Notes: generated by a model not told the origin, from the sequence alone. A stretch of DNA of 64,000 bases from Vulcanimicrobiota bacterium (GCA_963714015.1 OY970223.1:2720001-2784000); one strand, 5' to 3'; counted from the first letter of the stretch, positions 1-64,000 are shown. Translations and numbers: made by a program.

Positions 1-146
1 TTCCCTTGCAGTGCGGAACTAGAAATAAAGTCAATGCGCACGTCTCCGTTCAAACGAAGCAGGCGCGCGAGCGAAGACTGAGCCGCGGTCATGCGCCGCC
101 TTTCGCCGCGAGGTCCGCCGCCTACTACACCGAAAGCCTGCCCGCA

Positions 147-2638
147 ATGCTGCGCGGGATGCTCCTGCGGCTCTGCGCCGCACTTTTCGCCGTGTCGGCC
201 CTTTTGCGGCCGGCGCCGGCTTCTGCGGCTCCGCCGTTTTTCGTTTACGGCGCAACGTTCTTTTACGAACGGATCCCCGCTTCGCAATGGGTAAACGCGC
301 TCGCGCGCTACAAGCGGCTGGGCATAAACACGATCGACTTGTACGTCATGTGGAATTGGCACGAGCCGCGTGAGAACGATTTCGATTTCAGCGGTCGCTC
401 GAATCCGCGGCGAAATCTCGTTGCGCTGCTGGGCATGATTCATGCAGACGGCTTTCACGTCGTGCTTCGGCCGGGGCCCGTGATACGCAACGAATGGCGC
501 AACGGCGGCTATCCCGCTTGGCTTCTCGAGCGTCCCGAATACCAAATGCCGCTGCGCGACGTGCTCGAGGGACGGTATCCCGCGACCGCAACTCTGCAAA
601 ACACGCATTCCGACGCTGCGGCGCGCGAATGGCTGAATAATCCGGTGCACCTGCGTTACGCCGCCCGCTGGTTGCATCACGTGCTGAGCGTCGCCGCGCC
701 GTGGAAAAGCGATATCGTCGCAGTCGCTCTTGACGACGATCAAGGCGCATACTTGGACAACGACACGTGGCCCGGTCCCCATTTTCACCGCTACATCGAC
801 GTTCTTGCCCGCATGGTGCACCGCGATCTCGGTCACGCAATGCCGGTATTCATCAACACGTACCAAATGAAGGTTACGGCCTCCGCGCCGGTCTGGGCGT
901 GGGGGAACTGGTACCAAAGCGACGCCTACAGCATCGGCGAACACGACCGGGCGCAGCTCGAGTTTACGGCAGGCCTTTTACAGACGCAGACGCCGCGCCG
1001 GCCAATCATGTTCAGCGAGTTTCAAGCGGGATGGCTGCAGAATGCGGATCAGCCCTTTCCGCCGCCCGCGGATCCCGCGAACACCACGTTGGCCCTGCAC
1101 ACGTTGCTGCAGATGGGCGCGCACGGCGTCGTAAATTTTCCGGTACAGGATACGCTGAATCCCGCCGGATGGGAGGCGCCGTGGACCAACGCCTTTTACT
1201 CCTGGGACGCAGCCTATTCGGTCGACCTTTCACCGCAGGCGCGTTTTTCACCAACGGCGCAATTTGGCCGGCTGATGCAGACGTACGGCGAGCGCATCGT
1301 GCAGACGCAGCCGGTTGCGGACGCAGCCGTTGCGTACTTGACCAGCGCCTATGACCCGTCCGAGCTTACGAACGACCAAATCGCCGCCGTCGCGAATGCT
1401 ACGATCTCGGCACAGCGCGGCTGCCGGATCATGCGCATTACCTGCGCGATTATCGATCTGCGATACATTTCGCCGCGGGATCTCGATGCTTATCGCACGA
1501 TTATCGTACCGCGCACAAACGTGACCCTGCCCTACGTCGCCGCGGTTGTTGAAAAGATGCGCGAGTATCGTGCCGGAGGCGGCCGAGTTGTGCTCGAGCG
1601 CCCGAGACGCGCGTATAGCCCGTCCGGCTGCCGGAGGCATTCCGGGCGCGACGCTCCTGCTCGACCGGAGGCACCGCTTCGGATTTCTGGACATCGTCAA
1701 TTACGCCCGAACGCCGCTTCGAACGCAGCCCGCGCGCGTTGGGACCGCGGAGTTTTCATACGACGTTCCGGCACAAACCGTGCCTGCTCGCGACGCGCTG
1801 CTGATCCCGCTAAACGTTCGGTCGTATCCCGCCGCGGCTTTGCCGGCCCAGGCGCCCGGCTCTGCAAAGGGCCAACGTTTGCCGCTGCGTTCCGGCAGTT
1901 GGATTTCGGCGCAACTTCGGCCCGTGCCGCCGAACACTGCGATTGTTTACCGGCAGGACGTGTATCAGGACGGCTATCCGGCGATCGTAATGGAGAACGC
2001 GCTGGTGCGCCTTATCATCTCGCCTTGCGCCGGCGCTCGAGCATTCATCTTTGAAGACAAGTCCACGAGTCGCAATCTCTTCACGACGATCGGCGGGCTG
2101 CGCGATGCCTGGGCTGCACCGTTATCCCCTTCGAGTCGCGATTACATCGCGAAGTACACGCATCCGATTGCAACGGGCACGTTCAACCGCTGTTATGCGG
2201 TACAAATTCGCAACGAGGATCGGTCGGCCGCGGCGTTTTTTCGATACAAGGTTCCCGAACTGCCGGCAACCCGATTCTCGCGATCGATCGCTAATGCATG
2301 CGGCTGAATCGGGCTTCGTCGAGCAGACGTTCGGGACGGGACCGGGCGGCGCACAACAGCTGACGTCATTTGCCGTCGGCCCGCACACTCAAATTCTGTC
2401 GCTCCCGAACGCCGTCGGATTCTACGATAAAGACGGTCGGCGCCTCACGATGATCGCTTGGGATCGCCAACTCGTAAAGTCGCACATTATACAGCGTCAC
2501 GATCGCGACGCGCTCCTGACCCTCACGCTTGCGCGGGACGTTTGCGAAATCAGTTATGGGACCGCCGCTGCTTCCTCAGCCGCATCCGCGCAGGCGGTCC
2601 TGCGGACCTTCGCGAATCGGCGCCCTTCGACGCCCTAG
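147..2638 (+). CDS. Secreted GH35-type beta-galactosidase, frameshifted twice (~1600, ~2280)
   Basis: Signal peptide; GINTIDLYVMWNWHEP and VVLRPGPVIRNEWRNGGYPAWL GH35 motifs; SEFQAGW nucleophile; continues in ORFs 1546..2307 and 2051..2638. Confidence 0.8.
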
Positions 2639-2719
2639 GGGGAGTGGCGGAACGGTAGACGCAGCCGCCTCAAAAGCGGCCGGGCACAACCCGTGTGGGT
2701 TCAAATCCCACCTTCCCCA
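2638..2719 (+). tRNA. tRNA-Leu(CAA)
   Basis: Acceptor GGGGGAG/CTTCCCC, anticodon arm GCCGC-CTCAAAA-GCGGC, long variable arm, GGTTCAAATCC T-arm. Confidence 0.95.
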
Positions 2720-2907
2720 GGACGATCCTTTGCACGGCGCGCCCGTTGAAGCAAACTTCGGTAAGAGCCGGCATCTTCATTACAAAAGCAAGCGAGGCGA
2801 TCGCTCGCCGGCTAAACGCTCCTTCGACCCATCGTATAGGATGACAGGCCGATCTCCGTGTGGTAGCGTCGCATCAGCTCGCACCGCCACTATAAAGGGG
2901 AGGACCT

Positions 2908-4062
2908 ATGTATTACGTGCGCGCTCCAGCGCTGCTTGCAGTGCTGGGGTTAATCATTTTGGCCGCGGGCTGCGGCGGCACCGGTGGCTTGCCGAGCGAC
3001 ATAGAACAGACCCAACATACGCTCCAAGAAATGCGCCAACCTACGAAGTCGCCGGCGCCCTTGCAGATCTTCAATCCTTACGACCTCTCCATTCTCCAGG
3101 ACACCAGCAACTCCACGTCGGGTGTCTTCCTCGGCGCCGATTGCGGTGCGGGTGCGACCATCACGTGCGCCGATTTTGCCGAGACCATGCGGCACCGCGT
3201 CTCGATGGGCACCGTTTATTCGACCTGGGACCAAGATATCGACACCGTGATCGCCCGAGACGGTTTAGCTGCAATGGAGGCTCAAGATACGATTCCGGAC
3301 ATAACATGGCAAGCCAGCTCGAACAAAGCGACGATCACGCTGGCCCAGATTGCTTCGGGGAAGTATGACTCGTATATCACCGATTCAGCGCAAGAGCTTG
3401 CGAGCTTCGGTCAACCCATCTTTATTCGCCTCTTCCATGAATTCAATACGAAGCGGTACAATTGGGGCCTATACCGGAACGGCGCCGACAGGCAGGCGGA
3501 TGCGGACTTCGTCGCCGCGTGGCAGCATATTGTTGCCATCTTCCGTCGACAACATGCGAACAACGTCAAGTTCATTTGGTGCTTCAATAGCGGAACGAGC
3601 CCGGTTGCACCCTGGAACGAGCCTGCGGCCGCGTATCCCGGCGATGCGTACGTCGACTGGCTTGCATTCGACGGATACAACATGGGTAACGACTACAACG
3701 GCCACAAGTGGTTCAGCTTCACGTTCATGGCGGGCGGCGCGTACCATAACGCGATCGCTGCCTCGCAAAACAAACCCGTGATGATCGTCGAGACGGCGTC
3801 GAACGAATACGGCGACGGCGGAGCGATGAAAGCGGCGTGGGTGGATGCTATGTTCGCAACCCTGCAATCGACGCACGACCCCTACCCGCATTTGCGCGCG
3901 CTCTCATGGTACGAGTCCGATTCGCCGGGGTACCTCTACGATTCAAAGAGCACGCCGCCGTCGTACCGCGCGTTCACGCTCGATATTCGCATCTACCAGC
4001 CGGATGGAATACTTCACTTCCGCAGCAACGGCAGCGCACTCTTTACGATCACCACGCCGTAA
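2908..4062 (+). CDS. GH26 glycoside hydrolase (mannanase-like) lipoprotein
   Basis: Lipobox AAGC; IRLFHEFN, YPGDAYVDWLAFDGYN, KPVMIVETA motifs; GGAGG RBS. Confidence 0.85.
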   Translation: MYYVRAPALLAVLGLIILAAGCGGTGGLPSDIEQTQHTLQEMRQPTKSPAPLQIFNPYDLSILQDTSNSTSGVFLGADCGAGATITCADFAETMRHRVSMGTVYSTWDQDIDTVIARDGLAAMEAQDTIPDITWQASSNKATITLAQIASGKYDSYITDSAQELASFGQPIFIRLFHEFNTKRYNWGLYRNGADRQADADFVAAWQHIVAIFRRQHANNVKFIWCFNSGTSPVAPWNEPAAAYPGDAYVDWLAFDGYNMGNDYNGHKWFSFTFMAGGAYHNAIAASQNKPVMIVETASNEYGDGGAMKAAWVDAMFATLQSTHDPYPHLRALSWYESDSPGYLYDSKSTPPSYRAFTLDIRIYQPDGILHFRSNGSALFTITTP

Positions 4063-4063
4063 T

Positions 4064-4168
4064 TCAAGTCGATGGTTCGATAGCGACCGTTCTGGAGGAG
4101 CGTATGGCGAACACTGCTGAAATACCGAACAGCAGCACGGCGAATGCAACTCGAAGTATTCCGTTCAT
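4064..4168 (-). CDS. Putative 34-aa single-TM small protein
   Basis: MNGILRVAFAVLLFGISAVFAIRSSRTVAIEPST*, AGGTG upstream; below ORF-track cutoff. Confidence 0.4.
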   Translation of the reverse strand: MNGILRVAFAVLLFGISAVFAIRSSRTVAIEPST

Positions 4169-4290
4169 GCACCTATCTCGCTATTGGCTTACGAGCTCGA
4201 ATCCGGAAGCTGCACTCATAGTACTTCTAGGCCGGCCGCCATTTAGCGAGTCCGGCAAGATTTACACCCGGCCCGGGACAATTTCACGGG

Positions 4291-4987
4291 GTGACCGCCA
4301 TCGAGGAGTCCCTAAAGCAAAGCCCGCTGCTTTCAGGCATTCGGCCGGATACGATTGAAAAGCTCGCGGCGAGCGCTTCCGAATTCTCGGCATCCAAGGG
4401 TCAGACGCTGTACCGCCCGGATGAGAGCTGGCCATACTTAGGCCTGCTGCTTGACGGGACGCTCGGCATGTTTGCCGAGGGCGGGGAACGCGACTACTTG
4501 TACGAGGAGATCCTGCCCGGCGAGTTCTTCGGCGTCTCCGGAATGTTCGATGCACGCGATGCGATGGCACGCATGGTGGTGCTCTCCCGCAAAGCGTCGT
4601 ATGCGGCCGTCGAAAGCACCGTCAGCTCGGAAGCTTTGCGACGAAGATGCCACGCTGGCGGTCGTTCTCGCCGGCGTGCTGGCCAGGCGCGTTCGCGGAC
4701 TTACATCACTGCTCGCCTTTCAGGTGAATCTGCCTACCATGACACGGATGGCCCGCTACCTGCTCCAGCACTGTGGCGATTCGGCGGGCCTGGCGCCCAG
4801 CACGGGAACGCTTCCGCTGATGACGCAAGCGCAGATCGCCGCGGCTGCTGGAACGACGAAAGAGGTGGCCGCGCGTCTAATTCGTACGCTTGAAGAAGCG
4901 AACGCGCTACGCCGCGAGCGCGGACATATTCGTTATTTGGATAGGGACCGCATCGCGGTCTTCGCCGGCTCCAACGGCCGAGGATAA
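4291..4987 (+). CDS. Crp/Fnr family transcriptional regulator, frameshifted ~4620
   Basis: cNMP-binding domain (LPGEFFG) in ORF 4291; HTH MTQAQIAAAAGTTKEVAARLI in ORF 4451..4987. Confidence 0.85.
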
Positions 4988-6241
4988 TGGCTTCAGCTCC
5001 GGCCAGCATCACCTTTACTTCGGGAGCGCTGCGCGGGCGCATATCGGTTCCCGGTGACAAATCGATCTCTCACCGAGCGTTGATACTCGCGGCGAAGAGC
5101 CCGGATCCCATTGCCGTTCGCAACCTGAATCCCGGGCGCGACGTGCGAGCGACCGCCAACGCGATCGAAGCGGTCGGCGGAAATGCGATCGATTTCCGCG
5201 ATCCCGCCATGACGATCGACTGCATGAACTCCGGCTCCACGGCCCGCATGATAATGGGCGTATGCGCCGGCGCAAACGTTCGCGCCGAGTTCGACGGCGA
5301 CGAATCACTGCGGCGGCGTCCCATGGAACCGGTCGCAGCACAGACTGCGCGCGTTCGGAGCCCGGATCCACACGAGCGATGGATCGTTGCCGGCGACCGT
5401 CCAGGGAACGTCTCAGCCGCAGACCCGTCGATTCATTCTGCTCACTCCTTCGGCCCAAATCAAGAGCGCGCTGCTCTTGGCCGGAGTCTTCGCCGGCGTC
5501 CCGGTCGAGACACTGGGCGACAAAGGCTCGCGCGACCATACCGAGCGGCTCTTGAAGTATTTCGGCGCGGATATCTCGTTCGACGGATCCCGCGTCGAAC
5601 TGCGTTCGATGCCGAGCGCCTTTCGCGACGTCGACGTCGCCGGCGACTTCTCGGCGGCCGCATTCTTCATCGTTGCCGCCACGGTTGCGCCGCAGAGCTC
5701 GATCGTCATCCAAGACGTTGGGATCAATCCGGGGCGAACGGGACTGCTCGATGCACTGCTCGAGATGGGTGCCGATATCCGGCTCGAGAACGAACGCGAG
5801 CGCTGTGGTGAACCGGTTGCCGACATCGCCGTTTCTTCGTCGCGCCTTCAGGGCATCGCCGTGAACAGCGACGTCGCGCTGCGGGCGATCGACGAGATTC
5901 CCGTACTCGCCGTTGCGGCGGCATTTGCACGAGGCGAGACGCGCATCACCGGGATACGCGACCTGCGCACCAAAGAGTCGGACCGGATCGCGGCGGTCGA
6001 ACGGCTTCTGACGGCTGCGGGGATCGAGGTTGAAACGCCGCCGAACGGCATTGCAATCCACGGTGGGACTCCCCGATGCGAAGGCGCAATGGTGGAGACT
6101 CATGGAGATCATCGAACGGCAATGGCTGCGGCAGCGCTTGCCGCGGGCGCCGGGACGCTCGCAATCGACGACGAAAGCAGCATCGACGTGAGCTTTCCCC
6201 GTTTTGTCGAGATCATCCGCGAGGCCCAGCAGCGTGGATGA
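4987..6241 (+). CDS. aroA: EPSP synthase, frameshifted ~5345
   Basis: PGDKSISHRA, NSGSTAR, LRRRPM, SAQIKSA, RDHTER, DLRTKESDRI, HGDHRTAM. Confidence 0.95.
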
Positions 6242-7436
6242 CGCTCCGCGGTACTCGGCCGACGAGTTCGAGCGCGAATCCCGCTACATCGAAAACTTGA
6301 TCTGGGACGCGCTGGTCATCGAGGCCGGACAGCGAGTGCTGTTTTGCGGATACGGCGAGGATGCGCGATGGATCGAACGAGCGATGGAAGCCGGCGCGGA
6401 CGTTACGGTGATCGAGCACCGCGAAACCATCATTCGTAAGTTCGCAAGCGTGGGCGCTCGGGTGCTGCAAGGCAGCACGTCGCTGATTCCGGCGCAATCC
6501 GACGCGTTCGACGTCGCCGTTGCCTTTCATTATCTGCACGAGGCCGATCCGTTCTTTCACGCACAGATCGTCTCCGAACTCGCGCGCGTAGTTAAGCGCG
6601 TGGAAATCGTCGAACCCGGTCCGCCGGCGGATGCGCTCGGCAAACGCATCGCGCGCTTGTATTCACAGGCCAAACGTGAACTTGGGCAGTTCGAATACTA
6701 TCAGCCGCTGGAGTACTGGCGCAAACTGCTGCAGGCGGTAAAAGCCGACGTGTCTCAGCACGTTTTCGCGTTCGCTAAGATTCCGCCGCGCGAGTATTTG
6801 CGCGATACGATCGAGCTGCTGCTGGATACCATGGAGGTCGAAGACGCGCCTAAGGAGGAGCTGGAAGAGCTGCGCACCATTGCGAGGCGATCGGATACGT
6901 TGATGCTGCCGCCCTCGCGCTACGTCTTGAGCGGTGCGGCCGCCGGAGACTTGCCGCAGCCGATATTCACGCCCCGGCAAGAGCCGACACCGACGCCCGC
7001 TCTAGCGAAAGCCGCGCAGAGCCGCGTAGCCGTGCCTGAACCGCCCCGGAAAATCAGCGCGCAAGCCGGCTATGAATTTCCGCCGCTGACCCCTGCGCCG
7101 CAGATGACTCCGCATCCCGCTCCGCAACCGGGACCGGCTCCCGGGCCGCCGCAGCCGCCGCCTAAGCCGCCCGCGCCGTCGCAACCCCGCGGAACACCGC
7201 CGGGGCCGGCCCCTCAGCCGCCGCCCGCGCCGGCGATGCCGTTCGGTGCGCCGTTCGCGGTGCCGCCGGGCGATGTGACGGGGCAACCGCCGCCGTTCGG
7301 TGTTCCGCCCATGCCGGGCGCGAGCGTTCCGCCGATGCCTGGTTTGCCGGGCGCTCCGGGCGGGCCGCCTACTCCGGGCGCTCCGCCGGGCTGGCAATGG
7401 GAACCACCGGAAGAACCGCCCAAGCCGGGCGGCTAG
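6234..7436 (+). CDS. Class I SAM-methyltransferase-like protein with long Pro-rich tail
   Basis: GQRVLFCGYG and FDVAVAFHYLHE motifs; C-terminal ~150 aa P/G/A-rich. Confidence 0.6.
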   Translation: MDDAPRYSADEFERESRYIENLIWDALVIEAGQRVLFCGYGEDARWIERAMEAGADVTVIEHRETIIRKFASVGARVLQGSTSLIPAQSDAFDVAVAFHYLHEADPFFHAQIVSELARVVKRVEIVEPGPPADALGKRIARLYSQAKRELGQFEYYQPLEYWRKLLQAVKADVSQHVFAFAKIPPREYLRDTIELLLDTMEVEDAPKEELEELRTIARRSDTLMLPPSRYVLSGAAAGDLPQPIFTPRQEPTPTPALAKAAQSRVAVPEPPRKISAQAGYEFPPLTPAPQMTPHPAPQPGPAPGPPQPPPKPPAPSQPRGTPPGPAPQPPPAPAMPFGAPFAVPPGDVTGQPPPFGVPPMPGASVPPMPGLPGAPGGPPTPGAPPGWQWEPPEEPPKPGG

Positions 7437-7768
7437 CGCAGTTCCGAAAAAAGGGCGCGAAGCTGCGCGCCTACCGCAGCCAACGCTTCCCGCGCCTCAG
7501 CGAGCTGCAGGATCTGCAAGCTCGTTCGAATTGAATCGCTCGCACCTCGGGCACGAGCCTCGAGAGCGGAAACTGCAGTGGACATCCGCCTGAGCCGCTC
7601 CATCTGGAGCGTTAACGATTGCAGGGACACGAACAGCCTGCTGCGCCGGATATCGTCTAAACGCGCTGCCGTTCGGCGGGCCGCCAGGGCGGCGCGAACC
7701 GTCGATATCAGCACGAGAAGAACGCCGGAGGCGCACAGGCCGACCAGCAGCCACGCCCAGAGGCTCAT
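7433..7768 (-). CDS. Hypothetical membrane-anchored helical protein
   Basis: N-terminal TM segment, directly downstream of the FmdB-family gene. Confidence 0.6.
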   Translation of the reverse strand: MSLWAWLLVGLCASGVLLVLISTVRAALAARRTAARLDDIRRSRLFVSLQSLTLQMERLRRMSTAVSALEARARGASDSIRTSLQILQLAEAREALAAVGAQLRALFSELR

Positions 7769-7777
7769 AGCCCGGAA

Positions 7778-8107
7778 CTAGGCCGCCGACTCCTTGGAAG
7801 AACTGCCTGAAGAACCGTCCGAGGAACCGCCGGAAGAACCACCCGAGGAACTGGAAGAACTGCCCGAGGTGCCGGAGGAACCGCTTGAGGAGCCGGCAGA
7901 GCCGCTCTCGGACGCAGGCGGCGATTCTTTCTTGCGCGAGTCGGTCACGTAGAATCCGGATCCCTTAAACACGATCGGCGCCGGATTGAAGACGCGTTGC
8001 AGCGAGCCCCCGCATTCCGAGCACGGCTGCGCGTAAGCGTCGTCAAATCCATGACGGACTTCAGTGATGCGCTGGCAGTTCGAGCATTGATAGTCGTACA
8101 AGGGCAT
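7778..8107 (-). CDS. FmdB-family zinc-ribbon protein with Ser/Gly tail
   Basis: MPLYDYQCSNC...CSECGG...FKGSGFYVTD. Confidence 0.9.
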   Translation of the reverse strand: MPLYDYQCSNCQRITEVRHGFDDAYAQPCSECGGSLQRVFNPAPIVFKGSGFYVTDSRKKESPPASESGSAGSSSGSSGTSGSSSSSSGGSSGGSSDGSSGSSSKESAA

Positions 8108-8169
8108 ATCGTTTGAAGTATACCCGTCCCTAGCAGTCCTGGTCAATGACTGCTAGCAGTTCGAGGCCG

Positions 8170-8679
8170 TCAAAAATCCGCGAGCAGCTCGTCCTTGGCT
8201 TCGGCGTTGTATTCCGCCAGGTGTTTGAATTGCACGAGCGACTCTTCGAGCTGGGTTGAGAGTTTGCGCCCGGCGCTGATACCGTCGTAGAGCAGCGCGA
8301 TTTTGCCGCCGTACGCCGGATATTCCATCCGAGCGTGCACTTTGCAACGCGTGGTCTTGCGTTCGATCCGGAAATCCAGGCGCCGGCGAATCGAATAGGC
8401 GCCGACCAGCGAGAGCTGATGGTTCGTGATCAGGTGATCCACTTCAAAGAGCTGTTCGACGTCGCCGGGAACGGCGGACCGGATGAGGATCTCGCTGCCG
8501 AGGTTGAGCGGGACCGAAGCGCCGGTGAGCGTGGCGCTGCGCACGAAACAAAGCCACAGCGGCCACTTCTCCACGGTGCAAAGAAGCGAGAAAGCGGTTT
8601 CGGCGGTTGTCTGAACGTCGACCGCTGCGCTCAGACTGCGAGTGCCCGGGCGCGGAACGGCATCGCGCAAAATGGCCAT
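8170..8679 (-). CDS. SRPBCC (START-like) family protein
   Basis: AFSLLCTVEKWPLW N-terminal pattern and C-terminal amphipathic helix (LEESLVQFKHLAE). Confidence 0.7.
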   Translation of the reverse strand: MAILRDAVPRPGTRSLSAAVDVQTTAETAFSLLCTVEKWPLWLCFVRSATLTGASVPLNLGSEILIRSAVPGDVEQLFEVDHLITNHQLSLVGAYSIRRRLDFRIERKTTRCKVHARMEYPAYGGKIALLYDGISAGRKLSTQLEESLVQFKHLAEYNAEAKDELLADF

Positions 8680-8695
8680 TGACCGCGCTTCGACA

Positions 8696-8742
8696 CCACT
8701 ACATATTGTGCCTTTTCGCCGCTTGTCCACAACGCGTTGTTA
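8696..8742. promoter_or_regulatory. Tandem NrdR-box-like sites
   Basis: CCACTACATATTGTGC (13/16 to acaCwAtATaTwGtgt) and a weaker CCACAACGCGTTGTTA 31 bp away. Confidence 0.55.
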
Positions 8743-8743
8743 G

Positions 8744-9937
8744 TTATGCACCACTTATTCGAAGGTCACAGGCTCCACTGCCGACGCCCACGGCAAAGGC
8801 GACGAGGGTCTGAACGCCGGTTGCAAGCGCGGCCTCGTCGATCCGGAACTGGGCGCTGTGCCCGGAATGGGTCGATCCCGCCGCCTCGCTGCGAACGCCC
8901 AAACGGACTTGCACCGCGGGCACGCTCTGCGCAAAATAGGCGAAGTCCTCGGCTCCCATCGTCGGTGCCGGCCGTTCGACGCGCACGTTCGGCTGCCGCA
9001 TCATATAGCGCGCGAAATTCTCGGCGAGCATTTCGTGGTTGACGACGGGCGGATATCCATACACCACTTGCAATTCGGCACGAACGCCGTACGCCGATGC
9101 GACGCCCTCCAAAATGCGGCGGGCGCGCGGCCCCAGTTCGCTCCGAATTTGCGGATCGTGCGCGCGAAACGTGCCGCTCATTTTTACTTCGTCGGCGATT
9201 ACGTTATTGCGGTATCCGCCGTTGATCGTTCCGATCGTGACGACGACGCTCTTGAGGGGATCTGTTTCGCGCGCGGCGATGTTTTGCAACGCCAAGATCA
9301 TTGCCGCCGTCGCCGGAATGGTGTCGCCGGCCGTGTGCGGATACGCGCCATGTCCACCGCGGCCTTGCACCGTAATGTAGATCTCGTCGGCCGAAGCGTT
9401 CACCGGCCCGGGCGTAATGCCGATCTCACCGGGCGCCAAGCGAACGTCGACGTGCAGCATAGCGGTCGCCTCGACTTTGGGATCTTCGAGCACGCCTTGC
9501 GCGATCATCGGCTCCGCGCCGCCCGGGCCTTCCTCCGCCGGCTGAAAAATCAGCACGACGGACCCGTGCAAATTCTCGCGCATCGCTTGCAGTACGTGAG
9601 CTGCTCCGAGCAGCATGGCGGTATGCGCGTCGTGTCCGCAGGCGTGCATCTTTCCCGGCACTTCGGAGGAGAAAGGCTCGCCGGACTTCTCGGTAATGGG
9701 CAGCGCATCCATGTCGGCGCGCAGCGCAGTCACGCGTCCGGGTTTGGCGCCGCGGATCACGCCGGCAACGCCGGTTTTCGCTAAGCGACGATGCGTGATG
9801 CCCAAAGCGTCGAGCTCGCGCTCGATCAACGTTTGGGTGCGAGTCTCCTCGAAGCCGAGTTCGGGATGGCGGTGGATCTCGCGGCGGAGTTCCACCACCC
9901 GCTCCGTTACCTCGGCGGCCGGAACGGCTACAGTCAT
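8744..9937 (-). CDS. M20D amidohydrolase
   Basis: HRHPELGFEE, LRADMDALP, MHACGHDAH, FQPAEEG, MGAEDF. Confidence 0.95.
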   Translation of the reverse strand: MTVAVPAAEVTERVVELRREIHRHPELGFEETRTQTLIERELDALGITHRRLAKTGVAGVIRGAKPGRVTALRADMDALPITEKSGEPFSSEVPGKMHACGHDAHTAMLLGAAHVLQAMRENLHGSVVLIFQPAEEGPGGAEPMIAQGVLEDPKVEATAMLHVDVRLAPGEIGITPGPVNASADEIYITVQGRGGHGAYPHTAGDTIPATAAMILALQNIAARETDPLKSVVVTIGTINGGYRNNVIADEVKMSGTFRAHDPQIRSELGPRARRILEGVASAYGVRAELQVVYGYPPVVNHEMLAENFARYMMRQPNVRVERPAPTMGAEDFAYFAQSVPAVQVRLGVRSEAAGSTHSGHSAQFRIDEAALATGVQTLVAFAVGVGSGACDLRISGA

Positions 9938-9992
9938 GTCCGCGCAGTTGGCAGGCCGGTAAACCGGGCCCTGCGTGCGAAGGAATGACGCG

Positions 9993-10730
9993 ATGCTTCC
10001 TCCCGACGTCGCCTTGGTACAGCTCATCAACCGAACCGCGTCGGCGTTTGCCCAGAACCCGCCCGCCTATATTACGTACACCGAGCACACGCACATCAGT
10101 TCGCCGACCCTCAACCGGACGCAAGACATCGACCGTTCGGTAGAAGTGCGGCAAGCCGACAATTATGCGGTCATGCAGGATTTGCCGCGCGGTGCCGTAC
10201 GCGTCGGTCAGGCATTTCCCATCATTCCGTATTTCGATCCGCTCGGGCAGCAATTCTCGTTCAGCTGGTTTGCGAATCTGAAGAACGTGCAGATCACGCT
10301 GGAGCGTAAACCCGTCGGAGAGTGGCCGATTCCAACACCGGCTCCCAACGTCAACGTATTTTTTCCGTACGCCAGCTTCTGGGATCCGGCCTATTTCCCC
10401 GACTCTACCGATTCGGCTCCCCACCTGCGCATCACGCCCACAAAGGCGTACGGGGCCGGTTTGTACATCTCCGAAGTGCAGGTCGATTCGCAGTCGCAGC
10501 TGCCTTCGCGGATCGTGATGCGCAGCACGACCGATGCCGAACAGATGGAACTGGACTACAAGGTTCTGGAAGACCATTGGGTGATAACGCAAGCCACCTA
10601 CACCGCGCCGCAGCATTTCGGCCCGATGTCTTTCACGATCGTTACGACCACAACGTACGGCGACATCGCCTTTCCCACAACCGCGCCCGATCCGCGACTT
10701 GCCGGAACGCCCGCGCCTACGCCGACCTAA
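9993..10730 (+). CDS. Hypothetical protein
   Basis: Clean ORF with AAGGA RBS; beta-rich; start uncertain. Confidence 0.7.
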   Translation: MLPPDVALVQLINRTASAFAQNPPAYITYTEHTHISSPTLNRTQDIDRSVEVRQADNYAVMQDLPRGAVRVGQAFPIIPYFDPLGQQFSFSWFANLKNVQITLERKPVGEWPIPTPAPNVNVFFPYASFWDPAYFPDSTDSAPHLRITPTKAYGAGLYISEVQVDSQSQLPSRIVMRSTTDAEQMELDYKVLEDHWVITQATYTAPQHFGPMSFTIVTTTTYGDIAFPTTAPDPRLAGTPAPTPT

Positions 10731-10779
10731 CCCAAAAACAACCTCTGCGCACCACGCAGTGCGCTACAGCGTCGAACGG

Positions 10780-12744
10780 CTAGAAGTGGCGCGCAATGTA
10801 GTCTATCCAGTAATGATAGACGTCCATTTGGCGTACCGGATCGCTCGGGAAATGCCCGTTCACCGGCCAAACCCGCAGCGTTGCATCCTTGCCGTTGTCG
10901 CGCAGCGCGCGCCAGTACATTGAAGAGGTGGCGAACGGATCGCGGTTGTCTCCGACGTCGGAGAGAATCAGCACGGGCGTGGTGACGTCGCGCACGTACG
11001 TAATCGCGGAGTCTCGGCGCCATTCTGCCGCATTGTTACCAACGAACGGCGATCCGTGAAAGATGTCTTCGTCGGAGAGGCTGTCGTCCGCAACGCCGTA
11101 ATCCGTAACCCAGTCATTCACCGAGGCACCGGAGACTGCAGCTTTCCAAACGTGATACTTCGAGATCATCCAAGCCGTCATGATGCCGCCGTAGGACCAG
11201 CCTGAAACCGCCAGCCGCGAGGTATCGACGATGCCCCGCGCCGTGACGGCGCTCAGGGCAGCCATGATGTCCTTGCCCGGTCCCTCATCCGCATCGTCCA
11301 ATACGGCACGCTGATATGCCAGCCCTAAATTGTCGCTTCCGCGGTAGTTGGGACGTAGGACGAGCCAGCCGCGCGCAGCCAAGACCTGCCCGTAGAAGTC
11401 GAATGCATCTACCGAAGCCGACGTCGGGCCGCCGTGAATGTAAACGACCAGCGGATATTTCTTCTGCGGCGAAAATCCGGGCGGCGTAATCAGTACGGCA
11501 TCGCCGCTGATGCCCAGTGACGTCGGGAACGTCACGGTTTGCATTGACCCTAGATTCAATGCCGCAACGGCGGCATTGAAGTTTGTGAGCTTCGACACGC
11601 CCGAGGGTGCATATTCGAATCACTCCTGGGGTTGCCGGGGCGCGCTTCCGACAAAGACCAATGTTCCGTCGCGGCCGACCGCGCCGCTCATCGTCGAGCC
11701 GACCATCACATCGCCCAGATTCAGCCGCTGCAGCGCGCCTTGGAGCGGAGCCCGCACGACGGCAACGGACGTGCCGTCGTTGGATCTGAAGAGGAGGCCC
11801 GAAGAGTCGGAACTCCACGCAATATCCTGCACGGTGCGATCGAACGGCACCGAGACGGCGATGCCTTCGCCGCCCGCAGGCGTGGTGACGTAGGCTTGCG
11901 TCAGATTGACTTGATTGTCGCCGCGTGAGTAAACGTAAGCGATATGTTTGCCGTCGGCAGAGAAAAGCGGATTGCTTTCCCACGCCGTGTGTCCCGTAAG
12001 CGGCCGAATCCGCCGCGTTGCGACGTCGATCAGATCGATGCGAGAGTAGCTTTCATCGTTCAAAATGGCATTGGGAGCCGAAACGAACGCGATCGTCCGG
12101 CCGTCGGGCGACCAGGATAGCGTCGACTCCGCTTCTCCGGACGTGACGCTGCGCGGACCGAATGTCAATTGACTCGGCGAGCCGCCGTTCGCATCAATCG
12201 TGAAAAGATGAACCGGCCGCGGATCGGCGCGCGCAATTATTGGTTCGGTCGTGAAGATAAAACTGTCGCGAAAGCGATCGGCGCCTTTGCGATCCGGCTT
12301 TGGATCCGCCGCCGTATAGGCAATCGCTTTGCCGTCGGGCCGCCATGCGAATTGTTCGACCCCGTCTTTCGCATTCGTGATCGGACGCGCATCGCCGCCG
12401 TCGAACGGCATGACGAACACCTGACTGGTCGCATCGTCACCGCTGCCGTCGTCGGCGATGAAAGCGAGTCGCGTGCCGTCGGGCGAGAACGCCGGGTCGC
12501 TCAGCCCGGTGCGATTATACGTCAGAACGCGCTGCGCGCGCGTGGCGAGATCGATCAAGACCAAGTCGGAGTCTCGTTTATCCCGATCGAGCACGATCCT
12601 CGAAACGATTACGACGGCACGTTTGCCGTCGGGTGAAACGGCAGGCTGGCTCAGGCCGACCATCCGCGCGTAGTCGTCTTCGCGAATGCCGCGCGAAATA
12701 GCCGCAGGCGCTGCAACCGTCGCGGTCGTGCTTGCGAGTATCAT
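10780..12744 (-). CDS. S9 family peptidase (PD40 propeller + catalytic domain), frameshifted ~11610
   Basis: SPDG repeats; IHGGP, GWSYGG nucleophile, NGHF. Confidence 0.9.
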
Positions 12745-12802
12745 GGCGAACGCTTCCACCTTCACGAGGAAGCCCCTCGCGCGCGCCTGAAAACGTAGAC
12801 GC

Positions 12803-13036
12803 ATGAACGACGCACAGCGCCTTGCCAAATCACTCAACACACTGACCAAGAATCCGCAATTTTCGTACACGAAGGCCCGCGCTGCGGCTCGTCAAGAGCC
12901 GGCCGTAGACTGGGACGCGACCAAGGCGCTCAATGCGGAATTCAATCCCGAGGTCGATGGCTGCGAGTCGTTCGTGATGAGAGACAAGAGTCTGTGCGAA
13001 TGGCTGCCGGGGCAGTACCGGTATGCAGCTCGCTGA
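12803..13036 (+). CDS. Hypothetical protein (77 aa)
   Basis: ORF overlapping the start of the GNAT gene. Confidence 0.6.
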   Translation: MNDAQRLAKSLNTLTKNPQFSYTKARAAARQEPAVDWDATKALNAEFNPEVDGCESFVMRDKSLCEWLPGQYRYAAR

Positions 13037-13622
13037 CGGCTACATCGATCTGCCGCCGGGTAAACTGGCCAACATTCAGACCAATCTGGAAATGCTCTCA
13101 CGACCGAAGCCGGCGCCGGTTCGGGCGGGAACGGATTCATCATGCCGGCTGACGCGGCTCGTAAAACCGGACGCGCAGCGCTATCGCGAGCTTTTCAAAC
13201 GGGTCGGGGAACCGTATTTGTGGTCTTCGCGTCTGGCCATCACCAACCAGGAGTTGCTGGACATCATCCACGACGATGCCGAAGAGGTCTACGCCGTGCA
13301 GTATGAAGGCCGGGAGTGCGGTTTGCTGGAGCTCGATTTCCGAACGCCGGATGAATGCGAGCTGACGTTCTTGGGCCTGACCGGCGACGCCGTCGGCCGC
13401 GGCATCGGCCGGTGGGTCATGAATCAGGCGATCGATCGCGCCTGGTCAAAACCAATCCGCCGCTTTTGGGTGCACACGTGCAATCTGGATCATCCAAGCG
13501 CGCTGCCGTTCTATATTCGGTCGGGATTCGTTCCGTTCAAGCGGCAGATCGAGATCATGCAGGACCCCCGGATGATCGGCCTGCTCTCCAAAGACGCAGC
13601 TCCGCACATCCCGCTTCTGTAA
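13023..13622 (+). CDS. GNAT N-acetyltransferase
   Basis: GRGIGRW acetyl-CoA motif; VHTCNLDHPSALPFYIRSGF. Confidence 0.9.
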   Translation: MQLADGYIDLPPGKLANIQTNLEMLSRPKPAPVRAGTDSSCRLTRLVKPDAQRYRELFKRVGEPYLWSSRLAITNQELLDIIHDDAEEVYAVQYEGRECGLLELDFRTPDECELTFLGLTGDAVGRGIGRWVMNQAIDRAWSKPIRRFWVHTCNLDHPSALPFYIRSGFVPFKRQIEIMQDPRMIGLLSKDAAPHIPLL

Positions 13623-13664
13623 CCGCCGCTATTGCATCATCAATCACTTTGTGCTACAAAGTGA

Positions 13665-14117
13665 TTGATGAAAAGCGGAGCGGTACTCTCGGCGGCGCTA
13701 GCGGCATTGATTGCGGCGTACTGCTGTTGGTGCGCATTCGGGCCGGTGCGCCGCGTCGCGCTGGGACAGCCGATTCGGCATGACGATTTCGTTTTCACGG
13801 TCGAGCGCGTGACCCGCGCGGCGCAAACGAACGGCGCGGCGCGCTATACCGTGATGGTGCTCGTGCAAAATGAGGCGTTGCGCGTACCTTACGAATGGAA
13901 TGACGGCACCGCGTACGTCATCGATGCACGCGGACGGCGCTATGCGCCCGTCACTGGTGAGTCGTTCACGCTCGGGGCAGGTCAATCGCGCGTCGCACGG
14001 ATCGAATTTCGACTGCCCTCTGAAGCACGAAAGCCCGTTATGCGCTTTTGGGACGACGTCCTAATGGGCGATGCGCTCGATGGAAACGCCTATGGACGCA
14101 GTGCCGTAGCGCTCTAA
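13665..14117 (+). CDS. Exported Ig-like (DUF4352-like) protein
   Basis: Signal/TM segment; YVIDARGRRY...LGAGQS...IEFRLP pattern. Confidence 0.55.
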   Translation: MMKSGAVLSAALAALIAAYCCWCAFGPVRRVALGQPIRHDDFVFTVERVTRAAQTNGAARYTVMVLVQNEALRVPYEWNDGTAYVIDARGRRYAPVTGESFTLGAGQSRVARIEFRLPSEARKPVMRFWDDVLMGDALDGNAYGRSAVAL

Positions 14118-14133
14118 CCGCGAAAGCGCAAGC

Positions 14134-15807
14134 ATGAAGCCATCGTTTGGGACGCCCATCGTGATCGCCGCCGTGCTGCTTATCGCGGCAGTATCGCATT
14201 CGCCTCAGAGCGCCGACTCTGCCGCCGGTCCTCGTTTCGACGTGATCTTGAACGGCGGAGTGCTCTCCGAGTCCGCCGTCAACGGACGCGTATTCGTAGC
14301 GCTTTCGCGCAGCGCAACGCCCGAACCGCGCGAACTTGCAGGCGAGTTGGCGACCAGCGTGCCGTTCTTCGGCCTCGACGTGCATGATTTGCGGGCAGGC
14401 CGGACGGTGACTATCGACGCTTCGATTGCCGGTTATCCAACGCATACGCTGCTCGACGTTCCGCCCGGCGACTATTACGCACAAGCGATTTTGAGCGTCT
14501 ACACGCGTTACCCGAGATCCGACGGGCACGTGATCTGGGCGCATCAAGATCAGTGGGAGGGACAAGAGTTCGGACTCTCTCCGGGCAATCCGATCAGCAC
14601 GCCGGTACGCATTCATTTCGACCCGCGCGGCAGCACGACGTTCACGCTGCATTTGAGTCGCGTCATTCCGCCCATCGCCGAACCGCCCGATACGGCGTGG
14701 GTCAAGCACGTCAAGATCCGCAGCGCGCTGCTCACAAAGTTCTGGGGCGTTCCGCAGTATTTGGGCGCCGTCGTGCTGCTGCCGAAAGGCTACGCGCAGT
14801 CCAATGCAATCTATCCGGCGGTGTACGAACAAGGTCATTTCTCCCTTTCCGCGCCGTTCGGATTCGATCCGCAGGCGAAGGCGCCGACACCGGAACAACT
14901 GGCCCGCATCCGCAGCTACGGCTCACGGGAGAGCCGTTACGCCTTTTCGCAAGAGTGGATGAGCGGCCAAATCCCGCCGATGGTCGCAATAACGTTTCAG
15001 CATCCCACGCCATACTACGACGACTCGTACGCGGTCGATTCCGTCAACAATGGTCCGTACGGTACCGCGATCATGACCGAACTGATACCGTATCTGGAGA
15101 AGCACTTTCGGTTGATACCCTCGGGCAAAGCGCGCTTTCTGATCGGCGGATCCACCGGCGGCTGGGAAGCGCTCGCGCTGCAAATCTACCATCCGGAGGA
15201 CTTCAACGGTGCGTGGGGACTCTTTCCGGATCCCGTGGATTTCCACCGTTTTCAGATCGGCAATCTCTACCAAGACGCAAACGCATTTTACGAACCGTAT
15301 GCCGACTGGAACAATGCAGAGATCGGCGCGCAGCGCCGCGCCGACGGGCTGCAGGTCGAAACGATGCGCGGCGAGAGCCGGCTGGAATACGTGCGCGGCT
15401 CGCACGGGCTCTCGACGGAGCAGTTCAATGCCTGGGATGCTGCTTGGGGACCGATTCGATCCGACGGCTATCCGCGCGAGCTTTGGGACAAACACACGGG
15501 CGTCATCGATCGCGGCGCAGTGCTCTGGTCGCGCGACCACGGCTACGATTTGACTGCATATTTGCAAAGCAATTGGAGCCGCATCGGCCCTTCACTAAAC
15601 GGGAAACTTCACGTGGACGTCGGCGATCAGGACGACTACTATTTGAACCTGGCGGTGTACCTGATGCAAGCGGCGGTCGATCGCCTAACGCCGGCGGCAA
15701 ACGCGACGTTCAACTACGGACGCCCGCTTCGGCCGCACGGCTATCAGGCAAAGAGCAATCTGGGGTATTTGCGCGACATGTACTCCCGCTTCAAGGACGG
15801 CAGTTAA
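14134..15807 (+). CDS. Secreted alpha/beta-hydrolase (putative esterase)
   Basis: Signal peptide; GGSTGGW nucleophile elbow; DSVNNGPYG. Confidence 0.85.
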   Translation: MKPSFGTPIVIAAVLLIAAVSHSPQSADSAAGPRFDVILNGGVLSESAVNGRVFVALSRSATPEPRELAGELATSVPFFGLDVHDLRAGRTVTIDASIAGYPTHTLLDVPPGDYYAQAILSVYTRYPRSDGHVIWAHQDQWEGQEFGLSPGNPISTPVRIHFDPRGSTTFTLHLSRVIPPIAEPPDTAWVKHVKIRSALLTKFWGVPQYLGAVVLLPKGYAQSNAIYPAVYEQGHFSLSAPFGFDPQAKAPTPEQLARIRSYGSRESRYAFSQEWMSGQIPPMVAITFQHPTPYYDDSYAVDSVNNGPYGTAIMTELIPYLEKHFRLIPSGKARFLIGGSTGGWEALALQIYHPEDFNGAWGLFPDPVDFHRFQIGNLYQDANAFYEPYADWNNAEIGAQRRADGLQVETMRGESRLEYVRGSHGLSTEQFNAWDAAWGPIRSDGYPRELWDKHTGVIDRGAVLWSRDHGYDLTAYLQSNWSRIGPSLNGKLHVDVGDQDDYYLNLAVYLMQAAVDRLTPAANATFNYGRPLRPHGYQAKSNLGYLRDMYSRFKDGS

Positions 15808-16511
15808 CCGCCTTCGGTGATCTTCGTCATTTTCACGCAGATCAGCGTATCCTCAGGCTTGCCGGCGAGCATGTCGATAAGGCCGGACGACACGTTCAGT
15901 TGACCCAGCGTCGGCCATTTCGTCAACCATCCGACGTAGTCGGCGAGCGGCACGCGCAGATACTGATAGCCGCCATGCGAATCGCTAAAGCGCACGGCGA
16001 GCGTGACCGGCGCAGCCCGCTGCAATTCCCGCGTCGGAAGAATCGACGCATAGTAGGAATCCGGCTCGTTGTCGACGTCAATTTGCGCCGGCAACGGGTC
16101 GGTGATCGGATCGTTGCATTTGAGCGTGTGCGCGAAGACCATCACCGTCGGCTGCACGTACGAAAATTCGAACGGCGCGGTTCCTTCGACAATGGCGGGA
16201 ACCGGCGGAGTTACCGGCGGTCCAGGCTGCAGCGAAACCGCCGCGCCGCGGTTGACACCCGGCAGGATGGAGATGAATTGCACGGCACTGCAGCCGCCGC
16301 TCGTGATCTGCGCGCGATACAGTCCGAAAGGAATGTCGAACTCCACCGGAGCCTGCTGCGTCGTGCCGCGTTCCACGGCAAACTTCTGGTCCAGCGCGGT
16401 GCGATCGAGTTTGTCGGTCAGAACGACGCGCAGCGGGACGTCACGGTTTGCGGCCTGCCGAACGACCGAACTGCAAAGTGAAACATGCATGACGATGTGC
16501 GAGAGCGGCAT
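15804..16511 (-). CDS. Hypothetical protein
   Basis: Clean ORF, convergent 4-bp overlap with the esterase. Confidence 0.65.
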   Translation of the reverse strand: MPLSHIVMHVSLCSSVVRQAANRDVPLRVVLTDKLDRTALDQKFAVERGTTQQAPVEFDIPFGLYRAQITSGGCSAVQFISILPGVNRGAAVSLQPGPPVTPPVPAIVEGTAPFEFSYVQPTVMVFAHTLKCNDPITDPLPAQIDVDNEPDSYYASILPTRELQRAAPVTLAVRFSDSHGGYQYLRVPLADYVGWLTKWPTLGQLNVSSGLIDMLAGKPEDTLICVKMTKITEGG

Positions 16512-16566
16512 GGTACGGTAACGTTCAACATTCGCCGTTCGTGCCATGCGAATCTGAACGCAGCAA

Positions 16567-16598
16567 CGAAAAAAGAGCCCCGCAGGGGCCCTTTTCGT
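16567..16598 (-). terminator. Intrinsic terminator after tRNA-Ser(CGA)
   Basis: GC hairpin (GCCCC-GCA-GGGGC core) with U-tract on the minus strand. Confidence 0.75.
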
Positions 16599-16602
16599 AC
16601 TT

Positions 16603-16690
16603 CGGAGAGGGTGAGATTCGAACTCACGGAACGCTCATCACGTTCGCCCGCTTTCGAGGCGGGTGCCTTCAACCACTCGACCACCTCTCC
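16603..16690 (-). tRNA. tRNA-Ser(CGA)
   Basis: GGAGAGG/CCTCTCC acceptor, CCCGC-CTCGAAA-GCGGG, long variable arm. Confidence 0.95.
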
Positions 16691-16707
16691 CGAGCGACCG
16701 CTGCAGA

Positions 16708-17193
<486 letters not shown>

Positions 17194-17268
17194 TCAAAAT
17201 CGTCCGATCGTGGGCGACGTCCGATGCCGAGCGATGCTACGTTGCAGACCTTACCTTGAGGAGGAAGC

Positions 17269-18597
17269 ATGAAATTCAAATTGGTCTTTGCAACGATCGC
17301 CGCATTGCTGGTCGCCGCTTGTTCGAGCGGAACGGGCGGGGCGCCGGCGGTCGACATGGAACGCTCCGCTGCGTCGAGTTCGCGCGCGACGGGAAGTCCG
17401 CCGTTCTACAACGTGAAGCTGTTCGGGGCGTTCGGTGGGACGCAAAGCAACGCGGCCAGCATCAACGAACGCGGCTGGATCGCGGGCTCTGCCGATCAAG
17501 CCGACAATGCGACGAGTCACGCGGCCATTTGGGGCGACGGCGCGCCCAAAGACTTACAGACGCTGGGCGGACCCAGCAGCGCGATCGCTTGGCCGAATCT
17601 CGACAACTTCGGCATGGCTGCGGGAATTTCCGAAAAACTCGAGACGAATCCGTATAACGAGCCGTGGAGCTGCTGGGTCTTCTTCCCTTACGCCAATCCG
17701 TCGTATCACGAATGCGTCGGGTTCAGATGGCAAAACGACAAGATGGTGGCGCTCTCCACACTCGGCGGTCCGGACGGGTACGCCGCCGGAACGAACGACG
17801 AGGGACGGATCGTTGGTTGGGCCGAGAACACCACGCAAGATCAAACATGCGACAGCGGGCAAGTTTTGCAGTTCGAGCCGGTATATTGGGATCGAAGTGG
17901 AGTGATTCATCAATTGCCCACGCTCGAAGGCGATCCGGACGGCGCGGCGACTGCGAACAACGACAGCGGACAGATCGTCGGTATCTCCGGAACCTGCGAT
18001 CAGGCCGTGGGACGCTTTACGGCAACGCATATGGTGATCTGGAATAGCGGCGGCGCGGTTCGTCTGCTCGCGAAGCTGCAGAGCGTTTCATGGAACACGC
18101 CCACGGCAATCAATCAATCCGGACAAGTTACCGGCTTCGTAAATATTCCCGGCGGCGGCGATCCGCAGGGGCAACTGCAGCCGATTGCGTTCCTCTGGTC
18201 GCGCGGGACGCTGACTGACATCAACCCGCTCGGCACGGACGCGTATAGCCAAGGCGAGGGCATCAACGACGAGGGCGATGTCGTCGGCGTTTCCTACGGT
18301 GCGGGCTTCTCAACCGCTCGGGCATTCCTCTATCACAAAGGCAAAGCGTACGACCTGAACGGCCTGACGGCGCCCGGCTCGCCTTATCTGCTCGTCGCGA
18401 ATGCCGTCGACGACCGCGGAAACATCGTCGGACAGGCCGTCGACGCAAACGGCGATCTGCTCGCATTCGTTGCGCGTTTGCCAAGCGACATGCAACTGAA
18501 GGACGCGCAGCTCGCCTCGCGCGCAGCGGCAGTTCCCATGCGCCTTCCGCTTAGCGTGCGCTATCGGTTGCTTCGCCGATGGGGAGCCGTTCGTTAA
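17269..18597 (+). CDS. Lipoprotein with HAF-like extracellular repeats
   Basis: Lipobox AAC; recurring AxxINxxGxIVG / LxTLGG repeats; GAGG RBS. Confidence 0.8.
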   Translation: MKFKLVFATIAALLVAACSSGTGGAPAVDMERSAASSSRATGSPPFYNVKLFGAFGGTQSNAASINERGWIAGSADQADNATSHAAIWGDGAPKDLQTLGGPSSAIAWPNLDNFGMAAGISEKLETNPYNEPWSCWVFFPYANPSYHECVGFRWQNDKMVALSTLGGPDGYAAGTNDEGRIVGWAENTTQDQTCDSGQVLQFEPVYWDRSGVIHQLPTLEGDPDGAATANNDSGQIVGISGTCDQAVGRFTATHMVIWNSGGAVRLLAKLQSVSWNTPTAINQSGQVTGFVNIPGGGDPQGQLQPIAFLWSRGTLTDINPLGTDAYSQGEGINDEGDVVGVSYGAGFSTARAFLYHKGKAYDLNGLTAPGSPYLLVANAVDDRGNIVGQAVDANGDLLAFVARLPSDMQLKDAQLASRAAAVPMRLPLSVRYRLLRRWGAVR

Positions 18598-18611
18598 CGC
18601 AAGTAACTAAA

Positions 18612-19481
18612 CTAGCGAACCTCGCGGCGCACATGCGCCGGCGTGATGCCGTGCAGCCGGCGCATGTGCCGCGAAAGATGGCTCTGATTGGAGAATCCGG
18701 ATTGCAGGGCGACCTGAACGATTGGCAGGTTCGTGCGAATCAGCAAATCGATCGCGCGCTCGACGCGCGCGCCGATCACGTATTGATGCACCGCTACGCC
18801 CATCGACTCTCTAAAGCGCACTTTGAAGTGCGAAGGACTGACCGCGGCGACCGATGCCAGTTCCGCAAGGGAGAGATCCCGCGCAACATGTTCGCGAACG
18901 TGGTCGAGAACCCGGCGCAAGCACCGTTCCGGCAATCCGGCGGCGCGACGTTCCACTTTGGGTGCATATTTCCGCAAGAGTTGCGCCGCAAGCGCGCAGC
19001 CCAAACTTTCTGCGTAGAGCCGCCCCATCGGCGCATCGCTTTGGAGTTCGGCATACAGCGCCCAGGCGACGTGCTCGATTCGTTCGTCCTTCAGATGCAA
19101 CTGGGGCGCAATGCCGGCCCGATCTGCATCGATCCCCATTTCGGCTGCCGCCTCGCGTACAAACCACGGAGCCAGGTTCAACACTAGCTTGCGGGTGGGT
19201 GCTGCGATCTCCCAAACGCGTGAATAGCCTGCCGGTATCACTTTCACGTCGCCCGGGACTTGGAGCCGGTGGATGGAGTTTCCGTCGCAGCGGCTCGTTA
19301 CGATCACCGGAGCGCCGACGTGCATACTGACGCTGTGCACCGAGAAAAAGTCGTCGGAGTAACCGTCCGTAGCGTCGTAGAGCAACGCTTCAAAGCCGCG
19401 CCAACCGCGACTGCGGCTGGACGAACGTATGGAATACGCAATTTCTCGCGCGGGCCGTTCAACCCACGCTCGCTCTTCCAT
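18612..19481 (-). CDS. AraC family transcriptional regulator
   Basis: LSLAELA...SPSHF...VALQSGFSNQSHLSR double HTH. Confidence 0.93.
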   Translation of the reverse strand: MEERAWVERPAREIAYSIRSSSRSRGWRGFEALLYDATDGYSDDFFSVHSVSMHVGAPVIVTSRCDGNSIHRLQVPGDVKVIPAGYSRVWEIAAPTRKLVLNLAPWFVREAAAEMGIDADRAGIAPQLHLKDERIEHVAWALYAELQSDAPMGRLYAESLGCALAAQLLRKYAPKVERRAAGLPERCLRRVLDHVREHVARDLSLAELASVAAVSPSHFKVRFRESMGVAVHQYVIGARVERAIDLLIRTNLPIVQVALQSGFSNQSHLSRHMRRLHGITPAHVRREVR

Positions 19482-19529
19482 ATGTGCGGCAACGCCTAAC
19501 GTGACGCGGATGTGACGGCGGAGGAGATG

Positions 19530-19603
19530 CGCGCTCGAAGGGACTTGAACCCCCAGCCTTCGCCTTCGGAGGGCGACGCTCTATCCAATTGAGCTACGAG
19601 CGC
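19530..19603 (-). tRNA. tRNA-Arg(CCG)
   Basis: GCGCTCG/CGAGCGC acceptor; TCGCC-CTCCGAA-GGCGA. Confidence 0.95.
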
Positions 19604-19611
19604 ACGGTGCT

Positions 19612-19848
19612 TTAGCGCTGATTCTCCTGCGGGCCGCCGGGACTGGGGATGTGTTTGAAGAGATCCAGCTTGTGGTCGACCAGTCCACGGTAGAACTTGC
19701 GCACGCAGTCGGGATGTCCGAAGAAATACGTGCGCGCATACGCCAAGTCGTCTCCCGAGCTGTCCGGTACGTAGTGCGAAATCTCAATCTCTTCCATCTG
19801 ATTTCGGTCGACGGGGTGTGGGCAGAAATCGCACGGGATGGTTGACAT
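19612..19848 (-). CDS. Small putative zinc-finger protein (CxxC...HxxC)
   Basis: CDFC and HPDC; GAGGT RBS. Confidence 0.65.
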   Translation of the reverse strand: MSTIPCDFCPHPVDRNQMEEIEISHYVPDSSGDDLAYARTYFFGHPDCVRKFYRGLVDHKLDLFKHIPSPGGPQENQR

Positions 19849-19906
19849 GGTAATGCTACCTCTGAAAGCGGGAGCGGCCGCCTGCCGGCGGCCGTGCCCG
19901 TTGATC

Positions 19907-19981
19907 TGGTGACTCGGGTAGGGATCGAACCTACGACCTAGGGCTTATGAGTCCCCCGCTCTACCGCTGAGTCACCGAGCC
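19907..19981 (-). tRNA. tRNA-Met(CAT), probably elongator
   Basis: GGCTCGG/CCGAGTC acceptor, CTCATAA loop, encoded CCA. Confidence 0.85.
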
Positions 19982-20004
19982 GCGCCCGCTTGGGGGAGTG
20001 AATC

Positions 20005-20078
20005 CGCGGTCGGAGGGACTCGAACCCCCAACCTACAAGTTCGTAGCCTGTTGCTCTATCCAATTGAGCTACGACCGC
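20005..20078 (-). tRNA. tRNA-Arg(ACG)
   Basis: GCGGTCG/CGACCGC acceptor; ACAGG-CTACGAA-CTTGT. Confidence 0.95.
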
Positions 20079-20121
20079 GCACAGCCGCGAAGGGTACTTC
20101 GCGGTTTTATTTTTCCCCTTT

Positions 20122-20282
20122 TATAAGGCGCTGCGGCCTAGCCTCCGCGCCCCCCACGCTAAAGCGTGGGGCCCCCCTTTTCCTCATGGCGCGTGAAGAT
20201 GATCCCACACCATTGTCTCCCCGAGGGCGCCGGGGAGATTATGTTTTTTGAAGGCGCGCAGGGTAGGCCGGAGCGCCTTTTA
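20122..20282. repeat. REPIN/MITE-like element with imperfect 27-bp terminal inverted repeats
   Basis: Arms 20125-20151 and 20253-20279 (24/27 complementary); internal hairpins CCCCACGCTAAAGCGTGGGG and TCTCCCCG..CGGGGAGA; related to 39829-40063. Confidence 0.8.
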
Positions 20283-20285
20283 AAC

Positions 20286-20373
20286 CGGAGAGGGAGGGAT
20301 TCGAACCCTCGGACGGTTTTTGACCGTCGGTCATTTAGCAAACGACTGGTTTCAGCCACTCACCCACCTCTCC
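20286..20373 (-). tRNA. tRNA-Ser(GCT)
   Basis: GGAGAGG/CCTCTCC acceptor; GTCGT-TTGCTAA-ATGAC; TGGTATAGT extended -10 upstream. Confidence 0.95.
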
Positions 20374-20437
20374 GCGGCCGCGGACCACTATACCACAGCG
20401 CTCCCGTCCGGACCTAGCGCGAATTTGTTAAGGAACC

Positions 20438-20995
20438 TCAGCTGCTCGGCGGCGATTGCGGCCCCGGAGGCGTTCGCGGCGGCTCGTCGACGAATTCCGG
20501 CACGACGCGCGGCGTTGCGGGCGTACGAGCGGGCCGTCCGAGCATAGCGTCGACTCCGACGACGCGCCCCGCGGGAACGGCGAGCATCAAAAACGAGAGT
20601 ACGAATGCGACCGCATCGCTGGAACCGATGCCCGTCCAGTCGTTGAACGAGCCGTCCGCCAATCCATAGTTCAATGCCAAAAAGCAGCCGACGAGGCCCC
20701 CGAAACGCGTGAAAATTCCCAGCAGAAGCGCGCAGCCCGTAAGTACTTCGCCCAAGCGAACCAGCTCCGCAAAAAGCGCCATGTTCGGTATGACGACGCT
20801 CGTAAGAAAGTCATGATATGGACCGGTCTGCGAATTAGCCGCCTGCATCACCAACTTCGGCATGAAACCGTCCGGCGGCATGAACTTCGCGCTGTAGAGA
20901 AACTTCGGAATGCCGTGAGAGAGCCAAAAGGCGCCGGCGTAAATCCGTAAGAGCGTGAACCATCCCGCGTAGGTCCAATGCGAGGCCATTCTCAT
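20438..20995 (-). CDS. DoxX family membrane protein
   Basis: LLRIYAGAFWLSHGIPKF; GEVLTGCALLLGIFTR; AGRVVGVDA. Confidence 0.85.
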   Translation of the reverse strand: MRMASHWTYAGWFTLLRIYAGAFWLSHGIPKFLYSAKFMPPDGFMPKLVMQAANSQTGPYHDFLTSVVIPNMALFAELVRLGEVLTGCALLLGIFTRFGGLVGCFLALNYGLADGSFNDWTGIGSSDAVAFVLSFLMLAVPAGRVVGVDAMLGRPARTPATPRVVPEFVDEPPRTPPGPQSPPSS

Positions 20996-22137
20996 GCGAT
21001 CGCTTCTCCTCTTCCGCTGCGCGAGGCAACTGCATGTATCGCCGAAGCAATCTCCCGGGCGGCGTTCGGTTTGCCCAGCGTACGCATCGCCGCGCGCATC
21101 TCCTCCCGCTTTTCGTTCGACGACAGCAGCAACTGCACGCACCGGCTCAAGTCATCGGCGCTCTTGGCGCGCAAAGCCGCGTCCCGCTGCACCAAGTAGC
21201 GCGTATTGCGTTCTTCCTGGCCGGGGAGCGGCTTGAACAAGACCATCGGCAGCCGTGCGGCAAGCGCTTCGGACGAAGTGAGTCCACCAGGTTTAGTCAC
21301 TAGAAGGTCCGCCGCGTGCATGTATTCGTGGACGTTGTCCACGAAGCTCACGACGCGCACCGGATAATGAATCCGCGCCGCATATTCCAGCGCCCGCAGC
21401 TCCGATCGGCGGCCGCGTCCGACAATCGCCACCGCGCACATCGGCTCGCGCACGTCTTCGAGCGACTGCATGATCGTCTGCAGCGGCGCAATCCCTAAAC
21501 CGCCGCCCATAATCAACACGATCCGCCGATCAGGCGGAAGCCCCAGCTGTTCCCGCAGTTTTCGTTTCGGAGCGCCCGGCGCGCCGAAATCCGGATTCAC
21601 GGGGATGCCTGCAAGCACGATCGAGCTTCGTCTTACGCCCCGTTCGGCGAGGACCTCGAGCATCTCCGGCGTTGCGACGGCGTAACCGTCGACGTTCGCG
21701 TGGATCCAAAACGTATGCACGGCGAAATCGGTCACAACGCCGAAAACCGGCGGTGCGTCGGCAAACATCTTTTTGTATTCGGCCATAACGCCGCATGGAA
21801 AAGCGTGCGTGCAGACGACGACGTCGGGCGAGTACTCACGCAGAAACGATCGAATATTTCGGGCGGTGAACTGATGTAACCACGCGCGAAAAGGGCCTAC
21901 TTCCGTTGCGCGCTCCGCCCGGTTATAAAGGAAGCGGTACATCTGCGGAATCGTCTTGACCATCCCCAGGTAGCCGTTCGAGACGACGTGGGACACGACC
22001 GATGCAGCGTATTTGTACGAGTCGACGACGCTGGATTCGAATTCCGTGTCGACTTCGCTCAGAGCTGCCCGCAGCGCGTTAGCAGCCGACGTGTGTCCAA
22101 CGCCGACGTCGGCGCTAAGGAACAGCGCGCGAATTAT
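20992..22137 (-). CDS. MGDG-synthase/UgtP-like diacylglycerol glycosyltransferase (GT28); apparent ATA start
   Basis: SADVGVGHTSAA N-terminal motif in frame upstream of the first GTG; VVTDF, TKPGGLTSSEA, PGQEERN. Confidence 0.85.
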   Translation of the reverse strand: MIRALFLSADVGVGHTSAANALRAALSEVDTEFESSVVDSYKYAASVVSHVVSNGYLGMVKTIPQMYRFLYNRAERATEVGPFRAWLHQFTARNIRSFLREYSPDVVVCTHAFPCGVMAEYKKMFADAPPVFGVVTDFAVHTFWIHANVDGYAVATPEMLEVLAERGVRRSSIVLAGIPVNPDFGAPGAPKRKLREQLGLPPDRRIVLIMGGGLGIAPLQTIMQSLEDVREPMCAVAIVGRGRRSELRALEYAARIHYPVRVVSFVDNVHEYMHAADLLVTKPGGLTSSEALAARLPMVLFKPLPGQEERNTRYLVQRDAALRAKSADDLSRCVQLLLSSNEKREEMRAAMRTLGKPNAAREIASAIHAVASRSGRGEAIA

Positions 22138-22415
22138 TCGGTGCTCCCGTCCCCGCCGGACTCTTCGGCCAGAACGAAGAAGTCGTCGAGGATCTCCTGC
22201 GCCAAGTCGTCGTCTTCGAGCAGCGTGCCCTTGGCGTCCGTGACGACGAATTCGTCTTCTTTCTCGGAGTACAGAACGGCGTAGGCGTTGTTTTCCTCGT
22301 CCTCGACTAATCCGACGACCTCGAATTCGAGCTCCTTTTCGTCGGTCGTTTGAATGACGAGCACGTCCCGCAGTTCGAGCGTTTGCGGCTTTCCGGAGTC
22401 GCCGTTGGCTGACAT
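22134..22415 (-). CDS. DUF1292 family acidic protein
   Basis: ELEFEVVGLVEDEENNAYAVL; synteny with ruvX/mltG. Confidence 0.75.
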   Translation of the reverse strand: MSANGDSGKPQTLELRDVLVIQTTDEKELEFEVVGLVEDEENNAYAVLYSEKEDEFVVTDAKGTLLEDDDLAQEILDDFFVLAEESGGDGSTE

Positions 22416-22424
22416 AAGGGTCTC

Positions 22425-23414
22425 CTACTTCAGATACTTGTCGATGTTCGCTTGCTGCTGTGCCAGAGTGGTTGCGAACGCATGGTGGCCGTTCCCTTTG
22501 TAAACGTAGTACAAATAGTCGGACCGGCGCGGATTGAACGCTGCGAGCAGCGAGGGTTCGCCCGGGTTGGCGATGGGTGTGGGCGGAAGTCCCTGATGCG
22601 TGTAGGTGTTGTACGGCGTGTTCGCCTTGAGGTCGCCGTACGTAATGACGTCGTGGTGCACGGGAAACGCATATTCGATAGAGGCGTCCACTTCGAGCGG
22701 CATGCCGATGCGCAGCCGGTTGTAGTAGACTCCCGCCATCAGCGGACGTTCGTCGTCCGCCTTTGCCTCGCGCTCGATAAGTGAGGCCAGGATTACGACT
22801 TGCGGCACGTTCAGGCCGTGCTCTCTCGCCTTACGCGCGGCATCCTGCGGAAGTTCTTTGAAGAACTGCGCGGTGAGGATCTGCTCCACCGTCTTTGGCG
22901 TTGCGCCGACCGGCATCAAGTAGGTGCTGGGAAAGAGGTAACCCTCGAGGTTACGCGTGCGAACTCCGTCTACCGCGATCGAATCGGTCATGAAGGCGCG
23001 GTAGAACGTCTGCGAGCTGCCCCACCCTTCGCTTTGCAGCCGGGCGGCGATCTGCTTGGCCGTAAATCCTTCTGGAATCGTGAGCCATCGCGCAATTTGC
23101 GCTCCGCCGCTTTGCAGCTGGTATAAAACCTCTGCAGCACTTTGATGCGCGGGAAATTGAAACGCTCCGGCGTGCACGTCCGTGTCCGCATGTCGCGCTT
23201 TGGCATAGAGCCGGAAGAGGGTCGGATTACCTATGACGCCGGCGTCGCCGAGCTGCGCCGCGATGTCGCGAAACGTCGAGCCGCGTGGAACGATAATGCG
23301 CGTGATCTGCCCTGGATGCGACCGATCGATGAAGACCGCGTAGTACAGACCAGCTGCCGCCGCAATCGCCAGAGCGCACACGATCGCCACGCCGCCGATG
23401 ATGCGTCGAATCAC
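22425..23414 (-). CDS. mltG: Endolytic transglycosylase MltG
   Basis: TIPEGFT, LEGYLFPSTY, LASLIERE, GLPPTPIANPG. Confidence 0.95.
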   Translation of the reverse strand: MIRRIIGGVAIVCALAIAAAAGLYYAVFIDRSHPGQITRIIVPRGSTFRDIAAQLGDAGVIGNPTLFRLYAKARHADTDVHAGAFQFPAHQSAAEVLYQLQSGGAQIARWLTIPEGFTAKQIAARLQSEGWGSSQTFYRAFMTDSIAVDGVRTRNLEGYLFPSTYLMPVGATPKTVEQILTAQFFKELPQDAARKAREHGLNVPQVVILASLIEREAKADDERPLMAGVYYNRLRIGMPLEVDASIEYAFPVHHDVITYGDLKANTPYNTYTHQGLPPTPIANPGEPSLLAAFNPRRSDYLYYVYKGNGHHAFATTLAQQQANIDKYLK

Positions 23415-23833
23415 GCGCCCGCCTCATTGCGTCGCTTGGCCAGGTACGTCTCCAAGATCAAAGCGGCCGCCATTTTGTCCACGACTGCCTTACGTTTCGC
23501 GCGGCTGACGTCGGCCGCAATGAGGCTCTTCGTCGCCTGCGCCGTCGTCAGCCGTTCATCCACGCGGGCGATCTTTCCGGAATACACGCGCGAGAGCTGT
23601 TCGGCGAAGCGATCGATCTTCTCCGCGGCCGGACCGCGCTCGCCCGAAAGCGTAACGGGATCTCCAATCGCCAGTTCGGAGATTTCGTGCTCCCGCACCA
23701 GATCGGCGACACGCTCCAAATCAGCGCGAAGATTCGTACGTTCGATAACCGCCAGAGGAAAAGCGAACGACGCGGACGGATCCGCCAGCGCAACGCCGAT
23801 GCGTTTGCTGCCGACGTCCAATGCCATGATCAT
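23411..23833 (-). CDS. ruvX: RuvX/YqgF nuclease
   Basis: ALDVGSKRIGVA, VDERLTT, VDKMAAALIL. Confidence 0.95.
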   Translation of the reverse strand: MIMALDVGSKRIGVALADPSASFAFPLAVIERTNLRADLERVADLVREHEISELAIGDPVTLSGERGPAAEKIDRFAEQLSRVYSGKIARVDERLTTAQATKSLIAADVSRAKRKAVVDKMAAALILETYLAKRRNEAGA

Positions 23834-24589
23834 TTCAGACCGTTTACGAATTCCGCCGCATGGAGTCCCGCCTTGGGGCGGCGTCCCAGGTGATGGCTGA
23901 CCAAGGATTCAACCGCTTGCGCCGCGCGTTTCGTAGCTGCGCGAGCCGGCCTTGCCGGTTCCGCCTTTAGCCGCCGCGAGTGCGCGCAGGTTCGCCATGT
24001 CGTTCTCCGTCAGCAGCAGCATGTCGCGCCATGCCACGCGGCAAGGGGCGCATGCAAACCCGCCTTGCTCCGCATCGAGATACGCATCTCCGCCGACGAT
24101 CGGTTTGCCGCAGTGAATGCACGCTTCCAGCGGCGGTGCAAGCCCGAGCGAATCGAGCAGGCGCAGCGAGAATCGCGGGATCAAGTCGAGCGGCTCTTCA
24201 CTGCGGCCGATGGCGCGCAATGCCGCCGTAAGCAGCGCGTAGACCTCCGGAAGCGGCAGGTCCGGTTCGCAAAATCCGTCGATCAGCTCCATGACGAGGC
24301 CTGCGGCGGCGAACCGATCGGGACGCACGAGCTCCTGCCAGTTGGACGATTCGAGATCGGCCGAGACGATCACGTCCAAATTCCGCCCCCGATGCATGCC
24401 GAGCAGTACTTCGTTCGCAATCTCGAGACGGCCGGATAAATGACTCTTGGTGCGGCGAGCTCCCTTCGCGATTGCGTCCATCTTCCCGCGCTGGGTGCTG
24501 AAAAGAATGACGATTTTGTCCGCCTCACCGAACGGACGAGCGCGCAGCACGACCGCTGAGGTTTTGTACGTCCGCGCCGGCGAGCTCAC
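23830..24589 (-). CDS. recO: DNA repair protein RecO, frameshift ~23945
   Basis: GEADKIV, AKGARRTKS, CxxC..CxxC zinc finger; alternative-frame C-terminus HHLGRRPKA ends in ATGA overlap with ruvX. Confidence 0.9.
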
Positions 24590-24972
24590 AGCCGGAACGA
24601 ATCGGGAAGCAGTTCGCGCAGCGCGGCGCGAACCGGGCCGTTCGGCGTCGTGTAGAAGACGCTCATTCCGGGCGAAAATTCGTTCAGGAACTGCCGGCAC
24701 GCACCGCACGGGGCCGCTGTCGCGCCGTCAGGACCGGCCACTGCGATAGCGCGAAATCTCGTGTGCCCCGCGGAAACCGCGCATACCGCCGCGCTGCGTT
24801 CGGCGCAAACCGAGAGGCCGTAACTGGCGTTCTCCACGTTTGCGCCTTCGAAAACCTCACCATCTTCCGTCAGCAGTGCCGCGCCGACGGCAAAACCTGA
24901 ATACGGCGCGTACGCATTGCGGCGAGCGGCTCGCGCGCGCTCGACGAGCTCTTGCGGCTCGTCAGCGCTCAT
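24586..24972 (-). CDS. cdd: Cytidine deaminase
   Basis: AYAPYSGF, NVENASY, CAERSA, PCGACRQ. Confidence 0.95.
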   Translation of the reverse strand: MSADEPQELVERARAARRNAYAPYSGFAVGAALLTEDGEVFEGANVENASYGLSVCAERSAAVCAVSAGHTRFRAIAVAGPDGATAAPCGACRQFLNEFSPGMSVFYTTPNGPVRAALRELLPDSFRL

Positions 24973-26306
24973 CGTCCTCCTCTTCGTCGCCGTTCTCCCT
25001 CTTGGCGGATCGCCCGTTCATGCTAAAAATGCGCACCGCGAGAATCCGCCGTCCTCGCATGCGCTCGACCTTTAACCGCGTGCGCTCGTCCGCTTCGACT
25101 TCTTCGCCTTCGCTGGGAAGGCGCCCGAATAGTCCGACCGTGTATCCGCCGATCGTTTCGAATTCTTCGTGCGGAAGTTCGGTGCCCAGTTTGGCATTGA
25201 CGTCCTCGATGTTCACTCCGGAATCCACCACCGCTTCATGGTCGTCGACGATCCGCACCGGCTCTTCTTCGCCCTCGTCGTGCTCGTCGCGAATCTCCCC
25301 GACGATCTCTTCGAGCAGATCCTCCATCGTGACCAGTCCAGCCGTTCCGCCGTACTCGTCGACCACGATCGCCATCGAAAACTTGTCGCGCTGCATCTCG
25401 CGCAGCAGCTCGGAGATCTTTTTGTTCTCAGGAACGTGCGTAATCGCGCGCATGAGCGACCGCAGCGGCGTGCTGCTGATCGACCCGTCTGCGAGGGCGA
25501 TGAGCAATTCACGATCGTGCACGACGCCGACGATGTCGTCTTTCGATTCTTCGTATACGGGCAGCTTCGAATAGCCTTCGGCGATGACTGCGTCGAGCGC
25601 GCGGCGCGGCGAGTCGTTAACCGACACGGCGATCATATTGGGCCGCGGCGTCATGACCTCGCGAACGATCGTGTCGCCGAATTCGATGATCGAATGAATC
25701 ATCTCGCGCTCTTGCTCTTCGAGCACCTTCTGCTCGGCGCCGACGTTCACGATGGTGCGAATGTCTTCTTCGGTAATGAAGAGTCTGATGGGCATGCTTG
25801 ATTCCGAAGGGACGCAGCACTAGGTTCGTCAGAAACTGGAACAGGTACACGAGCGGAGTCAAAACCGTCGCAGCGCGCTGCATCGAGGGCGCAAGCCGGA
25901 GCGCCCACCGTTCGGTATCGGAAACGGCAATCGTCTTAGGCAAGATCTCGCCGAAGAGGAGCAGCAGAAACGTCATGACGATGGTCGAGATGACCGCGCC
26001 GTGCGGAACGCCCGCTCGGATGAAGATGTACGTTGCCAGTGAATCGGCGACCAGCAACACGATCGTGTTTCCGATGAGGATCGACGTGAGAAAGCGGTTG
26101 CGATCCTCGGTCAGACGCAGCACGGAGCGGGCGCGCCGGATTCCCTTTTCGAGCATCGCTCGGGCCCGGAGCCGTGAGACGCCGACGAGCGCTGCTTCGG
26201 AGGCGGCAAAGAAGGCCGCCAGTACGAGCAACACCACCAAAGCGGCGATTTCGTACCAGGGGACGATGTGGGCTGCCGGCTGGCTACTTAGCGGTTCCAA
26301 TTGCAA
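24962..26306 (-). CDS. Hemolysin/CNNM (DUF21-CBS-CorC) transporter, frameshift ~25790
   Basis: FFAASEAA, FGEILPK, VREVMTPR, VVDEYGGTAGLVTMEDLLEEIVGEI. Confidence 0.9.
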
Positions 26307-26312
26307 GCGCGA

Positions 26313-27122
26313 TTATAGCACAAGGTGCGGACGCACCAGCACGTAAACGGCTAGGGCCACCAGCGCGCCCAGCACTCCTCCCCAAGCAACCTCGAAGACG
26401 TTGTGAATGCGCGCCTCCACCCGGCTTTGGGCAACCAGAAAAGCCAGGAAAAACGCCAAAACCGCGATGAGCGGGCGCTGAAAAAAGAGCGCCAAGCCGG
26501 TCGACGCGGCGAACGCGAGCGCGGCGTGTCCCGATACTGCGCCTCCTTGAAATGGCGACCCCCGGCCTACCCACGCCTTGGCGAAAAGGGTGACAATTGC
26601 GGCCACGGCGAGGATTATCAGCACGACGTTGGCGGGCACCTGCGCGACGGCAAAGTAAACCCGGGTTCCGCCTTGCTGAATACCTTGGTAGAAGACGAGA
26701 TAGCCGACGACGACCGCGCCGATTGTGGCAACGAGCACGGCTCCGGCGGCGGCATCTTTCGCCGTCTTGGCCAGCGGATGATGCGCGACCGTGAGCAGAT
26801 CGACGACCGCCTCAATCGCCGTATTCACCAGCTCCAAAGAGAGGACGCTGACGATCGCGACGACGACCGCAATGAGATACAGGCGGTCCAAGCGCAGCCA
26901 GAGCGTTGCGAGCAGTACGAATACGGCCGCGACCAGATGCACGCGCATGTTCGGCTGCGTGCGGACGGCGTACATGATGCCCTGAAACGCGTAGTGGAAC
27001 GCGCTCCAGAACTTGCTCTCGGTGATGCGCGTGTACCGCGCGCCCGCCGGTCCTTGCGGAAAGTCGGGGTGCTGGTGCGAACGCGGTTCCGGCTTGGGCT
27101 GGTGCATGCTAGACTCCGGCAA
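26313..27122 (-). CDS. dgkA: Diacylglycerol/undecaprenol kinase fused to a PAP2-like domain
   Basis: ELVNTAIEAVVD, AKDAAAGAV; SGH and SRVEARIH phosphatase motifs. Confidence 0.85.
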   Translation of the reverse strand: MPESSMHQPKPEPRSHQHPDFPQGPAGARYTRITESKFWSAFHYAFQGIMYAVRTQPNMRVHLVAAVFVLLATLWLRLDRLYLIAVVVAIVSVLSLELVNTAIEAVVDLLTVAHHPLAKTAKDAAAGAVLVATIGAVVVGYLVFYQGIQQGGTRVYFAVAQVPANVVLIILAVAAIVTLFAKAWVGRGSPFQGGAVSGHAALAFAASTGLALFFQRPLIAVLAFFLAFLVAQSRVEARIHNVFEVAWGGVLGALVALAVYVLVRPHLVL

Positions 27123-27590
27123 TCAATACGGCCACGGCATGCCGATTGCCGCGGCCAAGCGGCGTTCTTCGGCCTCCATGCGCGCGCGTTCGCCGGCTTC
27201 TTCGTGATCGTGACCCAGCACGTGGAGTATTCCGTGAATGAGCAAGCGGTGAATCTCATTCTCCAACGGCGCGTCATATTCCGCGGCTTGCCGCCGGGCC
27301 GTATCGACGCTGATGACCACATCGCCCAGCAGCCGTTCCGGACAACCCGCGTCGTCCGGGGCAGCAGAGGCCGGCGCAGCGTCTGCGTAAAGCGGAAAGG
27401 AGAGCACGTCGGTGGCTTTGTCCTTGCCGCGGTGATCCAGATTCAGGCGCCGGATGACCGGGTCGTCGACGAGCGTCAGGGAAAGTGCGGCGTCCTGCTC
27501 GCCCGCTGCGTTCAGAAGCTTGCGCGCAATGCGCTTGAGGCGACCCCCTTCGATGCCGCTGCCCTTGGTTTCGTTGCGATAATAGATCAC
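27123..27590 (-). CDS. ybeY: rRNA maturation RNase YbeY
   Basis: TDVLSFP, LGDVVIS, HGILHVLGHDH. Confidence 0.95.
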   Translation of the reverse strand: MIYYRNETKGSGIEGGRLKRIARKLLNAAGEQDAALSLTLVDDPVIRRLNLDHRGKDKATDVLSFPLYADAAPASAAPDDAGCPERLLGDVVISVDTARRQAAEYDAPLENEIHRLLIHGILHVLGHDHEEAGERARMEAEERRLAAAIGMPWPY

Positions 27591-28543
27591 GGAGCGCCGG
27601 TGTTCGCAGCGTATGCGCGAATGATCTTGGCCACCAGCGGGTGGCGCACGACGTCGGTTTCATTCAACTCGACGATTCCGATGTCGTCGATTCCGCCGAA
27701 GCGCCGCGGCGCCTCGAGCAATCCGCTCGCCGCGCCTCCGGGAAGATCGATCTGAGTGACGTCCCCGTTGACGATCATCTTCGATCCGGCGCCCAGCCGG
27801 GTCAAGAACATCTTCAACTGCTCGCGCGTGGCATTCTGCGCTTCGTCCAAAATCACGAACGACTCCGAGAGCGTGCGTCCGCGCATGTATGCGAGCGGAG
27901 CGACTTCGATAACGCCGCGTTCCAAATACCGCGCGACGACGGGGTCGTCCAGCATTTCGCCCAGCGCGTCGTACAACGGGCGCAAATACGGGTCGACCTT
28001 TTCCTTCAGATCGCCCGGAAGAAACCCGAGCTTCTCACCGGCTTCTACCGCAGGCCGGGAAAGAACCAGGCGCGCAACTTCACGCGCGCGCAGCGCGCGG
28101 ACCGCCATGACGACCGCCAAGAACGTTTTTCCGGTGCCGGCAGGTCCGATGCCGAACGTCAGCGTGTTGCGTTCGATCGACTCGACGAAACTGCGCTGGC
28201 CTGCAGTCTTCGGCCGAATCTCGCGCCCGCGGTGCGATCGGTAGAGCGTGTCCGGAAGCGCGGTCTGATGCCGTCCGCGCAGTACGTCGGAAGCAGCGAG
28301 TGCGACGTCGTCCGGAGTGACTTGCGCGCCGCGTACGGCTGCTTCGAGCACACGCCGGACGACCGACAGCGCGCGATCGACTGCCGCATCCTCGCCGTGA
28401 AGCACGAGCCTGTTTCCGTCGACGCGCAGCGAGATCGCGAGCGCGTCTTCGAGCGCCGAGAGATTCTGATCGAATTTTCCGAACAGGCGAAAATGATCGT
28501 CGAGCGGGCTGAGGTCTATGGTTCGTTCGGCGACTGATTCCAG
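27587..28543 (-). CDS. phoH: PhoH family ATPase; apparent CTG start
   Basis: GPAGTGKT, RPAVEAGEKLGFLPG, YMRGRTL, LDEAQN; frame stays open to CTG at 28543. Confidence 0.9.
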   Translation of the reverse strand: MESVAERTIDLSPLDDHFRLFGKFDQNLSALEDALAISLRVDGNRLVLHGEDAAVDRALSVVRRVLEAAVRGAQVTPDDVALAASDVLRGRHQTALPDTLYRSHRGREIRPKTAGQRSFVESIERNTLTFGIGPAGTGKTFLAVVMAVRALRAREVARLVLSRPAVEAGEKLGFLPGDLKEKVDPYLRPLYDALGEMLDDPVVARYLERGVIEVAPLAYMRGRTLSESFVILDEAQNATREQLKMFLTRLGAGSKMIVNGDVTQIDLPGGAASGLLEAPRRFGGIDDIGIVELNETDVVRHPLVAKIIRAYAANTGAP

Positions 28544-28866
28544 CTTCGGCGCTCTCCATTCGGACGTTCGAAGGTTTGGCGAAGGGCCGTCGGCGGACCG
28601 AGAATCTCGGAGGCAACGAGGGCCTTCAGTAAACTGTTCCCATCTTCGAACATCGCCTGCAAAGGCCCGGCCGAAGGATGCGGCGCCGCGGGATGGGTCG
28701 CCGGCTGGATTGGCGGAGCGGAGTCTTGCGGCTTAGGGCGGGTCGCGGTTGCGGCGGCCCGCGGCTGAGGCGGTTGTGCGGCGGCAGGGCCGCGCGCTAC
28801 GGCCTGTTCCCGCTGTTTCTTACGGGCGTAGTCGACCGCTGCGAGCACTCCCTCGAGCCCTTCCAT
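28516..28866 (-). CDS. YqfB-like protein
   Basis: C-terminal LLKALVASEILGPP motif; position after floA. Confidence 0.6.
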   Translation of the reverse strand: MEGLEGVLAAVDYARKKQREQAVARGPAAAQPPQPRAAATATRPKPQDSAPPIQPATHPAAPHPSAGPLQAMFEDGNSLLKALVASEILGPPTALRQTFERPNGERRSWNQSPNEP

Positions 28867-28869
28867 GCT

Positions 28870-29892
28870 TTATTGTTTCGGGGGCGGCGAAGTCGGCAGC
28901 GCAGCTCCGTTCTCGGCAGTCGTCCCCACGCTGGTGGAGATGGCTCCGCGCATCTCGGAGTCTGCCTGGATGTTCTTCATCTTGTAGTAGTCCATCACTC
29001 CGAGATTGCCGCTGCGAAAGGCTTCGGCGATTGCCTGCGGGACCGACGCTTCGGCTTCGACCACTCTGGCGCGCATCGCTTGCGTCTCGGCCTTCTGCTC
29101 CTGCTCGGCTGCGAGCGCGGCGTATTGCCGTTCCGACGCTTTCGCCTGGGCAATGCGCCGGTCGGCTTCGGCTTGCGACATCTGCAACTCCGCACCGATG
29201 TTCTTGCCGACGTCCACGTCGGCGATGTCGATCGACACGATCTCAAACGCGGTACCGGCGTCAAGACCCTTCTGCAGCACCGCTTTGCTGATGCGATCGG
29301 GATACTCGAGGACTTCTTTGTGATCCACGGCCGCGCCCACTGCGGAGACGACGCCTTCGCCTACGCGGGCAACGATCGTCGGTTCGCCCGCGCCGCCGAC
29401 GTAGCGATCCAAGTTGCTGCGCACCGTTATTCGAGCTTTGACGTTGAGCTGGATGCCGTTCTGCGCGACGCCTTGAAAGATTGGCGTTTCGATCACTTTG
29501 GGATTGACCGAGGTCTGCAGCGCTTCCAGAACGTTGCGTCCGGCCAAATCGATTGCTGAGGCGCGCTGCCACTCCAGCGGTATCTGCGCGCGCTGCGCAG
29601 CGATCATGGCGAGCACCACGTTTTCTACGTTTCCGCCGGCCAGGTAGTGCGACTGCATTTGATCGACGGTTAACGAAAGGCCGGCTTTGCGCGAGCGCAC
29701 CAAGTTCGTCACGATGACGCTGGGCGGAATGCCGATGATGCGCATGCGCACGAGCGCGCCGATCGAAAGCGGCACGCCGGCGGCGATCGTCCTGAACCAC
29801 ATGCCCACCGGAATGTAGTACATGAACATGAACATGAGCACGAGGAAGATGACGAAACAGACCGTCGCCAAAGCGGCAAAGTTAGCCGTCAA
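28870..29892 (-). CDS. floA: Flotillin-like protein FloA (YqfA)
   Basis: [42 protein letters not shown]. Confidence 0.95.
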
Positions 29893-29897
29893 AGCAG

Positions 29898-30560
29898 TTA
29901 CTCCTTATAGCTCGGTAATGCCACCGGTTCTACGAAGACGCGCGCGCCTTCGACGCGCGTAACGCGAACGGGTGTGCCTTCCGGGATGAATTCACCTTGA
30001 GTAAGAACGTCGACGCGGCTTCCGTCGATGAGCGCGACGCCGGCCGGACGCAGATACGAGGCGGCGCTTCCGGTTTTGCCTCTCAGCGCCGTAAGATCTG
30101 CGCTCGTAACGTAGTCCGCGCCCTGTGCTCCCGCGAACGTCAGCTTCGCCATCCATGCGTTTTGCGGAATGGCGCGAGTCGCCGCGTAGAACAACACGAC
30201 CGTCAGAACGATCGCCGTCGCGACCGTTTGCAGTGCGACGAAGAATCCGATCGGTCCGAACGCCAGCAGGACCGAAGCGAGCAGCGCGACGCCGCCCAGA
30301 AGTCCGGGAACGCCGTGTCCCGGAACGATGTGCAATTCGTAGAGGATGCCGACGAGCCCCAACAGCGCGAGGATCACCACGAAGGCGCTTGCGTCGCCGA
30401 TCGCAATATGGGACCCGAAGAAGAGTGCGAGGGCGCCGACGGCGATGGCTCCCGCGATACCGTGCAGCGTCTGCATCTCCAGCAGCAGCCCCAACAAACC
30501 TATCGTCAGCAGTAAGCCGCTGACGAGCGGCGTGGCTAGCAATTGGAGAGTAGTTTCCAT
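29898..30560 (-). CDS. NfeD family protein (membrane + OB domain, no protease domain)
   Basis: TM helices; [18 protein letters not shown]. Confidence 0.9.
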
Positions 30561-30607
30561 GTTCCGAGCTACCGGCTTCCGAGGGAAAGGTTACGTGAAA
30601 AAGCCCG

Positions 30608-31055
30608 CTAGGCTTGCAATTCCTCGCTGACTATCTGCCGTACGAGATTGCCGTCGGCCAGGCCTTTGAGCTGGGCCATCGCAGCCTTCATGACCATGCC
30701 TTGATTCGGCGAGCCGGAGGGCAGTTCGGCAACGATCGCTTTGACGATATCGCGGACCTCGTCCGGCGACTTCTGCGCCGGAAGATAGGCGGTCAGGATA
30801 TCGCGTTCGCGAGTCTCTTTGCCGGCCAGGTCGGCGCGGCCGGCCTTCTCGTATTCGGCCGAAGCGTCGTTTCGCTGCTTGACCTGTTTGCGAACCACGT
30901 CGAGCTCGTCCGAGTCCGTCAGCTCGACGCCGGCTTCCGTGCGCTTATAGGTAAAACCGGAAAGGGCCGACCGCAATGTGTCGACCCGAAGCTTGATCTC
31001 GTGCCTTCATCGCCTCTTTGAGATCCGCGGCGATGCGATCTTTGAGCGCGCCCAC
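30608..31055 (-). CDS. GatB/YqeY domain protein, frameshift ~30990
   Basis: LKDRIAADLKEAMKARD then KQVKQR...AYLPAQ...ADG. Confidence 0.9.
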
Positions 31056-31065
31056 TGCGGCCCGT

Positions 31066-31236
31066 TTAGGCGCGGCGCTTGCGTGCGGCCGCGGACTTCT
31101 TCTTGCGGCGGACGCTCGGTTTTTCGTAGTGTTCGTGCTTGCGCGCCTCGGCCAAGACGCCCGCTTTCTGGGTGGCTTTTTTGAAACGGCGCAACGCGCT
31201 CTCGATAGATTCACCCGGAGCTACGCGTACTTCCAT
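31066..31236 (-). CDS. rpsU: 30S ribosomal protein S21
   Basis: [12 protein letters not shown]...[28 protein letters not shown]. Confidence 0.97.
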
Positions 31237-31321
31237 TCGTTTCAACCCTCCCTTCAAAGCGGCGGCCGTTTGGGCACGCCAAAAACTTGGGGCGTTGCCG
31301 CCCCGAGTGCCGACCATAGCA

Positions 31322-31354
31322 CAAAGGGAGCCCCCTCCACAAGGGCTCCCTTTG
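31322..31354. terminator. Inverted repeat/terminator, adjoining the rpsU promoter (TGCTATGGT)
   Basis: CAAAGGGAGCCC...GGGCTCCCTTTG perfect 12-bp stem. Confidence 0.7.
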
Positions 31355-31378
31355 CATGGCGGGACGAAGAAAGTCGAA

Positions 31379-32377
31379 CTATTGAACGCAGCCGCTCGCT
31401 GCGTTGCTCCAAAGCGGCTGCGTCGGGAAGGTCCCCGTCGAAAACGAGTTATTCTGCAGGTCCGTCCAGGCGCACTTGTCGCCGATCTCGGCACCGCTGC
31501 TGTCGAGCCAGCCGCTGTCCGGCTGCGGGTCCGTCTCGGTTTCCGCTTGTTCGTGTCCGCCGACGATGCTCACTCCGTCAAGAGTCCCCGGACTGTTCAC
31601 CGAGCCGGAGCCGCAGCTGTAACCGGCGTCGGCAATGTACGGAAGGTTGGTGTACGAGATCGTGTGGCCGCTCACCGTCGTGCTGCTGTGCCAGGCGCAG
31701 TAGGCGTTCGGCGAAGCAGAGTTGCCGGCGAACTGATAGACCTTGACCCCGTGCGCCAGCAGGATGACGTAGCTGGCATTCGAGCTGTAGTCGCCGAAAT
31801 GCGCCGCGGCGCGAGCCGCCTCTTTTCCAAGGTAGGTTGCGTAGTTGCTTCGGTTCAGATTCGGCACCGTCGTGGTGTCGGTCCACGACCCCGCGAAGCT
31901 GCCTGAAGCGTTTCCGACTTGTGCGCCGCCTGACTGAGTATACTGCGTTACCGTGTTCATCCAAGCGCTACCGCCCACGCCGCTGATGAATTTCGTGTAG
32001 TACGCTTTTTCGCCGTCCGGGTCGCCGCTGGAATTCCACGCGCTTCCCCAAGACACCACATAGATTTTGGGGGCGGTTTGAATAGGACCGCCGTGATACG
32101 TGAGAAGGGCGGTTCCGGTAGAGGGGGCCGTGCCGGTATAAAGCTCGTCACCGACGCCGCCGCCCGTTTCGATCACCTTGGTGTAAAACATCACGGCTAG
32201 ACTGCCGTCGGGGTTCACGATGGTGCGGGGAACGTAGAGAAGCTTGCCGCCGTGGCCGGACCCCCCGGCGTTGTCCGATGCCGGCGCTGCCGGAATCGAG
32301 GCTCCCGTACCGCCTCCACATGCGGTCAAGAGCGAGGCTACTAAGGCTAAGGCCGATAGCTTCGTAGCGCTGTGCAT
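31379..32377 (-). CDS. Lipoprotein resembling the Phi-1/EXORDIUM family
   Basis: Lipobox [38 protein letters not shown]. Confidence 0.7.
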
Positions 32378-32546
32378 ACTTTCGATAGCCCTCCATTGCT
32401 GTTGATGCAGCAAAGACTGCAGCGACTAAGGTCGCTACCGAAACATTATGCAAGAGCGAACGCAATTTTTATAGAGTTAATGTACGGCAAAGAACCGAAA
32501 GTTCAGCTGCAGGTTTACACTTGCCTGCTAAGCGGGCATCCAGGCA

Positions 32547-32888
32547 CTAACCGGGGGGCCATTGCATGCCTCTTCCTGCGAGCACATGAACGTGCAAATG
32601 GTCGACCGTCTGACCTCCGTCGCGCCCCGTGTTGATCACGGCTCGAAAACCTTCAGGCCCCCGCGTACTGCCGATTTCGGCCACGATGTGCATGAGCATG
32701 GCGACGATCGGCGCCTCCGCGGTCGAGGTGAACTCCGCCACGTTCTGGACATGTCGCACCGGCATTACCAGCACGTGCTCGGGCGCCTGAGGATTGACGT
32801 CGCGGATGGCGACGACATGCTCGTTCCGATACACGAACTGCGCCGGAATCTCGCCACCAATGATTTTGCAAAAGATACAGTCGCTCAA
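32547..32888 (-). CDS. HIT family (Hint) nucleotide-binding protein
   Basis: DCIFCKI; HLHVH; WPPG. Confidence 0.95.
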   Translation of the reverse strand: MSDCIFCKIIGGEIPAQFVYRNEHVVAIRDVNPQAPEHVLVMPVRHVQNVAEFTSTAEAPIVAMLMHIVAEIGSTRGPEGFRAVINTGRDGGQTVDHLHVHVLAGRGMQWPPG

Positions 32889-32891
32889 TCC

Positions 32892-34409
32892 TCACCTCTT
32901 GATGTAAAACGTCCATTCTTTGACCACCGAGTTCCCCGCTTCGTCCGCTACGCTTACCTCCACACGCATTGCGCCGTCCGGATAATCGACGCCGGGGGAA
33001 TAGTCGATGAAACGTTCGGTGCGCATTGCGCTCGACGTCACGTCGTGTCCATTTACCACGAGCCGTTCGCTGGAGGCGTTCACCGGAACCGTACCGGCGG
33101 CAAACGTGGCATAAATGCTCGGGCGCGAAGAGTTCACGGTCGCGCCGCTGTCCGGCGCAAAATCGCTGACGCCCGGCGCTTCGGTCGAAACCGAGACCGT
33201 TGCATGCGACTCTGCGGGCGAGGCGTCGGTACCATGCACGTTCAGATGCGCGAAGATCGGAGCGTTAGCGAAGTTCTGACCGCGGCGGATGACATACGAG
33301 CCCGAGTACACTCCAGGCTCCGATTCGGTAAAGGTCAGGTTGGTAATGTACGGTCCGATGTCGTAGCCGCCGAAGCCGCCGGGCGTTCCGTGCATCGTTA
33401 CCGTCAGCGTGTCGCCGGCTCGCAATGGACGCGCAGGTTCGACGTCGATGCGGGTGATTGCCACGGCGCTGGCCGCTGCGGAGTCGCCTGCAGATTTCCG
33501 AGTCGCTACAATCTCACGGACCTCGGAGCTGTCGATGTTGTAGCGCACCATGACGTCGTCGCCGACGCGTATCTGATCGATCGTTGCGGCCGCGCCGTTC
33601 AGCGTAATCGTCGTCGCGCGGCTGGGCGCCACCACGTGACCGTCACCCAGGATCAGCTCGCCGGATCCGGCGGCAGCGACACTTCCGGTGCGGGAGCCGT
33701 AAGCATCGACGATATGCTTGACGTTGCCGTGCTTGTCCATCGATACTTGGGCGTAGTCGCCGACGTGCACTTCGCTCAAGTCGCCGCCGTTGCTTGTGCC
33801 GGTATCGACGTCCTGAACCATTACGGTCACGTTCGGATCGATCGTAAGCGTGCGCACCGAGGCGTTATAAGTGATCGTCAGCGTCGCGGGCGCCGAATTG
33901 ACGTCGATCGCGCTGATCGTGCCCATCTCCTCGACGCCGCCGTCCACGTTCACGATGCCGTTACCGCTGCGGCCTACGAGCGTGGAGATGATCTCGACGC
34001 TGTTCGTCTGACGGTCGAAAACGGCTTGCGCACCGAGCGCGTCTGTGTAAAAACGGAGCGGTGCATAAAGCGCGTTCTTGATCTCGACCGGCGCGGCGTC
34101 CAGTTCCACGGGCTGCGAATCCACGCTCGCCGTAAGGCTGCCGATCGTGAGGATAATCGTCTTTGCGCCGGCGTAGGTTCGGACGTAGCGCCCTTGTTTG
34201 TCGAAGGCAAGGCCGAGCGCGCTCAAGACGCGGCGAACCGGCACGAGCAAGTGATAGTGAAAGAAGACCGGCGCCGGATTGACGGCGAGGCGCTGTCCGT
34301 TCAGCACGAGCGCAATCGGCAAAACTTGCTTGCCGACTTTTTTCGGTTTGTGCGGCGCGGCCGCTCCAACCGCGAGCAGGCACAACAGCGCGGCAACCAG
34401 ACGTTTCAC
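32892..34409 (-). CDS. Secreted copper-amine-oxidase N-terminal (stalk) domain protein
   Basis: LVPVR..SALG, LDAAP..YAPLRF..DALGA. Confidence 0.8.
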   Translation of the reverse strand: MKRLVAALLCLLAVGAAAPHKPKKVGKQVLPIALVLNGQRLAVNPAPVFFHYHLLVPVRRVLSALGLAFDKQGRYVRTYAGAKTIILTIGSLTASVDSQPVELDAAPVEIKNALYAPLRFYTDALGAQAVFDRQTNSVEIISTLVGRSGNGIVNVDGGVEEMGTISAIDVNSAPATLTITYNASVRTLTIDPNVTVMVQDVDTGTSNGGDLSEVHVGDYAQVSMDKHGNVKHIVDAYGSRTGSVAAAGSGELILGDGHVVAPSRATTITLNGAAATIDQIRVGDDVMVRYNIDSSEVREIVATRKSAGDSAAASAVAITRIDVEPARPLRAGDTLTVTMHGTPGGFGGYDIGPYITNLTFTESEPGVYSGSYVIRRGQNFANAPIFAHLNVHGTDASPAESHATVSVSTEAPGVSDFAPDSGATVNSSRPSIYATFAAGTVPVNASSERLVVNGHDVTSSAMRTERFIDYSPGVDYPDGAMRVEVSVADEAGNSVVKEWTFYIKR

Positions 34410-35422
34410 CGGACCTCCACGATCTCACGGTATACGGCCGCCGTCGCTTGGGCGCAGCGATCCCAAGTCAGCGTTGCGGCGCGCGCACGCGCTTCATTGA
34501 CGAGCCGTAACCGAAGACCCTCGTTCTGCAGAATCTGCAGCATGCACGCGCGTGCCTCAGCTGCGTCTCTCGCGCGGAACGTCAAAGCGGCATCGCGCAA
34601 CTCGCCCGGTATCGCGTCGTCGCAGGCGATTACCGCAGTTCCCGAGCCCATTGCCTCGACCATCGGCAGGCCGAACCCTTCGCACAGGGCCGGGTGAACC
34701 AGCGCAACTGCGCCGGCATAGTAGGCGGCCAAGCTCTCCGGCGGCACCTCGCCAAGGACGACGAACGTACCGGCCATTCGGTGCGGCCGGTTCGCTCCAA
34801 AGTCGTCGGGACCGGTGACATAGAGGTCAATGGCGAGATCGCCCGGCAGCGCTTCCCAGGCCTTGAAGAGCGTCTGCAGATCCTTATGCTCCCGGTGATT
34901 GCCGGCATAAATGAAATACGGCCGCTCGGCGCGGTACGGCGCAGTGGTCTTGAGGAACACTTCGTCGACCCCGAGCGGGATCACGCGCACTTTTTCCGCA
35001 TCGACGCCGAGAAATCGCTGCAAGTCGGAAACCGTCCGTTCGTCGTCGGTGATCACGCGTGTCGCGCGCGCGCAAACGAGACGCACGACGGTCTGGTAAT
35101 ACGGCCGCACTTTCGACTTGAAGTATTGCGGAAAACGCAGATGAATCAAATCGTGAATGGTGACGGCGTAGGGCCTCGGTGCAAAGGCCGGCGTATACAG
35201 TGAGAGAAAATGCGTTAAATCGACGCGCGCGCCGCGTATGGCAGCGGGCAGCCGGATCTGTTCCTCGACTCCGAAGTTTGGGCCCTCGCGAAAGATAGCG
35301 AACTCCATGTCCGGCGCAACTCGCGGCAAACGCTCCGCAAGCTCGCGCGCATACGCTTTCATGCCGATGGACATCTGCCGCGTCAGCCTCGCGTCCAGCG
35401 CGACTTTCGGCTTATGGTTCAC
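34406..35422 (-). CDS. Glycosyltransferase family 4
   Basis: VTIHDL, HKDL, EGFGLPMVEAM. Confidence 0.93.
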   Translation of the reverse strand: MNHKPKVALDARLTRQMSIGMKAYARELAERLPRVAPDMEFAIFREGPNFGVEEQIRLPAAIRGARVDLTHFLSLYTPAFAPRPYAVTIHDLIHLRFPQYFKSKVRPYYQTVVRLVCARATRVITDDERTVSDLQRFLGVDAEKVRVIPLGVDEVFLKTTAPYRAERPYFIYAGNHREHKDLQTLFKAWEALPGDLAIDLYVTGPDDFGANRPHRMAGTFVVLGEVPPESLAAYYAGAVALVHPALCEGFGLPMVEAMGSGTAVIACDDAIPGELRDAALTFRARDAAEARACMLQILQNEGLRLRLVNEARARAATLTWDRCAQATAAVYREIVEVR

Positions 35423-35437
35423 GAACCGTTCCGTCGC

Positions 35438-37819
<2,382 letters not shown>

Positions 37820-37830
37820 CTCGGGATTAT

Positions 37831-38739
37831 CTAATTCCGCAGGCGCTCTCTTCCCGCCTTCACGTAGAGGTAGCGTTCGAGGCCTGCGTAGTCATGCCGG
37901 ACTTCTATGCGAGCATCGGGCAAGGCGGCCGCCGCAAGCTCCTTGAGGCGCGCAATAGTCGGCGGCGCCGCTTCCATTAAGAGCAGCGCGCCCGGACGCA
38001 TCATCTGCGGAGCGCGAGCGAGCAACTTGCGATACTGGTCGAGCCCGTCCCGCCCCCCGTCGAGCGCAATGCGCGGCTCGAAACCCGCGCCTTCCGGCGG
38101 CTGCGGCACGTCGGCGGCAGGGATGTACGGGAGGTTTGCGGCGATCACGTCGTAGCTCTTGGAGTCGGTCGGTTTGACGACGTCGGCGACGTAGAACTTA
38201 CAGCGGTTGTGCACGTTCAAACGGCGCGCATTGTATTCGGCCACTTTTAGCGCCGAGGCGCTGATGTCGCTGCCTTCGACGATCGCGCCCGGGACTTCAG
38301 CGGCGATCGTGCACGCGATCGCTCCGCTGCCGACGCCGGCTTCGAACACGGTGAATATCGGCTTTGGCGGCGGAGGCCCCGATTCGATCCGTGCGCGCAA
38401 ATAATCGACGGCTTCCTCCACCAGATGCTCGGTTTCCGGACGCGGAATGAGCACGTGTTCGTTCACGGCGAACTCGCGCCCGAAAAATCCGGCGAAACCG
38501 GTAATATACGCAACGGGAATGCCGCTCGCCCGACGGTCGCACAGCGCCAGGTATTTATCGGCTTGGGCTCGGCTCAGAAACGCTTCCCCGTGGCTGATCA
38601 GCCACGCGCGATCGCGTCCCAAAGTAAACGCCAGCAGCAACTGCGCGTCATTACGCGCGCCGGTTATGGATTCGGTCAACAGCTCGGTTCCGCGCGCGAG
38701 CGTGTCGCTCACGGTTTGCGGGTTGTAGCCGGAGATCAT
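37831..38739 (-). CDS. prmC: Release factor glutamine methyltransferase
   Basis: VLIPRPETE, GVGSGAI, ANLPYI, ALDGG; follows prfA. Confidence 0.95.
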   Translation of the reverse strand: MISGYNPQTVSDTLARGTELLTESITGARNDAQLLLAFTLGRDRAWLISHGEAFLSRAQADKYLALCDRRASGIPVAYITGFAGFFGREFAVNEHVLIPRPETEHLVEEAVDYLRARIESGPPPPKPIFTVFEAGVGSGAIACTIAAEVPGAIVEGSDISASALKVAEYNARRLNVHNRCKFYVADVVKPTDSKSYDVIAANLPYIPAADVPQPPEGAGFEPRIALDGGRDGLDQYRKLLARAPQMMRPGALLLMEAAPPTIARLKELAAAALPDARIEVRHDYAGLERYLYVKAGRERLRN

Positions 38740-39824
38740 GCGGCCGGCTCTTCGCCGGCGAGCGCCCGCGCGCGCTCGTCCTTGAGCAATTCTTCCACGA
38801 TGTGTCCCATGTCGCCGTCCATGACGCCTCTTATGTTTCCGAAATTTTGATCGATGCGGTGATCGCTGATGCGGTCTTGCGGATAGTTGTACGTGCGAAT
38901 TTTCTCGGAACGATCGCCCGTGCCGACTTGACTGCGCCGCATGCTCCCCACAACCTCTTCGGCTTCCCGCCGCTTGCGATCGTACAGCATCGCCCTCAGC
39001 ATCTCCATCGCTTTGGCGCGGTTTTGGTTCTGCGAGCGCTCCTGCTGCGAGGCGACCACGATACCGCTGGGCACGTGGGTAATGCGAATTGCCGATTCCG
39101 TTTTGTTGACGTGCTGGCCGCCCGCCCCGCTCGCCTTGTACGTATCGATCTGAAGATCGACGGAATTGATCTCCACGTCGATGTTCTCCTCGACTTGCGG
39201 AAGAACCGCGACCGTTGCGGTGCTCGTGTGAACGCGTCCCTGCGATTCGGTAGCCGGCACCCGCTGCACGCGATGCACGCCGGACTCGTGTTTGAAATGC
39301 CGGTACGGCGAATTGTTTTTCACTGCAAAGACGATTTCCTTATATCCGCCCGCGTCGCTCTCGTTCTCTGAAACGAGTTCGACCTTCATTCGCTCGCGTT
39401 CGGCATAGCGCATGTACATGCGCGCGAGATCACCCGCAAAGATGGCGGCCTCGTCGCCGCCGGCCCCCGCCCGGATCTCGATGAACACGTCTTTTTCATC
39501 GTCCGGATCCTTGGGAATCATGAGCAGTTGCAGTTGCTCGAGGATCTGCGCGCTGCGTTCGCGCAGCGTCTTGGCTTCTTCTTCGGCCAGCTCGTGGAGT
39601 TCCGGATCGCTGCGGTCCTTGAGCAGCGCCTCGTTAGCTGCAATCTCTTGGAGCGTCTTTTTGTACCGGCGGTACACCGAGACCGTTTCCTCGATCGCCG
39701 CCCGCTCCTTTACGAGCGCGGTATAGCGAGCTTGGTCGAAGGTGTGTGAAGGGTGCGCGAGAGCAGCCTCGATCTCGTCAAAGCGTTTAGCGACCGTCTC
39801 GAGCCTGTCGAAAAATTTGCTCAC
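38736..39824 (-). CDS. prfA: Peptide chain release factor 1
   Basis: PAT (PxT) anticodon motif, GGQ motif, RTYNYPQ; GTG start inferred. Confidence 0.96.
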   Translation of the reverse strand: MSKFFDRLETVAKRFDEIEAALAHPSHTFDQARYTALVKERAAIEETVSVYRRYKKTLQEIAANEALLKDRSDPELHELAEEEAKTLRERSAQILEQLQLLMIPKDPDDEKDVFIEIRAGAGGDEAAIFAGDLARMYMRYAERERMKVELVSENESDAGGYKEIVFAVKNNSPYRHFKHESGVHRVQRVPATESQGRVHTSTATVAVLPQVEENIDVEINSVDLQIDTYKASGAGGQHVNKTESAIRITHVPSGIVVASQQERSQNQNRAKAMEMLRAMLYDRKRREAEEVVGSMRRSQVGTGDRSEKIRTYNYPQDRISDHRIDQNFGNIRGVMDGDMGHIVEELLKDERARALAGEEPAA

Positions 39825-39828
39825 GTTG

Positions 39829-40063
39829 AAAAGGCGCTTCGCCCTAGGCTCCGCGCCCCCCATGCTGAAGCATGGGGCCCCCCGGCCATAGCGCGCGCAT
39901 GCACGCTGCCATTGCGAAGCCTCCCCGAGGGCGCGCTAAACAAAGTGACAATCCAAAAGGCGCTTCGCCCTAGGCTCCGCGCCCCCCATGCTGAAGCATG
40001 GGGCCCCCCGGCCATAGCGCGCGCATGCACGCTGCCATTGCGAAGCCTCCCCGAGGGCGCGCT
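39829..40063. repeat. Two identical 109-bp structured direct repeats (39829-39937, 39955-40063) with a 17-bp spacer
   Basis: Identical on direct comparison; hairpin CCCCATGCTGAAGCATGGGG. Confidence 0.95.
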
Positions 40064-40110
40064 GGATAAGATTCGTAATTTAAGGCTAAACATAGATTTC
40101 AATCTGCAGA

Positions 40111-40149
40111 TAAAAAAGAAAACGAGCCCCAAAGCGGGGCCCGCTTTCT
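40111..40149 (-). terminator. Intrinsic terminator after rpmE
   Basis: GCCCC..GGGGC hairpin core followed by a long U-tract on the minus strand. Confidence 0.75.
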
Positions 40150-40162
40150 CAATCCGGTGCAG

Positions 40163-40429
40163 TTAAGCTTCGGCTTTGGCTGCTTCGCGCTTGGCTCTGC
40201 GAACCGCGGCTTCTTGCTGTTTCTGCTTGGCGATCTCTTCGCGCTGACGGAACTTGTCTACGCGGCCCGCCGTGTCGACGAATTTCTGCTGTCCGGTGAA
40301 GAGCGGATGGCATGCCGAGCAAATCTCAACCCCGATCTCCGGCATGGTCGACCCGGTCGTGAACGTATTGCCGCAGGCGCAGTGCACGCGGGCTTCGGGG
40401 AACCACTTGGGATGAATCTTCTCTTTCAC
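40163..40429 (-). CDS. rpmE: 50S ribosomal protein L31 (Zn-binding type)
   Basis: [28 protein letters not shown]. Confidence 0.97.
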
Positions 40430-40438
40430 AGCCTGTCC

Positions 40439-40447
40439 ATTATAACA
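40439..40447 (-). promoter_or_regulatory. Extended -10 promoter of rpmE
   Basis: TGTTATAAT, 9 nt before the GTG. Confidence 0.75.
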
Positions 40448-40462
40448 GCGGTGGCAAGGGGG

Positions 40463-42556
40463 TTAGGGAACGCTCTGTCCCGTCACGGCTTGGATGAGAT
40501 GACCGGCAAAAGGAACGCCGACGCCGGTCACTTCGTCATAGCCGGCGCCCGCCACGTAGCCCGGGACGGGCGTCGCGAACGGGTTGGGCGTGTTGAGCGC
40601 ACCGGGTCCCGGGCTGTCCGGGTTCTGGCCGTAGACCACGTCGTAGAACACGTCGGGATAAGGAAGGGCAGCGGGCGCCAACCCGCCCGTATGCTTCTGC
40701 GCATAGATGCCGTAGAGCAAGGGCGCGGCGTTGCCCAGCCGATAGGGATGGCCGCCCGGCGCCGTGGCGCAGGAGGGCGTCTTCGAGCATGCTTCCAGCA
40801 CCAGCGCCCACATTGCCGCCATCTGCGGTGCAGCGACGCTGGTTCCGCCGATGTCCTCCGGACCGCCCCCGAACTGCGAGTTGACCTCGACCGTCACGCC
40901 GGTGTTCGGGTCGGCCAGCATCGCGGCGTCCGGAACCTCGCGCGTCGCCGCACCCGTCGAGGAATGCTGCGCCGCGATGGGCGGAAATATCGTCGATGGC
41001 CCGCCGCCCGATCCGCTGTGCCCGAGCACGCCCAGATTGTCCGGGGTTGTGGTCCCCCAAGTGGTCATCGGGGCCGTCATGCGGCCGAACTCGTCGAGGG
41101 GCGCAGTGACGCCGCCCACCGACGTGACCGACGGATCGCTTGCGGGATACTCTACGCAAGCACGCTGCGTGTTGACGAAGCATCCGGCGGCACCGTTGTC
41201 GCCGGAAGAGACAAAAACGGCAATGCCTTCCGCAGCCAGGGCGGCGAACTCTTCGGGCCCATAGCCCGCGCCTGTCGCGTCGTAGTACGCGCCGATCTCC
41301 TCGGGTTCACCGGCGCCCCAGCTAATCGAGACGACGTCGGCGGCGTCGTCCGCGATCGCCTGTTGAATCTCAGGATCCGCTTCCACCAAACCGATTTGCG
41401 GCGCACCGTAGTTGCCGTTCGGGTTGGGAGTAGCGGGCGCGGGCGGCGGCGTAGCGCACGGATTCGGAAAGAACGTCGGACAGTCCGAGGCATTGTATGC
41501 AAGATAAAAGAGCACGTTCGAGCCGGGTGCAAGTGTCGCGGTTTGCTGCGTGTCCAGTTGCGCTTCGACGTCCTCCGGATTGCATTTCGGCAGCGAACCG
41601 TTACAGTCCGGAGCCGTCACGGGCGGGGGAGACTGAAATCCCGCGGAGTACGGAAACTCTTGGGGATTCGGTGCCGGAAAATTCGGCGAAGGCGAGGCCG
41701 GCGCAGCCGTGGGGATGCCCGAAATCCCAAGTCCGGCAGCGACGCCGCTGGGCGTGACGGCGGCGATCGAAATCGGCGCCACTCTGGCGTGATAGAGCGC
41801 TCCGAGAGCCGCCGCGTCGGCGTCATGATTACTGACGACGTCGATCGGGCCGGTTCCGATGATACCGATCTTGATTCCGCTCCCGTCCAGAGGCGTTCCA
41901 CCAATCGACGTGCCGTACGCGCCTGTGAAATCGAACGCGGTCTGCACTTGCTCGGGCGCGTAACCGCCGAAAACACCGCTTCCGATGCGCGGAGGCGTGA
42001 CGATGAAGCGGCGGTTCAAATTCAGGCCGACCAAGTTGCCGACGGCGGTAACCGGCACCGCCGCGGGAATGTGCGGGGCACTCATCGGCGCGATGAATTG
42101 CCGGCCATTCTTTTCGTACACGCCGAAACGAGTGCCGAATGCGCGTTCCATCGCGCTCTGCGAACCTGCCACGGCCAGCGTCAGGCGCTGCGGCCAGCCC
42201 GCGGCTTGCAACCCTTGGGACGCGAAGTAGTGCGCGGCTGCATCGTAATCTTGCTGCGATGCGCCGAAACGTGCGGCGATTTGCTGCGGTGTGAGAAATT
42301 GCCGGTACAACGGCGAGGCCGGATCGCTCACCTCACGCGCGTATTGAATCAATGCGGTTGCGCTCTGCTGACGCACGAGCACGTTGACTTGCATGTATCC
42401 CGAATCAGCCGGACCCAGCAGCTGCGCACCGGAGAGGCGCTCTTGGCCCCACTCCAAACCGTTCGCGGGACCGGCGGGAATCGTCGATCCGCCTCCGCAT
42501 CCGCCTAGAATCGCGACGGCAAATACGGCGCCGATCAATTGCGCGTTAAACTTCAT
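40463..42556 (-). CDS. S53 (sedolisin/kumamolisin) lipoprotein peptidase
   Basis: Lipobox LGGC; Pro-kumamolisin domain (YRQFLTPQQIAARFG); EAQLD, SSGDNG, GGTSVAAP. Confidence 0.93.
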   Translation of the reverse strand: MKFNAQLIGAVFAVAILGGCGGGSTIPAGPANGLEWGQERLSGAQLLGPADSGYMQVNVLVRQQSATALIQYAREVSDPASPLYRQFLTPQQIAARFGASQQDYDAAAHYFASQGLQAAGWPQRLTLAVAGSQSAMERAFGTRFGVYEKNGRQFIAPMSAPHIPAAVPVTAVGNLVGLNLNRRFIVTPPRIGSGVFGGYAPEQVQTAFDFTGAYGTSIGGTPLDGSGIKIGIIGTGPIDVVSNHDADAAALGALYHARVAPISIAAVTPSGVAAGLGISGIPTAAPASPSPNFPAPNPQEFPYSAGFQSPPPVTAPDCNGSLPKCNPEDVEAQLDTQQTATLAPGSNVLFYLAYNASDCPTFFPNPCATPPPAPATPNPNGNYGAPQIGLVEADPEIQQAIADDAADVVSISWGAGEPEEIGAYYDATGAGYGPEEFAALAAEGIAVFVSSGDNGAAGCFVNTQRACVEYPASDPSVTSVGGVTAPLDEFGRMTAPMTTWGTTTPDNLGVLGHSGSGGGPSTIFPPIAAQHSSTGAATREVPDAAMLADPNTGVTVEVNSQFGGGPEDIGGTSVAAPQMAAMWALVLEACSKTPSCATAPGGHPYRLGNAAPLLYGIYAQKHTGGLAPAALPYPDVFYDVVYGQNPDSPGPGALNTPNPFATPVPGYVAGAGYDEVTGVGVPFAGHLIQAVTGQSVP

Positions 42557-44457
42557 CGCAGGTCTCCCTTGCGCACCGCGTGCTCGAGGTACGTTCGCAT
42601 CAGCTCCGCGCGCTGCGCGCGCTCCGTCTCCCGAATCGCGTCGATCGCTTGGACGCGCGCACGAACGAACGCCGGCGAGATGCCTTGGGATTCAGGCCGG
42701 CGTACCCGCGAGTTGATGACGGGGCTGGAGTTCATGACGTAGTTCTCGCTTAGGGTGTTCGATTGATAAGGTTGACCGTTGCCCGATACGAAGAGCAGGA
42801 ACGGCGTATCGAGCATGTAGTCGTAATACTCTTTGACGGTGTCCGCAATGGAAAGACAGACGGTCCCGTACGTTCGATCGTCGTAGGTGGTCACGCCGCG
42901 CTGCTCGGTATAGCCGAGCACCGGATCGGTCAGGTTGACGGTCTCCTGTATCTGCTCGACGTTTCCACTCGAAACCGCCGGAGCGCACCAAGACGGCAAC
43001 GACGATACCGCACCAAGATCGCGCGAAGCGTCGCTGTAGAGCGTGACCGGCGTGCCGAACCAAGCGGGGATCGTCAGCGTTTGAGTTTTGCCGCCGTCCG
43101 GCGTAAGCGTCAGCGTTATCGTCGATCGCGACGGCGGCGCGAAGGAAATCGTCGCCAAGCCGGGGATGTCGTACGTTCCCGCGCCGCTTGCAGCCGGAAT
43201 CGAGATAGTAGCACTTCCACCGGTCGCGGTCGTTTCCGTTTCGCTATACGTGCCGTCGCCGGCGACGGTACGCGCGATCGACGTGCCGTCCACGAGTTTT
43301 TCGTTCACGGTGCCGGCAGGATCGAGCGTCCATGCATTACCGGAGGTCTCCGGAAGTTTTACCAGCGTTTGCGGCGTCGCGTACGTCGTCGCGGTAACGT
43401 TGCCCGTTGTGTCCGTGACGGTCGATCCGTAGATGAACTCGCTCGACGCACTCTCGCCTACTGTGGCGTCCGTGGTCGTGGAAACTGTGTTCGTTGCAAA
43501 AGCATCGCTTTCGGCAGACCGCATATCCCACTGTGCGGTATGGTCCGGCGCGGTGGTCGGCACGATCGTTACGGAGTCGCTCACGCCCGCAACCGCGGTA
43601 GAAGTCGGCTCCGGGCACGGTTGAGTGCGTGACATCGTTTGCGTCAACGTTGAATTGCTTCCGCCGTACGAGAACGTATCGCCGCTAGCCAACGGACGCG
43701 GTCCGAGCGATTCGGTGCGGCGCGTGACGTCGAACGGCTGATTCGTGCACCCGAACGAAACGGGCGCCGTCGTCGGAGCGGGTGTCGGTGTCGCACCGGC
43801 CGAGCTCGCGACGTAAAGCGCGAACCAATACGTAGAGCCTTGCGCAAAATCGAAGAGGCCGCCGCCGTTGAAGGTCAGCGTCGCCGAGCCGGCTTCCGGA
43901 CCTTCGAAAGCCATTTGCCATCCCAGGCTCGACTGCGTGGGATCGTAGGCGGCAATCCAGTAGTCAGCCGACGGCAACACGTCGCCGGACGGAATCGTAA
44001 GCGTGAAAGCCGGAGGCCCCTCGAGCGCGATCGGATTCGGTGAAAACTGCAAACCGATATAAGCGATCGGCGTCACGGGATCTTTTGCGCTTTGCGTAAG
44101 CGACCTGATTCCTGACGGAAGTTGGTTACGCAGAGTGATTGAAACGGTCTCTCCGCTTCCGATTACGGCGTATTGCCCAGGTAAATTCATGGAACCGCCC
44201 ACGGCGCCCGGCGCATTGGGAAGCGCCAGCGCAATCGGTCCCGCGCTTCGCCCGCCCGGTGCGGGACTCGGTTGCGGAACGTTACGCACGGCGGTAAGGG
44301 AGTATTGCGTGCCCGGCGGAATCGGCGGCGCAGTCGGCCCGGACGAAACGGGCGTCGGATTTACGGGCGGGTTACCGCCGCCGCCCCCGCCTCCCCCGCA
44401 GGCCCCGAGCGCAGCCGAAAGAATCACGAGCCCGAACGCAAAAAGACGGCTCCTCAA
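42553..44457 (-). CDS. Large Thr/Ser-rich hypothetical lipoprotein
   Basis: Lipobox LGAC-G8; AGGAG RBS; ATGA overlap with the S53 gene. Confidence 0.8.
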   Translation of the reverse strand: MRSRLFAFGLVILSAALGACGGGGGGGGNPPVNPTPVSSGPTAPPIPPGTQYSLTAVRNVPQPSPAPGGRSAGPIALALPNAPGAVGGSMNLPGQYAVIGSGETVSITLRNQLPSGIRSLTQSAKDPVTPIAYIGLQFSPNPIALEGPPAFTLTIPSGDVLPSADYWIAAYDPTQSSLGWQMAFEGPEAGSATLTFNGGGLFDFAQGSTYWFALYVASSAGATPTPAPTTAPVSFGCTNQPFDVTRRTESLGPRPLASGDTFSYGGSNSTLTQTMSRTQPCPEPTSTAVAGVSDSVTIVPTTAPDHTAQWDMRSAESDAFATNTVSTTTDATVGESASSEFIYGSTVTDTTGNVTATTYATPQTLVKLPETSGNAWTLDPAGTVNEKLVDGTSIARTVAGDGTYSETETTATGGSATISIPAASGAGTYDIPGLATISFAPPSRSTITLTLTPDGGKTQTLTIPAWFGTPVTLYSDASRDLGAVSSLPSWCAPAVSSGNVEQIQETVNLTDPVLGYTEQRGVTTYDDRTYGTVCLSIADTVKEYYDYMLDTPFLLFVSGNGQPYQSNTLSENYVMNSSPVINSRVRRPESQGISPAFVRARVQAIDAIRETERAQRAELMRTYLEHAVRKGDLR

Positions 44458-44583
44458 GCAATACTCCTAGAGAAAAACACGCGGACTCCGCGCAAGAAAA
44501 GCCGGGCGCACTTCGGCGGGGCGGGCAAATGTCATGCCGGATTCGCTGCGAAACGAACGATCGTAAGGGAGCGTTTTCCAAAT

Positions 44584-45132
44584 ATGTACAAAACTGCGAC
44601 CGCAATCGCGCTTATAGCGCTAGCTTGTCTTGGCACAGGTCTGCCCGCCGCGAGCGACACACGCGACGGCGCTATAATCCGCAATTCCGGTTCGAGCAAC
44701 TTCGCCGGGTACGTCGTCACCGTTTGGTCCGACGGCACCGCGCAGGGCTACCGGTCGCGCGCCGGCCGAACTGTCGGGAACGCAGTCAAGGGCTCGATCT
44801 CATCGCAGCTGGCGACAAAATTCTTCAACGATTTGAGCACGGCCAAGCACAATCAAATCGTTGCGCAGTCGTGCATGAAGAGCGCGTCATTCGGAAGTTC
44901 GATGATCGTCCAGTATCACCGGTGGACGACGCCCGACTTGGAATGCCCCGGCGACGGCTCGGTTATCGCGCTCGCTTCCGAAGCGCACCAGATCGCTGCA
45001 ACGCTGGGGCTATTGCAAGGAAGCCGCCGCGTGCCCATGCTGCCCAACGAGAAGCGCCGCCCGGTCATGGAGGTGACGCCGCCTTCGGGCCAAGCGAGCG
45101 CCACGCCGGAACCCAGCCCCTCCGCATCGTAG
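44584..45132 (+). CDS. Hypothetical secreted protein
   Basis: Signal peptide; NSGSSN, CMKSASFG. Confidence 0.7.
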   Translation: MYKTATAIALIALACLGTGLPAASDTRDGAIIRNSGSSNFAGYVVTVWSDGTAQGYRSRAGRTVGNAVKGSISSQLATKFFNDLSTAKHNQIVAQSCMKSASFGSSMIVQYHRWTTPDLECPGDGSVIALASEAHQIAATLGLLQGSRRVPMLPNEKRRPVMEVTPPSGQASATPEPSPSAS

Positions 45133-45145
45133 TTAAGAGCCCGAT

Positions 45146-45763
45146 ATGAAGCGCCTTGCCCTTTCCTTCGCAGTCGTTGCCTTTGCGATGGCTGCTCTCT
45201 CCGGACTTCACACGACGGCCGCCAGGGCACAGACGCTGCCCACGGCTCCGCCGCCGCCGCCTCCCAACGCTACGCCGACACCAGTGCTTCCGCCGGGAGC
45301 GCTGCCTTCACCGGCCGGAAGCAGCGCAACGATAACGCTGCCGACACGAAGAAGATCCTCGACGCCGGCACCTCCCAAGGACGTCGACGCAAATCGCGTC
45401 GGCATATCCGGCGTTTGGGAAGTGGCGCTTCAGCAGTCAGATGGTGTCGTGTACACGCACTTCAAGCTTTCGCAGGCCGGCAACATTCTGACCGGCACGT
45501 ATCTCGACGACAAGAACAAGCGTTATCCCGTTTCGGGCTCGATCGATGGAAAAGACGTGCGGCTCGTCGTCTCGCTGCCCGACGGATCCGATTTAGTGTT
45601 TAAGGGCACGCAGGACGCGAATACCGACATGGTCGGAACGCTGGACAGCGCCAAAAACACGATCGGCTTTACGGCCGCGTACCGCGCCAAATACAAATGG
45701 ACCGATAACTTGAATCCGACGCCCGCGGGCGGCGGCATGGGGAACAACGGCGTCCCTTACTAG
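45146..45763 (+). CDS. Hypothetical secreted protein (Pro-rich linker + beta domain)
   Basis: Signal peptide; ISGVW..LSQAGNILTGT. Confidence 0.7.
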   Translation: MKRLALSFAVVAFAMAALSGLHTTAARAQTLPTAPPPPPPNATPTPVLPPGALPSPAGSSATITLPTRRRSSTPAPPKDVDANRVGISGVWEVALQQSDGVVYTHFKLSQAGNILTGTYLDDKNKRYPVSGSIDGKDVRLVVSLPDGSDLVFKGTQDANTDMVGTLDSAKNTIGFTAAYRAKYKWTDNLNPTPAGGGMGNNGVPY

Positions 45764-45786
45764 CCGCCGCGGGCGAGTGGTTTCGA

Positions 45787-46293
45787 TCAGGATCGTGACG
45801 CGCTGCGTTCCGCCAACCGTTTTTCTACATAAGGTTGTAAGCCGCCGGCTTCGATCAAGGACTGCATGAACGGCGGAAACGCCGCGGCCTTGTAGGTTTC
45901 GTTTTTGGTTACGTTGCGAATGGTTCCGCTCGGCGCATCGATCTCGATTTCGTCGCCGCTGCGGATGCCGTCGACGGCTTCCGGAGATTCGAAGATCGGC
46001 AATCCGATGTTCAGCGCGTTGCGATAGAATATGCGGGCGAAGCTCTTGGCGATGACCGCGGACGTACCGGAGCCTTTGATCGCAATCGGCGCGACTTCAC
46101 GGCTCGAGCCGCAGCCGAAGTTGGTGTCGGCAACGATGATATCGCCGGCTTTCATTCGGGAAGTGAACTCCGGATCGATGCCTTCCAGTGCGTGCTTGCC
46201 GAGTTCCGCCTGATCCACGATGTTGCAGTATTTGCCTGGGATAATGACGTCCGTGTCGACGTTCTTTCCGTATTTATGAGCGTAGCCTTTCAT
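45787..46293 (-). CDS. leuD: 3-isopropylmalate dehydratase small subunit (type 2/HacB-like)
   Basis: NVDTDVIIP, NFGCGSSRE, SFARIFYRN. Confidence 0.85.
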   Translation of the reverse strand: MKGYAHKYGKNVDTDVIIPGKYCNIVDQAELGKHALEGIDPEFTSRMKAGDIIVADTNFGCGSSREVAPIAIKGSGTSAVIAKSFARIFYRNALNIGLPIFESPEAVDGIRSGDEIEIDAPSGTIRNVTKNETYKAAAFPPFMQSLIEAGGLQPYVEKRLAERSASRS

Positions 46294-46300
46294 CTTCTCC

Positions 46301-47584
46301 TCAAACTCCGACTGCGGCGACTGTACGTGGATCGGTAATGTGTCCGGTGAGCGCTGACGCAGCGCACGTCGCCGGCGACCCAAGGTAGACCTCCGCCTTA
46401 GGCGACCCCATGCGGCCGACGTAATTGCGATTCGTCGTCGAGATGCAGCGCTCGCCGTCGCCCAGCGTGCCCATGTGACCGCCGAAGCAGGCGCCGCAGC
46501 CCGGCGTGTTTACGACGCAGCCGGCGCCGGCCAGCGTGGTTAGAATGCCTTCCTGCGCCGCTTGCATCCAGACTTTCTGCGATCCGGGGTTCACGATGAC
46601 GCGAAGGCTCGGCGCGATCCGCTTGCCTTCGAGAATGTTTGCGACGATGCGCAGATCTTCGATGTAACCATTGGTGCAGGATCCGATGAAGACCTGATCG
46701 ACCGGGAGGCGTTCGTTGGTCACCTCGGAGATCGGATGCACGTTGTCCGGGGTATGCGGACAAGCAACTTGCGGTTCGAGCTGCGAGACGTCGATCTCGA
46801 CGATCCTCTCGTAGTGCGCGTCTTCATCGGCCCGTTCGACGACGAACTGCCGATCGGTGCGTTCTTTGACGTACGCCAACGCTTTGGCATCGGCGTGGAA
46901 GATGCCGTTCTTCGCGCCGGCCTCGATCGCCATATTCGCCATGGTAATTCGACCGGTGATCGACATGTCGTCGATTGTCGAGCCGTGGTATTCGATAGCG
47001 CGGTACGTCGCACCGTCGATTCCCAAAATTCCGACGGTCTTGAGCATCAGATCCTTCGCGAAGACCATCTCACCCAGCCGGCCGTGGTACACCAGCTTTA
47101 TCGTGGGCGGAACGCGCAGCCAGACTTCGCCTAAGACAAAAGCCGCTGCGATGTCAGTGGATCCCATTCCGGTCGCAAACGCGCCGAACGCGCCGTACGT
47201 GCACGTATGAGAGTCGCCGCCGACGATCAGCTCGCCCGGCGCGACCAGGCCCTCCTCCGGAAGCACGACGTGCTCGATGCCGCCGCGGCCGACGTCGAAA
47301 AAGTGCTTGATCTGCTGTTCGCCCGCAAAATCTTTCATCAACTTGGCGATCTTCGCAGATTGCGCGTCCTTAGCCGGAACGAAGTGATCCTCGACGAGCG
47401 CGATCTTTTCCTTGTCGAAGACGCGATCCGCGCCTTTGATGTTGCGCATCACGCCGATCGCGACTGCGGCGGACAGCTCGTTGGCAAGAACGAGATCGAC
47501 CTTCGCGTTGATGATCTGGCCCGGTTCGACCGATTCCAGACCCGCGTGGCGCGCAAGAATCTTCTCGGTCAGGGTCATGCCCAT
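46301..47584 (-). CDS. leuC: 3-isopropylmalate dehydratase large subunit (type 2/HacA-like)
   Basis: MTLTEKIL, DSHTCTYG, IGSCTNG, CGACFG, TTNRN. Confidence 0.85.
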   Translation of the reverse strand: MGMTLTEKILARHAGLESVEPGQIINAKVDLVLANELSAAVAIGVMRNIKGADRVFDKEKIALVEDHFVPAKDAQSAKIAKLMKDFAGEQQIKHFFDVGRGGIEHVVLPEEGLVAPGELIVGGDSHTCTYGAFGAFATGMGSTDIAAAFVLGEVWLRVPPTIKLVYHGRLGEMVFAKDLMLKTVGILGIDGATYRAIEYHGSTIDDMSITGRITMANMAIEAGAKNGIFHADAKALAYVKERTDRQFVVERADEDAHYERIVEIDVSQLEPQVACPHTPDNVHPISEVTNERLPVDQVFIGSCTNGYIEDLRIVANILEGKRIAPSLRVIVNPGSQKVWMQAAQEGILTTLAGAGCVVNTPGCGACFGGHMGTLGDGERCISTTNRNYVGRMGSPKAEVYLGSPATCAASALTGHITDPRTVAAVGV

Positions 47585-47645
47585 TTCCAACTCTCCTCTA
47601 GGTAGCCTGGGGTATGTTGCACTTCGAGTCGAAGTACGCGCGACC

Positions 47646-48900
47646 ATGCAAGACCGCACCTTCGGATTCGCAACGCGCGCCATCCACGCCGGAGCCCCGC
47701 CCGATCCGGTCACCGGCGCGCGCGTGACCCCGATTCACCAGACGGCCGCATACGTCTTCGGCTCCACGGAGCAGGCAGCCGAACTCTTTCAGCCTGCGCA
47801 GCTACGGCCATATCTACAGCCGGATCAGCAATCCGACCGTGGCGGCATTCGAGGAGCGCATGGCGAGTCTGGAAGGCGGACTTGGCGCGATCGCCTTCTC
47901 GAGCGGACTTGCAGCGCAGCTCGGCATCGTGCTGACGCTTGCGCAGAACGGCGATCACATCGTCAGCTCGCAGAACGTCTACGGCGGTACGGTTACCCAG
48001 TTCAGCATCACGCTCAAGCGGATGGGCATCGAAACGGCGTTCGCGCCGGTGAACGACTACGAAGCGATACGCGCGGCGATCCGGCCGAACACGAGGATGC
48101 TGTTCGCCGAGACCATCGGCAATCCGTCGGGTACGCTGGCGGACGTCGACAAACTGGCACAGCTCGCGCATGGTGCCGGCATCCCGCTCGTCGTCGACAA
48201 CACCTTTGCATCGCCGGCCCTCTTCCGCCCAATCGAACATGGCGCCGACGTCGTCGTGCATTCCGCAACCAAATTCATCTCCGGACACGGCACAGTGATC
48301 GGCGGCGTGCTGATCGAGTCGGGCAAGTTCGCCTGGGACAGCGGGCGTTTTCCGCTCCTGTCTCAACCGAGCCCGGGGTATCATAATAAAGTCTTCACGG
48401 AGACGTTCGGCGAGTACGCATTTCTGATGCGCGCGCGGGCCGAAGTTCTTCGTGACGTCGGATCGCAGATGTCGCCCATGGATGCTTGGCTTTTGCTCAT
48501 CGGGCTGGAGACGCTTCCGATCCGCATGCGGGCGCACGTCGAGAACGCTGCAACGATCGTGCAATTTCTCAAAGGCCGTCCCGAAGTTGAATGGATCAAT
48601 ATCCCAGCGATGGGCTCGATCTTTACGTTCGGCATTCGCGGCGGCCGGGACGCGGGCCGCAGATTCATCGACGCGCTGGAGCTCTGGAGTCATCTGGCGA
48701 ACGTCGGAGATGCAAAGAGTCTGGTGATTCATCCGGCTTCGACGACGCATTCGCAGCTCGGCGACGACGAGATGCGCAATGCCGGCGTCGCCCCCGAGAT
48801 GATTCGGCTTTCCGTCGGGCTCGAAGACGCGGACGATCTCATTTGGGATCTCCAAAACGCGCTTCAGGCGGCAGCCCTTCCGGTGGGGGGTCGGGCGTGA
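47646..48900 (+). CDS. metY: O-acetylhomoserine sulfhydrylase, frameshift ~47790
   Basis: TPIHQTAAY, YSRISNPT, HSATKFISGHG, LANVGDAKSLVIHPASTTH. Confidence 0.9.
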
Positions 48901-49373
48901 TTCTCGACACGGTTGCGGCACGGCGCGCAATGCTTGCAAAGGCAAAACGCATTGCGATGGTCGGCGCTTCCGCTAATCCGCTCCGCCCGAGCTATACGGT
49001 ATTCAGCTATCTGCGCACACAGAGTCCGTTTGCGGTAGCGCCGATAAATCCGACGATAACCGAAATCGACGGCGTGAAAGCGTATCCGTCTATCGAGGCG
49101 TACGCCGCCGAAAACGGTCCACCGGACATCGTCGACGTCTTTCGCAAGCCGAGCGAAGTAGTCGACGTCGTGAACGATGCCATCCTGGCCGAGGCGCGCG
49201 CTGTTTGGTTTCAATACGGGGTGATCAACCCCGACGCGATCGAACTTGCGCTCAAAGCGGGGCTCGACGTCGTCGTCGACCGCTGTATCAAAGTGGAATG
49301 GGCGCGGCTCAACGGCGGCCTCTCGACCAGCGGGTTGAACAGCGGGCTCATTACCAGCCGCCGCCGCACGTGA
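48897..49373 (+). CDS. CoA-binding protein (YccU-like)
   Basis: IAMVGAS..RPS; DIVDVFR; VWFQYG; DRCIKVE. Confidence 0.9.
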   Translation: MILDTVAARRAMLAKAKRIAMVGASANPLRPSYTVFSYLRTQSPFAVAPINPTITEIDGVKAYPSIEAYAAENGPPDIVDVFRKPSEVVDVVNDAILAEARAVWFQYGVINPDAIELALKAGLDVVVDRCIKVEWARLNGGLSTSGLNSGLITSRRRT

Positions 49374-50446
49374 TCTACTGCGACGAAGCCCAGACGCTCG
49401 ATGCCGAGATCCTCGAGTGCATCTCGGCCCGCAGCGTTCCGGACTTCGACGGCCTTGCGCTGCGCATTTTCGCACACCAACTTCGTTACAACGTGCCCTA
49501 CGCGCGTTATTGCGCCGCAATGGGTGTCACCCCCGATACGCCGCCGGCATCGTGGGAACGGATCCCGCCGGTTCCCGCCGCGGCATTCAAAGAAGCGCAG
49601 CTGTGCACGTTCGATTTTCGCCGCGCCGAGCTCAACTTTCAGACAAGCGGAACGACTACCGGGTCCGCCGGCGTGCATTACATGGAGACGCCGCGGCTGT
49701 ACGATGCGGCGCTGCTCGCCGGCTTCCATGACGCAATGCTGGCGCGCGATCCTCGCCCGCTGCGGTATTTGCTGCTGGTACCCAATCCGGCGGAACGCCC
49801 GCATTCTTCGCTCGGATACATGATGCGCAAAGTCGCGGACACGTACGGCGACGGACGGGAAGCGTGGCTGCTCGAAGGCGACGTCCTGCATTTAGACCGA
49901 TTCGTTAACCACGTTCGAGCGTGTGCCGCGGACGGCACGGCAGTCTGCATTGCGGGCACGGCTTTTGCATTCGTCAACCTGATCGATCTGCTGGCCGAAC
50001 GGCGAATTGGCGCATTGCCCCTGCCGGATGGCTCGCGAATCATGGAGACCGGCGGGTTCAAAGGACGCGCGCGGATAGTCGAACGCGCGAGCCTGTACGC
50101 CGAACTCTCCGCGGCTTTTGCTCTGCCGGAACAGCGAATCGTTGCCGAATACGGAATGACGGAGCTGACGAGTCAATACTATGACGATGCCGCGCGCGTG
50201 AAACGGCCGCCGGCGTGGCTGCGTCCGAGGGTCGTCGGTACCGACGGAAAGACGCTGCCCGAAGGCGTGGTTGGGACACTCGTGCACGTCGATTTGGGCA
50301 ACCGTTCCTCGTGCGTAGCGATTCAAACGGAAGATCTCGGCGTCGGCGTCGACGGCGGCATCGTGCTCATCGGACGCGAACACGGCGCGGAATTGCGCGG
50401 CTGTTCATTGGACGCCGAGCAGCTTCGAACGTTGGCCGCGCACTAG
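49370..50446 (+). CDS. LuxE-like acyl-protein synthetase
   Basis: FQTSGTT, METGGFKGR, EYGMTEL, IQTEDLG, GR..ELRGCS acylation-site Cys. Confidence 0.85.
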   Translation: MIYCDEAQTLDAEILECISARSVPDFDGLALRIFAHQLRYNVPYARYCAAMGVTPDTPPASWERIPPVPAAAFKEAQLCTFDFRRAELNFQTSGTTTGSAGVHYMETPRLYDAALLAGFHDAMLARDPRPLRYLLLVPNPAERPHSSLGYMMRKVADTYGDGREAWLLEGDVLHLDRFVNHVRACAADGTAVCIAGTAFAFVNLIDLLAERRIGALPLPDGSRIMETGGFKGRARIVERASLYAELSAAFALPEQRIVAEYGMTELTSQYYDDAARVKRPPAWLRPRVVGTDGKTLPEGVVGTLVHVDLGNRSSCVAIQTEDLGVGVDGGIVLIGREHGAELRGCSLDAEQLRTLAAH

Positions 50447-51669
50447 TGACTGCGCTCAGCCGCGTTCCTGCCGCAAAGATCGTGCGCGCCGTCGCCTGCG
50501 CGGCCGAACGCTGGAGCGATGCTGATTTTCCGCCGCGCGTGCGAGCAACGGATCGAATCGCGGCGCGCACGGGCTATTCCGTGCCTATGGTCGAGTACGC
50601 ACTCGATCGCCTCTTCTTTCCGATTGACGAAGGGGAAGTAGCAGGCGTCATCGCAGCGGAACTAGGCAGCGTCGAAGCTTTGGATGGTTTTTGCAGGCGG
50701 TCCGGCAAACCGGACGCCTGGGCTCGCCCCGCCGGCAACGTCTGTATCATATCCAGCCGCACGACGATCGGCGTTGCACTTTATCCGGCCGTCTTTGCGC
50801 TCTGCGCGAAGTGCGACGTAACGGTCAAAGATCGCGAAGATGCGCTCGTCACGTCATTCTTTGAGACGCTCGGCGAAGAACTCGACGAGTTACGAATTTC
50901 CGCTCGCGCTTCAGCATGGAACTCGGTTGAAACGCAAGCGCCGGATCTCGACCGCTTCGATCTCGTCGTCGCGTTCGGCAGTGACGAAGCGCTGGCGCAC
51001 ATCGCGGCGAGCGTAGGCTACCCGCGCCGCTTCATCGGATACGGCTCCCGGATGAGCGCAGGCTACGTCGCGCGCGAGACGCTAGCGGCCGCGGACGTGC
51101 TTGCGCTCTGCGAGGGCGCTGCCCGCGATCTGTTGCTGTACGAGACCGAAGGCTGTCTTTCGCTGCATGCGCTGTTCGTCGAGCGCGGCGGCGACATCGA
51201 ACCATCGGAATTTGCGCGAAAGCTGGCGGACGCGTCGGAGCGCGCGTCGATCGAGTTTCCGCCGGGGCGGATCGAGCCGTATCAATCCGCGCAATTCGTC
51301 CAGCGCCGCAACCTTGCGGCGTTTCGCGCCGCCGCGGGCCGAGGCGCAGTTTTTGCAGACGAAGTCTCGCGGATGGCCGTGGTACTCGATCCGTCGCATG
51401 ACGAGCCGCCGCCGTTTTTGCCGCGTATGCTCGGCGTGCTGCCGGTTGACGCACCGGCGCAGGCACTTGCATACCTTCGGCAACATCATCTGCCGCTCGA
51501 GGCATTCGCGCTTTCATCGCCGCGGCCGGACGTAGTGCAAATGGCCGTCGATGCGGGTGCAGTGCGTCTTGCGCGCTTCGGCGAATTGCAGGCACCGTCG
51601 CTTGGGAACGACCACGGCGGCCGCCCGCGCATCGCGGAATTCGTGCAATGGATCGACAAGACGATTTGA
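50446..51669 (+). CDS. LuxC-like acyl-CoA/acyl-protein reductase
   Basis: VAFGSDEA, GYGSRMS, YETEGCLS catalytic Cys, HGGRP C-terminus. Confidence 0.8.
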   Translation: MTALSRVPAAKIVRAVACAAERWSDADFPPRVRATDRIAARTGYSVPMVEYALDRLFFPIDEGEVAGVIAAELGSVEALDGFCRRSGKPDAWARPAGNVCIISSRTTIGVALYPAVFALCAKCDVTVKDREDALVTSFFETLGEELDELRISARASAWNSVETQAPDLDRFDLVVAFGSDEALAHIAASVGYPRRFIGYGSRMSAGYVARETLAAADVLALCEGAARDLLLYETEGCLSLHALFVERGGDIEPSEFARKLADASERASIEFPPGRIEPYQSAQFVQRRNLAAFRAAAGRGAVFADEVSRMAVVLDPSHDEPPPFLPRMLGVLPVDAPAQALAYLRQHHLPLEAFALSSPRPDVVQMAVDAGAVRLARFGELQAPSLGNDHGGRPRIAEFVQWIDKTI

Positions 51670-52938
51670 ACGGCGAGGAACTGGAAGAAGTTCGCACCGC
51701 AATACCCGGACCGCGTACGCGGGAACTCGCCGGTAAATTGCGCCGAGTGGAGTCGCGTAACGTCACCTTCGTAGACGAACGCTTTCCGGTTTTTTGGGAG
51801 TCAAGTTGCGGGGCCAACGTCACGGACGTCGACGGCAACCGGTACATCGATCTCACTGCGGGGTTTGGCGTCGCCGGGACGGGTCACAGCAATCCGCGTG
51901 TCGCGGCCGCAATCGCGGAGCAAGCCGGACGCATGATGCACGCCATGGGCGACGTGCACCCCGCCGAAGCAAAGGTCTCCCTGCTCGAAAAACTCGCGGC
52001 GATAACGCCCGGCGGCTTGAGCAAAACGTTTCTGGCATCCACGGGCGCCGAGGCGGTCGAAGCGGCGATGAAGACGGCCATAATCGCTACCGGCAAGTCG
52101 CGCTTCGTTGCTTTTCGCGGCGCTTACCACGGGCTGTCGTTCGGTGCGCTGGAGATTTGCGGAATCGAAAAATTCCGCGATCCCTTTCGCACCATGCTGC
52201 CGGACCGCGCGCACTTCTTGGACTTTCCGCAAAGTCCGGACGCACTCGATGACGTTCGGCAAGTGATGGACGCCGGCGGTGACGTCGCCGCAGTCTTTAT
52301 CGAGCCGGTACAAGCGCGCGGGGGAAACTACGTTGCCCCGGACGGATATCTGCGGGGGCTGCGCGAGCTCTGCACGACGCGTGGTGTGTTGCTCATTTGC
52401 GATGAGATCTACACGGGATTCGGACGAACGGGGCAAATGTTCGCGTGCGATTGGGAAAACGTCGCTCCGGATATCCTGTGCATCGGGAAAGCGATGGCGA
52501 ACGGTTTCCCAATCTCCGCGGCCGTCGCAGCTCCCAATATCATGGACGCTTGGCCGGAATCGCCCGGAGAGGCGCTTCACACTTCGACGTATTTGGGAAA
52601 CCCCATGGCCTGCGCCGCCGCGCTCGCGAACATCGGCGAGATCGAGCGGTTGAAGCTGCCTCAGCGCGCTCGCGAGCTGGGCTCGCTTCTTGAGGAACGT
52701 CTTACGCTGCTCTGCGCAAATCACCGCCTGCCTCAGCCGCGCGGGCGCGGTTTGCTGTGGGGATTCGAACTCGAGGATGGTGCCCGGGCTTCAAAGCTCG
52801 TAAAGGACGCGCTGAGAAACGGCATCATCGTTTTGCAAGCCGGGCCGCTGGGCAACGTCGTTTCGATCGCTCCGCCGCTCGTCATCTCGCGGCGCCAGCT
52901 CTTTGCATGCCGTCGACGTTCTCGAGGAGTGCTTATGA
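51648..52938 (+). CDS. Class III PLP aminotransferase (GabT/ArgD/LysJ-like); indel ~52905 fuses it to the next gene
   Basis: DVDGNRYID, GAEAVEAAMK, YHG, DEIYTGFGRTG, PDILCIGK. Confidence 0.9.
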
Positions 52939-53960
52939 CGTACAAGGTCGGTCTGGTTGGTTCCGGGTTCGGAGTACGCGCGCACTTGCCCGCGTATAAC
53001 GCTCATCCGCAATTCGAAGTCGTCGCCATCGCTTCGCCGCATAGCGCCGCCGGGATCGCCAAACAACGCGGAATCGCGTCTTTCACATCGTGCGCGGAAC
53101 TGCTGAGCGAGGCCGACGTCGATATCGTCGACGTCTCGGCGCCGCCGTTCACGCACCACCGCGACGTTCTCGACGCACTCGCTGCCGGTAAGCACGTCAT
53201 TTGCGAGAAGCCGTTTGCGCTCAACGTCGCTCAAGCGCAAGAGATGGCCGCAGCCGCGAGCGCTTCGGGCAAAGCCACGGCCGTCATGCACGAGTTCCGC
53301 TGGGTTCCGCAGCGAATGGCAATCAAGGAATTGATCGTCAACGAGCATCTTACGCCGCTGCGTGAGATAGAGATCGTTCAATTGAGCACGAATCTTCGCG
53401 CCGAAGATACCTCCCGACCGCGAGGATGGTGGTTCGAGCGTGAACGAGGCGGAGGTATGGCCGGCGCGCTGCTCTCACACGCGATCGACTGCGCCACCTG
53501 GTGGGCCGGACGGCCGCCCGTTCGCAGCACGGGGTATCTGCGCACCGCAAATCCGGAGCGCCGCGACAGTGAGGGTCAATTCACCAGCACGTCGGACGAC
53601 GGGGCATTCGCGCTGGTCGACTACGGCGACGGCCTCGTCGCGCGGCTTTGCGTCGATGGAACGGTTGCGGTCGAATCAGCGACGTACGCAGCGCACGCCG
53701 AAAATCGCACGGCGGTCGCGAGCGGACTCAGCGCAATCGATCTGCGCCTGTTCAGCGTCGATACCGACGAGACGGCGGAGTTGGAGTGCAAGCCCTCGCC
53801 CTACCAAAAGTTTGCGGCCGTCGATCCGCTGGTTCCCCTCGTCATGCAGCTGCTGGACGAATTCCTCAAGCAAATCGAAACCGGCGCCGGCGACGTACCG
53901 ACCTTCGCCGAAGCCGTCGAAACGCAAAAGGTTCTGGAATCGATCGGCTACGCGACGTAG
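52935..53960 (+). CDS. Gfo/Idh/MocA oxidoreductase
   Basis: KVGLVGSGFG, GKHVICEKP, SHAID; own GAGGAG RBS. Confidence 0.9.
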   Translation: MTYKVGLVGSGFGVRAHLPAYNAHPQFEVVAIASPHSAAGIAKQRGIASFTSCAELLSEADVDIVDVSAPPFTHHRDVLDALAAGKHVICEKPFALNVAQAQEMAAAASASGKATAVMHEFRWVPQRMAIKELIVNEHLTPLREIEIVQLSTNLRAEDTSRPRGWWFERERGGGMAGALLSHAIDCATWWAGRPPVRSTGYLRTANPERRDSEGQFTSTSDDGAFALVDYGDGLVARLCVDGTVAVESATYAAHAENRTAVASGLSAIDLRLFSVDTDETAELECKPSPYQKFAAVDPLVPLVMQLLDEFLKQIETGAGDVPTFAEAVETQKVLESIGYAT

Positions 53961-53987
53961 CACGCGCGGCGCGTGCCGTCATCGCGG

Positions 53988-55661
53988 TTACGGATAAACG
54001 GGATCGTGAAGGGCCGCAGCCATTGCGCGATAGACGTCGAGCTCGCCGCAGCCTTGGTGATCGGCGTCGGGTGCTGAAGTCAGCAATGGACGAGCGCTCG
54101 CGCACAGCAGATTGCTGATTGTCGCCGGATCGTCGGGAACGCCTGCGCTCAAAAGCAGCGCTGCGGCTCCGGCGACGTGCGGTGCGGCCTGCGATGTCCC
54201 AATCAGCGACGCGCGGCAATCGATGAGGTTTCCATTGGGATCGGGCGTGCAGTTCGCGCCGCCCGATGCTGTAGAGGAGTAGATGTTTTCGACCCAATGG
54301 AGGTTGTCGACGTCACCGCAGTTCGCGCCTTCGAGTTCCATCACGCACGAATCTCCTCCGGGCGCGATCAAACCCCAAGAATGCGAGTTCGCATTGTAAT
54401 TTGAGTAAGAGGCAACCTTCAAAAAGACGTTCGCCGGATTGGCGTCGTCGATGGCTGAGGAGCCCACGGCAATGACACCCGGATCTGCCGCCGGATATGA
54501 GAGGGCCGGATTTCCGAGGCCCGTGCTGGAGTTCCCGTTGCCCGCCGCTGCGACGACGACGACCTTTTGCGCAATCGCATTCTCGACCGCAGTTTCTTCA
54601 TCGCCGGCCTGTTCGTCGGCGCCCAAGCTCATGTTGATGACTTTCGCCCCGTGGCTCACCGCGTCGGTTACTGCGACGGCAATGTCTGCACTCGAGGCGG
54701 AACATTCGCCGTTCTGGCACGGCGGGTTGGGAAACACTTTGAAGATCATCAACGGTGCGTTGTATGCAACCCCCGCAAAACCGATGCCGTTGTTGGCAGT
54801 CGCTGCCGCAATGCCGGTAACGTTCGTTCCATGCCCATCATCGTCGTGCATCGCGGCCGTTCCGGGCGTCACCACGTCGTTCAACACTTGCTCGGCGTAG
54901 ATGATGCGGCTTGCCGGTTGCAAATCGGGATGCGTCAAGTCCGCGCCGGTGTCGATAATGGCGATGGGGAAAGCAGCGCTGCCGCCGGCGGCTCCGGGAT
55001 GTGCGACGCCGGTGCCGTTGGACGGATCGGCATATCCCCATGCGTCCGGCGCACAGATCACGTGCAGATCCCACTGCCCTTCCGAGCTGGGATTCTCGTA
55101 AAGCGGCGGCTCGTTCGAAGGCGCGAAACCGAGCTCGTACGGATCTTGCGTAAAGGCCGGACTGGAAGATTCCAGGTGCCGGTAGACGGATTGTCCGGCC
55201 GAGAGCACGTCGGGATCCCGTTCGAACTGTGCAATGGCCGCTGTTTCGGAACCCGCCGCAACGCGAACGAATCGCATGACCTCATCCAGAGCCCGAAAAT
55301 CCAACGCCCCCGCCGGCAGCGAGCCTTTCATACGCGTCAAGTAACCGCGCCGCTCGTACGTGACGAAAATGGAACCGGGAACGAATCCGCGATCGTGAGG
55401 CGCTGCCAAACGGCGCGTAATTAGCCGCGCGCCGAATGCGGCTGAGCGGTAGCGCGACTGGGCGGTCGGATTGCTTTCGCCGTCGCAGTTTATTGCCGAG
55501 GACGCAATTGCCGGTGCCACCGCGATCGCCGGCTGCGGCGTTCCGGCCGGAACGCTTATGGATGCAGGGACGTTTGAGCTGCCTCCGCCGCCGCATCCTG
55601 CCGCTGCAAGCAGAGCGATCAATGCCGCCCCGCGACCTGCACCGGTTCCGCGCCGTTTCAC
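53988..55661 (-). CDS. S8 subtilase lipoprotein (copy 3)
   Basis: Lipobox AAGC; IIDTG, GHGT, AAAGN, GTSQAAPHV. Confidence 0.93.
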   Translation of the reverse strand: MKRRGTGAGRGAALIALLAAAGCGGGGSSNVPASISVPAGTPQPAIAVAPAIASSAINCDGESNPTAQSRYRSAAFGARLITRRLAAPHDRGFVPGSIFVTYERRGYLTRMKGSLPAGALDFRALDEVMRFVRVAAGSETAAIAQFERDPDVLSAGQSVYRHLESSSPAFTQDPYELGFAPSNEPPLYENPSSEGQWDLHVICAPDAWGYADPSNGTGVAHPGAAGGSAAFPIAIIDTGADLTHPDLQPASRIIYAEQVLNDVVTPGTAAMHDDDGHGTNVTGIAAATANNGIGFAGVAYNAPLMIFKVFPNPPCQNGECSASSADIAVAVTDAVSHGAKVINMSLGADEQAGDEETAVENAIAQKVVVVAAAGNGNSSTGLGNPALSYPAADPGVIAVGSSAIDDANPANVFLKVASYSNYNANSHSWGLIAPGGDSCVMELEGANCGDVDNLHWVENIYSSTASGGANCTPDPNGNLIDCRASLIGTSQAAPHVAGAAALLLSAGVPDDPATISNLLCASARPLLTSAPDADHQGCGELDVYRAMAAALHDPVYP

Positions 55662-55700
55662 GTTTTCGTACGTCTCCCAAAGCAAATGGCAACGTGAAAC

Positions 55701-55789
55701 TGACCGGCAGCTCGCGCCGCCGGATCAGCGGCTCCGCCGGCTGAGTAGCATGCGAAAGGGCGGAGGCCGTTACGGCTCTTTCCCGCCCT
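55701..55789 (-). promoter_or_regulatory. Structured leader with two long hairpins
   Basis: AGGGCGG..CCGCCCT-TTC and CCGGCGG-GCCGCTG-ATC-CGGCGGC-CTGCCGG stems. Confidence 0.45.
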
Positions 55790-55832
55790 GAAGCTCTAGA
55801 AGGTTAGGACTGACGTACCTATGTGGCGTGAC

Positions 55833-57497
55833 TTACGGGTAGCTGGTATCTCCCAGCGTTTCCGCCATCGCGTGATAGACGTTGAGCTCGCCGCAGCCTT
55901 GATGTGACGCGTTCGTGTCCGATTGCTGAATGACCGTCGCCGAATTGCAGATAAGGCTCTGCATTGCGCTGGGGCTCTGTTGTGCGCCGGCGCTGAGCAG
56001 CAAAGCCACCGCGCCGGAAACATGCGGCGTTGCCTGCGAGGTCCCGATGATCAAGATGCGACAGTCGACTGTCGAGTTCTGGCTCTGAAAGTCGGGCGTG
56101 CACGAACCGGGCTGAGAGGCCGTGCTGGAGTAAATATTTTCGATCCAGTGCAGATCGTCGGTATCGGCGCAGTTCGTGCTGGACGGCGTGTTCGGACAGG
56201 CGTCGCCGCCGGGCGCAACTACGCCCCAGCTATTCGAATTCGGTTCGTAGTTCGAATACGAGGCGACCTTGAGATTTGGGCTGGACGCATTCGTGTCGTC
56301 GATCGCTGAAGCGCCGACGGCGATGACGCCCGGATCCGCTGCGGGGTAGTCCAGAGTCGGCTGGGCAATGCCGGTATTCGAATCGCCATTACCCGCCGCA
56401 GCCACTACCACGACGTTTGCCGCGATCGCATTGGCGACCGCACTTTCCTCATCGCCTGCAGCCGAGCTGCCGCCCAAGCTGAGGTTAATGACGTTGGCCC
56501 CGTTCGTCACCGCGTCGTTTATTGCGGTCGCGATATCGGATGTTGAAGCGGTACATCCGCCGCTGCCGCATTGCGACGGATCCTGGAAGACTTTGAAAAT
56601 CATGAGCGACGCATTGTAAGCAACCCCGGCAAAGCCTAGTCCATTGTTGCCCGTTGCGGCGGCGATTCCGGCGACGTCCGTTCCGTGACCGTCGTCGTCG
56701 TGCATCGACGCAATACCCGTCGTCACCTGACCGTTCACGACTTGCTCTGCAAACGCAATGCGGCTTGAAGCCGGTTGAAGCTCGGGATGGGTGAGGTCGG
56801 CGCCGGTATCGACAATCGCGATCTTTATGCCGGCACTTCCTCCGGCAGCCGCCGGCTGCGCGGTGCCCGTACTATTCGACGCGCTGGAATAGCCCCACGC
56901 GTCGGGTGCGCATACCACGTGGAGATCCCACTGGCCCGGCGTGCTCGCGCCTTCGTACAGCGGCGGCACGTTGTCGGGAGAAAATCCGACGGCGTACGGA
57001 TCGTTGGTATAGACGGGCGTTGCCGAGTCCAGATGACGGTACGCCGAACGGCCCACCGACAACACACCCGGAGACGTCCGCAGCGATGCCATCGCGGAAG
57101 CTTCCGTTCCGGGACGCACGTGAAGAATTTGAACCACTTTGCCGATGTGCGCAAAGTCCAGTTCCTTGACGACTTGTCCGCCGTAGCGTGCAGCGCTCCG
57201 CGTCAAGACCGCGCGCTTGGCTTGATAGAGCGCCCGATCGTAGGTGACCGTGATTGCGCCGGGTATGTAGCCGGATTCGAGCGCCGAAATTCGCGCGCGC
57301 CCGCGGCGCGCCGTCCTCATCTCGAAATTCGCCGCCAAACGCGCCTGCGGGGCGGTTGGATTTGACTGGTTGCAGAGAATGCCCACGGAGCCCGGAGGAG
57401 GGGTCGGCGTAACGTTGGTGCTTCCGCCGCAGGCCGAAAGAGCCGCAGTTGCTCCCATCATCGCAAGCACTTGAAACCCGAGTCTATGTCCGATCAT
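55833..57497 (-). CDS. S8 subtilase lipoprotein (copy 2)
   Basis: Lipobox LSAC; IVDTG, GHGT, GTSQATPHV. Confidence 0.93.
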   Translation of the reverse strand: MIGHRLGFQVLAMMGATAALSACGGSTNVTPTPPPGSVGILCNQSNPTAPQARLAANFEMRTARRGRARISALESGYIPGAITVTYDRALYQAKRAVLTRSAARYGGQVVKELDFAHIGKVVQILHVRPGTEASAMASLRTSPGVLSVGRSAYRHLDSATPVYTNDPYAVGFSPDNVPPLYEGASTPGQWDLHVVCAPDAWGYSSASNSTGTAQPAAAGGSAGIKIAIVDTGADLTHPELQPASSRIAFAEQVVNGQVTTGIASMHDDDGHGTDVAGIAAATGNNGLGFAGVAYNASLMIFKVFQDPSQCGSGGCTASTSDIATAINDAVTNGANVINLSLGGSSAAGDEESAVANAIAANVVVVAAAGNGDSNTGIAQPTLDYPAADPGVIAVGASAIDDTNASSPNLKVASYSNYEPNSNSWGVVAPGGDACPNTPSSTNCADTDDLHWIENIYSSTASQPGSCTPDFQSQNSTVDCRILIIGTSQATPHVSGAVALLLSAGAQQSPSAMQSLICNSATVIQQSDTNASHQGCGELNVYHAMAETLGDTSYP

Positions 57498-57510
57498 CCG
57501 GGATTCTCCC

Positions 57511-57548
57511 AAATAAGAAAGTGGCCGACAGGCATCGGCCACCTTCTT
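57511..57548 (-). terminator. Intrinsic terminator directly upstream of the RBS of S8 copy 2
   Basis: AAGAAGGTGGCCGA-loop-TCGGCCACTTTCTT-ATTT. Confidence 0.75.
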
Positions 57549-57599
57549 GTTCGTCACGCGGGCTACTGACCCGCTAGGCACGGTTAAGAACGCGTGAGA

Positions 57600-59187
57600 T
57601 TACTGAGTCATTGCGTAGTTGACCGCGTTTGCGGCGTCGACTCTGCCGCAACCGGCCTTCGGATCGGGACTCGAGACGCTGGGTATCTTGTCTGCGGTCG
57701 AGCAGAGTCCGGTTACAACCTGAGCTGGGGTGAGGTTTGGATTGATGCTGAGCATGAGCGAAACGACGCCCGCGACATGCGGAGTTGATTGCGACGTTCC
57801 TTCGTAGAGCGCCTCGCAGTCGGTTTGTAGTGCCTGGTCTTCGCCGCAGTACGGATCGTTTGCAATCTCGCTTGACGTAATGTTCGCAATCCAGTGCAGA
57901 TTGTCGGAATCGCCGTTTCCGGAGATGTTGCCGCCGGGGGCGACGAGGTACGTTCCGCCGTCACTCCGCGGCGTCGTCGTGTAGTCGGAATAGGCTGACG
58001 CGAAGACTTCCGTAGGCGGATTAGTAGCGTCGTTCAAACCAGACGCTCCGACCGCAACCACTCCGGGATATGCGGCAGGACAGCCCAAGTTACCCTGACC
58101 GTCGTTGCCCGCAGCAGCAACGACCACGACGCCGGCCTTGATCGCGTTTTCGACCGCCGTTTCTTCAATTTGGTCTTGGCATTGCGAGAGCGGACCGGTT
58201 GCACCGAGACTGAGATTGATGACTTTTGCACTGTTCGCCACGGCGTCGTTGATCGCGCTTACCTCGTCGACGTCGGTGGACTGGCACTGTGCCGGCGGAT
58301 TCGAAACTTCGCAGCCGCTACTCGGATCGGTCGGAAATATGCGATAGGCCAGGAGCGGCGCATCCCAAGCGACGCCGGCAAACCCGAAGCCGTTGCCCGT
58401 ATCAGCATCAGCGATACCGGCAACGTTCGTACCGTGACCGTCGGTGTCGGTAACGTACGGGCCGGTCGTCTGCGGATTGTTGCTCGGATACGTGACGAAG
58501 CACTCGGTGCGGACAATCTTTCCGCCGCTCAAGTCCTGCAGCGTCACGTCGACGCCGGTATCGATCACGGCGATCGGCGCGCCGATGATGGGTGCGCTCG
58601 GGAAGAGGTTCCATGCACCCTGCACGTTCATCGCATGCAAGTCCCATTGACCGAGCAGGCTGCTCGTTTCCCAATAGGGACTGCTCGTACCGGGCAGGCC
58701 GGCATAGAACGGGTCATTGGCTATGTTGTTGGACAACCGGTGCCGGTACTGCGCTTGCTCGACGGATTTCACACCCGCGGTTTGGCGAAGATGCGCGATC
58801 GCTGCTGATTCTCGCGAAGGATCCACCGCGAAGGTGCGCGAGCGCAACCCGAGACCGTTGAACTGAACTTCCGGCCGCGTCTGCAGCGCATACGAAGCCG
58901 CGGCGCGTTCTATCGAATCGCTCGACGCGTCGCTTGCGTACGTTACGGTAATCAAGCCCGGCACATAGCGGGCGGTCTTAGCAACCAGCGTCGTGGCGCC
59001 ATGGCGCGAAATACCGGCCGCGCGCCGGTTCAAGCTGGAAGGAGAACTGCCCGTCGTCGGACAGGCGTCCGGATTGGGAGTCGGCGTCGCAGTGGGCGTC
59101 GGAGTGGGGCTGCCGCCTCCGCCGCACGCCGACAGCACCAGCGAACCGAGGAGCAATACGAGACAAAAATCGAGAGGGACGCTTCAC
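57600..59187 (-). CDS. S8 subtilase lipoprotein (copy 1); probable indel ~59165
   Basis: Lipobox LSAC; VIDTG, GHGT, GTSQSTPHV; AAGGA RBS before an out-of-frame GTG at 59187. Confidence 0.9.
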
Positions 59188-59231
59188 AGTCAGTTCCTTT
59201 TACCTTGCAAGGGGTTAGAACGAAAACGCTA

Positions 59232-60480
59232 TTAGTCGATCAAATGTTTCCACAGCAAGGCTAGGCTTGCCGTCCGGGCGCGGCCTTGCACGGCCGCCCG
59301 GTCGCCGGGAAGGGTCATTCGAACCGCCCGGCCCACGCCCTCGCCCGCTAGACCGACGTAGACTAGGCCGACGGGTTTCTCTATACTTCCTCCGTCCGGG
59401 CCCGCAATACCCGTTGTCGCCAGACCCAGAGCGGCCCCAAGCCGCTGCCGGGCACCCTCGGCCATTTCGATTGCGGTCTGCTCGCTCACAGCGCCGTGGC
59501 TTGAGAGCGTCTCATCCTTCACCCCGAGCATTCCCATCTTTATGCGGTTGTCGTATGCGACGATGCCGCCGACGAAGCTCTTGGACGATCCGGGAACGGA
59601 CGTCAGCGCTGCGCAGATCGCCCCGCCGGTACATGACTCGGCGACCGCCAGGGTACGGCGCGATTCTTGAAGCAGCGCGTGAATGGCGCCCGGCAACGTC
59701 TGATCGTCGACCCCATAGACGTGTCCGCTGAGCCGGCGAACGATCTCGTGCTCGACCGGCGCGATCATTGCCCGCGCTTCTTCTTCGGACGAAGCCTTCG
59801 CCATAATCTTGACGTCGCAGCGGAAGTCGTGGGCAAGCACGGCGATCTTCGGATTTTCGAGCGAGCGGAATAATTCGTCGATGCGCCGATCGATCTCCGA
59901 TTCACCGATTCTTACGGTATGCAGAACGCGCGTATGAATCGCTTCGGTGAGCGCGAACCGCCCTCGCAGCCACGGCACCAAACGATCCGCCAGCATCGGC
60001 TGCATCTCGCGCGGCACACCCGGCATACTCGCGATGAATTTTTCGTTCCGCCCGAGGGCGATAAATCCGGGGGCAGTACCGTGTGGATTCTCCATCACGA
60101 TCGATCCCGCCGGCAGCATCGCTTGGCGGACGTTGTTTTCGGGCATGTCGTAGCCGAAGTGCTTGAACCGTTCGCGCATCGCTGCAAGCGACGGCTCGTG
60201 CAGTTCCGCCGTTAGGGCGAGCGCATCGCAGACCGCTTCTTTCGTGAGATCGTCGATTGTCGGTCCGAGTCCGCCCGTCGTGATTATCCCTCCGGCGCGG
60301 TCGAGTGCCGCGCGCAGCACGTTCGCAATACGTTGGCGATTATCACCGACGGCGTGCGTTCCGTACACGTCCATTCCGATCGAAGACAAAACGCTCGCGA
60401 TGTGCGGTGTATTCGTATCCACGAGCTGCCCGAGCAGCAGCTCCCGTTCCGATTGCAACGATCTCGACGCTGGCGCTCAT
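59232..60480 (-). CDS. cinA: Competence/damage-inducible CinA (MocF + PncC), frameshift ~60445
   Basis: EIVAIGT/ELLLGQ, TGGLGPTIDDLT, AESCTGG, TGIAGPDGG. Confidence 0.93.
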
Positions 60481-60482
60481 TG

Positions 60483-61346
60483 CTAAAAGTCGACGGGCCG
60501 CAAGTAAAATTCGTTGATCGCGGTGTTGGTGAGCATCGCCGTCGTCGGGAGATGACGCTTCCAGTGCGTGCCGTCCAAACGACGGCGCACGAGTTCCACG
60601 TCGGCACGTACGAACCCGCGCTCGACGAGCTGCGCGTCGGAATAGCCTTCGAGCATTCGCGCTAAGATTGCGTCAGCTTTTGCGTACGTGATCCCCAAAT
60701 CGCCCTCGTCGGTTTGTCCCGCTTCGAGATCGGCACTGGGCGCCTTGTCTATGAGCGGCGCAGGCACGCCCAGGTGTCTTGCCAGCCCCCACACCTGCGT
60801 CTTGTACAAATCGCCTATGGGATTGACCGGGGGCGTGTCGTCGGCGTGCCAAGTGAAGTATCCCAGCAGCCGCTCCGTCTTATTCCCGGTTCCAATCGGC
60901 AGCGCGTTATATTTTGCCGATTGATCGAATAGCACCACCATGCGAACTCGCGCCATGACGTTGCCGCGCCGCCGCGCATTTGCATCCGGTTCGTATTGCA
61001 AATAGCCCTCAACCGCGGCCGTAATCTCGATCGTCTCCTCCTGAATACCCAGCGCCTCGACCACCAGTCGCGCGTCTTCCAAACTGGCCGCGCTCGAGGT
61101 TGCGTACGGCATCCGGATCGCATGCACGTTTTTCGGACCGAGCGCCCGGGCGCACAAAAAAGCCGTCACAGCCGAATCGACGCCTCCCGAGACTCCGATC
61201 ACGGCGCGCCGAATATTCCGGCGCCCGATCAGTTCGTCTTGCAGAAACGCAATCAGCCACTCGGCAGTCACCGTTGGGTTGACGTGCGGCGGCCGGGTAA
61301 AGCTGTCGGCCGGTTCATGGATGACCGGCAGCACACGTCTCTCCAA
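60483..61346 (-). CDS. nadE: NAD+ synthetase (single domain)
   Basis: GVSGGVDS, GNVMARVRM, GTGNKTE, GDLYKTQV, KAPSADL. Confidence 0.95.
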   Translation of the reverse strand: MERRVLPVIHEPADSFTRPPHVNPTVTAEWLIAFLQDELIGRRNIRRAVIGVSGGVDSAVTAFLCARALGPKNVHAIRMPYATSSAASLEDARLVVEALGIQEETIEITAAVEGYLQYEPDANARRRGNVMARVRMVVLFDQSAKYNALPIGTGNKTERLLGYFTWHADDTPPVNPIGDLYKTQVWGLARHLGVPAPLIDKAPSADLEAGQTDEGDLGITYAKADAILARMLEGYSDAQLVERGFVRADVELVRRRLDGTHWKRHLPTTAMLTNTAINEFYLRPVDF

Positions 61347-61414
61347 TCACCTCGGGCCGTTTCTCAATCGAACGATGCGGCGATTTCAGCATTTTTATTT
61401 CGCGGGGTCTACTG

Positions 61415-61861
61415 TTAGTGACAATTGGCCGAAAGCAATCGGCGAATAGAACCATCTTTTTTCTGATCCGAAAGATAAAGCTTATCCAGGGAATCGGCGG
61501 TTACATCGAGAGATTCCGCCTTTGCGACTTCCTCTTCTGCATAACGAAACATCACGCACGCCTGCGGACGCTCCCGAACCTTCAGGTATGCATCGCCGGA
61601 GAATGTCGCAAACTTCGCGGCATCGAGCAAATCTTCGACTCTCGAGTCCATGAAGTGATGCGGCGAATCGGCGCATTCCGCGACCCTCGAAGACACTATA
61701 CGATACATATCGGCGGTATCGGACAAAGGAGGCGGCGTCCGGGATGGATAGTATCCATCAATTTCAATATGTTTCAGCGTCGACATTATCAAGGTACGGT
61801 TGCAGCGCGGGGACGCACTGGGAGTTGACACCAGGACCGAGAAAACTGCAGCAGCGAACAC
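61415..61861 (-). CDS. Hypothetical secreted Cys-containing protein
   Basis: Signal-like N-terminus, visibly more AT-rich, AGGA upstream. Confidence 0.6.
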   Translation of the reverse strand: MFAAAVFSVLVSTPSASPRCNRTLIMSTLKHIEIDGYYPSRTPPPLSDTADMYRIVSSRVAECADSPHHFMDSRVEDLLDAAKFATFSGDAYLKVRERPQACVMFRYAEEEVAKAESLDVTADSLDKLYLSDQKKDGSIRRLLSANCH

Positions 61862-61881
61862 GGAAATATTCCTAGCGCAGG

Positions 61882-62302
61882 CTAACGGCTGAGCATTTCT
61901 TGCGCCTTCGCGGCGCTAAGACCAATGCTCTCGAGAACAGCAGCATCCATTGCACCCCCTCCGGCGTAGAGAACGGTATAACTGTAACAGACTTTGACAC
62001 TGCGACGTGTTGCCATAAAGCGCTACGGCGGTCCCGCTGGCGCCTCCGTTAATTGTATAACCCACGAGAATCGCCGAGGTAGACACGAGGCAGTGATGTC
62101 CGGCTGGGCAGAGGCTAATCTCGGAATAGCTATCCCCGTACGAAATCGTGTCCTTGGCGTTCACCGTCATAAATTGGCGGATCGCGCTTTGAAGCGCGGC
62201 AGGGGGAGGCCCGGTAACAGCTATCGCAGGGGTGAGTGGCGAAAAGACGAGCATGATGCAGGCGAGAATACAAATGGTGATTCGGGAGATGGAAAGTTTC
62301 AT
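61882..62302 (-). CDS. Hypothetical secreted protein, probable frameshift ~61990
   Basis: Signal peptide, GGAAGG RBS; alternative frame gives YAGGGAMDAAVLESIGLSAAKAQEMLSR*. Confidence 0.6.
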
Positions 62303-62354
62303 CGTTCCGTTCCTTCCAATGGCAGCATCTTAGATGCGATACGGCGACAAATCA

Positions 62355-63302
62355 TCACATGAGCTCGTCGGCGGGAGCGTTCGGATGATAATGATGGCGG
62401 GGCAGCGGAAGCTCGTCGTCGAGCAGCAGATCGGGCAGCACTGCACCGAGATCGCCTAACAGCGGCAGGGTGGCGCGGGCGAGATCGATCTCGCGCAGGT
62501 CGATTGTCCCCCGAACGATGTGAGCTCCGAGCGCCGGCGCGTGCACGACCGTTCGCCCGTACGGATCGACGATGCGCGAACTTCCCGTCATGCCTTTGCC
62601 GCCCTCAAATCCGGCGAGGCCGGCATATAGCACGTAGACGCCGTGTTCCGCCGCGGTAGCGTGCAAAATCTCTTTCCAGCGCGCGATGCTGCCGAGTTCG
62701 TCGTCTTCTTCGATTCCGCGGCCGGGTGCGGCACTTGGGACGATTAGGATGCGCGCGCCTTTGATTGCCGCGATCGTCGGCATGATCGCGTGCCACACGT
62801 CCTCGCAGATGAGCATTGCCATGCGGCCGAAGCGCGAATCGAACGCTTGAAGCCGCCGCCCGCGCGAATGAAAGCGCTCCTCGTCGAAGACTCCGTAAGT
62901 CGGCAGAAACATCTTGCGATGGACGTGACGCAGCTGCACCGATTCGCCGGCGATCTGAACGTATGCCGCGCTGTTATAGTACGTTCCGCCGTCATTCTCA
63001 AAGAAACCGCTCGCGATATCTACCGGCGAGTTACCGTTGGCCCTGCGCCATGCCCGCGCGAGATCGTGCGCGAACTGTGAGGCGTTCAGCGCGAGTTCAT
63101 ACACGGCGCCTTCCAAGAAATAGCCGGTCAGCGCACCTTCGGGAAGAACGACGAGATCGGGAACTTCTCCTTGACCGAGCTGCGCGAAGACTTCCGTCAG
63201 TTCCGTGAGGTTTTCTTCGTACCGGCCCTTACGGGGCTTGAATTGAACGATCGCGACGCGAGCCTGCGCGCCGCCGCGATCGGAACTAACCGGCGGTTCC
63301 AC
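62355..63302 (-). CDS. Nitrilase-family carbon-nitrogen hydrolase, probable glutaminase subunit of NAD synthetase
   Basis: LPE, HRKMFLPTYGVFDEERF, LICEDVW (E-K-C triad). Confidence 0.85.
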   Translation of the reverse strand: MEPPVSSDRGGAQARVAIVQFKPRKGRYEENLTELTEVFAQLGQGEVPDLVVLPEGALTGYFLEGAVYELALNASQFAHDLARAWRRANGNSPVDIASGFFENDGGTYYNSAAYVQIAGESVQLRHVHRKMFLPTYGVFDEERFHSRGRRLQAFDSRFGRMAMLICEDVWHAIMPTIAAIKGARILIVPSAAPGRGIEEDDELGSIARWKEILHATAAEHGVYVLYAGLAGFEGGKGMTGSSRIVDPYGRTVVHAPALGAHIVRGTIDLREIDLARATLPLLGDLGAVLPDLLLDDELPLPRHHYHPNAPADELM

Positions 63303-64000
63303 CCAGCGCGACTTCCGGTTCGATTTCGCCCGGTCCCGCCACGTGCAGTTTCGCCGCGCACTCCTCGGCAGGATACGTCCAAATCTCGGCGAGCGTCGGA
63401 TGCAGGTGCGGAATGCGCATGAAATCCTGGGCCGTCGCGTTGTAATGCATGGCAACGACTAATTCGTGGATGAGATCCGATCCGGCGGGGCCCAGCACGG
63501 CGGCTCCTAAAATCTTTCCGGTATCGGCCGCCGCCATGATCTTCACAAAGCCTTTGGTCTTGCCGATGCACTGCGCCTTGCCGTGTTCGGCAAAATCGTA
63601 CGAGCCCTTGACGTAGGCGATTCCCTTGGCCTGCAGTTCGCGTTCCGTCGCACCGGCCACGGCGACTTGCGGATCGCTGAAGACGGTATGCGTCTTGAAC
63701 AGGTCGTAGACCGCCTTTTCATTCGTACCGTGGACCGCGTTGCGCGCCGCGATTTCGCCTTCGTAGATTGCGACGTGGACCAGCATGTGCTTTCCGGCGA
63801 CGTCACCGATGGCGTAGAAGTCCGGATTGCACGTGCGCATGGACTCATCGGTCTCGATGCCGGTGATGTGGTGGCAGGGCACCTTGGCTACGTCGAGATC
63901 GAGACCGTCGAAATTCGGCACGCGTCCGAGGCAGTAGAGAATCTCCCCAGCTTCGAGTTCTCCGTCTATTCCGTCCCGGACGACGTGAACGACTTTGCGA
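63286..64000 (-). CDS. Class I pyridine nucleotide-disulfide oxidoreductase (LPD-like), 5' end outside the window
   Basis: GRVPN, YAIGDV, VFSDPQVA, HPTLAE. Confidence 0.85.
   Translation of the reverse strand, partial: RKVVHVVRDGIDGELEAGEILYCLGRVPNFDGLDLDVAKVPCHHITGIETDESMRTCNPDFYAIGDVAGKHMLVHVAIYEGEIAARNAVHGTNEKAVYDLFKTHTVFSDPQVAVAGATERELQAKGIAYVKGSYDFAEHGKAQCIGKTKGFVKIMAAADTGKILGAAVLGPAGSDLIHELVVAMHYNATAQDFMRIPHLHPTLAEIWTYPAEECAAKLHVAGPGEIEPEVALGGTAG

What the first reader, a model, noticed from the sequence alone, without database searches (positions are those of the whole stretch)
47646..53960. Luciferase-free LuxE-LuxC module coupled to an omega-aminotransferase and a Gfo/Idh/MocA reductase: candidate carboxylate-to-amine pathway
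Seen: six genes with overlapping stop/start codons (metY, CoA-binding, LuxE-like, LuxC-like, class III aminotransferase, Gfo/Idh/MocA). LuxE keeps TSGTT and the C-terminal RGCS Cys; LuxC keeps a Cys in YETEGCLS. No luxA/B/D in the window. Known: LuxE adenylates a carboxylate and forms a Cys thioester, LuxC reduces it to an aldehyde with NADPH, and class III aminotransferases aminate terminal aldehydes. Inference: the genes form a carrier-free acid -> aldehyde -> primary amine route, making either a fatty amine/amino-lipid or a diamino acid. I know of no characterised pathway with this composition.
Basis: partly seen in the sequence, partly recalled or inferred. Interest (0 to 1): 0.8.

Follow-up and report, generated by a model that had tools for sequence, protein, structure and literature searches.

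The report
Likely nitrile-free route to preQ1
Three adjacent enzymes in this soil bacterium probably turn the acid 7-carboxy-7-deazaguanine into the amine preQ1, replacing the two standard enzymes (QueC and QueF) for making the tRNA base queuosine, which this genome and many other bacteria lack.

Summary
The genes are real: metY, a CoA-binding protein, LuxE-like, LuxC-like, a class III aminotransferase (AT) and a Gfo/Idh/MocA protein lie head to tail. As assembled, metY carries a frameshift, and an extra T fuses AT to Gfo.

The acid-to-aldehyde-to-amine logic holds. LuxE-LuxC-AT is syntenic in 20 of 20 Eremiobacterota loci and recurs in other phyla. The proposed substrates (fatty acid, diamino acid) are not supported.

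The evidence points to queuosine:
- This genome has QueD, QueE, TGT, QueA and QueG, but no QueF and no real QueC. The gap is exactly carboxylate to aminomethyl.
- In Verrucomicrobiota the pair forms LuxE-LuxC-QueD operons (7 loci). The AT ortholog follows QueE in 5 of 5 of those genomes tested.
- In 151 Myxococcota genomes, 116 have the LuxE-like gene and 33 have QueC, with no overlap. QueF overlaps in 2.
- In 151 Verrucomicrobiota genomes, none of the 6 LuxE-like carriers has a strong QueF hit, against 124 of the other 145.

I read the trio as a QueC/QueF-independent route from CDG through 7-formyl-7-deazaguanine to preQ1 (confidence about 0.75, no biochemistry). metY and the CoA-binding gene look like passengers, and Gfo is unassigned.

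My literature searches found nothing on this. Earlier AI notes of this scan proposed the same on other genomes.

The parts
49370..50446 (+). LuxE-like adenylating acyl-enzyme synthetase (358 aa). Proposed role: activates 7-carboxy-7-deazaguanine (CDG) with ATP and carries it as a thioester on Cys345.
   Evidence: PF04443 43 bits, above the 24.9 cut-off. The family profile hits PDB 7xc6_E LuxE at 1.2e-30. S93-G94-T95, K231, R336 and C345 are invariant in 12 of 12 sequences. The R336-C345 spacing of 9 matches R355/C364 of Photobacterium LuxE (passages of PMC9157457). It does not reach the LuxE equivalog NF052244: 43.3 bits against a 550 cut-off.
50446..51669 (+). LuxC-like acyl-thioester reductase (407 aa). 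Proposed role: takes the acyl group on Cys237 and reduces it with NAD(P)H to 7-formyl-7-deazaguanine.
   Evidence: PF05893 125.2 bits. The profile of 12 sequences hits 7xc6_A at 1.7e-39, with the invariant G236-C237 aligned to the LuxC catalytic Cys. The protein ends where the alignment reaches residue 447 of the 477-residue chain. It therefore lacks the C-terminal segment that the paper says covers the hydrophobic cleft.
51648..52938 (+). Class III (GabT/putrescine-AT-like) aminotransferase. Proposed role: transaminates the aldehyde to preQ1. As assembled it runs on in frame into Gfo; the stop at 52936-52938 is reached only after removing one base near 52902-52908.
   Evidence: PF00202 336.8 bits. 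The best NCBIfam hits are all below their cut-offs. The nearest structures are putrescine AT and GabT. It is syntenic in 20 of 20 relatives. Orthologs of 46-53% identity lie directly after QueE in 5 of 5 Verrucomicrobiota genomes.
52935..53960 (+). Gfo/Idh/MocA NAD(P) oxidoreductase (341 aa). Its role is unassigned and it is probably not part of the core route.
   Evidence: PF01408 92.4 bits plus C-terminal domains. It follows AT in 13 of 13 same-family loci at 46-71% identity. It is only a weak family hit (24-28% identity) in 3 of 3 loci of the second family, and is absent in 4 of 4 of the third. It was not found in the 70 loci of other phyla. The Gfo beside QueE in L049 is only 22% identical.
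47646..48900 (+). metY (O-acetylhomoserine sulfhydrylase), broken by a +1 frameshift in the CTCTTT run at 47784-47789. Co-transcribed passenger, not part of the route.
   Evidence: PF01053 339.7 bits for the 3' part. The N-terminus lies in another frame. It is absent before LuxE in 2 of 13 same-family loci and in all 7 loci of the other two families.
48897..49373 (+). CoA_binding_2 protein (158 aa). It travels with metY; its role is unknown.
   Evidence: PF13380 115.7 bits. It is always found with metY in the relatives.

Best explanation
LuxE-like, LuxC-like and the class III aminotransferase form a three-step route from 7-carboxy-7-deazaguanine (CDG, the product of QueE) to preQ1 (7-aminomethyl-7-deazaguanine). 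This route replaces QueC (CDG to the nitrile preQ0) and QueF (nitrile to amine).

**Inferred steps.**
1. LuxE-like adenylates the CDG carboxylate with ATP. It then moves the acyl group to its C-terminal Cys345.
2. The acyl group passes to Cys237 of LuxC-like, which reduces it with NAD(P)H to 7-formyl-7-deazaguanine.
3. The aminotransferase converts the aldehyde to preQ1, using an amino donor such as glutamate.
4. TGT, QueA and QueG, all present in this genome, then finish queuosine on tRNA.

**Shown here:** the genes, their catalytic residues, their synteny, their clustering with queD and queE in other phyla, and their mutual exclusion with queC and queF.

**Not shown:** any enzyme activity, the substrate, the cofactor or the amino donor.

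metY and the CoA-binding gene are operon passengers. Gfo is unassigned.
For: **1. A pathway hole of exactly this chemistry in the window's own genome.**
- TGT: 495 bits.
- QueD: 106.6 bits.
- A QueE homolog lies directly after QueD.
- QueA: 429 bits.
- QueG: 296 bits against a cut-off of 200.
- QueF: no match.
- QueC: only two hits of about 25 bits. One of these is NAD synthase.

**2. Operon links to que genes in Verrucomicrobiota.**
- LuxE-LuxC-QueD occurs in 7 loci with differing flanks.
- The QueD of L104 passes the TIGR03367 cut-off.
- The AT ortholog lies directly after QueE in 5 of 5 of those genomes tested.
- L049 carries Gfo-QueE-AT-LuxE-LuxC, with QueE scoring 303 bits on TIGR04349 against a cut-off of 300.

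**3. Mutual exclusion with QueC and QueF.**
- Myxococcota, 151 genomes:
  - LuxE-like in 116.
  - QueC in 33, overlap 0.
  - QueF in 31, overlap 2. Both overlaps have weak QueF hits (60-64 bits) and weak LuxE hits.
  - Only 2 genomes have neither QueC nor LuxE-like.
  - 107 of the 116 LuxE-like carriers have QueD.
- Verrucomicrobiota, 151 genomes:
  - QueF is over its cut-off in 125.
  - None of the 6 LuxE-like carriers has a strong QueF hit.
- 50 LuxE-bearing genomes of other phyla:
  - QueF gives only partial hits of 21-28 bits.
  - Real QueC is present in 3.
- Eremiobacterota, 41 genomes:
  - QueF in 0 and real QueC in 2.
  - QueD in 41.
  - LuxC-like in 37. The LuxE-like gene was found in the other 4.

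**4. Catalytic residues and synteny.** The catalytic residues of LuxE and LuxC are conserved. The trio is syntenic in 20 of 20 relatives.

**5. Placement in the LuxE tree.** The window's clade sits in the same 53-row group as the que-linked clades. Support is SH-aLRT 83, from a quick tree with a midpoint root.
Against: - No que gene lies next to the trio in this window or in the 20 Eremiobacterota loci. The assignment rests on orthology with sequences that are only 35-44% (LuxE), 23-30% (LuxC) and 44-53% (AT) identical.
- No preQ1 riboswitch or any other Rfam family was found in window 40000-64000 or in 10 loci of other phyla.
- Three LuxE-bearing genomes also have a real QueC, including the genome of L049.
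- Nine LuxE-positive Myxococcota genomes lack QueD, so part of the family may do something else.
- The genome is 89.6% complete by marker count, and many of the compared genomes are MAGs.
- Related genomes are not independent counts.
- I did not search for preQ1 transporters (YhhQ, QueT, QrtT), so salvage is not excluded.
Confidence: 0.75

Rival explanations
1. The module reduces a fatty acid to a fatty aldehyde, which is then aminated to a fatty amine or amino-lipid. This would resemble the LuxC-like TabE plus the omega-transaminase TabA of tambjamine BE-18591 biosynthesis.
For: - The proteins belong to the LuxE and LuxC families.
- There is a precedent: a LuxC-like reductase plus a transaminase makes dodecylamine (passages of bioRxiv 10.1101/2025.08.11.669332).
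Against: - No acyl carrier protein, thioesterase, LuxD or lipid genes travel with the trio.
- The LuxC-like protein lacks the C-terminal segment that covers the hydrophobic cleft of LuxC.
- A lipid role would not explain the exclusion with QueC and QueF or the operons with QueD and QueE.
- The protein is far below the LuxE equivalog cut-off: 43 bits against 550.
Confidence: 0.04
2. The module makes an amino-acid semialdehyde from glutamate, aspartate or 2-aminoadipate. The aminotransferase then gives ornithine, 2,4-diaminobutyrate or lysine.
For: - The aminotransferase resembles the GabT, ArgD and LysJ families.
- The neighbours are amino-acid genes: metY, and leuC/leuD or homoaconitase-like genes.
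Against: - The genome has argB, argC, argD, asd, aspartate kinase and ornithine aminotransferase elsewhere.
- The metY and leuCD neighbourhood is not kept outside the order.
- This reading does not explain the que links.
Confidence: 0.04
3. The trio acts on another carboxylate of the same pathway, for example 6-carboxy-tetrahydropterin, the product of QueD. Alternatively it makes a 7-deazaguanine other than preQ1. Under this reading the carriers obtain preQ1 by salvage.
For: - LuxE-LuxC sits next to QueD rather than QueE in 7 loci.
- I did not search for transporters.
Against: - The AT sits directly after QueE in the same genomes.
- Carriers keep QueE, TGT, QueA and QueG.
- The exclusion is with QueC and QueF, the enzymes that consume CDG.
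Confidence: 0.12

Closest known systems
LuxC-LuxE fatty acid reductase of luminous bacteria (Photobacterium phosphoreum, PDB 7XC6; PMC9157457, passages read)
   Same: The two proteins belong to the same two families and lie in adjacent genes. The LuxE Lys, the Arg-x8-Cys C-terminal motif and the LuxC catalytic Cys are all kept. This implies the same ATP-dependent route: acyl-AMP, then thioester, then NADPH reduction.
   Different: - There is no luxA, luxB or luxD.
- The protein does not reach the LuxE equivalog model.
- LuxC-like has no single-sequence PDB match.
- LuxC-like lacks the C-terminal cleft-covering segment.
- The proposed substrate is a polar heterocyclic acid, not myristate.
- An aminotransferase follows instead of luciferase.
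Canonical preQ1 synthesis by QueC (PF06508) and QueF (PF14489)
   Same: Both have the same proposed start (CDG) and end (preQ1). Both occupy the same place between QueE and TGT.
   Different: - The enzymes are not homologous.
- The proposed intermediate is an aldehyde, not a nitrile.
- From the known stoichiometries (recalled, not tested), the canonical route uses 2 ATP, ammonia and 2 NADPH. The proposed route would use 1 ATP, 1 NAD(P)H and one amino donor.
TabE (LuxC-like acyl-thioester reductase) plus TabA (omega-transaminase) of tambjamine BE-18591 (bioRxiv 10.1101/2025.08.11.669332, passages read)
   Same: A LuxC-family reductase makes an aldehyde, and a class III transaminase converts it to a primary amine.
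   Different: TabE takes an ACP or CoA thioester, without a LuxE partner and without ATP. Its substrate is a C12 fatty acyl group and it belongs to secondary metabolism.

Membership tests
LuxE acyl-protein synthetase (PF04443) | Match to the family model above its cut-off | tested here: met
   43 bits against a 24.9 cut-off. The profile of 12 relatives hits 7xc6_E at 1.2e-30.
LuxE acyl-protein synthetase (PF04443) | Adenylation Lys, and an Arg followed 9 residues later by the acylated C-terminal Cys (K238, R355 and C364 in P. phosphoreum) | tested here: met
   K231, R336 and C345 are invariant in 12 of 12 sequences, with the same spacing of 9 (passages of PMC9157457). The correspondence is by motif and spacing, not by a printed alignment to the LuxE chain.
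LuxE of the lux operon (NCBIfam equivalog NF052244) | Score at or above the equivalog cut-off, and a lux operon context | tested here: not met
   43.3 bits against a 550 cut-off. No luciferase or LuxD family was found among 53 window ORFs scanned.
LuxC acyl-CoA/acyl-protein reductase (PF05893) | Family match and the catalytic Cys | tested here: met
   125.2 bits against a 21 cut-off. The profile hits 7xc6_A at 1.7e-39, and the invariant C237 aligns with the Cys of ...DQQACFS.... The paper names Cys296 as catalytic.
LuxC acyl-CoA/acyl-protein reductase (PF05893) | C-terminal segment (P460-P488) that closes the L-shaped hydrophobic cleft for the fatty chain | tested here: not met
   The window protein ends where the alignment reaches residue 447 of the 477-residue chain. 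The role of the segment is taken from passages of PMC9157457.
Class III aminotransferase (PF00202) | Family match, and membership of a named subfamily | tested here: inconclusive
   The family match is 336.8 bits. All 25 best NCBIfam subfamilies score below their cut-offs; the best is PRK08117 at 302 bits against 574. It is therefore a class III enzyme of no named specificity.
Queuosine de novo pathway (functional membership) | Operon linkage with que genes | tested here: met
   In other phyla only: LuxE-LuxC-QueD in 7 loci, QueE-AT in 5 of 5 genomes, and QueE beside the trio in L049. This linkage is not seen in this window.
Queuosine de novo pathway (functional membership) | Phyletic complementarity with the enzymes it would replace, and co-occurrence with the rest of the pathway | tested here: met
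   (counts are given in the report).
Queuosine de novo pathway (functional membership) | Conversion of CDG to preQ1 | not testable with these tools
   Needs enzyme assays or genetic complementation.
Gfo/Idh/MocA oxidoreductase (PF01408) | N-terminal Rossmann domain and C-terminal domain | tested here: met
   PF01408 92.4 bits, PF22725 45.7 bits and PF02894 36.3 bits. No NCBIfam equivalog was reached.

The most novel reading that the evidence does not exclude
A QueC/QueF-independent route to preQ1, through an aldehyde rather than a nitrile, is built from a LuxE/LuxC-type carboxylate reductase and an omega-aminotransferase. In the genomes I sampled it is the main de novo route in two groups: Myxococcota (116 of 151) and this class of Eremiobacterota (41 of 41). 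It also occurs in Verrucomicrobiota, Gemmatimonadota, Acidobacteriota and other phyla. If so, many genomes now scored as preQ1 salvagers, or as having an incomplete queuosine pathway, make queuosine de novo.
Probability: 0.7. Interest if true: 0.85.

Novelty: new variant of a known kind. Interest (0 to 1): 0.8.

Why it matters
Queuosine is a widespread tRNA wobble modification. In current descriptions its de novo pathway always passes through the nitrile preQ0, made by QueC and reduced by QueF. The comparative study I read in passages (PMC5372724) sorts genomes into de novo and salvage types. In those passages it does not describe the pattern seen here: QueD, QueE, TGT, QueA and QueG present, QueC and QueF absent.

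If the trio fills that gap:
- Pathway predictions for whole phyla change.
- LuxE/LuxC-type enzymes gain a first role in primary metabolism outside bioluminescence.
- A carrier-free enzyme set that turns a heteroaromatic acid into a primary amine becomes available for biocatalysis.

The claim can be tested directly with three genes and an E. coli queC or queF deletion.

Tried and rejected
**Rejected hypotheses.**
- Replacement of ArgB/ArgC/ArgD, Asd or HemL was considered first. It was dropped because all of these are present in the genome.
- The weak QueC hit inside the window (about 61020-61208) was followed up. It is NAD synthase NadE.
- The Gfo beside QueE in L049 looked like a link to the window's Gfo. 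The two are only 22% identical.

**Searches that found nothing.**
- Rfam gave no match in window 40000-64000 at E up to 1, and none in 10 loci of other phyla at gathering score.
- Sequencing runs: no RNA holder was listed, so nothing can be said on expression.
- The contigs laid do not cover the metY frameshift site.
- A single-sequence PDB search with the LuxC-like protein found nothing. Only the profile did.

**Literature.** Searches found no paper linking LuxE or LuxC to queuosine or 7-deazaguanines in the held library. Papers in subscription journals are not covered.

**Call slips and limits.**
It was resent with 50.
- One search failed on a placeholder string of mine.
- The careful tree did not finish, so the quick tree is reported.

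Full report
**What is in the window**

The window is bases 2720001-2784000 of a single-contig genome of 3.56 Mb. It is 89.6% complete by marker genes. The closest named proteins come from Candidatus Baltobacteraceae, phylum Eremiobacterota.

Six genes lie head to tail on the + strand:

| Gene | Coordinates |
|---|---|
| metY | 47646-48900 |
| CoA_binding_2 protein | 48897-49373 |
| LuxE-like | 49370-50446 |
| LuxC-like | 50446-51669 |
| Class III aminotransferase (AT) | from 51648 |
| Gfo/Idh/MocA oxidoreductase | 52935-53960 |

leuC and leuD lie divergently upstream. Three paralogous S8 proteases follow on the other strand.

- **metY changes frame** at the CTCTTT run 47784-47789.
- **AT and Gfo form one 770-aa ORF as assembled.** The ATGA overlap at 52935-52938 appears only if one base near 52902-52908 is removed.
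  - In 13 of 13 relatives AT and Gfo are separate genes.
  - One otherwise identical 189-base contig of a soil-metagenome run lacks one letter at 52902 (depth 2.7; possibly the source sample).
- Several other genes of this assembly look split. I therefore read both frameshifts as homopolymer errors of the assembly, not biology. This is not proven for metY.

**Synteny**

- *Relatives.* I fetched 20 loci from relatives in three families of the class. None came from the four unpublished genomes.
  - LuxE-LuxC-AT is present in that order in 20 of 20.
  - metY and the CoA-binding gene precede LuxE in 11 of 13 same-family loci. They do so in 0 of 7 loci from the other two families.
  - Gfo follows AT in 13 of 13 same-family loci. 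In the second family it is only a weak family hit (3 of 3), and in the third it is absent (0 of 4).
- *Public species genomes.* A profile of 12 LuxE-like sequences (A1) found relatives in at least 597 stretches, and 80 loci were kept.
  - Of the 70 loci that are not of the Eremiobacterota type, 24 have the AT next to LuxE, mostly in the order AT-LuxE-LuxC. These come from Myxococcota, records labelled Spirochaetales, Verrucomicrobiota and Omnitrophota.
  - None of the 70 has the window's Gfo, metY or CoA-binding gene.
- The conserved core is therefore the trio.

**Which acid? Amino-acid routes first**

I first tested core amino-acid routes. The genome has all of the following elsewhere, so the trio does not replace them:
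- argB, argC and argD
- asd and aspartate kinase
- ornithine aminotransferase
- gabT, two putrescine-type aminotransferases, bioA and hemL

**Which acid? The queuosine lead**

The lead came from neighbours in other phyla.
- In Verrucomicrobiae locus L049, the trio sits beside a small radical-SAM gene that is QueE (TIGR04349, 303.1 bits against a cut-off of 300).
- A local tblastn then showed the following:
  - Seven Verrucomicrobiota loci carry LuxE-LuxC-QueD as a tight operon.
  - Their flanks differ (for example MetRS and squalene-hopene cyclase, citrate synthase, sulfatases).
  - The QueD of L104 passes the TIGR03367 cut-off.
- In five of those genomes, the single strong ortholog of the window AT (46-53% identity) lies directly after QueE in 5 of 5.
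  - Its best five NCBIfam hits are all QueE models, at 245-261 bits on TIGR04349, below the 300 cut-off.
- Each of the three enzymes is therefore operon-linked to the two genes that make CDG.

**The window's own genome has the matching hole**

| Gene | Result |
|---|---|
| TGT | 495 bits |
| QueD, with a QueE homolog directly after it | 106.6 bits |
| QueA | 429 bits |
| QueG | 296 bits (cut-off 200) |
| QueF | no match |
| QueC | two hits of about 25 bits; one is NadE |

The missing steps, CDG to preQ0 to preQ1, amount to carboxylate to aminomethyl. That is what a LuxE/LuxC reductase plus a transaminase would do.

**Phyletic pattern**

| Sample | LuxE-like | QueC | QueF | Overlap with LuxE-like |
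|---|---|---|---|---|
| 41 relatives, window genome included | LuxC-like in 37; LuxE-like found in the other 4 | real in 2 (G012, G040) | 0 | QueD in 41 of 41 |
| 50 LuxE-bearing genomes of other phyla | all, by selection | real in 3 | partial hits of 21-28 bits only; 2 barely over cut-off | n/a |
| Verrucomicrobiota, 151 | 6 | not searched | over cut-off in 125 | none of the 6 has a strong QueF; one has a 27.8-bit partial hit |
| Myxococcota, 151 | 116 | 33 | 31 | QueC 0; QueF 2 (G310, G370) |

- *Relatives.* These counts include four unpublished genomes (G010, G021, G023, G036). Without them the figures are 33 of 37, 0 of 37, 2 of 37 and 37 of 37.
- *Myxococcota.*
  - Both QueF overlaps have weak QueF hits (60-64 bits) and weak LuxE hits.
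  - Only G243 and G374 have neither QueC nor LuxE-like.
  - QueD is present in 140 genomes, and in 107 of the 116 LuxE-like carriers.
  - The nine LuxE-like carriers without QueD mostly have the weakest LuxE scores, so they may carry a paralog.
- Related genomes are not independent and many are MAGs, so I give counts, not probabilities. The pattern is the one expected for non-orthologous displacement of QueC plus QueF.

**Mechanism by homology**

- The LuxE-like profile matches LuxE of PDB 7XC6 at 1.2e-30.
- S93-G94-T95, K231, R336 and C345 are invariant in 12 of 12 sequences. The R-to-C spacing of 9 equals that of R355 and C364, which the cryo-EM paper ties to adenylation and thioester formation (PMC9157457, passages).
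- The LuxC-like profile matches the LuxC chain at 1.7e-39, with the invariant Cys237 on the catalytic Cys.
- The window protein stops about 30 residues before the end of that chain. It lacks the segment that the paper says closes the hydrophobic cleft for the C14 chain. That fits a non-lipid substrate.
- The AT is a GabT/putrescine-AT-like class III enzyme of no named subfamily.
- In a quick LuxE tree, the window's clade lies in one 53-row group with the QueD-linked, QueE-linked and AT-linked clades. Support is SH-aLRT 83, which is not strong, and the root is for drawing only.

**What is known**

The canonical route is QueC plus QueF. A LuxC-like reductase plus a transaminase making a fatty amine is described for tambjamine BE-18591 (bioRxiv 10.1101/2025.08.11.669332, passages).

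Six searches of the held library found no paper that links LuxE or LuxC to queuosine or 7-deazaguanines. Subscription journals are not covered.

After I had reached this reading, I looked up the scan's earlier notes. Six AI notes on other genomes propose the same route: WOR-3, Krumholzibacteria, a luxE-luxC-queD operon, and three AT-LuxE-LuxC cassettes. They agree with this reading but are not independent evidence.

- the complete pathway inventory of one carrier genome
- the QueE-AT pairing in the QueD-linked genomes
- the cross-tabulations in three phyla

**Open points**

- No que gene is adjacent to the trio in Eremiobacterota. In the third family QueD lies 14-23 kb from it.
- No riboswitch was found.
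- Gfo, the CoA-binding protein and the co-transcription with metY are unexplained.
- Salvage transporters were not searched.
- No activity has been measured.

**Verdict**

The best explanation is a nitrile-free CDG-to-preQ1 route (confidence about 0.75).

Noticed in passing
window 47784-47789 and 52902-52908: Both frameshifts sit in the same context, CTCTT plus one extra T. One soil-metagenome contig lacks one letter at 52902. This looks like a systematic homopolymer error of the assembly.
   Followed up: partly
window 10780-12870, 5387-6241 and 60483-63455; G000 1569-2484 and 1710717-1711677: More genes look split or truncated in this assembly:
- A prolyl oligopeptidase is in two ORFs.
- EPSP synthase matches only model positions 147-416.
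- The CN_hydrolase and NadE parts are separated by two small ORFs.
- A class III aminotransferase and a second QueA copy are each in two pieces.

This may explain the 89.6% completeness of a single-contig genome.
   Followed up: no
G000:C1:2999518-3002070 (outside the window): argH and argC lie in one open frame of 851 aa. This is either a fusion or another frame error.
   Followed up: no
window 53988-59156 (- strand) and 40463-42556 (-): Three tandem paralogous S8 subtilases with lipoprotein-like N-termini lie directly after the operon. A kumamolisin-type protease lies upstream.
   Followed up: no
L046, L055, L063 (and L060 in part): In Myxococcota-type loci, the trio is followed by a B12-binding radical SAM protein with DUF4070, and then by suf genes. 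It is preceded on the other strand by HPPK (folK) and a cation-efflux gene. HPPK is a pterin enzyme, and the link, if any, is unexplained.
   Followed up: partly
Genomes G278, G296, G301, G310, G335, G345, G355, G380, G387: Nine Myxococcota genomes have a LuxE-like hit but no QueD. Eight of them have the weakest LuxE scores, E between 1e-42 and 1e-59. This may be a paralogous subfamily with another substrate. The Bacteroidota sequences also branch apart in the tree.
   Followed up: no
G045 (genome of L049), G047, G086: Three LuxE-bearing genomes also have a real QueC but no strong QueF. preQ0 may be made there for another use.
   Followed up: no
Third-family relatives (G030-G040): QueD lies a constant 14-23 kb from the LuxE-LuxC-AT locus on the same contig in all ten genomes where both were placed. 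This is a loose but conserved linkage.
   Followed up: no
L039, L041: Two Eremiobacterota loci have the LuxE-like gene without LuxC or AT within the stretch held. metY and the CoA-binding gene are on the opposite strand. This is a rearranged arrangement or an assembly artefact.
   Followed up: no
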